64,000 nt of DNA from Malacoraja senta (taxonomy: Eukaryota). Shown piece after piece: positions 1 to 64,000 of this stretch (its first letter is position 1; every line of letters starts with the position of its first letter). The position numbers and the translations under genes were made by a program. The stretch is taken from the NCBI GenBank assembly GCA_038087875.1, contig CM075990.1, forward strand, positions 62,001 through 126,000, in the 5' to 3' direction. The notes beneath the pieces were generated by a model that saw nothing but the letters and a program-made list of their open reading frames with translations, was not told where the DNA came from and searched no databases.

Positions 1-155
1 GAATTTCCAACTTATCTGATGAAGCATTGAATGTATATATGAGTAAGTGCCTAAAATATAATGGCAATCCAGAGTACATTATTAATGAAGAATTATCATT
101 TTCGTCATTACCTTACAATACAGCTCTTTGATTAGCGATTAACGTTCACATCATG

Positions 156-720
156 AAAGTACACAAAAATGTTGGAGAAACTCAGCGGGTGAGGCAGCAT
201 CTATGGAGAGAAGGAATAGGCAACATTTCGGGGCAAGACCCTTCTCCAGACTTATGTCTGGGGGAGCGGGAAAAAGAAAGAAAGAGGTGGAGACAGGAGG
301 CTTGTGGTAGAGCTGGGATGGGGAGGGGAAGGAGGGAGAAAGCAAAGACTATCTGAAATTGGAGAAATCGATGTTCATACCGCTGGGGCGTAAACTACTC
401 AAGCGAAATATGAGGTGCTGCTCCTCCAATTTGCACTGGGCCTCACTCTGGCCATGGAAGAGGCCCAGGATAGAAAGGTTGGATTCGGAATGGGAGGGGG
501 AGTTGAAGTGCTGAGCCACCGGGAGACCAGGTTGGTTATTGCGAACTGTGCGGAGGTGTTGGGCGAAGTGATCGCCAAGCCTGCGCTTAGTCTCGCCGAT
601 GTAGAGAAGTTGACACCTGGAACAGCGGATGCAGTAGATGAGGTTGGATGAGGTGCAGGTGAACCTCTGCTTCACCTGGAAAGATGGCTTGGGTCCTTGG
701 ATGGAGTCGAGGGGGGAGAT
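156..720 (-). mobile_element. Penelope-like retroelement 3' fragment: GIY-YIG endonuclease C-terminus plus 3' UTR/pLTR with degenerate hammerhead
   Basis: ORF 349-723(-) has FTCTSSNLIYCIRCSRC..LYIGETKR..HF..H..GMNIDF (PLE GIY-YIG). 156-251 matches the repeat unit found many times in the window. Confidence 0.9.
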
Positions 721-967
721 CACATCATGAAAGTTGTTTTCTGTCCTTTAATTGCACGTGCATATAGACACAATTTTTCTCAGGTGTTCAGTTTATATGC
801 ATAATTTTTATATTGAATGTCATGAGCTTCTCTTTAAACAAATCATGAGATGTTTTATTCTGTGGGCAAGCATTTCCATTGTGTCAGAGGTTAAAATATC
901 CACCTGGAGAACTCCAAGGTAATAATATTTTTGGAACAAATACACATAAGCGCTGCTATATCTTCTA

Positions 968-1204
968 GGGCGGCATGGTGGCACAGCAGTAGATTTGCTG
1001 CCTTGCAGCGCTTTCAGTGCCAGAGACCCAGGTTTGATCCTGACTACGGGTGCTGTTTGTACAGACTTTGTACGTTCTCCAGGTGACCTGCGTGGGCTTT
1101 CTCCGAGATCTTTGCTTTCCTCCCACACTCCAAAGACGTACAGTTTTGATGGCTGGTGTGGACTCGATGGGCCGAAGGGCCTGCATCTCTAAAACAAAAA
1201 AAAA
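968..1204 (+). mobile_element. HE1-like tRNA-derived V-SINE (internally deleted)
   Basis: A/B-box head (GGTGGCACAGCAG, GGTTTGATCC), V-domain TTTCCTCCCACACTCCAAAGAC, CR1-type tail GGGCCGAAGGGCCTG. Confidence 0.85.
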
Positions 1205-1598
1205 TAGAACTATATCTACAACAAATAATTGAATGGCACGTGTAGTAATTAAAAGAATGTTATGCTTGGAAGTGAAAGTGCACATTGGAATGAAGCAGGA
1301 ATAAGACCAGTCTTTGGTATTCTGAAATGTTCAAGAAAGGATTACAGTGTAATTAATTTCCAGATGATCAACCAGCTGAGCTGTTAATTAACTGACTAAT
1401 TATTACATTCCTAGTGATTTTAAGTCTAGGTTGTGAGCTGATTAAGGGTGAGTTCAAGGCATGTCACTGCTTGGCAACAACTGACGCATTAATTGGTTTT
1501 AGTTAGGTGAACACTCTTTCTCGCTACACTTCCTGTAGAGTTCCAGTGTTATTAAATTCATCGAGTGGAGTTTTGATTCCAGTACACATGAATGTTTA

Positions 1599-1929
1599 AG
1601 GGCCTGTCCTATGGTACGAGGTAATTCAAGAGTTCTCCCGAGTTTTTCCCTGATTCGAACTGGGAGAATGTCTGTAGCGGGTCCATAGGAGTTCGTGGAT
1701 GTCTCGGTAGGTACTAGGGAAATCCGGTAAACTCGTGAAGTTTTTTCAACACTGTGAAAAATGTCCGCGAGTGAAAAAATACTCGTGAAAATTTGTTACT
1801 TTTTACTCGAACGAGCCGCTACGAGACATCCACGAACTCCTATGGACCCGCTACGGACATTCTGCGAGTTCGAATCAGGGGAAAACTCGGGAGAACTCTT
1901 GAATTACCTCGTACAGTGGGACATGCCCT
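1599..1929. mobile_element. PIF/Harbinger-type MITE
   Basis: TIRs of about 130 bp starting AGGGCCTGTCC; TTA TSD at 1596-1598 and 1930-1932. Confidence 0.9.
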
Positions 1930-1994
1930 TTAGGGTAGATGTTTGGGACCTAGATTAGGTGAATTGCCACAGTCTTGTCCCCAGAGCAGTGGAA

Positions 1995-2548
1995 TCTGAA
2001 ACGATTGGGTATAGTTTTAAGGCGAGAGGGCGGTCGTTGAGGGCATCGGCGGTCGAGGATGTGCCACCTGGAACTAAGGAGAACACGGCATGGGGGGACT
2101 GCCAGGAAGGGGGCAGTGGGGAGGGGGGGAGAACAAAGGAGGACCTGGCGCAGGATAGTTTGTGACTTGTGTAGGAACGAATTAACTCCTGCACCCATGC
2201 AGAACTCACTGACTTCATCAACTTCATGACTAATTTCCATCATGCACTCAAATTCACTTGGACCATCTCCGGCAACCCCCTACCATTTCTAGATCTCACC
2301 GTCTCCATCACAGGAGACAGACTATTGATTGACATATATTACAAACCCACTCCCATAGCTATCTAGACTACACTTCTTCCCACCCTGCTTCCTGTAAAGA
2401 CACTATCCCATGCTCCCAATTCCTCCGTCTACGCCGCATCTGCACCCAGGATGAGGTTTTCCATACCAGGTCATTGGAGATGTCCTCATTCTTTAGGAAA
2501 CGGGGGTTCCCCTCTTCCATTATAGATGAGGCTCTCACTAGGGTCTCC
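1995..2548. mobile_element. Penelope-like RT fragments in inverted arrangement (minus ~1995-2170, plus ~2170-2548)
   Basis: Plus part translates, with frameshifts, to LKFTWTIS..PFLDLTVSITGDRL..IYYKP..SHSYLDYTSSHP..QFLRLRRIC, the PLE RT thumb/linker region. Confidence 0.75.
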
Positions 2549-2609
2549 TAGAGTGTGGTGCATGTAAAAAATGAGCTACTAGAAGAACTGGTAGCGGTGG
2601 GTATAATTC

Positions 2610-2955
2610 GAGTCACAGAGTGACACAGCGTGGAAACAGGCCCTTGGGCCCAACTTGCCCACACCGATCCACAAGTCCCGGCTACACTAATCCCACCTGC
2701 CCACGTTTGGCCCATATCCATCCAAACCAGTCCTATCCATGTACCTGTTCAACTGTTTCCTAAACATTGGGATAGTCCCTGCCTCAACTATCTCCTCTGG
2801 CAGCTTGTTCCATACACCCACCACCCTTTGTGTGAAAAAGTCACCCCTCAGATTCCTATTAAATCTTTTCCCCTTCACCTTGAACCTATGTCCTCTGGTC
2901 CTCAATCCCGCTACTCTGGGCAAGAGACTGTGCATCTACCCGATCTATTCCTCAC
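2610..2955 (-). mobile_element. CR1 LINE 3' fragment
   Basis: ORF 2687-2935(-) TRGHRFKV..FFTQRVVGVWNKLP is the CR1 ORF2 C-terminus, followed by the 3' UTR. Confidence 0.9.
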
Positions 2956-3240
2956 ATAATTTATTTAGGTATATAAATTAGTACAAGTGTCAGAAGTTGT
3001 GGGGAGAAGGCAGGAGTATGGGGTTAGGAGGGAGAGATAGATCAGCCATGATTGAATGGTGGAGTAGTATTGATGGGCTGTATGGCCTAATTCTACTCCT
3101 ACTCCATATACACTGCAGGCTCAATATCTGGTTTGTGTAGACGTTCCTTACATCACACATTCTGTCTCCATTCTGCAATAATTATTCCCAGTTAGTTGTC
3201 AAAAATTGGAATGAGCTAATGTTTATGGAACTAATGTTTA

Positions 3241-3703
3241 TGAAGATAGATACATAAAGCTGGAATAACTCAGTGGGACAGGCAGCATCTCTGGAGAGCA
3301 GGATTAGGCGACATTTCGGGTCGAGACCCTTCTTCAGACTGGTTAGGGATAAGGGAAACAAGAGATATAGATGATGATATGGAGAGATAAAGAACAATGA
3401 ATGAAAGATATGCAAAAAAGTAACGATGATAAAGGAAACAGTTTTTTTTTAAAAACAGGGTTAGCTTTTTGTATGGTGAGAACGTGAAGTTAATGAGACT
3501 TGGGTGGGGGAGGGATAAAGGGAGAGGGAATTCCGGGGCTACCTGAAGTTAGAGAAATCAATATTCATGCCACTGGGCTCTAAGCTGCCCAAGCAAAATA
3601 TGAGATGCTATTCCTCCAATTTGCATTTAGCCTCACTCTGACAATGGAGGAGGCCTTGGACTGAAAGATCTGTGTGGAAAAGGGAAGGAGAATTAAAGTG
3701 TTT
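3241..3703 (-). mobile_element. Penelope-like 3' fragment with hammerhead core
   Basis: GIY-YIG C-terminal coding remnant 3545-3700, 3' UTR, and hammerhead motif at 3308-3340. Confidence 0.85.
3308..3340 (-). ncRNA. Minimal type I hammerhead ribozyme motif (PLE-associated)
   Basis: Minus strand reads AGU-CUGAAGA-A-GGGUC-UC-GACCC-GAAA-UGUC-GC: conserved core boxes, 5-bp stem II, GUC cleavage triplet. Confidence 0.75.
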
Positions 3704-3834
3704 ATGGAGGATGGGAGACAGGAGGCTGGCCAGGCATTATTCTGGGGTAGAGTGCAAGATAATCTGTGAAGTGAGGTGGTGTTGATATTCCCATGGTGGA
3801 AACAAGGATTCCCTGTGACTGGGATAAGATGCTA

Positions 3835-4530
3835 AATAAAATTGGAAGAACAGCATCTTATATTTTGCTTGGGCAGCTTACAGCCCAGTGGTATGAATAT
3901 TGATTTCTCTTACTTCAGTTAGCCCTGGCGTTCCCTCTCTCTCCATCCCTCCCCCACCCAAGTCGCACTAGCTTCTCATTTTCACCCAACAAACAGCTAA
4001 CATTGGCCTGTTTCCGGGGGCTCCAACATCAAGACCCGGAGCGTGGCCTTGCATCGCCCGGCGCGGCTTTAATGGCCGCGGGACTTATTACTATCGCCCG
4101 CTGGGGGCTTTGACTTTGACATCGGGAGGAGAATGAGGAGAGCAGTGGAGAGACAAGACTTTGTCTTCCATCACAGTGAGGAGGAGATTCGCTGTGATGG
4201 ATGTTTGTGTGTAAATTGTGTTGTGTCTTGGTTCTTTTTACTTGTTTGTATGAATGCAGAAACTAAATTTCGTTTGAACTTAGTTTCAAATGACAACAAA
4301 TAAATTGTATTGTATTGTATTGTATCATAGTTACTTTTTTGCATATATTTCATTCATTATTCTTTATCTCTGCACATCACCGTCCATATCTCTCGTTTCC
4401 CTTATTCCCCAACCAGTCTTGAGAAGGGTCTCGACCCGAAACGTCACCCATTCCTTCTCCCCAGTGATGCTGCCTGTTCCGCTGAGTTACTCCAGCTTCT
4501 TGTGTCCTTCTCCAGCTTTTTTGTCTATCT
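3835..4530 (+). mobile_element. Penelope-like 3' fragment, inverted relative to 3241-3703 and interrupted at 4014-4325
   Basis: KLEEQHLIFCLGSLQPSGMNIDFS remnant, then UTR and hammerhead-like ..GAGAAGGGTCTCGACCCGAAACGTC at ~4415-4445. Confidence 0.85.
4014..4325 (+). mobile_element. Non-autonomous non-LTR retroelement 3' fragment with (ATTGT)n tail
   Basis: Splits the PLE UTR. Homologous to 10308-10553(-), 16485-16805(-) and 38688-39595(+). AATAAA followed by a short tandem-repeat tail. Confidence 0.7.
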
Positions 4531-5014
4531 TTTGCGATAATAAGCTCTGCTTTTGGCGTGTGGGCAGCGCGACCATAATCAATTGAGTGCGGTACAAGAA
4601 TTTGAAACATACTTGGAGGCATTCACGCAGTGATACTGTTTAAGTAACTGCTTTAAAGTCATAACAACACTGAGTGCATTGCGCAGAGGATATGGCATCT
4701 CAAAGCCTGCAATCCAATCAAGTGCCTGCGCCAAATCCCATAGTTGGATTAATGCCTACAGTTCACTGACAGCCATCTGTTCGTTTATACATTGCACCAT
4801 GCCTGATGAATTTTTGATTCTTCTTTCAGATAAAAATTTTAGTACCTGTCTGATTGGCGCATAATATTCAGTTGACGTATTTACATTAAAATATTGGTAC
4901 ACCAGCTTTTCCTTTTGCGCGCGATAGGTTTTAAGTTGTGGGATGCGGAGAAGGCACATTGGTGTAGCCTGGTGACATTGAGACCGGCTGGCATGCATTT
5001 TTCAGTTCAGGGAC

Positions 5015-5170
5015 TCAGTCGGTGGCCTTCTCACCTCTGAGTCAGAAGGTTGTGGGTACAGGGCTGAGGCGAAGTTGTCCTTCTGAAAGGATATTCAAAA
5101 CTGAAACTGTGGCTGTCCTTTCAACTGAAAGTAAAAACACTATTTCAACAATGTTGGAGGAATTCTTCTC
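5015..5170 (+). mobile_element. Ancient Deu-domain SINE relic (SacSINE1/AmnSINE-like)
   Basis: CTCACCTCTGAGTCAGAAGGTTGTGGGT head and GTAAAA..CACTATTTC remnant recognised from memory; highly decayed. Confidence 0.5.
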
Positions 5171-5211
5171 ATTTCAGACATGACCATAAAAGGAATAGAA
5201 GATGTTTTTAA

Positions 5212-5800
5212 CTTTAGTTTCAGTTTAGAGTCACAGCACGGAAACAGGCCCTTCGAACCACCAAGTCCGCACGCCCAGCGATCCCCGCACATTAACACTA
5301 TCCTACACACACTGGGCACAATTTACACTTATACCAAGCCAATCAACCTACAAACCTGTACGTCTTTAGAGTGTGGGAGGAAACCTAAGATCTTGGAGAA
5401 AACCCACATGGTCAAGGGGAGAATGTACAAACTCCGTACAGACATGCACCCTCATGGGCCTGTCCCACTTAGGTGATTTTTTGGGCAACTACAGGCGACT
5501 GCCGCAAAATTTTCAACATGTTTGAAAAATTTTCGGCAACAGTGGCGACAATTTTTGCTGTCGTAGGTTGTCGCCAGGTGTTGTAGGTGAATTCCATTAA
5601 AACTACCCTGGCAGTCACCTAAAGTGTCGCCTAAGTCACCCACAACACCTGGCGACAACCTACGACAGCAAAAATTGTCGTCACTGTCGCCAAAATTTGC
5701 GGCATTCGCCTGTAGTCGTCCAAAAAATCGCCCAAGTGGGGCAGGCCCATAAGTCCGGGGTCTTCTGGCGCTGTAAGGTAGCAACTGCGCCACCGTGCCC
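5212..5800 (-). mobile_element. HE1-like V-SINE interrupted by a MITE
   Basis: Tail (TTTAG)n at ~5212, V-domain 5340-5440, head resumes at 5753-5800. Confidence 0.9.
5455..5749. mobile_element. PIF/Harbinger-type MITE
   Basis: TIR TGGGCCTGTCCCACTTAGG / CCCAAGTGGGGCAGGCCCA; flanks TCA and TAA. Confidence 0.9.
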
Positions 5801-6244
5801 AGCATGTAGCTAAGTTAAATAAGGGGATGCTCAGAAAGAATTGGTGGTGAGTTGAAGAGTGAAATTATCATACATAACCTCTATCAATGTTATGCTCTTT
5901 TTATTTAAAGAGGTACTTTGATGAACTGTATGCAAGAAAATAAAAATCACTGTACCTTGGCACATATGACTATAAAAATCCATTGAAACAAAATTACTGA
6001 ATTACCAAAGAATTTGTAAGTAAATTAAGGTTATGAACAACATTTGAAATGATCTAATTTATACCCAAACCTTGCTTTTTTTTTTCTATTACACTGTAGA
6101 TGCAGACATAACATTTATAGAATTACAATTTATTTGATATTCCTGCATATTTGGGACTAGAGGTGTCTCTTCTTTCAATGTTACATTGTGTTGCAATAAA
6201 GTTTCCAATGAACCCGGGAAGGTAAAAGGGAATACAAGGGATTG

Positions 6245-6490
6245 TAGATACTGATGAATCTTTATGAATAAACAAAGTGCTGGAGGAACTCAGCAGGTCA
6301 GGCAGCAAATGTGGAAGGAATGGACAGATGACGTTTCGGGTCAGGAACCTTCTTTAGATTGAAGATAGCCACAAAATGCTGGAGTAACTCAGCGGGACAT
6401 GCAGCATCTCTGGAGAGAAGGAATGGGTGATGTTTCAGGTCAAGACCCTTCTTCAACGTAAACCAGCATCTGCAATTCCTACCTACACTT
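6245..6490 (-). mobile_element. Two tandem short Penelope-derived hammerhead units plus a short inverted tail
   Basis: Units end at CTTTAGATT (6360) and CTTCAAC (~6457); AACCAGCATCTGCAATTCC follows in inverted orientation. Confidence 0.75.
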
Positions 6491-6954
6491 CTTCTTTAGA
6501 ATGCTGGAATGTGGTGGGGGGAGGGGGGGGGAGAGAAAACAGGCATAGAGAGGTGGGATGCAACAAAGCCAGGCAAGTGGTAAGTGTATACACATGATAT
6601 GGTGGAGGTTGGTTGGTAGATGGGTGCATTAATTGATGAAGGTTAGAGAAGAAAAGTTAACAGAATAGTGTGAGAAAAAAAGAGGAAGGAAATGTAAAGC
6701 TGGGGACAAGGATGTGTGTATACGCTGGAAGGTGGGGCAGGAGAAAGCGAGGAAAGGTAGAAGGACATATTACTTGGAATTGGAGAATCCTATGTTCATA
6801 CCATTGGGATGTAAACTCCCCAAGTGGAAAATGAGGAGCTGTTGCTCCATGTATGGCCAGTGATGGAGGAAATCAAGGACATGAAGGTGGTTTGGGAAGG
6901 AAGAGGAGTTAAAAAGCTGGACATAGACACAAAAAGCTGGAGTAACTCTGCAGG

Positions 6955-8290
6955 ACATAGAAACATAGAAAATAGGTGCAGGAGTAGGCCATTCGGCCCT
7001 TCGAGCCTGCACCGCCATTTGATATCATCATGGCTGATCATCCAACTCAGTATCCCATCCCTGCCTTCTCTCCATACCCCCTGATCCCTTTAGCCACAAG
7101 GGCCACATCTAACTCCCTCTTAAATATAGCCAATGAACCGGCCTCAACTACCTTCTGTGGCAGAGAATTCCACAGATTCACCACTCTCTGTGTAAAAAAT
7201 GATTTCCTCATCTCGGTCCTAAAAGTCTTCCCTCTTATCCTTAAACTGTGACCCCTAGTTCTGGACTTCCCCAACATCGGGAATAATCTTCCTGCATCTA
7301 GCCTGTCCAACCCCTTAAGAATTTTGTAAGTTTCTATAAGATCCCCCCTCAGTCTTCTGAATTCCAACGTGTACAAGCCGAGTCTATCCAGTCTTTCCTC
7401 ATATGAAAGTCCTGCCATCCCAGGAATCAGTCTGGTGAACCTTCTCTGCACTCCCTCTATGACAAGAATGTCTTTCCTCAGATTAGGAGACCAAAACTGT
7501 ACGCAATACTCCAGGTGTGGTCTCACCAAGACCCTGTACAACTGCAGTAGATCCTCCCTGCTCTTATACTCAAATCCTCTTGCTATGAATGCCAACATAC
7601 CATTTGCTTTCTTCACTGCCTGCTGCACCTGCATTCCTACTTTCAATGACTGGTGTACCATGACACCCAGGTCTCGTTGCATCTCCCCTTTTCCTAATCG
7701 GCCACCATTCAGATAATAGTCTACTTTCCTGTTTTTGCCACCAAAGTGGATAACCTCACATTTATCCACATTATACTGCATCTGCCATGCCTTTGCCCAC
7801 TCACCCAACCTATCCAAGTCACCTTGCAACCTCCTAGCTTCCTCCTCACAGCTAACACTGCCCCCCAGCTTTGTGTCATCTGCAAACTTGGAGAAGTTGC
7901 ATTCAATTCCCTCATCCAGTTCATTAATATATATTGTAAATAGCTGGGGTCCCAGCACTGAGCCTTGCGGTACCCCACTAGTCACTGCCTGCCATTCTGA
8001 AAAGGACCCGTTTACTCCTACTCTTTGCTTCCTATCTGCCAGCCAGTTCTCTATCCACATCAATACTGAACCCCCAATACCATGTGCTTTAAGTTTGTAT
8101 GGTAATCTCTTATGTGGGACCTTGTCGAAAGCCTTCTGAAAGTCCAGATATAACACATCCACTGGTTCTCTGTTATCCACTCTACTAGTTACATCCTCGA
8201 AAAATTCTATAAGATTCGTCAGACATGATTTACCTTTCATAAATCCATGCTGACTTCTGCTGACCATGATAAATCCATGCTGACCATGCT
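6955..8290 (-). mobile_element. Young 5'-truncated CR1 LINE with uninterrupted RT frame, inserted in a Penelope pLTR
   Basis: About 400 open codons (QHGFMKGKSCLTNL..DFQKAFDKV..GVPQGSVLGP..FADD..WNSLP) in ORF 7047-8486; (CATAGAAA)n tail at ~6955; host PLE split at GACA. Confidence 0.95.
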
Positions 8291-8875
8291 GACAGGCAGC
8301 ATCTCTGGAGAGAAGGAATGGGTGATGTTTTGGGTCGAGACCCTTCTTCAGACTAGTTAGGGAAAAGAGAAATAAGAGATATATACGATGATGGCGAGAA
8401 TAAAGAACAATAAATGAAAGATCTGCAAAAAAGTAACGATGATAAAGGAAACATGCCATTGTTAGCTGTTTGTTGAGTGTAAACAAGATGCTATTGTAGC
8501 TTGGGTGGGGGACGGATAGAGAGAGAGGGAATGCCTGTTTTACTTGAAGTTAGAGAAATCAATATTCATACCACTGGGCTGTAAGCTGGCCAAGCAAAAT
8601 ATGAGATGCTGTTCCTCCAATTGTGTTAGCCTCATTCTGACAATGGCCTGTTTCCTTTATCATCGTTACTATTTTGCATATCTTTCATTCATTGTTCGTT
8701 ATCTCTCTACATCGTTGTCTATATCTCTCATTTCCCTTATCCCTAACCAGTGTGAGGAAGGGTCCTGACCTGAAATGTCCCCCATGCCTTCTGTCCTGAG
8801 ATGCTGCCTATCCCGCTGAGTTACTCCAGCTTTTTGTATCTATCTTCAGTTTAAACCAGCAGCTGCATTCCTACA
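8291..8875. mobile_element. Penelope-like 3' fragments as an inverted pair (minus 8291-~8625, plus ~8630-8875)
   Basis: Both arms carry the same UTR and hammerhead-like motif in opposite orientation. Confidence 0.8.
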
Positions 8876-8936
8876 ATATTCATACCGCTGGGTTGTAAAC
8901 AGCCCAATATGAGGTGCTGTTCCTCCAATTTAGCAC

Positions 8937-9215
8937 TGGAGGTCATAGGCTCAGAATTAAAGGACGTTCTCTTAGGAAGATGAGAAGGGACTTCTTTTGT
9001 GAGAGGGTGGTGAATCTGTGGAATTCATTGGCACAGAAAGCAGTGGAGGTCAAGTCATTGGATATTTTTAAGGCAGAAGTAGATAGATTCTTGACTAGTA
9101 CGGGTGTCAGGGTTTATGGGGTGAAGGCAGGAGATTGGGGTTTGGAGGGAGAGATAGATGAATGGCAGAGTAGACTTGATGGGCCGAATGACCGAATTCT
9201 GCTTCTATTACCTAT
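8937..9215 (+). mobile_element. CR1 3' fragment
   Basis: GHRLRIKG..RVVNLWNSL remnant and CR1 3' UTR. Confidence 0.85.
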
Positions 9216-9413
9216 GTTTGTTTTTGGAATCATAAAATGTAGTTGAGATTAATTAGCCCTATCTGACTGTACTACGTCTTTGAGAGAGCTATCCACTTTA
9301 TCCCACACCACTGTCCTTTTCCAAGTATTTATCTAATTTTGTTTTCAAAGTTACTATTGAATGTGCTTCCTCCACTCTGGTAAAGCAGTTGTTATCAGGG
9401 GCCATATTCCAGC

Positions 9414-9619
9414 GATAGACACAAAATGCTGGAGTAACTCAGCGGGACAGGCAGCAGCTCTGGAGAGAAGGAATGGGTGACTTTTCGAGTCGAGACCCTT
9501 CTTCAGACTCGAAACGTCACCCACTCCTTCTCTCCAGAGATGCTGCCTGTCCCGCTGAGTTACTCCAACATTTTGTGTCTATATTCGGTTTAAATCAGCA
9601 TCTGCAGTTCCTTCCGACA
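9414..9619. mobile_element. Fold-back pair of short Penelope hammerhead units
   Basis: 9414-9481 is the near-perfect reverse complement of ~9516-9583; the junction lies within the hammerhead motif. Confidence 0.85.
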
Positions 9620-9927
9620 TATTCCAGTGGCTCTACTGATACAGTTCAGAGAGCCACTGCCTCATAGCACCAGAGATCCCGGTTCAATCCTGACCATTCC
9701 ATGGATAGCTCCTTGTGTAACTTATTCTCCACTTGTCCGTAATCTGAAAAAGGGATAGAGTGAGTGTGCACAAATTATCTGTTCAGTTTAGTTTATTGTC
9801 AAAGCTTTTGTTGCATGCTATCCAGTCAGCAGAAAGACAATTCATGATTACAATCAAACCTTTTATAATGTATAGGTTCTTGATGCTGTGTTTCACTACA
9901 TCATGACTATAATTCCAAATCATATAA

Positions 9928-10243
9928 TTTAGTTTAGTTTAGTTTAGAGATACAGCGTGGAAACAGGCCCTTCGGCCCACCGTGTCCGCACCGACCAGCG
10001 ATCGCCGCACATTAACACTACCTTACACACACTAGGGACAATTTTACATTTATTCCAAGCCAATTATACCTACAAACCTGTATGCCTTTGGAGTGTGGGA
10101 GGAAATCAAAGATCTCAGAAAAAACCCCATGCAGGGCACAGGGGGAACGAAGAAACTCTGGACAGACAGCGCCTTAGTCAGGATCAAACATGGGTCTCTG
10201 GCGCTGTAAAGCAGTAGCTATCCCGCTATGCCACCATGCCGCC
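9928..10243 (-). mobile_element. HE1-like V-SINE, full length
   Basis: (TTTAG)n tail, V-domain, tRNA-like head. Confidence 0.9.
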
Positions 10244-10307
10244 TAATATAAATGGGTAAAGCACTGGAAATTTGTGGATTGCGAAGGTACATGTGATTCT
10301 GGCTTCT

Positions 10308-10553
10308 ACAATACAATACAATACAATACAATACCGTTTATTATCATTTGGACCTCAAATGAAGTTCAAACAAAATTTGATTTCTGCAGTCATACAACAA
10401 GAAAAGAACCAAGACACAACACAATTTACACAAACATCCATCACAGTGAATCTCCTCCTCACTGTGATGGAAGGCAAAGTCTTGTCTCTCCCCTGCACTC
10501 CCCATTCTCCTCCCGATGTCAATGTCAAAGCCCCCGGCGGGCGATGGTAAGTA
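10308..10553 (-). mobile_element. Retroelement 3' fragment of the 4014-4325 family
   Basis: (CAATA)n tail; reverse complement aligns with ~4085-4325. Confidence 0.75.
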
Positions 10554-11324
10554 AGTCCTGTTACTATTCTGTTAAACCCCTGTTACACTGTGCGAGCTGA
10601 CCCACAAGGTACCCCGAGTTTAAAACAAATTTAACTCGTGGTAATCACGTACAATTAACGTAGCGGGAACGTCGGAACTCGTGGACGCAACTTAGCAACT
10701 CGTGGCGCTAACAGCAGGTACCCGTGAAACTAGTTAACTCTTGAAAAAGTTCAAACATGTTTGAACTTTTCCACGAGTAAAATGTACTCTTGAGGTTAAA
10801 ATTTGAAACATTTCAACTCGTTGTAAGAACGTAGTGGCCCGTGCGTTTACCTTTGTGACTCGTGATTCTACCGTGGGAACTCTTTTTAGAAACAATAATC
10901 AGGGACAGAAATATCAGTTACTTAGACTTTTTAAAGACAAATTCTGCTTAACAAAGTAAAAGTTATTGATAAGGTGACAGAGTGGGTTGAAAAGAAAAAA
11001 ATTGCTTGAAGTTTATATATAGATTTTGTGTATTTGGGACTGAGCTCACAACCTTAAGACAAACCAGTATTGAGGAACAGCGTGAGAACATTTTATGACA
11101 CTTCATGGCAGCCTAATCCGAGGTTTGCCAGTCACGTCCTGAAGCCATCTCTACCAGTGCTGTTGAAGAAGACAGGGTTGTGTTCCCGTCTCCTGCACCC
11201 CTGTTCCGTAGGACAACACCAACTCTTTCATTATGCGGATGTTAAAGGCTGGGTTTTATTCTCAAGCCATGATGCCAGATTCCCGATCTCTTTACTGAAA
11301 TTTACTGAATCAAAGGGTTCTATA

Positions 11325-11650
11325 GGAGGTGCTGCCTCAAAAAGGCAGCCAGCATTGTCATGGACCCACACTACCCTGGCCATGCTCTCATTTCATTCCT
11401 GCTGAGCAGAAGGTATAAGAATCTGAAAACCATGACCTCCAGGTTCAAGAACAGCTTCTTCCCAACAACCATCGGGCTCTTGAACGCTACAAATGCTAAC
11501 TAAACTATGAACTACAAACTGCCTTGGTTGCACTAAGGACTTTGGGATTTTTGCAATAATACTGGATTTTTAAATATATATTTTCTTTGTTTAGTATATT
11601 ATCTATGAGTATTGTGTTTACTGGCCTGTTATGCTGCTGCAAGTGGGAAC
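11325..11650 (+). mobile_element. Rex1/Babar-like LINE 3' fragment nested in the Harbinger element
   Basis: DPH.PGHAL..GRRYK.L..RFKNSFFPTTI.LLN remnant plus AT-rich tail. Confidence 0.7.
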
Positions 11651-11859
11651 TCTTTAACTCAGCGGGCTGGCAGCATCTCTGGAGAGAAGGAATGGGTGAT
11701 GGGATGACATTTCCAAATTGGGGGGGGTGAGTGGGGGGGGGGGGGGATGGAGGAGAGAGGGTGGAGAGAGGAGGGGGAGACAGATGGGGGTGTCTTCATT
11801 CACTGGCTGCGGGTGCCTGTCACTGAAACAGGTAGGTGAGATTTCACATCCACCTTGTT

Positions 11860-12207
11860 ATTCTTCAGCTCATTAAAGAGCTCAGGTGAAATTCTGATGA
11901 CATTTTTAAATGCAGATTTATCCTCTTCACACAGCACATTAAGCAGCTTTTCATACTGTCCAAAGAGAGATCTCCTTTGAAACAGGGGCTTCACCCACTG
12001 AGACTTCTTAATTTTCCTCTTTACTCTCTCTCTTCTGCCTTCATTACACAAGCGTCCTTGTATCACATTAAGGGCTGCAGCATACAGCACTTGAACAAAA
12101 AACATCACCATCCTGGACTCCAATAGCCTTCTTGCAGACATTTTCTCCAAAAGCCAATTTAAACACGGCAGGCTTTTTAAATATGTAAAAAAAAAGCATG
12201 ACATCAT
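11860..12207 (-). pseudogene. Harbinger transposase N-terminal fragment
   Basis: RRERVKRKIKKSQWVKPLFQRRSLFGQYEKLLNVLCEEDKSAFKNVIRISPELFNEL fits the W-V-x-P..R..GQY..L..ED..F.N..R..P..F.EL N-terminus of HARBI1-like transposases. Confidence 0.75.
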
Positions 12208-13386
12208 TTTTTTAACATGTGATGATTTTTCAACACGTCGATATACATTGTTGCCTCAAGATTAACGGGAGAGGAACTTGGTACACTCGGGAGACGAACT
12301 TGGAACATCGCAGAAATGAGAAGTAAACGGCAAACTTAGACATACCCGTGGGAACTCGGTTAAACTCTGGATCATAAACTTGTAGTATCGTACGCAACCA
12401 CGAGTCTTTCACTCGGGGTCACTCGTGGGTCAACTCGCACAGTGAAACAGGGCTATAACTATTCATGTTCTGTTACTATTCTATTGCTATTCTGTTACTA
12501 TTCTGTTACTATTCATGACCATTTGGAGATATCCCCCAAATTACTTGTTGGAAAGTTAACCCAACCAATGTTATTCCTGAGTCTCGATCTGTGTGGTGCC
12601 TTGAACCTTGGCTTCAGTCAAGTGAAGAAGAGGACTGGTTTAATATTCAGGGAGGGCTAGATGTCTCTATGTTGGGAAGATTTAGCAGCTTATCAGCCAC
12701 ATCCTGCCCGAGGGATCTAGCAAAGGGTAATGGATACCTCCGTGAGAGAAAAATTACCTGGGAACAATTTGTGAAATTGCTGGCCTAGAGGAACAGTTCC
12801 ATGTCAAAGCATAAATCTTGATCCCATCAATGGTTGGCTGTGTAGTGCCAGTGGGTGACCACTGGGAGCATCAATGAGAACTGCCGACTGGCTTGTGGAA
12901 ACAGCCACATACGACGCAAGTAGCACACTGCTACCGAGACCACCGAGACGTGCAACTCGGAAATAAAGCAGTGGGTTTCAGGATGTTCACAAGTTATAGG
13001 AGTAGAATTAGGCCATTTGGCCCATCGAGTCTACTCCTGGCTGGTCTCCTCCTCCTAATTCAATTTTCCTGCCTTCTGCCAATAACCCTTGACTTGCATA
13101 AGTGTGCATTTACATACATCGACTATAACTTAAGTCGGGAAGTGCCTGTATATCTTTTGATATGAATAAAGTTTATTTTTGAAATAAAAAATGTAGAGAT
13201 TTAGACATAATCCAACCCGTGGTGGAGACCGCTGCAGAGAGTAGGGCAGAGGACCGGAAGGACAGGTATGAGAGCAGAAGCAGATATTTACCCTCTGTTG
13301 GAAGGGGTGAAGATTGGCAGAGAAGTCCTGCGAATGAACCCAGGAAGCGACCAAGAGATGAAAGGGAGCTCCAGGCAGGAGGAAAA

Positions 13387-13570
13387 GTGTAGGAAGGAAT
13401 TGCAGATGCTGGTTTAAACCGAAGATAGACACAAAAAGCTGGAGTAACTCAGTGCCACAGGCAACATCTCCAGAGAGAAGGAATGGGTGACGTTTTGGGT
13501 TGAGACCCTACTTCAGTCTTGACACATTCTGAAGAAGGGTCTCGACCCAAAACATCGCTCATATGCTTCC
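13387..13570. mobile_element. Short Penelope hammerhead unit with inverted partial copy
   Basis: Minus unit 13387-13517; plus-strand CTGAAGAAGGGTCTCGACCCAAAAC at 13529-13553. Confidence 0.8.
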
Positions 13571-13689
13571 ATTAACCAGATAGAGCATTTAAAGCAGGCA
13601 CTGGTGTAATGTTGGTGAGTAGGTTGCTGACAACACCAACATTGGAGGAGTTGCACACAGTGAGGAATTCTGTCAGAAGCTACAGCGGG

Positions 13690-14420
13690 ATATAAGCAGA
13701 TGAGCTGCAGAAATGGGTGGAGAAAGGGCAGATAGAGTTTAACCTGAACGAGGGGGAGGAGATGCACGTTGGGAGATCTAATGTCAGGAAGAGGTACACA
13801 GTTAATGGCAAGACCCTTAACAGTATTAATGTACAGAGGGATCTTGATGTCCAGGTTCATAGCTCACTGAAGGTGGCAGCAAAAGTAGATAGGCTGATAA
13901 AGAGGGCATATGGTATGCTTGCCTTCATTGCTAGGGGCTTTGAATATAAGAGTCAGGAAGCCATGATGCACCTCTATAGGACTTTGGTTCAGCCGCATTG
14001 AAGTATTGCGTGCAGTTCTGGTCGCCCTTTTACAGGAAGGATGTGGAGGCTTTGTAGAGGGTGCAGTGGAGGTTTACCAGAGTGTTGCCTGGATTAGAGG
14101 GATTCAGCTACAGGGAGAGGTTGGCTAGACTTGGATTGTTTTCTCTGGAATATTGGAGGTTGTGGGGAGATGATAGAAATATGAGAGGCGCAGACAGTAA
14201 TGACTTTTTTCCAAGGTGCAAATGTCCAAAACTAGAGGGCTTAACTATAAGGTGAGAGGGGGGGAGTTTAATGGAATTGTGCAGGGCAAGGTTTTACACA
14301 GAGAATGGTGATGGCCTGGAATGTACTGCAGGAATGGTGGTGGAGGCAAATAGGATAGTGAGGTTTAACAAAGTGTGATCCGGCACAAACATTATGGGCC
14401 AAAGGGCCACTGTTCTATGC
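13690..14420 (+). mobile_element. Decayed CR1 3' fragment
   Basis: QRDLDVQVHSSLKV..AYGMLAFIARGFEYKS..LYRTLVQPH remnant. Confidence 0.9.
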
Positions 14421-14650
14421 GCCATGTCACCTGAGGATCTGATGCCATCTGATTGGGGAAAACATGCAAAGCTGAGATGATGTTAACTGGCTTGTAAGGA
14501 GTACAAGATGTCCATAGACAAAATGGACAGGATACATTGCTCAGCCCCTTGATTTACCAAGTCCAGAGCTTACAAAGAAGTTGTCCAGCTGCACCTGCAG
14601 TGTTACTTGCAGTGATGGGAAGCAGACATTTAATCACTTATAACATTGCA

Positions 14651-14780
14651 GATAGACACAAAATGCTGGAGTAACTCAGCGGGACAGGCAGCATCTCAGG
14701 ATAGAAGGAATGGGTGATGTGTCGAGTCAAGACCCTCATACTGAGAATCAGGGGAGATGGAGATACAGAAATATGGAAGG
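14651..14780 (-). mobile_element. Short Penelope-derived unit
   Basis: GATAGACACAAAATGCTGGAGTAACTCAGCGGGACAGGCAGCATC. Confidence 0.75.
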
Positions 14781-15122
14781 GTATTATTGTTTGCGACTAT
14801 AAATATCCTGCAGATAACATAGACGTTATTAGCTATTAAGATAACTTATTTGGGATAAGGTAGGATTAGTTTATTGTCACATACATTGGGGTCCAAAGAT
14901 ATTCCTCGTTCTCATGAAGATCACAGAGTAAATAGTCCACACACTTATGATCAATACAATAATAAATGACGTACAAAACAGCAGAAAGTTGGCAGGTTGT
15001 AGTAAAATTTGTGTAACGCAAACAATTATTAAAGTTCAATAATGCAATAATGGAATGTTGAGTTAAGTGTAAGAGTAAGCAGCACCTCTAGGACTAGGGT
15101 GTGAAAGAGGTGATTGTTTCTG

Positions 15123-15812
15123 GATAGACACAAAAAGCTGGAGTAACTCAGCAGGTCAGACAGCATCTCTGGAGAAAAGGAATAGGTGATGTTTATTCAG
15201 TCAGGGGAAAGGGAAATGAGAGATATAGATGGTGATGTAGCGAGATATAGAACAAATGAATGAAAGATATGCAAAAAAGTAACGATGATAAATGAAACAG
15301 GTTATTGTTAGCTGTGGGTTAGGTGAGAATGAGTTACAGTGAGATTCAACAAGACGACTTTGAAGCTGGTACGACTTGGGTGGGGGAGGGATGGAGAGAG
15401 AGGGGCGATGCAAGGGTGTAGGAAAGAACTGCAGATGCTGGTTTAAATCAAAGGTAAACACAAAATGTCGGAGTAACTCAGCCAGACAGGCAGCATCTCT
15501 GGAGAGAAGGAATGGGTGACATTTCGGGTCGAGACACTTCTTCTGACTGATTCGGGGATGCAAGGGTTGCTTAAAGTTAGAGAAATCAATATTCATTCCA
15601 CTGACCTGCTAAGCTGCCCAAGCAAAATATGGGATGCTGTTCCTCCAATTTGCATTTGGCCTCACTCTGACAATGGAGGAGGCCCAGGATAAAAAGTTCA
15701 TTGTGGGAATGGGAAGGGGAATTAAAGTGTTTAGCAACTGAGAGATCAGGTAGGTCCAGGCAGACTGAGCAAAGGTGTTCAGCAAAATGATCGCCCAGTC
15801 TATGTTTGGTCT
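15123..15812 (-). mobile_element. Penelope-like 3' fragment with a second short hammerhead unit nested at ~15416-15555
   Basis: GIY-YIG C-terminal remnant 15570-15810; GATGCAAGGGT is duplicated on either side of the nested unit. Confidence 0.85.
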
Positions 15813-16484
15813 GAGTCTGATAGCAGTGGGAAAGAAGCTACACTTAAGTATGGATATCTGAGCTTTCCAGCACGACGTCTACTCCCAGATGAGAGAAAAG
15901 AGAAAAGGGTGCCAGGTATCTTTGATGATATCTCCAGCCATCCGGATGTAACTCACCTTGAAGATGGCCTGGATGGGAGGAAGTGACGAGTTTGCGAAGG
16001 ACTGGGCTGTGTTCAATCTCTGCAGGTTTAGGCGGTCAAGAGTAGCACAGATGCCATACTAGATACCTCCTGCCAAAATACTTCCTACAATGCCTCTGTA
16101 GATGTTCGAGAGAATCCTAGTGGACGTTGAATCTTCTCAGATGCCTAAGAAAGTTAATACGCTTATGTACTTTCTTGATCACGGCATCAATGTGCAGGGA
16201 CAACAAGGGAACTGCAGATGCTGGAATCTTAAACAAATTTCAAGGGCTGAGGAAGGATTGAGGGAGGAAATGCACAGCTGGTCTTTCTGGTCGGGGCCCT
16301 CACTCAAAATGTTTAGAGGAAAGCCAGAAGAGGCAAGTGGGCACGTGATAGGTAGATACAGGTGAATGGGGACTCAGCTGGTCACACAGCATCGCTGGAG
16401 AAAAGGAATAGGTGACGTTTCGGATTGAGACCCTTCTTCAGGGGAGTCAGGGGAAAGGGAAACGAGAGATATAGACAGTGATCA

Positions 16485-16805
16485 TAGTCATAATCATAAT
16501 CATACTTTATTAGCCAGGTATGTTTTGCAACATACGAGGAATGTGATTTGCAATACAGTCATACCATTAAAAAGCAACAAAACACACAAAATACATTTTA
16601 ACATGAACATCCACCACAGTGACTCCTCCACATTTCCTCACCGTGATGGAAGACGAAAATAAAGTTCAATCTCTTCCCTTCTTTGTTCTCCCACGGTCGT
16701 GGGCCTCGAGCCTTCCGTTGACGGGGCGATCTTGGCTCCCATAGCCGGCGGTCGGGCCCTCTGCGTTGGGGCGATCAAGCTCCTGCATCAGGGGGATGTC
16801 AGCTC
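16485..16805 (-). mobile_element. Retroelement 3' fragment related to the 4014-4325 family
   Basis: (TCATAA)n tail; shares the CCATCACGGTGA..TCACTGTGGTGGATGT stem. Confidence 0.6.
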
Positions 16806-16974
16806 TGACAAGGAGACATAAGGTGTTCAGTCAGGAGAGGAGAGAAAGAGTGAAATGTAAAGCGGATGGAGGAATGTGGGTGGAAGTGGACAGGCCGGTG
16901 GGGAAAGTGGGACATCAGTTTAGATTGCTGATCATCTGGATGCCATGATAATTGAAGCTTACTTAGAGCCATAT

Positions 16975-17348
16975 CTAGAGCGTGACCAACCGGAAGCGGG
17001 GGCTGTGCGGAGGTCGAGTGAGTGACGTGAAGTTCGAGTGAAGTCCGCGGGAAGTTCGCGTGTGACGTACGGCGTCAAGACGCTGCGTACGGCATCGAGA
17101 CGCTGCGCACGCCCGTCGAGGTGGTGCGTACGGCGTCGAGGCGGTTGCTGGCCGACAGTCCGTTGACGCGCGGAATTTTTGAACAGTGTCAGTTTTTCGG
17201 AGCCTCGCGCGATGTCGGAACCAGCTCTGCACAACTCCATACGGCTCCGGCGATCGAAGTGGGACAGGCCCCGCGAGGCCGTACGGCTCAAGCGACCACG
17301 TTAGGTCGCGCTTGCCGCATGCAGTCGCATGCTCATGGGACAGGCCCT
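16975..17348. mobile_element. One-ended PIF/Harbinger MITE
   Basis: Right TIR TGGGACAGGCCCT followed by TTA; CpG-rich body; no left TIR found. Confidence 0.7.
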
Positions 17349-17599
17349 TTACTCCAGCTCTTGGTGTCTTTTTGTGTATTAACCAGCAAATGCAGTTCTT
17401 TGTTTCTACTATTGAATCAAGTCCCAGCCTGCCCAACCTCTTCCAATAGCTCAGGCCCTCAAGTCCTGGCAACAGTGTCATAAATCTGTTGATGATGACA
17501 GGGCTGTGTTCACCCTCTCATATCCTCAGGTCAACAGATAACTCTTTTGTTCCGCTGACATACAAGGCAAGGTTATTGCCCTGGCACCATGACACAGAT

Positions 17600-18693
17600 T
17601 TAGGTTAGTTTAGTTTAGAGATACAGCGCAGAAACAGGCCCTTCGACCCACCGAGTCCACACCGATCACCAATCCCCGCACATTAACACTACCATTCACA
17701 CACTTGGGACAATTTTACATTAATACCAAGACAATTAACCTACAAACCTGTACGTCTTTGGAGTGTGGGAGGAAACCGAAAATCTCAGAGATAAACCCAG
17801 GCAAGTCATGTGGAGAACGTACAAACTTTGTACAGACAAGCGCCCGTAGTCAAGGTTGAACCCGGGTCTCTGGCACTGTTATGCCCCTGTCCCACTTAGG
17901 AAACCTGAACGGAAACCTCTGGAGACTTTGCGCCCCACCCAAGGTTTCCGTGATTATTTCAAAAAATTCAAAACCGGCCTCAACTAAAAATAGGTTGCCG
18001 TTTCAAAAATCGGTAATTTTTTAGTCGAAGCCGGTTGCGATGCTAGTTGAAGGTGATTGCCGGAGGTTGCAGGTAGTGGAATAAAACTGGGTGAAAAAAA
18101 TAGACCTCCCTGGTGGAATAAAACTGGGTGAAAAAAAGATTAATATTAACAAAAGCATGTGACCTCTGTCACTCCTGGGCGTGCTCAATCATAGTTGTAG
18201 AGTTTGCAAAAGCCTCCCAGGTTTTTTTAAAAATCATTCAGAACCATGATAGCAGGGAAGGAACTAGTTAGGTGGATGTTACTAAAAGTACATCTACTGC
18301 TGTCAGCAGCACGCCCAGGAGTGACAGAGGTCACATGCTTATGTTAATATTAACCTTTTTTTCACCCAGTTTTATTTCACCAGGGAGGTCTTACCTTCCA
18401 CTACCTGCAACTTCCGGCAACCACCTTCAACTAGCATCTCAACCGGCTTCGACTAAAAAATTACCGATTTTTAAAACGGCAACCTATTTTTAGTCGAGGC
18501 CGGTTTTGAATTTTTTTAAATAATCACCGGAACATAGAGGAAGCGGAAACCACTTTCGACCATTAGGGAGACTGACAAAAACCTCCGGGAACCTCACGGA
18601 AACCTTGGGTGGGGCGCAAAGTCTCCAGAGGTTTCCGTTCAGGTTTCCTAAGTGGGACAGGGGCATAAGGCAGTAGCTCTACCGCTACACCAT
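17600..18693 (-). mobile_element. HE1-like V-SINE interrupted by a MITE
   Basis: SINE 17600-17880, resumes at 18666 (TAAGGCAGTAGCTCTACCGCT). Confidence 0.9.
17882..18665. mobile_element. Fold-back PIF/Harbinger MITE with arms of about 300 bp
   Basis: TGCCCCTGTCCCACTTAGGAAACC.. / ..GGTTTCCTAAGTGGGACAGGGGCA; inverted homology runs to ~18185 and ~18308; flanks TTA and TAA. Confidence 0.92.
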
Positions 18694-19444
18694 GTGTCAC
18701 CTCAATCTCTTTCTTTTGAAGGAACTTAAAGAAACAAAATGTCTAACAAACGCAGAACAATATTTTTATCATCGCCAGGCTATAGGTGATGATTATTTCC
18801 TAAGAGATGTTTCAGATAGGTGTGCAGGCCCACAAGCCCACTCCACTCAAACCCACATTTAGTGCAGAAGTATTTTCTACATCAAATTATCGTAGGAAGC
18901 AGTATATTACCACAGGTGGTGAATTTTTACCCGTTTTATGATCAAATAATGAGCACTCACTGTGGCACAGATATAGATTGAATGCAGAATAACAGAGAGG
19001 TGTTGAACACAGCAGCAGGCCTTTTGGTCCAACTTGTCCATGTGTCAGAATAATTTACACGAGAAATGAGTGACGGTTAACTTTATCTTTTTTTTCGCAA
19101 GTTGTTAGCAGTAGCTCATCAGATGAGGAGAACAGTGAAGCAAGAGACTGCTGTACAGATTCAAGACATGCAGCCTTTTTAGATCATTTTTGACAGGATA
19201 TATGTGGAATAGGCCACGTACTGTTGTTCACATGGTTGGGTATTATGTTCCGGTATTCTGCCCTCACCCTAGTAACACAGCTTTGTCACTAATAAAACAA
19301 GACATGCACGAGTCCAAGTTGTTGACTTTGTGGGTCAGTATGACTGGACTTGTTTAGTCTAGCATGAAATTAAAGTGATGAGTGGAAAGGATAGGGGATG
19401 TGCAAAATTGGGGGAGTGGGGGGGGAGGGGAGAGGGTGGGGGGA

Positions 19445-19630
19445 GGGAGTCAGTCTATCCCATGACAGATGTTGAAGGAGTGGAGCCTTCTCAAAATGTA
19501 CAGCCGGCTCCGTCCCTTCTTGTACAGAGCCACAGCATTCCTGGACCAGTCCAGTATACTGTCCAGGTCCACACCATTGATGGAGACAGCAGACAGGGGT
19601 GTTCCTCTCCTCCTAAAGTCCACCACTAAC
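19445..19630 (-). mobile_element. Rex1/Babar LINE fragment
   Basis: VVDFRRR..SINGVD..LDWSRN..LYKKGRSRLYILRRLHSFNIC in ORF 19450-19674. Confidence 0.75.
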
Positions 19631-19894
19631 ATAGCTATAAAATAGCTATGGATAAGGACAGGACGGGCCTGCAAGTTAAAGTTCTGAATTGAGCCAAAGC
19701 CAACTTACAGTAAATGCTATTAGACAGAAAATTGATGAGAGTAAGTTGTTTGCAGGCAAAGGGACATTTGGAAAATGGGATGCTTTTAAAAGTGGTGGGC
19801 AAGACAGGTGCAAATAAGCAAGTCTGGAAGATGAGAAAAATTGAAGCTCTGGTCAGGAAAAATAAGACTTGGGCCAGTAAAGTCCTGTAAAGTC

Positions 19895-21870
19895 TGATTA
19901 AAGATAGTCCGCGGGTCTCCATTAAGGCAGATGAAAAATCAGGATGGCTCTTTAGTTGTTGGTAGGATGGTTCAGTTGCCTGGTAACAGCTGGGAAGAAA
20001 CTGTCCCTGAATCTGGAGGTGTGCGTTTACATACTTCTGTAACTCTTGCCTAATGGGAGAGGGTAAAATTGGGAGTGACTAGGTGAGACTGGTCCTTGAG
20101 CATGCTGGTGGCATTGCCAAGGCAGCATGAAGTGTAAATGGAGTCAATTGATGGGACATTGATTTGTGTGAACAATTCTTGTGCCCACAATTATTTGCAA
20201 TTTTTTGTGGTCTTGCATGGAGCTCTTCCCAATCCATGCTGTGATGCATTCCAATAAAATGCATTCTACAGTGCATGTGTAGAAGTTAGTGAGAATTGTT
20301 GGGGACATGTCGAAATTCCTTAGCCTTCTAAAAGGCCTGTCTCACGAGTCTGCGGTCATTGGCGGCGAAACAGGAAGAATCTACCGCTCCTGGGCCGCCA
20401 TAGACCGCGCACTCGGTCAAACGCACAATTCCGGGGCCGTGCGGCGTTGTTCCCAACACCGCACGGTGCTAAAATAAAACCAACACTGTTCAAAAATATG
20501 TTCCTACCGCACAGCCTCCGCCAGTGAGGCACGAGTGCGGCACAGCCACCGCCACAGCCGCCGCCAGTGTGGCACGAGCGCCGTGCGTCGAACTTGCACC
20601 GCCACAGCCTCCGCCAGTGAGGCAGGTGTGCGGCACGGCCGCCGCCACAGCCAACGCTACAGCGCCGCGATCAGCACAGCCGCCGCCACAGCCGCCGCTA
20701 GTGAGTCATGTGTGCGGCACGGCCGCCGCCACAGCCACCGCTACAGCGCCGCGATCAGCACGGCCGCCGCCACAGCCCCGCAGATCCAAAATGACGTCAT
20801 CGCAGTCGGCCCTCCCTTTTTTTTACTGCAAGCTTGTGTGACCAGCCGTACTTAAATCACTCGGCCCCCGCGCAGCATCCGTGCGGCGCTCCCGTGGCAT
20901 AGGCGAAGCCGCGCTTCACCGCTGATGACCGCAACACCGTGAGACAGAGCATTAAGGAAGTAGAGGGGTCGGTGTGCTTTCTTGGCCCTTGCTTCAATAT
21001 GGCTAGTCCAGGACAAGTTGCTGGTGATATTGACTCCTAGGAACTTGATGTTTTCAACCATCTCTACCTTGGCGCTGTCAATGTATCCGTGGAATGTGTA
21101 CTGCCTTGCTTCCTGAAGTCGATCACTATCTCCTTTCTCTTGTTGATATTGAAAGGTTGTTGTCTCAACACCAGGACACGAGGTGCTCAATCTCCTTCCT
21201 GTACTCCGTCTTGTCATTATTTAATATTCGGCCCACAATGGTGGTGTTGTCCGCGATTTTGTAAATTGAGTTGAATTTGTACTTGACTGCACTGTTGTGG
21301 CTGTTTAACGAGTAAAGAAAGAGGCTGAAAAACGTAGCCTTGTGGAGCGCCCATGTTGAGGATTATCTCAGAGGATGATTTGTCCCCTACCCTCACTGAT
21401 TGGGGTCCATTAGTCAAGAAGTCAAGGATCCAGTTAAAAAGATGAGTGCAGACTCCAAGTTCCATAGGATTGGTAATGAGCTTGGATGGAATAATGGTAT
21501 TGAAAGCAGAGCTGTTGTCTATCAATAGAAGTCTAACGTGGGTGTCTCTCTTATCCAGGTACTTCAGGGATGAGTGTAGGGCCAGGGAGATGGCATCAGC
21601 CATTGACCTGTTGTGGTGGTAGGTGAACTGCAGTAGGTCAAGGTTGCTTGGTAGACACAATTTAATGTATTCCATAACCAGCCTCTCAAAGCACTTTGTG
21701 ATGATGGATGTCAAGGCCACTGGGCAGTTGTTGTTAGGACATGATATCTTGCTTCTCTTGGGCACTGGGATGATGGTGGTTTTCCTAGGGTATGGGGGTA
21801 CCTCAGAAGAGAGTATGGAGGGATTAATGATGTCCGTGAATACTCCCACTGGCTGGTCCATGCTACTAAG
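19895..21870 (-). mobile_element. Rex1/Babar LINE (RT to 3' end), split by a MITE
   Basis: ORF 21217-21936: TIIPVPK..PVALTSIITKCFERLV..QFTY..NRS..DAI..SSAFNTIIP..WILDFLTNGPQSV..GAPQG. Confidence 0.9.
20332..20952. mobile_element. PIF/Harbinger-type MITE with internal GC-rich repeats
   Basis: TIR AAGGCCTGTCTCACG / CGTGAGACAGAGCAT; TAA TSD at 20329-20331 and 20953-20955; the host LINE reads through once the insert is removed. Confidence 0.88.
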
Positions 21871-22580
21871 GGTGCGGTTGCAGGGGAAGGTACCTGGAGA
21901 GATGGTCGTTTTGATGGGAGGGGATGAATTAACCAAGGGGTTGTGAGCTTGGATGAATTAACCAAGGGGTTGTGAAGGGAACAGTCTCTGCAGAAAGCAG
22001 ATAGGGGGTGGAAATGGATAGATGTGATTAGTGGTGGAATCCCAATGGATTTGGCGAAAATGGCGGAGGATTATGTGTTGTATGCGACGGCTGATGGGGT
22101 GAAAGTTGAGGACTAGGAGGGACACTGTCTCTGTTACAACTAGCGGGAGGGGGAGCAGGAGTGGTTATCTATGTGTGGAGCTGCAGAAAATTAAACACGT
22201 GTCCCTATACTTCCTGGCAGTACTCCGTCCAAGGACCCCGACATTCCTTTCAGGTGAGGCAGAGATTCACTTGCACCTCCTCCAACCTCATCTACGATAT
22301 CCGCTGTTCCAATTGTGGACTCCTATATATCGGTGAGACCAAACGTAGTCTGGGCGATCGGTTTGCTGAAAACCTTCGCTCAGTCCGCCTAGGCCTATAC
22401 AATTTGGCAGTTGCCAAACACTTTAACTCCATTTCCCATTCCCATACTGAATTTTCTGTCCTGGGCCTCCTCCATTGTCAGAGTGAGGCCAAACGTAAAT
22501 TGGAGGAACAGCACCTTATTTTTTCGCTTGGGCAGCTTACACCCCAGCGGTACGAGTATTGATTTCTCTAACTTCAAGTA
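21870..22580. mobile_element. Penelope-like fragments, inverted (minus ~21870-22185, plus ~22195-22580 with GIY-YIG)
   Basis: ORF 22161-22562: FTCTSSNLIYDIRCSNCGLLYIGETKR..HFNS..KLEEQHLIF. Confidence 0.85.
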
Positions 22581-23324
22581 GAGAAATCAATACTCTCACT
22601 CTATCCTGAATAGGAAATGTTTGGAGGGGTATTAATGCTTTCGCTCTATCCTGAATAGGAAATGTTTGGAGGGGTATTAGTCAGGTGGGACGAACTGACC
22701 AGAAATCTTGGTCAGCATGGATGGGCTGAATAGCCAGTTCTATGTCGCTATAATTCTAATAATTCTACATGTACTATTAAGATTTGATGTTCCAAAATTC
22801 ATTACTTCACACTTAACTTTCCACCCACAGCCCAACTTTCCAACTGATCCATGTTCCCCTGTATATTTGTACAACTTATATTTGTATACTGATCCCGCAA
22901 TTAATGTCAGCAGCTGTATTCAGTCCATTTGCATTCTCATCCGCGTCATTTATATATCTATATTACTAAAAGTCTGATCTTGACCGCTTTTGGCTCACTG
23001 TACTGTGATTTCCGAGAGAACGCCGCCACCTATGGCCGTCATTTTTGGCAAACTCGCTCAGAGCCCCTCTCCGCCTTGCAGGACCAGAGGATTTTTCCCA
23101 TCGAAGAAAAATCAGTGAGATATTAATGTTTTTTTTTAAATTTGCCATTCTCTCTGCTGCCCCTGCTGGAGGGAGTGGGAGGGACTATAAAACCAGGAAG
23201 TGGTGTGCCTCACTCAGCCTCTGCAAGAAGGAGGAAACCAGAGGTTCACGTCTCTCTGAGCTTTGAATAACACTGAACACATGTCTACTCAAATGTGAGT
23301 GCCCTTAATGTGGTTTGAAAATGA

Positions 23325-23566
23325 AAATATGGTTGGTTTGAAGTAAAAAGGCGCTGCCTGCAAATGGTTGTTTGGGGGGGTTGGGTTTGAAGTAAAAAGG
23401 CACTGCCTGCAAATGGTTGTTTGGCGGGGTTGGGTTGAAATGAAAAGGCACTGCCTGCAAATGGTTGTTTGGGGGGGTTGGGTTGAAGTGAAAAGGCACT
23501 GCATGCAAATGGTTGTTTGGCGGGGTTGGGTTGAAGTGAAAAGGCACTGCCTGCAAATGGTTGTTT
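23325..23566. repeat. 48-bp minisatellite, about 5 copies, inside Helitron
   Basis: Unit GGTTGGGTTGAAGTGAAAAGGCACTGCCTGCAAATGGTTGTTTGGGGG; produces 16-aa periodic ORFs. Confidence 0.95.
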
Positions 23567-23949
23567 GTCTAAACTTTACAACCAAAATTTCCTTTTTGCA
23601 CTATATTGATTTTAAATAAAACGCTACCACTTATGGCTGTGATTTTTGGCCATCTTACTCAGTTCCCCTCCGCTCATCAGGTGCAGAGGATTCTTCCCAT
23701 CAATGAAATACAAAAGTGTTATTAGTGTTTAAAAAATGATGAGAATCTCTCTCCTGTCAATCACGCCATGAAGGCCACAACCTTTTCTGGTGGGAGGGGG
23801 AGGGATTATAAAACCTGGAAATTGTGGGTGTGGCTCAGTCTCTGCATGATGGGGGAGGGAGAGGTCATGACTGAGCTGTGAATCAACTGAACACACTGAA
23901 TGTCTACTGAACTGTGAGTGTGGTGTTTGTGTGGTTTTATGGTGGTTTT

Positions 23950-24480
23950 TATGGTGGTTTCACCCTGCTTGAAATAGTATGAAACTGCATTTGAATGTGA
24001 TGGCCTTGCACAAAATGGTATGAAACTGCATTTGAATGTGGTGTCGTTGCACCCTGCTTGAAATAGTATGAAACTGCATTTGAATGCGATGGCCTTGCAC
24101 AAAATGGTATGAAACTGCATTTGAATGTGGTGTCGTTGCACCCTGCATGAAATGGTATGAAACTGCATTTGAATTTGGTGGCCTTGCACGCTCCTTGAAA
24201 TGGTATGAAACTGCAGTTGAATTTGGTGGCCTTGGTTGTAAACTGCACTTGAATTCGATGGCCTTGCACCCGGCTTGAAGTGGTAGGAAACTGAACTTGA
24301 ATTTGGTGGCCTTGCACCCTGCTTGAAGTGGTATGAAACTGCACTTGAATTTTGTGGCCTTGCAGCCTGCTAGAAGAGGTAAGAAACTGCAATTGAATTT
24401 GGTGGCCTTGCACCCTGCTTGAATTGGTCGGAAAATGGATTTGAATTTGGTGGCCTTGCACTCTGCTTGAAATGGAATTT
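23950..24480. repeat. 41-48-bp minisatellite inside Helitron
   Basis: GAAACTGCAT recurs at 23981, 24022, 24070, 24111, 24159 and onward. Confidence 0.95.
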
Positions 24481-35784: not shown

Positions 35785-36780
35785 TTAGATAGACAAGGGC
35801 AGTTTTGTACGTGTGTGATTGAGCCTTACAAATCTGACAGAGTTTTTTAAAGATGTAACCAAAAAGGTTGATGGGGCAGAGCTGTAGATGTTGTCTATAA
35901 GGATTTCAGCAAGGTATTAGACAAGGTACCATATGGTAGGCTGCTCTGGAAGGTTAGATCGCATGGGATCCAAGGAGAGCGAACCGACTGGATGGAAATC
36001 TGGCTTCATCGAAGGAAGCAGAGGCTGATGGTGGATGGTTGTTTTTCAGAATGGAGGCCTGTGACTAGTGGTGTGCCTTACGGATTGCTTCTAGACCCAT
36101 TGTTGTTTGTGGTTTACATCAATGATTTGGATGAGAACGTACAAAGCATGATTAGTAAGTTTGCAGATGACACCAAAGTGGGTGGTATTGTAGATAGCAA
36201 AGATGGTTGTCAAAAATTACAGCAGGATCTTGATCAGTTTGTTAAGTGGGCTGAGGAACAGTTAATGGTGATTAATGTAAGGTGTAGCATTTTGGCAGGT
36301 CTAACCAGAGTTAATAGCAGTACTGGAGAATGCAGATCTAGGAATGCACGTATATTGGTTCCTTGAGGGTGGCATCACAAGTAGATATGGTGGTCAAGAA
36401 GACTTTTGGTACATTGGCCTTCATCAGTCTGGGCTTTCAGTATAGAAGTTGGGATGTTAGGTTACAGCTGTACAAGGCGCTGGTGAGGCCAAATTTGGAG
36501 TATCATGTTCAGTTTCGGTCACCCTGTTGTAGGAAAGATGTTTAGGAAAGAACTGCAGAAGCTGGTTTAAATCATAAGTAGACACAAAATGCTGGAGTAA
36601 CTCAGGCAGCATCTCTGGAGAGAAGGAATGGTTGACGTTTTGGGTCGAGACCCCTCTCAGACTGATAAGAAAGATGTTGTTAAGCTGGAAAAAGTGTAGA
36701 GAAGAGTTATGGAGATGTTGCCAGGACTTGAGGGTCTGAGCTATAAGGAGAGGTTGGGCAGACTGGGACTGTATTCCTTG
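35785..36780 (+). mobile_element. Decayed CR1 RT fragment with a short PLE unit at 36543-36665
   Basis: ORF 35992-36366 (VTSGVP..YINDLD..KFADDTK); TSD TAGGAAAGATGTT/TAAGAAAGATGTT around the insert. Confidence 0.9.
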
Positions 36781-37927
36781 GTAGGCAAAAGTGCTGGAGA
36801 AACTCAGCGGTGCAGCAGCATCTATGGAGCGAAGGAAATAGACAATGTTTCGGGCTGAAACCCTTCTTCAGACTGATGTAGGGTGGGGGTGGGGGGGGGG
36901 GGGGCAGGGAGAAGAAAGGAGAAAGGAAGAGGAGGAGCCCGAGGACTGAAGGAGAGCTGAGAAGGGGAGAAGACTGCAAGGGTTACCGGAAATTGGAGAA
37001 GTCAATGTTTATGCCGCTAGGGTGCAAACTGCCCAATATGAGGTGCTGCTCCTACAATTTCCGGTGGTGTTCACTCTGGCCATGGAGGAGACCCAGGACA
37101 GAAAGGTCAGATTCGGAATGGGAGGGGGAGTTGAAGTGCTGAGCCACAGGGAGATCAGGTTGGTTAATGCGAAGAGCGGAGGTGTTCGACGAAACGATCG
37201 CCAAGCCTACGCTTGGTCTCACCGATGTAGATCAGCTGACATCTATAGCAGCGGATGCAACAGATGAGGTTGGAGGAGATGCAGGTGAACCTCTGTCGCA
37301 CCTGGAACGACTGCTTGGGTCCTTGAATGGAGTCGAGGGGGAAGGTAAAGCGACAAGTGTAGCATCTCTTGCGGTTGCAAGGGAAAGTGCCCGGGGAGGG
37401 GGTGGTGCGGGAGGGAAGGGAAGAATTGACCTAGGAGTTACGGAGGGAGCAGTCTTTGCAGAAAGCAGATAGGGGGGGAGATGGGAAGATGTGGCGAGTG
37501 GTGGGTCACCTTGGAGGTGGCGAAAATGACGGAGGACTATTTGTTGTATGTGACGGCTAGTGGGGTGAAAGGTGAGGACTAGGGGGACTCTGCCCTTGTT
37601 ACAAGTGGGGGGATGGGGAGAGCAGTGTTACGGGGTATTGAAGAGACCCTGGTGAGAGCCTTATCTATAGCAGGGAGGGGAACCCCCGTTCCCTGAAGAA
37701 TGAGGACATTTCCGATGCCCAGTTGTGGAACACCTCATCCTGGGAGCAGATGCGGCGTACGGAGGAATTGGGAGTAGGGGATGGAGTCCTTACAGGAAGC
37801 AGGGTGGGAAGAAGTGTAGTCTAGATAGCCATTGGAGTCAGTGGGTTTATAGTGGATGTCGGTCAGAAGTCTATCACCTGCGATGGAGATAGTGAGGTCA
37901 AGAAATGGTAGGGAAGTGTCAGAAATG
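36779..37927 (-). mobile_element. Penelope-like element, RT end through GIY-YIG to pLTR
   Basis: Colinear with 156-720 and with the reverse complement of 2280-2548; hammerhead motif at ~36845-36873. Confidence 0.9.
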
Positions 37928-38499
37928 GAGATTGGATAGATGGACAGAGGAGGGGAATCAAGAACCAGAGGACATAGGTTGAGGTGAGTGGAGTGTGGTG
38001 GATATATAGAATGAGCTTCCGGAGGAGGTAGTTATGGCTGAAATGATAACAACGTTTAAAAAGACATTTGGACAAGTACATTTGGACAAGTACGTGGATA
38101 GGAAAGATTTGGATGGATACTAGACTTGGTGGGACCCGTTGGGTCCCAGTGACACGGGAGGCCTGGTCCCCCAACGTAACCCGTTCCCCCATGCAGTATT
38201 GCAACACTCACCCATAGCCCCTAACTGCGCAGGCGCGGCTGACGGGTTATCGTTGTGACGCCCCTGATCCCCCCTCCTCCCCCCCCTCCCCACTCCACCC
38301 CTTACCCTTCCCCCCCCCCACGCACTCACTCCATCCCCCATCAACCCCCCCCCATAAACTCTTAGTGGCTCTCCGGCGGCGCAGCCGTTCCCGCCCATTG
38401 GGTCCCCATTGTGATGCAGAACGCGCAGGTATTACTGCACAGGCGCCGCTGACGGGCACGGCAAGTGGAAAAGGGATTAATTAAAGCTTAATATGTGAA

Positions 38500-41263
38500 T
38501 CTATACATAACTAAAGCTCTGATCTTGTTATCTTCCAGTTTGCATGGTCTTTCTATTTGCGCAGAAACGGTATGCGACAGCGCTATGATTTTTCGCCAGC
38601 TTACTCACCGTTCTCCTGTGCTGTGATTGCACCAAGTTTCATTCCGATCAGTGGTCTAATGCAGAAGTTAGCGAGGTCGGTAGGGGCGCTGCCAGCCGGC
38701 AGCCCTGTCAGCAGCGTGTCAGTTCTTTATACTTTTTTTGTTTTTTTAGTATGTCCTAATGTGGGTTTTTAATGTTCCTTTGTGTGTCTTGTGTGGGGGC
38801 TGGTGTGGGGGGGGTAAGCGGGAAACTGCTTCGGTCACCTCCTCCATGGAGAGGCGACTTTTTCCATGTCACCTGCCCCTTGGCCTAACCGAGGATCGGT
38901 GCGGCCTTTCCCGGAGACGCGCCTGGGGCTTCAGCGGCAGGCGCAGTGCGGACTCTCGGCGTGGAGCGGGCGAGCCCTCGCCGGGGGTCGCCGGAGGGGA
39001 GAGCTCCGTTCGCTGGCCAGCGGCAGCCTGAAGCCGCGGTCTGCAGAGCTCCAGCTGGCGTGGCGCCCGCAGCCTGGGATCCCTCGTTGGGGACCTGGGG
39101 GGAGAAGAAGCTCCGACTGCCGGCCCGCGGCCAACTTCTACCGTGGGCGCGGCATGAACTTATCATCAGGAGCGGGGTCCCTCGCCGGGGACCCCTGGAG
39201 GGGAGCTTCGACCGCCGGTCCTGCGGTGCTTCTGGCTGTGGCGCGGCAGGAACTTTAAATCTCCAACCGCAGGCCTGCGGCCTACACCAGCCTGAAGCCG
39301 CGGTCTCCGGTGGGGGAAGCACCGATTCAGGACTTACCTGGACTTTTTACCTTGTCTGCACATCTGGACGCCCGCAGCGACGGCTGCGGAGGGTGAGGTC
39401 CCGACCACGGGGGAACATGGAGGAGGACTGGCCAAATTTTGTGCCTTCCACCACAGTGATGATTGCTGTGATGGATGTTTGTGTTAAATTTTCATTGAGT
39501 TTTTGTGTGTTCTTTATCATTGTACCGCTGCTGGCAAATTCATTTCACTTGCACTTTATGTGCAAGTGACGAATAAAACTGATTGTATTGTTGTTGGTTT
39601 ATAATTCTTAAAGACCGCTCATGCGCAGATCGATCTCCTCCCCAGCCTTTCAACACTGCGTGGATTGGTCTTTTCTTCTGTCACTCCGCCCCTTTCTGTG
39701 CCATCGTGTCTTTACTGAAGCTGAGGATGGCCGGCGGAGGTTTCCAACCGGACACAATTTTCGGAGGGACCGTAAGCCCGGCCCGGCATGGGAGATGTCG
39801 CCAAACGGAAAGCGGAGAATCTGATCCCAGCGGAGGAGAATGACCAGCGACTGCTCTGAGTCCACATCGCACTGTCAGCTCCAGCTCCAGTCCCTTACCC
39901 TCCGGTCCCCTCGCTGGCTACTGCTCCCTCACAACACCCCCCCCCTGCCGCCCACACCCCCACCCCCACCCCCCGTGCACACACACCCCTCCCCCCACGA
40001 CCCCACCCCACCTCCCTACACCTCCTCCACCCCACACTCCTCCCGCCCACACATCCTGAAGCCATCCCCGTCCCGGCCCCAGGGTGCTCCCGCTGGCCCT
40101 CGCCTGCAGCCATCCCCTTCCCCAGTTGCAGGATGCACCCTCCCTCCTCCCCCCACCTGAAACCGTCCCGTCCCCAGTTGCAGGATACACCCTCCTTCCT
40201 CCCCCCACCTGAAACCGTCCCGTCCCCAGTTGCAGGATGCACCCTCCCTCCTCCCCCCACCTGAAACCGTCCCGTCCCCAGTTGCAGGATGCACCCTCCC
40301 TCCTCCCCCCACCTGAAACCGTCCCGTCCCCAGTTGCAGGACGCCCCCCACTAGCCCCCGCCTGAAGGCGTCCTCGTCCTCAGCTGCAGGATGCTTCACA
40401 CCGGTCCTCACCTGAAGCCATTGGGGAGCAGCAGTGGGAAGGCCATGACAATGACAGACCACGGCCACAGCAGCTATAGGCCACGACAGCGGTAGCCCAC
40501 AACAGCGATAGGCCATGGTAGCCCCCGCCTGATGCCATCCCCCTGCCCCAGCTGCAGGACACTTTCCCCTCCCCCACCAGCCCCCGACTGAAGCTGTCCC
40601 CCTCACCCGGCTGCAGGACGCTCCCTGCCCCCCCCCACCAGCCCCCGCCTGACGCCACCCCCCTCCCCGCTGCAGGATGCCCCCCCACCACCGGCCCCCG
40701 CCTAAAGCAGTCCCGGCCCCAGCTGCAGGTCCCTGAGCTGGGGACGGCTTCAGGCGGGGCATGGTGGGGGGGGGGGGTTGAGGGAACATCCTGCAGCTGG
40801 GGATGGGATGGCTTCAGGTAGGCGCCATTGGGGGGAGGGAGTATCCTGCAGCTGGGGCAGGGGGATGGCGTCAGAAGGCAGCTGTTGAGGGCTGGTGGGG
40901 GGTGGAAGAGAGAGTCCTACAGCTGGGGCAGGGGGACGGCTTCAGGCAGGTTCTACCATGGCCTATCGCTGTCATGGCCTACCACTGCCATTGCCTGCCG
41001 CTGCCGCGGCCTGGGTGGGGGAGCGTTGAGGGTGGATGGTGTGAGCACGTGGGGGCGAAGGGCAAGGGGCGGAGTGGGGGGGTGAGGGGAGGAGGGGTGA
41101 TCAAGGGCGTCCCAACGGGAACCCGTCAGCCGCGCTTGCGCAGTTAGGGGCTATGGGTGAGTGGTGGAATATTGCATTGGGGGAACGGGTGAGTGGTGGA
41201 ATATTGCGTTTGGGAATGGGTTGCATTTGGGGACCAGACCTCCTGTGTGACCGGTACCCAACG
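38500..41263 (+). mobile_element. Inner Helitron of the same family, antisense to its host
   Basis: A|TCTATACATAACTAAAG start; ends mid-hairpin (GGTACCCAACG); 52-bp tandem array at ~40110-40345. Confidence 0.8.
38688..39595 (+). mobile_element. ~900-bp GC-rich non-autonomous retroelement nested in the inner Helitron
   Basis: Interrupts GCGAGGT|TTA.. (intact in the antisense copy at ~42345-42375); AATAAA plus ATTGT tail; no recognisable ORF. Confidence 0.7.
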
Positions 41264-42540
41264 ATGAGATGAGATGAGATTAAAGAACTCTTGTTGCGTT
41301 CTGCAGCCCGGGAGCGGGGCAGCTTCAGGTGGGGCTGGGGGGTGGGGGGTAGCGTACTGCTGCAGGGGAGGGGGAATGGCTCCAGGAAGGGGTTGTCGGG
41401 TTCCGGGAGGGGGGTGCGTCCTGCAGCTGGGGAGGGGGACGGCTTCAGGTGGGGATTATCGGGGGCCAGTGGGTGGGGTGAGAGCATCCTGCAGCCTGGG
41501 AGGGGGACGGCTTCAGGCTGGGCTGTCGCGGGACAGTAGGGGTGGGAGCGTCCTACAGCCAGGGGAGGGGGACGTCTTCAGGCGGGGCCTGTAGGGGGCT
41601 GGTGGGGCAAGCGCTGCCAAGGACTAGCACTGCCGCTCCCCACCAGCTTCAGCTGGCTGGGGATGGGGACGGCTTCGGCAGGGCTGGTGAGGGTGGGGCA
41701 GCATCCTGCAGCTGGGGACGGCTTCAGGTGGGTGTGGTGCGGCGGGGTGTGGGGGAGGGGGGTGTGGGGCTGGTGTGTGCGTTTGGGTGGAGTGTGTGGT
41801 TGGTGTGGGGGGGACGTGTGGGTGTGGGTGGGGGGTGTGGGGTATGGGGGGGGTGTACCCGGGGAAGAGGGGATGTGTGGGTGGGGGGGGGAAGGGATGT
41901 GTGGCAGGGGAAGAGATGTGTGGGCGAGAGGAGGGGGTTTGTGGGCGGGTGGGGGGGTTGTGGGGGGGGTTTGTTGGAGGGTTGTGGGCAGGGGGGAGAG
42001 AGCTCGGAGAAAAGACCAGGGTTGTGGGGAGAGGGGGTTGTGGCAACAGAAGGGAAGGGGCTGGAGCTGATGGTGCGATGGGGACTCGGAGCTGGTCACA
42101 GGTCGTTCTCCTCCACCACCGGGATCGGATTCTCCGGTTTCTGTTTGGCGACATTTCCCGCCGGGCAATTACCGGTCCCTCCGAAAATTGTGTCCGGTTG
42201 GAAACCTCCGCCGGCCATCCAGAGCCTCCCTCAGTTCCAGTAAAGACGTGATGGCGCAGGAAGCGGCGGACCGTCCCGCGAAGTGACAGGAGAAAAGACC
42301 AATCCACGCGGCACTGAACGTCGGGAGAGGAGAGCAATCTGCGCATGCGCGGTTTTAAAGATTTTTAAACCTCGCTAACTTTTACATTAGACCACCGATC
42401 GGAGCAAAACTTGGTGCACTCACAGGAGAACAGTGTGTAAGCTGGCGAAAAATTGTAGCGCTATCGCGTACCGTTTTTGCGCAAATAGAAAGACCAAGCA
42501 AAACTGGAAGATAACAAGATCATAACTTTAGTTTTGTATA

Positions 42541-42551
42541 GATAGATTATT

Positions 42552-42615
<64 letters not shown>

Positions 42616-42650
42616 GATAGATAGATAGGATAGATAGATGATAGATAGAT
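42541..42650. repeat. (GATA)n microsatellite
   Basis: Seen directly; abuts the Helitron 5' end. Confidence 0.97.
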
Positions 42651-42679
42651 ATATGCTTCTATAAAAAATAAATAATTTT

Positions 42680-42935
42680 GTTCAGTTTATTGTCACGTGT
42701 ACCAAGGCACAGTAAAAAGTTTTTGTTGCGTGCTAACCAGTCAGCAGAAAGACAATACATGATAACAATCGAGCCATTTACAGTGTATAGATACACGATA
42801 AGGAAATGACGTTCAGTGCAAGGTAAAGCCAGCAAAGTCTAATCAAGGATAGTCCGAGGGTCACCAAAGAGGTAGATAGTTATTCAGCACTGCTCGCTGG
42901 ATGATTCAGTTCTCTGATAACAGCTGGGAAGAAAA
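42680..42935 (-). mobile_element. Rex1/Babar-type 3' tail
   Basis: TTTATTGTCACGTGTACC..CAGCTGGGAAGAAA; homologous to 9785-9880 and 19895-20000. Confidence 0.7.
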
Positions 42936-43099
42936 GAAAAACGTTTAAAGACTTTACTTTAATTCTTCTTGAATATGTTCATCTTTGTTAACTTTTTATA
43001 TTTTATTATTGCTTTCAGCTTCATGATTAGTCTGTTTTGAACATTTTCAAATCAGATTGGTAAATGGGTCGTGTGGGCGGGAGAGGGGGTGTGTGGGCG

Positions 43100-43340
43100 G
43101 GTGGGGGGATGTGTGGGGGGTTGTTTCTCCTCATCTCCTTCCTCAAGGGAACGTCCTTTAATTCTGAGGCTATGACTTCTAGTCATAGACTCTCGCACTC
43201 GTGGAAGCATCCAGTCCACATCCACTTTATCCAAGCCTTTCACTATTCGGTTCATTAAGTTTCAATGAGGTCCCCCCTTCATCCTTCGAAACTCCAGCGA
43301 GTACAAGCCTAGTGACGTCAAACGCTCACCGTATGTTAAC
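43100..43340 (-). mobile_element. CR1 fragment
   Basis: RIVKGLDKVD..TRSHSLRIKG in ORF 43052-43255. Confidence 0.75.
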
Positions 43341-43372
43341 AGTGTTGAGATTACATTGGGAGGAGATAGTCA

Positions 43373-43719
43373 ATCACAGATGGCGCAATGGGCTAAGTGT
43401 TCGGCTGGCAACCGGAAGGTAGCCGGTTCGAATCCTGCTTGGAGTGCATACTGTCGTTGTGTCCTTGGGCAAGACACTTCACCCACCTTTGCCTGTGTGT
43501 GAATGTGTGTGAATGTGTGTGAGTGATTGGTGGTGGTCGGAGGGGCCGTAGGCGCAGATTAGCAGCCACGCTTCTGTCAGTCTGCCCCAGGGCAGCTGTG
43601 GCTACAGAAGTAGCTCACCACCACCGAGTGTGACTGAGGAGTGAATGAATAATGCGATGTAAAGCGCCTTGAGTATTAGAAAAGCGCTATATAAATCCCA
43701 TCCATTATTATTATTATTA
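43373..43719 (+). mobile_element. Full-length tRNA-derived CORE-SINE with L2-type tail (AFC/FR1-like)
   Basis: A box TGGCGCAATGG at 43381, B box GGTTCGAATCC at 43425-43435, CORE GTGTCCTTGGGCAAGACACTTCACC, L2-type tail TGTAAAGCGCCTTGAG..GAAAAGCGCTATATAAAT, (TTA)n. Confidence 0.88.
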
Positions 43720-43924
43720 AATCTGCCCGTTGTCTTCCTTGAAAACCTCCAATAATTTTTCCTGGCTTAACTTTGCCAGGGAAGCTAGTACAGTATGTGG
43801 GATTTACCCCTTCACCATGCCTGATACAGTGACACTGGCTCCCCTCCCCACGCCGCACCCCTGATACCCACCATCAGCAGTGATGTTTCCAAACCTGCTT
43901 TTTTCCATGGATATGTCAATATGA

Positions 43925-44705
43925 ACAGCCTCTTCCCAACAGCCTCAGGCTATAAACACTACAACCTCCATTAAGCAATGAACTACATAGACAATTATTA
44001 TTATTGCACGATTATTGTTGTTTGTTTTTATGTGTGCGTATGTGTGTGTATATATCTACAGTATATATATACATGTGTGTATATGTGTATGTATATGTGT
44101 ATGTGTATGTATATGTGTATGTGTGAGTATGTGTATATAAACACGATCTTAGGCCCTCTTCGGTCATGGCTGACCATGGGGGTCTCCATGGTGTTATTCC
44201 CTATATGGAGGACGCCTGTGCATGACTTTGTTTAACGTGGGGAGACTGGTGCACAGACAGCCACCCCACGGTCCTTGACAGATCTGGGTCAGGATCCAGT
44301 GGCATGGAGTCCAAGACGACCGGAGACCCTTTTCTGCTGCAGCCTTCATCCGCCTTCCCAGCTGTTGTGACACTCAACTAAGGTCAGCCATCATCCTCCG
44401 CCTGTTCCACCATTGAGGTCTTGGTTGGATTGCTCGTTGTCAGAGTCCTCCCCCTCGACTTACCTCCATGGGTGGCCCTATCGGGAGCAGAGTTCCAGAT
44501 GGCATCGCTCTCAGGATCTCAGGTCCACACAAGCTTCTCCACCACGACAAGGTGACAATTCACGGAGAAGACACACACTGAACATTTTTACTTGTTTATT
44601 ATATTATTTACAGTGTACAATGTTTATATATTCTGTTGTGCTGCAGCAAGAATTTCTTTGTTCTATCTGGGACATGTGACAATAAAACACTCTTGACTCT
44701 TGATA
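43925..44705 (+). mobile_element. Rex1/Babar-type 3' tail with internal TG/TA microsatellite, split by an RTE derivative
   Basis: AACAGC.TCTTCCCAACAGCC start; GACAATAAAACACTCTTGACTCTTGA end; homologous to 57330-57480. Confidence 0.7.
44145..44570 (-). mobile_element. Bipartite non-autonomous RTE derivative (5' UTR plus 3' tip)
   Basis: Minus-strand start CTTCTCCG..CACCTTGTCGTGGTGGAG..GATCCTGAGAGC resembles RTE 5' UTRs; end CCCATGGTCAGCCATGACCGAAG resembles RTE 3' ends; ACAC on both flanks. Confidence 0.75.
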
Positions 44706-44727
44706 TTCTCATTACCCGGCTCCACTC

Positions 44728-45512
44728 AATGGTCAAAAAGGCTTTTGGCACATTCATCAGTCAGAGGAGTGAGTCTAGAGGTTGGGAGGTCATGTTGCAG
44801 TTGTATAAGACGTTGGTGAGGCCGCATTTAGAGTATTGTGTTCAGTTCTGGGCACCGTGTTACAGGAAAGATGTTGTCAAGCTGGAAAGGATACAGAGAA
44901 GATTCATGAGGATGTTGGCCAGGACTGGAGGGTCTGAGCTTTAGGAAGAGGTTGACTAGGCTGGGACTCTATTCCTTGGAGTGCAGGAGGATGAGGGGTG
45001 ATCTTATAGAAGTGTATAAAATCATGGTGTATAAAATCATGAGAGGAATAGATTGGGTAGATGCACAGAGTCTCTTGCCCGGAGTAGGTGAATTGAAAAC
45101 CAGAGGTTTAAGGTGAAAAGGAAAAGATTTAATAGGAATCCGAGGGGTAACTTTTCACACAAAGGGTAGCGGGTGTATGGAACAAGCTGCCAGAGGAGGT
45201 CCGTTGAGGCTGCGACTATCCCAACATTTAAGAAACAGTTAGACAGGTACATGGATAGTTGTTTAAGAAGGAACTGCAGATGCTGGAAAATCGAAGGTAG
45301 ACAAAAATGCTGGAGAAACTCAGCGGGTGTGGCAGCATCTATGGAGCGAAGGAAATAGGCAACATTTCGGGCCAAAACCCTTCTTCAGACGTACATGGAT
45401 AGGACAGGTTTGGGAGGATGTGGACCAAACGCGGGTAGGTGGGACTAGTATGGGCAGGGACATGTTGGCCAACGTGGGTAAGTTGGACCAAAGGGCCTGT
45501 TTCCACGCTGTA
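44728..45512 (+). mobile_element. CR1 3' fragment
   Basis: MVKKAFG..LYKTLVRPHLEYCVQFW and 3' UTR. Confidence 0.9.
45259..45390 (-). mobile_element. 132-bp Penelope-derived hammerhead unit with perfect 12-bp TSD
   Basis: GTACATGGATAG at 45247-45258 and 45391-45402; the unit begins GU-CUGAAGA on the minus strand. Confidence 0.92.
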
Positions 45513-46097
45513 TCAACCTATAGTGCATTATTATTGTCTTTTGTGGTACACAGTTGACACGATTGTTATCTCTGCCTTTGCTGCAACAGAGGTGTAAATG
45601 ACCTCTGAAAAATTCATAATACAAATCACAGGTTCAGCAAAAGCATCCAAAATACATGATAAGCAAAATGAAGGAAGAAATAACACAAATGAAGTAAGTG
45701 AAGGTAAGGCATATCAAGAAGGGCAGACATGCCCTGGGGAAAATTAGGGACTGCAAACCCATAAGTGCTTCAGAGCAGTGCGGACTGTGATGTGGATGCT
45801 GTCAGAGGGAAGGTGTGGGTGGGCCAGACAGAACGGATCTGTTGGACATGTTGCTGAATTGGAGGAAGCTCAGGTGGTGGATGAACAATTCCAGTAGTTG
45901 TTGCAGACACAAATCGCCTGTATCTGTGCCAAAAAAATGGTAAGCGTTCAACAAAGTGACAGTGGTAATTAATTTGAATAGAATTATCTCTTCAAAGATA
46001 TCAATGGAGGAGCCCTTTCATTTACAATGATATCAATGATATGAGGTGGTGGCAGGGTCCTCTATGAGTGTTTCTCCTCTGTTATTGACAAGACAAA

Positions 46098-46402
46098 GGG
46101 CTGCACAATGGCGCAGCAGTAGAGCTGCTGCCTTACAGCGCCAGAGACCCAGGTTCGATGCTGACTATGGGTGCTTGTCTGTACGGAGTTTGTACTTTTT
46201 CCCCTGCGTGGATTTTGACCTGCGTGGATTTTCGCCTGGAACCTCCGGCTTCCTCCCACACTCCAAAGACATACAGGTTTGTAGGTTAATTGGCTTGGTG
46301 TAATGGTAAGATTGTCCCTAGTGTGTGTGTGTTAGTGTGCGGGGACTTGTTGGGCCGAAGGGCTTGTTTCCGCGTTGTATCTCTAAATTAAACTAAACAA
46401 AA
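46098..46402 (+). mobile_element. HE1-like V-SINE
   Basis: Head, V-domain, (AAACT)n tail. Confidence 0.9.
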
Positions 46403-46419
46403 CATGAAGCTTTTGAAAC

Positions 46420-49400
46420 TTGGGACAGTGAATAGAGATGTCTGAGGACAGTCAGTATTATGGTTGAGGAGGTGTTGGATACCCTAAGGCGTATGAAGGT
46501 AGATAAATCTCCCGGGCCTGATTAGACATATCCAAGGTTACCGTGAGAAGCTCGAGAAGAAAATGCCAAATTCCTGGCTGCAATATATGTATCACCATTA
46601 GCATGGGTGAGATGCCGGAACATTGGAAAGTGGCCAATGTTGTGCCTCTATTTAAGAAGAGCTGCAAGGAAAAGCCTGGGAATAATACACCAGCGAGTCT
46701 AACATCTGTGTTAGCGAGTTACTGGAGAAGTTTATGTGGGACAAGATATATTGGATAGATAGGGCTGATTAGGGATAGTCAGCATGGTTTTGTACAAAGG
46801 ATATTGTGAATTGAATCTGAGTTTTTTTGAAGAAGTACTGTAACCATAAAGTCGTATAAGTTGTCTATATGGACTTCAGCAAGGCATTTGACAACGTTGT
46901 GCATGGTAGGCTGCTCTGGAAGGTTAGATTGCTTGGGATCCAGGGGGAATTAGCTGACTAGATAGAGAATTGGCTTCATGTAAGGAAGCAGATGATGATG
47001 GTGGAAGGTTGTTTTTTTGGACTGGAGGCCTGTGAATAACGTGCCTCAGGAACCAGCGCTGGGCCCATTACTGTTTGTGGTTTATATCAAGGACTTAGAT
47101 GAGAATGCACAAGATATAAGTTTAGAGTTACATCATGTAATCATGGAGAATGTCCAAGATATGAGTTAGAGTGAAGGGCAAAGATTAGAGTGAAGGGCAA
47201 AGCAGGCAAACGTAAGGAAGCTTGGATGATGAGGGAATTTGAGGCATTGGTCAAAAACAAGAAGGATTCATGGGACAGGTATAGGCAGGTGAGATCAAGT
47301 GCATCCCTGGAGGAGTTTTGGGAACTAAGGAGTAAACTGAAAAAGGAATCAGGAGAGCAAAAAGGGGCCATGAGATAGCTCTGGCGGGTAGCATTAAGGA
47401 CAATCCCAAAAGATATTGTAAATACATAAGGAGGAAAAGGGCAACGAGAGAGCGAGTGGGATCTCTCAGAAATCAAAGACACCTCTGTCTGGAGCCACAG
47501 AAGATGGGCAAGGTCCTCAATGTGTATTTATCCTCTCTATTTAGCGAGGAGAAAGACAGTAGGATGGAGGAACTTGGGGCAGTCAATGGAAGTGTCTTGA
47601 GAGCAGTCAGTGTTACTGTCGAAGAAGTACTGGAGGTACTATCGTGTGTGAAGGTAGACAAATCTCCAGGGACTGATCCGAGGACATTTTGGTAAACTAG
47701 AGAGGAAATTGCGGGAGCCCTGGTTGAAATTTACGAGTCGTCCATATATACAGGTGCCGGAAGACTGGAGGGTGACAAATGTTGTGCCTCTATTCAAGAA
47801 GGTCTGCAGGGAAAATGCTGGGAACTATAGGCCGATGAGCTTAACATCTGTAGTTGGATAGTTACTGGAGAGTAATCTGAGGGATAGGTTGTACAGGCAT
47901 TTGGATGGGCAAGGGCTGATTCTGGATAGTCAACATGGTTTTGTATGTGGGATGTCGTGTCTCACAAATCTGATTGAGTTTTTGAAGATGTAACTAAAAA
48001 GGTCGATGAGGGCAGAGCTGTAGATGTTGTATACATGGATTTCAGTAAGGCATTCAACAAGGTTCCGCATAGTAGGCTGCTCTGGAAGGTTAGATCGCAA
48101 GGGAACCAAGGAGAGATAGCTGAATGGATAGCAAATCGGCTTTATGGAAGGAAGCACAGGGTGATGGTGGAAGGTTGCTTCGCAGACTGGAGACCTGTGA
48201 CTAGTGGTGTGCCTCAGGGTTCGGTGCTGGGCCCGTTACTGTTTGTCATCTACATCAATGATTTGGATGAGAACATACAGGGCAAGATTAGCCAGTTTGC
48301 TGATGAAACAAAAGTGAGTGGTTTTGCAGATAGTGAAGATGGTTGAGAAAGATTGCAGCAGGATCTGAATAGAATGGCCAGGTGTGCTGAGGAATGGTTG
48401 ATGGAATCTGTATACAGAGAAATGTGAGGTGTTGCAAGGGCAGGACCTACACAGTGAATGTTAGACCTCTGTGAGTGTTGTAGAGCAGAGGGATCTAGGA
48501 GTACAAGTGTATGGTTCCTTGAAGGTCTAGTCGCAGGAAGATAAGGTGGTCAAAAAGGCTTTTGGTGCATTGGCCTTGATCAGTCAGAGTATTGAGTATA
48601 GAAGTTGGAAAGTCATGTTGCAGTTTAACAAAATGTTAGTGAGACAGCAATTAGAGTATTGTATTCAGTTCTGGGCACCATGTTATAGGAAAGATGTTGT
48701 CAAGCTTGAAAGGGTTCAGGGAAGATTTACGAGGATGCTGCCAGGACTAGATGGTCTGAGCTATAGGAACAGGTTGAGTAGGCTGGATCTCTATTCCTTG
48801 GAGCGCATGAGGATGAGCGGTGATCTTATAGAGGTGCACAAAATCATGAGAGGAATAGATCAGGTAGATGCACAGAATCCCTTGCCGAGAGTAGGTGAAT
48901 CGAGGACCAGAGGACAGAGGTTCAATGTTAAGGGGAAAAGATTTACTAGGAATCTGAGGGGTAACTTGTTCACACAACGGTTGGTGGGTGTATGGAACAA
49001 GGTGCCAGAGAATGGTCATGGTGGTGCAGCGTTAGAGTTGCTGCCTTACAGCGAATGCAGCGCCGGAGACCCGGGTTTGATCCCGACTATGGATGCTGTC
49101 TGTACGGAGTTTACACGTTCTCCCCATCTGCATGGATTTTCTCAGAGGTCTTCGGTTTCCTCCCACACTCCAAAGACATACAGGTTTGTAGGTTAATTGG
49201 CTTAGTAAATGTAAAAATTGTCCCTAGTCGGTGTAGGATAGTGTTAATGCGCGGGGATCGCTGGTCGGCGTGGACCCAGTGGGCCGAAGGGCCAGTTTCT
49301 GCGCTGTATCTCTAAACTAAACAAAACTAAAAGGAGGTAGTTGAGTCTGGGACTATCTCAACGTTTAAGAAGCAGTTATTCAGGTACATGGATAGGACAA

Positions 49401-49520
49401 GTATGGAGGGATATGGGCCAGGCGCAGGCAGGTGTGACTAGTGTAGTTGGGACATGTTGGCCGGTGTGGGCAAGTTGGGCTGAAGGACCTGTTTCCACAC
49501 TGTTTCACTCTATGACTCTA
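46420..49520 (+). mobile_element. Two tandem CR1 fragments (~46420-47120 and ~47140-49520)
   Basis: WKVANVVPLFKK; DFSKAFNKVPH..GVPQGSVLGP..FADE; multiple stops and frameshifts. Confidence 0.92.
49013..49331 (+). mobile_element. HE1-like V-SINE inserted in CR1
   Basis: Interrupts CR1 CCAGAG|GAGGTAGTTGAG. Confidence 0.9.
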
Positions 49521-49609
49521 TGTGAGTTTAGAGATACATCATGGAAACATGCCCTTCAGGCCACCAAGTTCGCACCAATGATAGATCACCCGATCACTAT
49601 GATTAGTAA

Positions 49610-50338
49610 TGGGCCTGACTGTTGGCAAGTTGGAATTAGTAATTCCAACTGGAATGGTGACTGTCGGAGTGGAACACACGCACAAACACATTGCTTCCTT
49701 CACCAGCCCGTTATGCAGGCGGGGGACAGGGCAAGCGGGGGGTGCGCTGTCTAAAAATTTCACAAGGTGCAATGTCAAGGTGAAACAGACACACACCGAG
49801 ATGAACAGGAAGGTTGGCGCTGTAAAAAGACGGCTAAAGAACAGTGTACAGGAAGTCCTTTAACAGAGGGGTGGAGAGGGGGGTGAAGGGGGAGAAGGAG
49901 TGGATACATCTTTTAAGAAGCCAGAGATACACGGCTCTGAAGCTCGGCGGACATTTAACATTACCGGTCGGTTATCCTTGGTTCTGAAAACTACTGCTTA
50001 CCTTTATTTTCCCCAATGAGCCAATGAAATTCACCGGTCAGCACCGGCTATAACCTACGAGAACCTTCGACCACCTGGTAACCCATTAGGACCTCCTGGC
50101 GACCCACCTACGGCTCGAGAATTCTCGCTACTCTCCATGGCGGCTTAATTCTTGTCGCCGCTAATTTTTCAACATGTTGAAAAATTCACGGCGACTATAA
50201 TGAGGCCGCGACAAGTTCCCAGAATGCGGGAACTCCTTACGACCACGAAGGCGACTCCCCAGCAACCACCCGCGAACATGTAGTGACCGCATAGTCTCCT
50301 GCAGTCACCTAAAAAGTCGCCTAAGTGGGACAGGCCCA
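49610..50338. mobile_element. PIF/Harbinger non-autonomous element, left TIR reduced to 8 bp
   Basis: TAA-TGGGCCTG ... CCTAAGTGGGACAGGCCCA-TAA. Confidence 0.8.
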
Positions 50339-50340
50339 TA

Positions 50341-51920
50341 AGGATTTTGATCAGCTGGGCAAGTGGGCTGAGGAATGGTTTATGGAATTTAATGCAGATA
50401 AGTGAGAGGTGTTACATTTTTAAAAGTCAAACTTGGGCAAGACCTTCACAGACAATGGCGGGGCCCTGTGGAGTGTTGTAGAGCAGAGGAATCAAGGAGT
50501 TCAGGTCTATATCGGCATAGATAGGGTAGTTAAGAAGGGTTTTGACACATTGGGTTTCATTAGTCAATGTATTAAGTATAAATGTTGTAATGTCATGTTC
50601 CAGTTATACAAGACAATGATGATGTTGCATTTGGAGTATAATACTCCAAAGTAAGCTTTGAATACTTACTTTCAGAAGGGTGTTGTAAAGCTGGAAAGAT
50701 ATTGCCAGGACCCGAAGGCCTAAGGAATAAGGAGAGGTTGGGCAGGCTAGGACTTTATTCCTTGGAGAGCAAGCAGCTGGGGGGTGATCTTATGAGTGGA
50801 ATACATAGGGTGAATGCACAGTCTTCTACCCAGAGTAGGGGAATCATGAACCAGAAGACATCGGTTTAAGGTGAGAGGGGAAAGATTGAAAAGGAACCCG
50901 AGGGGCAACTTTTTCACACAAAGGATGTGGTGGGTGTATGTAATGACCTTTCAATTGAGGTAGTTGGGGCAGGTACTATGACAACATTTGAAAAAGAGAT
51001 TTGGACGATTACATAGATAGGAAAGTTTTAGAGGGATATAAGCCTAACATGAATAGGGACTAGCGTTGATGGGACATCTTTGTCACCATGGGCATGTGTC
51101 TAATTTTGTGCAATCTAATGGGGCAAAATAGATTGTCAACAGCAGGAGAAACCAATGTGAAAATGAGACATACAGGAAATACAGGGAACATAGAACATAT
51201 AATATAGATCAGTGTAACTCATGATATCTGTGCCAAACATGATGCAAAGTTAAACTAATCTCTGCCTACACATGATCTAATCTAATCTAATCTAATCTAA
51301 TCTAACCTAATCTAATCATCCATATCCTTCCATCCCCTGCATAACTATGTGCTTATCAAAATACCTCTTAAACAGCACTATCATTTCTGCTTCCACCACC
51401 ACCTCTGGCATTCACCTCTCTCTGGTCCAAAATCGTGTCCTGCACATCTTCTTTAATCTTTCCTCCCTCTAACCTGAAAGCTGTGCACTCTAGTATTTGA
51501 TATTTCCACCCTGGGAAAAATGTTGTTGTCTGATTGTTTACTCATCTTTTATATATTTTATTTATTATCCTATTATATATTTTTAATAACATTATTTAAA
51601 TCATATAATACAATAATTATATAATATTAAAATCATATCATTTTATAATATCAGGTCTCCAGGGAGAGTTTGTCTAACCTCTCCTTATAGCTAATAACCT
51701 CTAATCAAGGCAGCATTCTGGTAAACCGCTTCTTCTAGTTGTCCAAAGATTCTTCATCCTTCCTGTAACATGGCAACTGAAACAGAATACTCCTAAATGC
51801 AACCTAATCAATATTTTATAAAGTCACAACATACTCACTGACATACTCACTGCCTCGACCGACGAAGGCAAGCATTTGGAACAACTTCTTTAGCACTCTA
51901 TCCGCTTATGTTGCCACTTT
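50341..51920. mobile_element. Two decayed CR1 fragments, tail to tail (plus 50341-51095, minus ~51185-51920)
   Basis: CR1 C-terminal remnants; (TCTAA)n at ~51275-51317. Confidence 0.8.
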
Positions 51921-51955
51921 CAGATGATTTTTTACGATATCACGGAATGGTAAAT

Positions 51956-52310
51956 GTGTAGGAAGGAACTGCGGACGCTGGTTTAAACTGAAGATTGACA
52001 CGAAAAGCTGGAGCAACTCAGCGGGTCAGACAGCATCTCTGGTGAAAAGGAACAGGCGTCGTTTCAGGTCGAGACCCTTCTTCGGGGTGAGAGTCAGGGG
52101 AAAAGGAAGTGAGAGATATAGAAGGTGATGAGAGGTATAGAACAAATGAATGAAAGATATGCAAAATGAAAGATATAAAATAAATAGGCCATTGTTCGCT
52201 GTTTGTCAGGTGAGAACAAGTACAGACAATGAGACACTGCAAGACGACTTTGAAGCTGGTACGACTTGGGTGGGGGAGGGATGGAGTTACGACTTGGGTG
52301 GGGGAGGGAT
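51956..52310 (-). mobile_element. Penelope-like 3' UTR/pLTR
   Basis: Same unit and UTR as 3241-3520. Confidence 0.85.
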
Positions 52311-52667
52311 GTGAATAGTTTGGGGAGTGCTGTAATGAAGGAAGTCCTAGTTGTGCTAAAATGGATGCCGCAGAAATTAGCAGTGTCACATGATCAGTAA
52401 ATTTGAAAAAGATAAAAAAGATGGAGTCACAAACAATGATTGTCATTTATCATCTATTTCTTTGAAGTATGATATAATTAAGTCTCTGAAAGCAATTATA
52501 ATTTACCTTTGAAGTATATTGTTTAATTTCAAAGCATTATAAGGAAACATTAGTTGAGATGGCAGTAAAGAAAGGCAGTCCTGAGAAAACAGAACTCTCG
52601 AACTCTGGTGAGAGGAAAGTACATATTATTTAATTTTTAAGTTTGTCCTAAATTTCATCCTCAAAGC

Positions 52668-52988
52668 TTTAGTTTAGTTTAAAGATACAGAGCGGAAACA
52701 GGCCCTTCGGCCCACCGAGTCTACACCGACCAGCGATCCCCGCACATTAACACTACCCTACACACATTAGGGACAATTTACACACACACCAAGCCAATTT
52801 ACCTACAAACCTGTACGACTTTGGAGTGTGGGATTAAACAGAAGATCTCTGAGAAAACCCACGCAGGTCACGGGGAGAATATACAAACTCCGTACAGACA
52901 GCACCTGTAGGCGGGATCGAACCTGGGTCTCTGGCACTGCAAACACTGCAAGGCAGCAACTCTACCTGTTGCACCACCGTGCTGCCCC
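52668..52988 (-). mobile_element. HE1-like V-SINE, full length
   Basis: Tail, V-domain, head. Confidence 0.9.
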
Positions 52989-54346
52989 TAAAAATCCTTG
53001 CAAATCATCGCAAAAAATCCTTCTCAGGTTGAGATTTTGAGTTTACAGTTTCAGATAGTGTGGAACTAATAAAGAACACACCAAGTGAAGGTCCAACAAG
53101 TCCATTAGCATATAGTAAAGTTACGCTACAAGTAGTCACCACCATGACTACATCCCGGCTAATGACTAGTTAAAAACGTTACTAACATATGGTGACTGTA
53201 AGGTAAGACCCGGACTGGATTATGGTTCAGGGAGGTGTATAACATGTGTGTTAGTATTTGGTAGAGCAGAACTACAGATAGAGAGGTAAACAAGATACCC
53301 AGAGTGGCAATATGCCTTTTCTAATTGTAAGTGAAATATTTTCAAATTAAATGAGGTCAGTGTTTTGTGAGTATTTTCACTTCCACAGTTCTAATACAGT
53401 ATGAGCAACAGAGATCGGATTGCATTTTAAGAGGGCCTAATGTAAAGTAGTGGGAGAAGGGAACATCCCCCCACAACTTTATATATGTAGCAATGTTACA
53501 AAATTTTGAGATTTTAAAAATAAAGTCTGCAATTTATCCCATCAGATAAAGCATAAAAAGAAGTTTAATTTGACACCTAATTCACTTTCATATCTTCAGT
53601 ATTAAAGAAGTTATGGCATTTTCATACTCGGAAATTAGTATCTTGTTCCCTATTGCTTTTCCATTGACTTAACACAAAAGCTGTGATCGAGGACAGTTAA
53701 AAGCCCATAACTTTCTTACAAATTAAGATAACTGAAAGAAATGTTCAGTTATTATAGATTGAAGCATTCTGAAACAAATATGAAACAATCTTACTTAGAA
53801 GACATGAAAGTAAAGCATATAATTAGTTAGTTACCTAATTGGAGCTAATTACAAAATTCAATTACTAGATCTAAACATCTATCAATTTCTTAAGAATAGG
53901 TTAACATTTTTAAATAGCCTAAGTGTCCAAATAACATTCATTTTTTTTTTAATTAAAAAATATATATATATATATATATTTTTTTATTTTTTGAAAATAT
54001 TTTTTATTGGAGAAAAGTACACAACCTATTAACATCATTACAGTCTTACATTTTTAAATTGATAATATTATCAATTATTATTACATTGTCTCCAATACCT
54101 TTTGCCTTTTTTTAATTTTTTTAAACTAGATAGAACTAAAAAGATAGATGAAGTAAAGAAAGAAAAGAGTGAGAAGAAAAAGAGAAAAGAGAAAACAAAA
54201 AAAAAAAAAAAAAAACAACAACAAAAAAAAAAAAAAAAAAAGATGGTTAAAGAAGAATGGGAAAATTTATTAAAATAAAAAACTTCATTCGAGATATATT
54301 TGTACATTTCAGAATATAGCATTTCATCCATTCTTTAGCCCGAGCA

Positions 54347-55306
54347 TTAGTCAGGTTCCTGTGCTGAACCATTCTGACCCTTTAAATAATCAATAAAGGG
54401 AGACCATGTTCCAACGAATAATTCCTGTTTGTCCAACAGGGAAAATCTGATTCTTTCCACGTTTAAGGTCTCCGTCATTTCTATAATCCACATTTTGATT
54501 GTGGGGGCCGTAGGGCCTTTCCAACATTTTAGAATTAATTTTTTTCCTGTTATTATACTATAATCAATAAAGTTTCTTTGTGTTGTTGTAAATGTTTGAT
54601 TTAATTCTAATGTTCCGAGTATTATTAATTTTGGATCCGGGTCCACTTGTGTGCTGGTCACTTTAGATATTATACTAAAAATATTTACCCAGAATTTTTT
54701 AATTTTTATACAGTTTGCAAACATATGAGATAAGGTAGCTTCTAAATGTTGACATTTATCACATATAGGTGTGATATGTTGAAAGATTTTATGTAATTTT
54801 GTTTTTGAATAATGTAACCTATGTATTACTTTAAATTGTATTAAAGAATGTCTGGCATTTAATGAACATTGATGTATGTGTTGTAAACTTTCTTCCCAAG
54901 TATCTTTTGTTATTATTTGATTTAATTCTTTTTCCCATGTTTGTCTGTGTAAGTCCGTCGATGGAATGTCACTGTCTAATAAGATATTATATATATAAGA
55001 TATTAATTTTTCTGTATTAGGATGTTTATTCCAACATTCGTCAAGAATTTCTGAATTTCTAATTCGAAAATTTTGAGTATTCGATTTTACATAATCTCTA
55101 AGTTGAAGATATCTGAAATAATCATTTCCTCGAAGTCCATAAGTCTGTTGTAACTCCTGAAATGTCAGAAAAGTGCCTTTCTTATAAAGTTGTCCCATAT
55201 TTTTAATTCCATAATTCTTCCATTGTGTAAAACCCCTGTCCAACCATGAGGGCTTAAACAAAGGGTTATTCACAATTGGGAGAAAAAGTGATAAATTATC
55301 TAATTT
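54347..55306 (-). pseudogene. L1 ORF2 C-terminal segment (CCHC zinc-binding region)
   Basis: LIQFKVIHRLHYS..CDKC..ATLSHMFANC..FW..W..F. Confidence 0.92.
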
Positions 55307-55324
55307 AATTATTTAATTATCTAA

Positions 55325-56719
55325 TCAGATGGTTTAGGCTCTGAATTTTATAAAAAAAATTATGACTTACTCTGCCCACGTTTACAAAGGCTGTATGAGC
55401 ATATTTATACTCAACAGAAACTTCCAGATACTTTAAATGAATCTATAATAACACTTATTCCTAAAGCTGATAAAGATCCGGAAGATCCGGGATCATATAG
55501 AGCAATTGCACTTTTAAATACAGATCAGAAAATATTAACTAAAATACTAGCGCATAGATTAAGTACAGTGATGAATAAAATAATACACCCTGACCAAACA
55601 GGCTTTATTCAGAAATGGTACTCATATTATAATCTAAGACGATTATTTAATATTATTTATTCTAAGAGAATTATTAATGAAGATCTGGCAATAATCTCAC
55701 TTGACGCTGAAAAAGCATTTGATCAGGTTGAATGGTCTTATTTATTTTCGGTGATGGAAAATATGCAACTAGGGGAGAAATTCTGTACATGGATAAAACT
55801 GTTATATACAAATCCTACGGCTAGAATATTAACAAACCAAAGGTTGTCATCTAAATTCAGCCTATCTAGAGGTTGAAGACAAGGATGGCCATTATCTCCA
55901 TTATTATTTGCGCTTGCTATTGAGCCACTTGCAGAAAGAGTTAGGGGTCATCCGGAAATATATGGGTATATCACAAAGGACACAGTGAATAAAATTTCTC
56001 TATACGCAGATGATGTACTAATTTACATTACAAAACCAGAAATTAGTATTCCAAACTTATTAGAGCTAATAACCCAATTTGGTTCACTCTCAGGATACAG
56101 AATAAATTGGAATAAAAGTGAAATTATGCCAATAAGGGAACATAACAAACAGATAATACAACAATTTCCATTTAAAATAGTAAATGAAAAATTTAAATAC
56201 CTAGGTATTTATGTAACTAAGATATATACATCATTATTTAAAGCAAATTTTCCCCCATTACTGAATAAACTACATAAGAATATTCAATACTGGAAAACAC
56301 TTCCTATCTCAATGGTTGGCAAAATTAATGCCATATTATACCTTTTTCAGACAATTCCGATATATTTGTCAAAAAACTTTTTTAAAAAATTGGACTCCAT
56401 TGTTAATGATTTTATCTGGGATTATAAGAATCATAGGATAAACAAAAGACATTTGTGTAAATCAAAAATAAATGGAGGTTTGGTTTTACCCAACTTTCTG
56501 TTTTATTTTTGGGCAGTTAATATTAAAAATATGAATTTCTGGTTGGAAGAAATAGATCAACAACCAGATTGGTTAAAAATGGAAAAGGAAGATTGTTTGC
56601 CTTTTGATATCGGTTCGATATTATTTGCTACATCTAAATTAAACAAAAAAAATTATAGGGAAAACCCTATAATATTTAGTGCCATACGAATTTGGAAACA
56701 ATTAAAAAAGACATTAAAA
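55325..56719 (+). pseudogene. L1 ORF2 reverse transcriptase segment (inverted)
   Basis: DG..EFYK..YRAIALLNTDQKIL..DQTGFI..SLDAEKAFDQV..G*RQG.PLSPLLF..YADD..KYLGI; one frame with a single stop at 55874-55876. Confidence 0.93.
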
Positions 56720-57741
56720 TCCAAATAACATTCACACAATAATTCACAATATAACATAATTTTTAAATCTCATTTTCATGAATTTACAGGCCAAATGGAA
56801 GGAATTGAATGTTTAATACCTATAAATTAATGGGCATTTAAATCATCTTGTGAGTGAGGATTTCTGGAACGCGATCATTTGGAACGGTCATTTGCGGTGA
56901 ATTTAACCCCGTATTGGCATGCAAAATACTGCCGTTAGTTAGGGGAATAAAATCACCGTGTCGCATGAAAAAATGTGAATTAAAGGCTTCTTAAGAAGCA
57001 CTTTTATACATTTAAAGAAACCACTTTCGTTTACCTGTCCCGTGTGTGAAATCCGTCCCCGTTATCGGCGTTGACGCTTCAGGAGCTGCTTTTAAAATTA
57101 CTCTAGCGCTGACATTGACGATTTAGTAAAAATAAAAAATACACAAAACGCCACTAGGAACGATTCTTCAGCCAACGCTTGTACTCCAACAAAATATTAA
57201 CCAGGACAAGGGAGGAGAAACCCGCGTTTTAACCCCGCCCCCCCTTAAAGGCGCCAAAATCGCGCACACGGCCAGTGGCAGAATTACAGCGCGACTGAAG
57301 GTAAGTTTTGTAACATACCTAATATATGCACGCACTGGACCTTTTTTTTCTCTCATATCCATGATATTGTTTACAGTGCACTATGTTACATATTCTGTTG
57401 CGCTGCAGCAAGTAAGAATTTCATTGTTCTATCTGGGACATATGACAATAAACCACTCTTGACTCTTTTGACTCTTGATTGTAGTATGCTACAATGCAGC
57501 ATCGTATTGACGGGGAGACAAATATAGAAAAATAACAAAGTCAGCCCATTTCAAGAGGAGAAAGGGGCATGAAAGACGCAGGGGACAATTGGAATGTTAA
57601 ACTGTATCTTCTTTAATGCATAAAATGTGACAATGAATGCAGGTGATCTAAGAAAGTTGATGAGCACGTGGTATTATGATATTGGTGACATAACAGAGAT
57701 ATTGTTGAAAGAAAGTGCTTTTTATTTAACGGACGTCCTTA

Positions 57742-59547
57742 AAGCCCTGCCTCACTGTGCGAGTTGACCCACGAGTGACCCCGAGTGAAAGACTCGTGGT
57801 TGCGTACGATACTACAAGTTTATGATCCAGAGTTTAACCGAGTTCCCACGGGTATGTCTAAGTTTCCCGTTTACTTCTCATTTCTGCGATGTTCCAAGTT
57901 CGTCTCCCGAGTGTACCAAGTTCCTTTCCCGTTAATCTTGAGGCAACAATGTATATTGAAGTGTTGAAAAATCATCACATGTTAAAAAAATGATGTCATG
58001 CCAGCCAAAGAACGTAGAGGCTATTGTGTTTGCTGCATGTGTTCTGCACAACCTGATCCGTATCTGAGGTGCAGCTTCAGGATCAGCAACAGCCATGCAG
58101 GACGGTGACTTAGTGGACAGTCAAACAGGGAGAATAACACTAGGTGCGTGGAGGAGTGGTACAAACGACGAGACTTTGGTGCCACTGCAGTGTTTTCGAG
58201 GTAACACGGGGACCAACAGTGCAAAAGAGCAGAGAGACCATCTCTGCTCCTACTATAATTCAGAATTGGGCAGTGTGCCGTGGCAGGACAGCTTATTTTG
58301 AGCGGCTGCCGGCCACAGGTACATCACTGCATGAGGAGAGCCCACATGCAGAAAAATCCAGTTAATTTCATGTTTAGTTTAAATCCTGCTGACTTTTCAT
58401 TGTTTAACTTTAAGTGTGGATTTTACTTTTTATTGTGGTGTAAAAGTAATTTCATTGCATCTGTCTTTCCTTTAAAACGTGGTTATCATGCATCTGCTTA
58501 TCTGATTGTAGATCTCAAAACTTGTCATTTAGCGCATTGCATTGTATCTTTTATTGCCTGCATTTAGACTTGTGCATTTCTCAGCTGAATTAGTATATAG
58601 TGGAAATACTTTTATTTGTGCTTCATTTGTTGATTTTCATGTATGAGAAGCCCTTTTTCAGACCACTGTGTTGTTTGCTGTGGTGCTCCTTTTCTCAATA
58701 TGTGCAAAAAAGCATTTTTTATATTGAACAAGATGAATAAAGACTTTGTTTCACATTCACCGTGCTGTTTGTCTTATTTTCTGATCTACTGAGAGGGGAC
58801 AATTTTAAACATTTAAAAAGCACAGCATATGAGGCAGCTGAGTCCTTAAATCTCACAAATGATTGTGAGAATCAAGATGTGAATATATTTTGCCTTCCTC
58901 TATTTTGTGTTTTATGATGAAAGGAATATTACATTCAAGTCATGAGACTTTGTAGTGATATTAAAATGAAGACTTCCAGACATCAATTTGATCTTGATAG
59001 CAAAGAACTCTCTTTTATTGTGCAATGAAGTAAACAAACAGTGAGAATCAAACGGATCAGCAAAAAGCTTTTCAACACAACACAACACAACACAAATTTA
59101 TATATAAACTTCAAGCAATTTTTTCTTTTCAACCCACTCTGTCACCTTATCAATAACTTGCTTAACTTTGTTAAGCAGAATTTGTGTTTAAAAAGTCTAA
59201 GTAACTGATATTTCTGTCCCTGATTATTGTTTCTAAAAAGAGTTCCCACGGTAGAATCACGGGTCACAAAGGTAAACGCACGGGCCACTACGTTCTTACA
59301 ACGAGTTGAAATGTTTCAAATTTTAACCTCAAGAGTACATTTTACTCGTGGAAAAGTTCAAACATGTTTGAACTTTTTCAAGAGTTAACAAGTTTCACGG
59401 GTACCTCCCGTTAGCGCCAAGAGTCGCTAAGTTGCGACCACGAGTTCCGACGTTCCCGCTACGTTAATTGTACGTGATTACCACGATTTAAATTTGTTTT
59501 AAACTCGGGGTACCTCTTGGGTCAGCTCGCACAGTGAGACAGGGGTT
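57742..59547 (+). mobile_element. PIF/Harbinger internal-deletion derivative, copy B
   Basis: TTA TSD at 57739-57741 and 59548-59550; 57742-58001 and ~59090-59547 match the reverse complement of the copy A ends. Confidence 0.92.
58002..58301 (+). pseudogene. Harbinger transposase C-terminal fragment
   Basis: QPKNVEAIVFAACVLHNLIRI*..GAWR..AKEQRDHLCSYYNSELGSVPWQ; the CVLHN and G.VPWQ motifs are typical of Harbinger DDE transposases. Confidence 0.85.
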
Positions 59548-59589
59548 TTAGAGAGCAGCATTCTCGAACCCTGGGCTTTTGTGGGTGAG

Positions 59590-61810
59590 AGGGAAGTGCA
59601 TCTTGATCACGACTGGTGGCCCAATATTCTAGGGTACTGAAGCTTCAGGCATGATGGACATTGCTGGAAGGAAATGTAAAGGAGGGGAGGGCATAATGAC
59701 TGACATATTAAAATAAACCCATTACTGCGGTAAAGTGGGAGAATGCCTTGGAAAACTTCAAATTAGGCCATTTGTATCAGGTTTAGGAGCAAAAACTGAT
59801 GATCACTTTCTAGGGGTATATTCCAGCCCCGCCATATGGTCCTCAGAAGGTAGAGTCTAGATAAATCACAGAGATTTGGGGAAGAATTAGGATTATAGTT
59901 GTAGGCTTCAAGTTCCCCATTATTCACTGGCATCTGGTTACTATGAAATATGTGGAGTGTGGAATTTTTAAGAGCTTCTTAGAAAGATTTTTGACCCAAC
60001 GTGTAAATTGTTCTATTGGAGAAGAGGCAGTTTTAAACATAATACTTTATTACGTTTTATAGGAAAGAATTGCAGATGCTGGTTTATACCAAAGATAGCC
60101 ACAAAATGCTGGAGTAACTCAGCGGGTCAGGCAGTATTTCTGGAGAGAAGGAATGGGTGAAGTTTCAGATCGAGCTGGGCATGTGGAATGGCACTGGGCA
60201 AGTGAATGGAGTGTCAGTGGAAGAGCATTTTGAAGTTAATTACCATAACTGTCGGGTTCAAGGTAGGACAATCATAAACTTGGTCAAGACACTAATGTCC
60301 TGAATTGGGGAAATCTCACCTTCAATATCACAAGCAGGCAACCAAACTAAAATGGATTGGGCATAGAAGATAGACAAAAAATACTGGAGTAACTCAGCAG
60401 TTTGGATAGAAGGAATGGGTGACATTTCGGTCGAGACCCTTCTTCAGATTGGGAGCAGTTACTCAAGGTTGGACAACTTGCAGCAATTGGGAGATGTTCT
60501 ACCGTAAAATAATCAGAGTCTGGGGTAATATGAGTGTGAAAGGTACGGACAATAGTCCTAAAGAACCTGAGGTGTTAATTAATGCTAAGGGCCGGATATA
60601 GAAGTACAAGGAAGCGTATGGAAGGGGAAAGATAACTGAAAATGGGAGGTTCATCAAGTGTACAGAAACTGGGGGAAGGGGGGTAAAAGAACTCAGCAGG
60701 GAAAAGAGGAGGACACAAAATATCACAGGTTGACAAGAATAAATAACATTTTGAATTATTCTATTTACGTTAAGGGGAAGAGAGTAACAAGAGAAAGTGC
60801 AGCGCATTAAGGGGCTGTCCCACTGCGGCGACCTAATTGGCGAGTTTTAGAGAGTTTGAAAAAGTGTCATGTTGCAGACCTCCTTCAACTAGCTTCAACT
60901 AGCATCGACTAGCTTCGGGAAGATTGGACACCGAATAGTGGAGAGTGAAGACAACCTCCTTCGACCTCCCTTTGACATCCCTTCGACTATGTTGAAGACT
61001 ATCTACGACTATATACGACTACCTTTGAATACCTTTGACTTCCCTCGATTACCTACGAATAACATGCCGATCTACTATGACCTACTTAGACTAAACCTAC
61101 GATAAAAAAAAAATATTGATTTTGTTCCATGGCGACCTTTTTTAACTCGCGGGCATTTTTCAGCATGTTGAAAAATACGCTGCGACCTAGCTGAGGCCTC
61201 GAGTACGCGGGGACTACTCTCGAGCATGAAGGAGAGTTACAAAGACCTCCTAGGACCTCGTGTCGACCATGCTGTGAGTATGAGTCGAGGGCAAACTCTT
61301 CTAAACTCGAGAATTAGGTCGCCGCAGTGGGACAGGGACCAATATGGCAACCTCTGTGGAGCCAGTTGATGTAGGTGAGGGGGGGCTGGGGGGGATGGAG
61401 GAGTTTGCTGGTGCCCTAATAGTGATTTTTAATCTTCACTGTCTTCAGGTGAGATGCCAGATAACTGGAGGTCAGCAAATGTGGTACTTCTATTCAAGAA
61501 TGGCAGCAGGGATTAGCCAGGATTGTAACAACAGAGAATTTATTGGAAATTGTTCAACGAGGCAATATTAATCTGTACTTGGACAGGAAGGTATGAATCA
61601 CGAATAGTCAGCATGGCCTTGTTATGGCGGAGATACTCTCTCAACATTTGATAGATTTTTTATTTTTGAAGAGATAACTAAATATGATGATGAGGCCAGT
61701 GCAGTTGCCATAGTTTACTTAAACCAGTAAAGCCTTTGACAAGGTCCCACATGGGAGACAAATCAATGAAAAGGTTACTCACCATGGAATCCAGGGCAAG
61801 TTGTCACTTG
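59590..61810 (+). mobile_element. Old CR1 (EN-RT remnant) with nested PLE units (~60058-60170, ~60365-60449) and a MITE
   Basis: Decayed CR1 motifs (CTTCAAGTTCCCC, AGTCAGCATGG, AAAGCCTTTGACAAGGTCCCACATG). Confidence 0.65.
60810..61335. mobile_element. PIF/Harbinger MITE, right tip clipped
   Basis: TTA-AGGGGCTGTCCCACTGCGGCGACCTAATT / AATTAGGTCGCCGCAGTGGGACAG. Confidence 0.88.
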
Positions 61811-63799
61811 TTTCCACAGACCTGTCTTCATTCATGAGACAGCGGTGAAAAAAGTCAACAGCTTCAAGTTCTTGGGCGTGCATATCACTGAAGATCCTGG
61901 GCCCACCACGTTGACAAAGGAAGCTCATCAATGTCTCTACTTCCTTAGGAAATTGAGGAGATTTGGAATATCGACAAATGCAAAATAAATCTTAACCATG
62001 TATGTCTCTCAAAGTGGGAGACAAAATTCTCTGGGATAGAAGTTCCCATCTCTGCTGCTATAAGGGAGAGTGTGGGCATAAATGGAGGCTGCAGTGGATC
62101 AAGGAAGTCAAAGGACATTGTAGGAGATCAATAACCAGAGACCAATTGGCCAGGAGAAGCCCAGGTGCATGTTGGAAGATTGATGGGTGTGGGTCAGGTG
62201 GAGGGGTTGTCATGGGGAGGAGAGACTGTAGAGATGGGGACTCCAAAAGAAATGAAGCTACTGTTCAACAGAATGAAAGGCAAGTGGGTCAGAGACAGGA
62301 AGACTGCCCGAGTGATACAAGGCATGAAGATGGCAACGTTAGCCCCCTCTGTCACTGTTTAATTATAAATCCTCCACCAGCTCCAACTTTTACCATTCAG
62401 ACTAGTTTTCTCATTGCCATCTTTTTTGCCGTACATTGCTGTGCCAACACTTCCCCATCTTGGATGGGTTTTGTTGATGTAAATATATCATCATGTGGTG
62501 ACAGACACTCACCAACAGGTGGCAAACCACTCACACAGCAAACCTCTCAGTAGGGATTTGGATGGGTTCCCCATGTCCTGCTCTGCCAGTTAACGTCATT
62601 GTGCTTGATCTAGTTACAACCTCTACTCCACAGTCCGTCTCCCCACACTAACCTCTCCTCCCGTTCCTTACTTACGAGGAATCCATTTACCTGTGCCCAG
62701 GAAATATTCAAAGGTTTGTTTCCATCCCTCTTTGAGGAAGAGCGTTTCAAAAACAATTTAACTTATTTTATTTTCCTGAAAGCGAAGGCTGCTCTCTCTT
62801 TGTGGGTCTTTCACTTGCTTATTTAGAATAATTCTTTTGTTACATGATCAACGTCAAAAAGATTGATGGGACAAGATGCGAATTCTGGGCATCGACTTAC
62901 TCAATATTGCAACAAATGATATCTATTGCCATATTTTCTTCCATATAGCCCCTGTTCTCTGATATCAAATCTTTCTCATTGGTAATTTATCTTCTTATAT
63001 ATTATTAGTAGGGGAAAATGTAGAGGAAATATATTTTGATCTATTTCTAGAAGTTTGTCTTTACAAATCTGGTTCTCAAATACCAGGGCTCCACTAAGAA
63101 GCTAACACTCTTGTTCGTCAATGACTAATACTTCCCTGGTATAAGGACAGTGTGCATCATCTCCTCTCCAGCACGCCCCATCTCCCCTTTTAAGATAATT
63201 GGTGCTGTCTTCAGTCTAAGCCTTCTCTCTCCTCTGCTCTGCCCTTTGCCCCAAACCTGGTTCTCTGCAAAGTTGGTTCTTGGTTCCTACTGACTTGCTA
63301 CACAAAGAGAAAAGGCAGGTACAAGACAACACGTGATAACATGGCTTTTGACTTGAATGTTTTTTCTCCATTATAAAATTACGTGAATCTTTTAGTGCAT
63401 TTGCTTTACATGGAGCTATTAACATTTTTAATCAATTTATGTTATTGTCAAATATTGTGTGTTGCTAACTTTTGATTCATGGTTAGTTAGTTAGTTCATC
63501 TACCCAGGGCACTTCTATAATTTTCTATCACTTCCATCAGTTCCTACTTTCCCAATATCTCCTTCCTCTGAACCCCAACGGACTCTGGCTATTACTGCCT
63601 ACCCTTCACTACATTAATGTATTTTCACTGTTCTCTCACTTTGCTTCCATCACTAACCCCACCTCATCCATCTCTCATTGTATCTGCCCCTGTCACAGCT
63701 TCTCCACTCTATTTTCCTTCTCTGTACTTTTCCTTCAGTCCAAGTTCATTCACCACAAACTTTCTAACCAAGTCCTTTGCATTTCATGGTGCAGCTTTA

Positions 63800-64000
63800 G
63801 AAGACTTTGGTAAGGCCGCATTTTATATATTGCACGCAGCTCTAATCACCCCATTACAGGAAGGATGTGGAAGGTCTGGATAGGATGCAGAGGAGGTTTA
63901 TCAGAATTATGCCTGAATTGGGGGGTTTTAGCTGTAGGGAATGGTTGAAAAGACTTGGAAATAGACACAAAATGCTGGAGTTAATCAGCGGGACAGGCAG
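63800..64000. mobile_element. CR1 fragment followed by the start of a PLE unit running off the window
   Basis: ACTTTGGTAAGGCCGCATTT.. then ATAGACACAAAATGCTGGAG from 63961. Confidence 0.75.

Follow-up and report, generated by a model that had tools for sequence, protein, structure and literature searches.

Short hammerhead-bearing inserts in the window (the whole 64-kb stretch of DNA analyzed here) have a common 5' boundary at the 5' edge of the ribozyme motif: 11 of 25 assignable 5' ends lie within -7 to +4 of the G that precedes CUGAAGA. As far as sequence allows this to be shown, these short units appear to be insertion products of the same machinery that makes the long copies of their parent, a Penelope-like element (PLE). 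We consider it probable (about 0.6) that the element's mRNA starts at an initiator-like YCAGT before the hammerhead, and that RT starting ~95 or 131 nt downstream runs off the 5' end of this RNA; the support is indirect and consists of Inr- and TATA-like spacing and a weak hint of a cap-derived G. The fixed-boundary minis are a real, recurrent variant of a known element, and the mechanism is unproven but testable.

Unit positions are numbered on the focal insert, where +1 is the G of GTCTGAAGA (window position 45390, minus strand), and the predicted hammerhead cut is placed after +30. The focal insert and its host are as follows:

45259 to 45390, minus strand: focal insert, unit +1 to +132, subfamily A (hammerhead, RT-start region and tail).
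45359 to 45390, minus strand: minimal type I hammerhead of the focal copy (2-bp helix I, CUGAAGA, bulged A, stem II, GAAA, AUGU).
45259 to 45292, minus strand: optional ~35-bp PLE tail of the focal copy, a putative second RT start site.
45247 to 45258: left copy of the 12-bp TSD, overlap of 12 in four empty CR1 sites.
45391 to 45402: right copy of the 12-bp TSD, a perfect match to the left copy.
44730 to 45521, plus strand: focal host, the 3' part of a CR1-type LINE (related to the ORF at 7050-8549 with RVT_1).

The CR1 label of the host LINE is presumed from its motifs. The core of the focal insert is 90-92% identical to those of the long copies at 251 and 36873. Its perfect 12-bp TSD, noted by the first-pass annotation, is upheld by the four empty copies, and the 12-mer occurs once in each of these four other CR1-type copies in the window. 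Four other short copies were delimited:

36540 to 36665, minus strand: stand-alone short copy with tail, 5' end at about -3 (36662), in CR1, TSD of 10-13 bp.
30502 to 30593, plus strand: stand-alone tail-less short copy, 5' end at about -1 (microhomology), in CR1, TSD of ~7 bp.
15417 to 15553, minus strand: stand-alone short copy with tail, 5' end at about -6, TSD of 11-14 bp, absent from the list of the first-pass annotation.
60362 to 60449, minus strand: tail-less short copy, 5' end at about +2, weak 7-bp TSD, non-repeat flanks.

The TSD previously proposed for the copy that begins at 36662 (13 bp, one mismatch) is matched by an empty-site overlap of 10, and that of the 30502 copy is confirmed by an overlap of 7 in two empty sites. 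The fourth proposed stand-alone case, at 60449, has a real 5' end, but its TSD is a 7-bp candidate that overlaps the element, and the CR1 host assigned to it found no backing, as its flanks match no repeat in the window. The 15417-15553 insertion point is just past the ORF stop (~8 nt) of a long PLE copy. Both this insert and the one at 6360-6490 (below), which hit a CUGA box, landed in other copies of the same PLE, and there may be a preference for the element's own terminal repeat.

What is the parent element? By their sequence the units are identified as terminal repeat (pLTR) pieces of a Neptune-type PLE, where the Neptune-type label is taken from a linker motif that is also common to Nematis. 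The long copies in the window are as follows:

160 to 718, minus strand: long copy of subfamily A, running from the GIY-YIG end through a pyrimidine-rich spacer and the hammerhead to a tail-less end, with a perfect 15-bp TSD.
36780 to 37950, minus strand: longest copy of subfamily A, running from the RT thumb through the CxxxxCxxC linker, GIY-YIG, spacer and hammerhead to a tail-less end.
3242 to 3704, minus strand: long subfamily B copy, reference for the read alignments, with a TATA-like motif at -29 and YYANWYY at the boundary.
51952 to 52286, minus strand: long subfamily B copy with tail.
8291 to 8875: head-to-head pair of two long subfamily B arms, with its junction near 8647, away from the boundary.

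In the long copies a GIY-YIG domain is followed by a pyrimidine-rich spacer and then by the hammerhead motif. The GIY-YIG family (Pfam PF01541) was matched at 352-747 (E 9e-5, above the cut-off) and at 22110-22559 (E 3e-4, below the cut-off), the linker of copy 36873 reads CNRKRCYTC and so has the Zn-finger-like form CxxxxCxxC, and by tblastn 37950-36995 aligns to amino acids 578-899 of a 902-aa RT+GIY-YIG protein, so that the RT remnants are thumb-side only. The PLE origin that the first-pass annotation had given to the units is thus borne out by the GIY-YIG upstream of the motif, the linker and the protein alignment. The Neptune and Nematis clades are recognized by a Zn-finger-like motif located between RT and EN (PMC8557442, in the text available). 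No full-length copy with a 5' pLTR (partial tandem) was found in the 64-kb window or in the scanned collections. The 560-bp copy at 160-718 has a perfect TSD, and long and short copies therefore insert alike.

The closest named proteins are skate gene models with 69-78% identity, which makes a skate or ray the probable source of the window. In three of these (P0001, P0003 and P0017) the C-terminal end is the GIY-YIG sequence of this PLE, and among the skate gene models that end in this way one is named neuromedin-U receptor 1 and one receptor-transporting protein 3-like; such protein ends reflect either exonization or misprediction. An ATG at +52 begins a frame that runs without a stop through the PLE tail in the one subfamily A copy (45390); in all seven subfamily B copies its phase is kept but it contains TAA. 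An N-terminus that corresponds to this ATG was seen by eye in none of the seven proteins examined (18 were listed).

The 132-bp unit gave 26 nhmmer matches in the 64-kb window including the query; the first-pass count was about 20 copies of one CUGAAGA-stem II-GAAA motif. The order of the motif is CUGAAGA, one unpaired A, a 5-bp stem II, GAAA and (C/U)GU(C/U), and the majority consensus ends in CGUC. Stem II positions pair in 93% of cells and helix I is only 2 bp, and the covariation observed for the hammerhead fold does not convincingly exceed that of shuffles, 17-41 of 500 of which reached the same values. The consensus contains CUGANGA, the bulge, stem II, GAAA, the palindromic ACGU and NUH, all the parts of a minimal type I PLE hammerhead, and this agrees with the earlier description of the motif as minimal and its ACGU as palindromic. 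Decay has affected most of the single copies, and the focal copy itself has AUGU in place of ACGU; its predicted cut would fall between 45361 and 45360. An Rfam search gave no hammerhead family at E<=5. In minimum free energy folding the stability of the units does not exceed that of their shuffles (z -0.78 to +0.64), the hammerhead fold is not adopted by the unit alone, and some copies allow the first nine bases at the 5' end to pair with +95..103. The unit also contains an inverted repeat, +2..13 with +38..51. A candidate antisense hammerhead was rejected, since its CTGAAGA, on the plus strand at 51988, proved to be the complement of +95..103 in one of the copies. The motif pattern had no match in viral contigs; its 12 matches in metagenomes were all judged to be chance microbial ones, and a protein-guided scan of viral contigs found no relative.

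The position of the boundary was established as follows: 5' ends were set by eye from the alignment and backed by checks of TSDs and of upstream similarity, with segments 6359, 11728, 16309 and 64000 omitted from the count. Between -100 and +70 there are 17 ends, and 11 of these fall in one 12-nt window, a concentration that was reached in none of 200,000 uniform simulations. The 11 boundary ends comprise five stand-alone copies and six arms of head-to-head structures. Upstream of the boundary, none of these 11 copies resembles the long ones at p<0.05, and at least eight window copies reach 90 nt or more upstream of the boundary. Eight of the nine boundary sites that had been listed by the first-pass annotation are true 5' ends, and the ends at 13527, 15547 and the second arm at 25258/25260 are additions to that list. 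The ninth, 6360, was rejected; there the insert 6360-6490, which has a TSD of 10-13 bp, landed in the CUGA box of an older long copy (6236-6359), and the upstream sequence of the older copy resumes at 6500 (p=0.0015). Four of the listed sites (6457, 9508, 13517 and 25258) are arms of head-to-head pairs and not stand-alone units. The original observation mostly holds, the shared non-random 5' boundary included, and its interpretation, which left the 5' end of the RNA itself out of account, is partly supported.

The boundary lies 30-31 nt ahead of the predicted cut, and the unit extends ~65 nt (tail-less) or ~100 nt (tailed) beyond the cut, much as the first-pass geometry had it. Cleavage-defined ends were rejected: there is no excess of ends at +31, and neither the cleavage site nor the 3' foot of stem II shows an accumulation of ends in the window. 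The units are thus not cleavage monomers, as had been suspected, in that their 5' ends avoid the cut site.

At the other end the units fall into two classes. The 3' ends of 23 segments divide into 13 tail-less (~+92..101) and 10 tailed (~+125..132), and both classes occur in long copies (251, 3339 and 36873 are tail-less, 52087 and 8750 tailed) as well as in short ones. The lengths of ~95 and ~131 bp are those without and with the known optional PLE tail. The tail sequence CAGCAUCU (+106..113) can form an 8-bp stem with AGAUGCUG at +50..57, and a 4-bp GCUG/CAGC hairpin (+67..82) lies ahead of the first 3' end; in these two helices 88-91% of cells pair, without demonstrated covariation, and together they are a candidate RT-binding structure. 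Paired inserts in the window are as follows:

9414 to 9617: head-to-head pair, minus arm -1..+95 and plus arm +18..+131, 10-bp TSD, AGTC junction microhomology.
25135 to 25353: head-to-head pair, both arms starting at the boundary, junction near-palindromic, one arm tailed and one tail-less.
13385 to 13575: head-to-head pair whose two arms begin at the CUGA box, the minus one tailed and the plus one short.
6360 to 6490: inverted tail plus tail-less unit, inside the CUGA box of the older long copy 6236-6359, which continues at 6500.

In the complete head-to-head pairs one arm is tailed and the other is tail-less. An optional tail at one end, inverted 5'-adjacent copies and TSDs, the marks of EN+ PLEs, are thus all found in the window. 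In published descriptions PLEs may have a tail of 30-40 bp and, next to them, an inverted and 5'-truncated copy (PMC8557442, PMC3846280, PMC2377424). In the main text on the Poseidon element PAc of the anole Anolis carolinensis, two internal RT start sites flank the tail, and extension takes place on both target strands; hammerhead cleavage is unneeded, no RNA reads stop at the cut, the template is uncleaved RNA, and trimming that template at its 5' end shortens the product (PMC11167929).

The probable course of events can be stated as follows: The PLE protein would nick its target and begin reverse transcription inside the template, an RNA that would be uncleaved, at about +95 or +131. Two RT start sites are suggested by the two 3' end classes together with the in vitro behavior of the anole element. 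The PLE transcript would carry the RT-start region twice, in the upstream pLTR near its 5' end and again near its 3' end. A start at the 3' copy would give long, variably truncated copies, and a start at the 5' copy, or on a transcript from a lone pLTR, would run off after 95-131 nt and leave an integrated, strong-stop-like cDNA. For the RNA 5' end, Pol II initiation near -2..+1, at the YCAGT overlapping helix I, would be the likeliest origin, and the spread of ends from -7 to +4 may come from microhomology joining together with scatter of the start site. Priming on both target strands would join two cDNAs into head-to-head pairs, one tailed and one not. Dimer cleavage by the hammerhead, if any, would remove a 31-nt capped leader and would not set the ends of the inserts. 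Ends would be due at +31 from cleavage, near +22 to +50 from a stall at the fold, and at +2 from a splice acceptor; the ends found at -2..+1 make a template RNA that begins there the simplest account.

Initiator (Inr) and TATA motifs were scored with the consensuses YYANWYY and TATAW. YYANWYY is found at the boundary in four of eight long or mid-length copies, and TATAW at -29..-32 in five of six subfamily B copies and in neither of the two of subfamily A, counts that represent ancestral motifs in related copies and are not independent. A rotifer pLTR has a comparable pair of TATA and Inr-like motifs, in the text available (PMC3846280). The lack of the TATA-like motif in subfamily A counts against a start site at the boundary, as do two copies that extend beyond the predicted start, to -3 and about -6, and the case of Drosophila virilis Penelope, whose start site is described as ~120 nt upstream of its hammerhead and separated from it by an intron (PMC2377424, PMC4209133).

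A fuller statement, to which we give slightly less than even odds, is that in skates and rays the Neptune mRNA starts on the hammerhead's first base, so that the hammerhead would be a self-decapping leader and the first 95-131 nt would be copied into an integrating strong-stop cDNA. If this is true, 25-50% of hammerhead-bearing copies would be by-products that record the start site, and the origin of fixed-size pLTRs and of retrozyme seeds would be explained. Lone pLTRs with an upstream TATA-like motif may themselves be transcribed and mobilized as a standing source of minis.

Is the boundary also present in other genomes? Four of 22 listed runs, from related organisms (at most 37% of words), were aligned on the long copy 3150-3760 at 80% likeness, where +1 is 3339. 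X22 is a poly(A) RNA run of which 6% was read and X7 is a contig run; the X7 and X1 counts are lower bounds. X22 depth falls from ~7050 (3318-3338) to 444 at 3344, and its loose ends at 3339, 3340 and 3341 number 829, 920 and 1822 reads. In X7 the same positions have at least 702, 680 and 1187 contigs, and X1 has at least 494 loose ends at 3339 and at least 823 at 3341. The boundary is thus the main 5' loose-end site, among the sites listed, in runs from related species. Loose letters at 3339 and 3340 agree at 0.31-0.34, as unrelated flanks would, and those at 3341 agree at 0.37-0.42 and derive partly from long copies of other subfamilies. The X22 loose ends make up 25% (3339 and 3340) to 51% (all three sites) of the depth, and the ~6% that continues is counted for the upstream sequence of the reference subfamily alone. 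The tail consensus is seen as a loose end at 3242. No pile-up of molecule ends is listed in these runs. X22 was read on both strands and is therefore mostly host read-through, a sample of genomic copies in which neither a start site nor a small circle could become visible.

In all six rows at 3339 and 3340 the commonest first loose letter is a G 5' of the element, a weak hint of a copied cap, given as a modal letter without its frequency. This G is explicable at 3339 as plain transition in long copies and at 3340 by fold-back junctions like that of the 9508 pair, and a clear untemplated G was seen in none of the five stand-alone window copies. Untemplated G marks copies of capped RNA in L1 and SVA (PMC3287187, in the text available).

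The boundary could instead be set at the level of DNA or cDNA, either by the GIY-YIG endonuclease cutting its own pLTR at the CUGA box during resolution of an intermediate, or by fold-back and self-priming of a cDNA end, for which the CAG-T-CTG quasi-palindrome and the +2..13 / +38..51 inverted repeat are the candidate sites. The insert at 6360-6490 hit its old copy exactly at the CUGA box, and nine of the ten inversion joints listed (among 15 of 366 joints listed) have one side at 3336-3342 and the other at 3295-3303, where the inverted repeat lies, although part of this may be an alignment break in another subfamily. Both ideas have precedents in the available literature, in which the palindromic head-to-head junctions of rotifer PLEs are interpreted as self-priming (PMC3846280) and the tail as endonuclease resolution (PMC8557442). 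But five of the 11 boundary ends are stand-alone copies with no fold-back, four of them with TSDs backed by empty sites, the loose flanks at 3339 and 3340 are unrelated sequence and not PLE ends, and neither the Inr/TATA spacing nor the 5' G is predicted. We regard this origin of the boundary as unlikely.

That RT stalls at a structure in the RNA, or at a protein that occupies the ribozyme, is quite improbable. Two window copies do end inside stem II (+15 and +18), and the pairing of the 5' nine bases with +95..103 noted above would also fit. RT meets the fold from its 3' side, however, and stalls are due at +22 to +50, whereas most ends lie beyond the whole fold; the first-pass suggestion of an RT stop at the ribozyme fold is unsupported on this point. 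In addition, the unit folds no better than its shuffles, and the boundary is passed by the ~6% of X22 depth and by the long window copies that reach 90 nt or more upstream.

There is only a slim chance that the boundary is a 3' splice site, with the pyrimidine-rich spacer, from ORF stop to CAG|TCTGAAGA, as an intron and the short copies derived either from an intermediate of splicing or from a spliced RNA whose first exon is tiny. The spacers at 3339-3542 and 36873-36985 (minus strand) do look like introns, beginning with GT at the stop codon and ending in a pyrimidine tract and CAG (YAG), and they are wholly different between the subfamilies; the D. virilis intron is described as ending at helix I (PMC4209133). 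The ends lie within the CAG (3339-3341), however, and the would-be exon start 3338, like the cut site 3310, is absent from the six loose-end sites listed per run. No joint that skips 3339-3542 is among the 15 of 366 listed, and no short copy joins ORF-end sequence to TCTGAAGA.

A separate retrozyme-like or SINE-like replicon, moving by a ~130-nt linear or circular RNA, has just as poor a prospect. Discrete size, TSDs and high abundance would suit it, as would the stop in the subfamily B frame from +52 and the derivation of animal retrozymes from pLTRs (bioRxiv 10.64898/2026.07.22.740005, in the text available), and in the related-species runs there are head-to-tail joints near the boundary, which are rare and occur in single-contig rows only. 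But the short copies are not monophyletic. The 10 short copies need five changes (shuffled mean 6.2) on a tree of 23 cores, weak at most of its branches and with a bootstrap that had yet to converge, and forcing them into one clade is rejected (AU p=3e-6). Mean identity is 81.4% between short copies and 80.8% between short and long ones, and the focal copy groups with the long subfamily A copies 251 and 36873 (95/85). The first-pass annotation had looked to a separate clade of short copies and had itself taken interleaving, the result obtained, as telling against its idea. Hammerhead tandem arrays were absent from 72 TRF rows except for one of 1.8 copies (6272-6453), which is the nested insertion of two subfamilies. 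The interleaved tree and the absence of tandem arrays leave a retrozyme-like minimal replicon, as earlier proposed, unsupported. The circular intermediate offered with it does no better, as a circle made by cleavage would be permuted at +31 or give multimers, and would not stop at -1. Tandem units, a family of their own and a canonical type I hammerhead (6-bp helix I, loop contacts) are all lacking in these units; retrozymes are described as tandem arrays with canonical type I hammerheads (PMC7229834), and the 2-bp helix I here is of the minimal PLE type.

An alignment artefact, caused by a low-complexity upstream spacer that differs between subfamilies, is largely refuted and scarcely credible: alignments between subfamilies do break at -2/-3 (the 3341 rows included) and site 6360 had been misread, but TSDs with empty sites fix the ends independently and the 11 boundary copies, as above, have no significant similarity to upstream sequence of long copies.

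The element itself, PLE pLTRs, tails, inverted pairs and dispersed minimal hammerheads are already known. Like the EN+ Neptune PLEs, the copies here have a C-terminal GIY-YIG, a Zn-finger-like linker, a terminal-repeat hammerhead and a one-end tail, as well as head-to-head pairs, TSDs of 7-15 bp, heavy 5' truncation and solo pLTRs; they differ in that many 5' ends are fixed at the 5' edge of the hammerhead, giving TSD-flanked solos of 95 or 131 bp, whereas the available descriptions are of variable truncation and of solo pLTRs that are often TSD-less recombination products (PMC8557442, PMC3846280, PMC2377424). With PAc the copies would have in common two internal RT start sites that bracket the tail, an uncleaved template, and cutting and extension of both target strands, and they likewise have no ends at the cleavage site; PAc belongs to another clade, its ORF starts in stem II, and its main text gives no start site or shared 5' boundary (PMC11167929). 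As in the minimal PLE hammerheads of PMC4209133, there is a long stem II with a bulged base, G10.1-C11.1, a palindromic 15.2-16.2 and a very short helix I, and the motifs are mostly single, dispersed and from truncated PLEs; that paper proposes cleavage and circularization, whereas insert ends here avoid the cleavage site. Non-LTR animal retrozymes are likewise short, non-coding, pLTR-related and equipped with a type I hammerhead, but they are tandem arrays with a hammerhead per unit and families of their own, and the units here are dispersed singles or inverted pairs interleaved with long PLEs (PMC7229834; bioRxiv 10.64898/2026.07.22.740005).

The run-off ends proposed in the start-site model can be likened to the full-length L1 and SVA 5' ends with a cap-derived G (PMC3287187). 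PMC12602865 calls Neptune poorly characterized, and its available text mentions neither pLTRs nor hammerheads. A fixed 5' end at the hammerhead edge was not found stated in the mostly open literature, in the parts available; the genomic-end figure of PMC11167929 may bear on it. PLE transposition, the origin of pLTRs and the role of the hammerhead are described as open questions (PMC11167929, PMC2377424). A sharp and very common 5' boundary is a natural read-out on these points, in that it would indicate that inserts derive from uncleaved RNA and singles out one nucleotide window. In practice, such minis can be misannotated as SINEs or as retrozyme monomers. The minus-strand strong-stop DNA of LTR elements, which is primed internally near the RNA 5' end and then runs off, is the analogue of the start-site model, from which the latter differs in that priming would be at the target and integration direct, involving neither a tRNA primer nor strand transfer.

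Several other repeats were noted in the window. A LINE remnant at 54347-56728 has RT motifs at 55325-56728 (plus strand) and a 321-aa ORF at 54347-55312 (minus strand), and resembles an inverted L1-type insertion; we take its clade to be L1-like. A second RT remnant, 21217-21957 (minus strand; RVT_1, E 4e-9), belongs to a LINE clade unlike the CR1-type copies. A 151-aa open frame at 11800-12255 (minus strand) has no Pfam match, and its C-terminal half presumably resembles the N-terminus of a PIF/Harbinger transposase. Minisatellite arrays lie at 23331-24475, 26589-27700 and 28975-29333, with units of 48, 40/80 and 30 bp, some of which are related.
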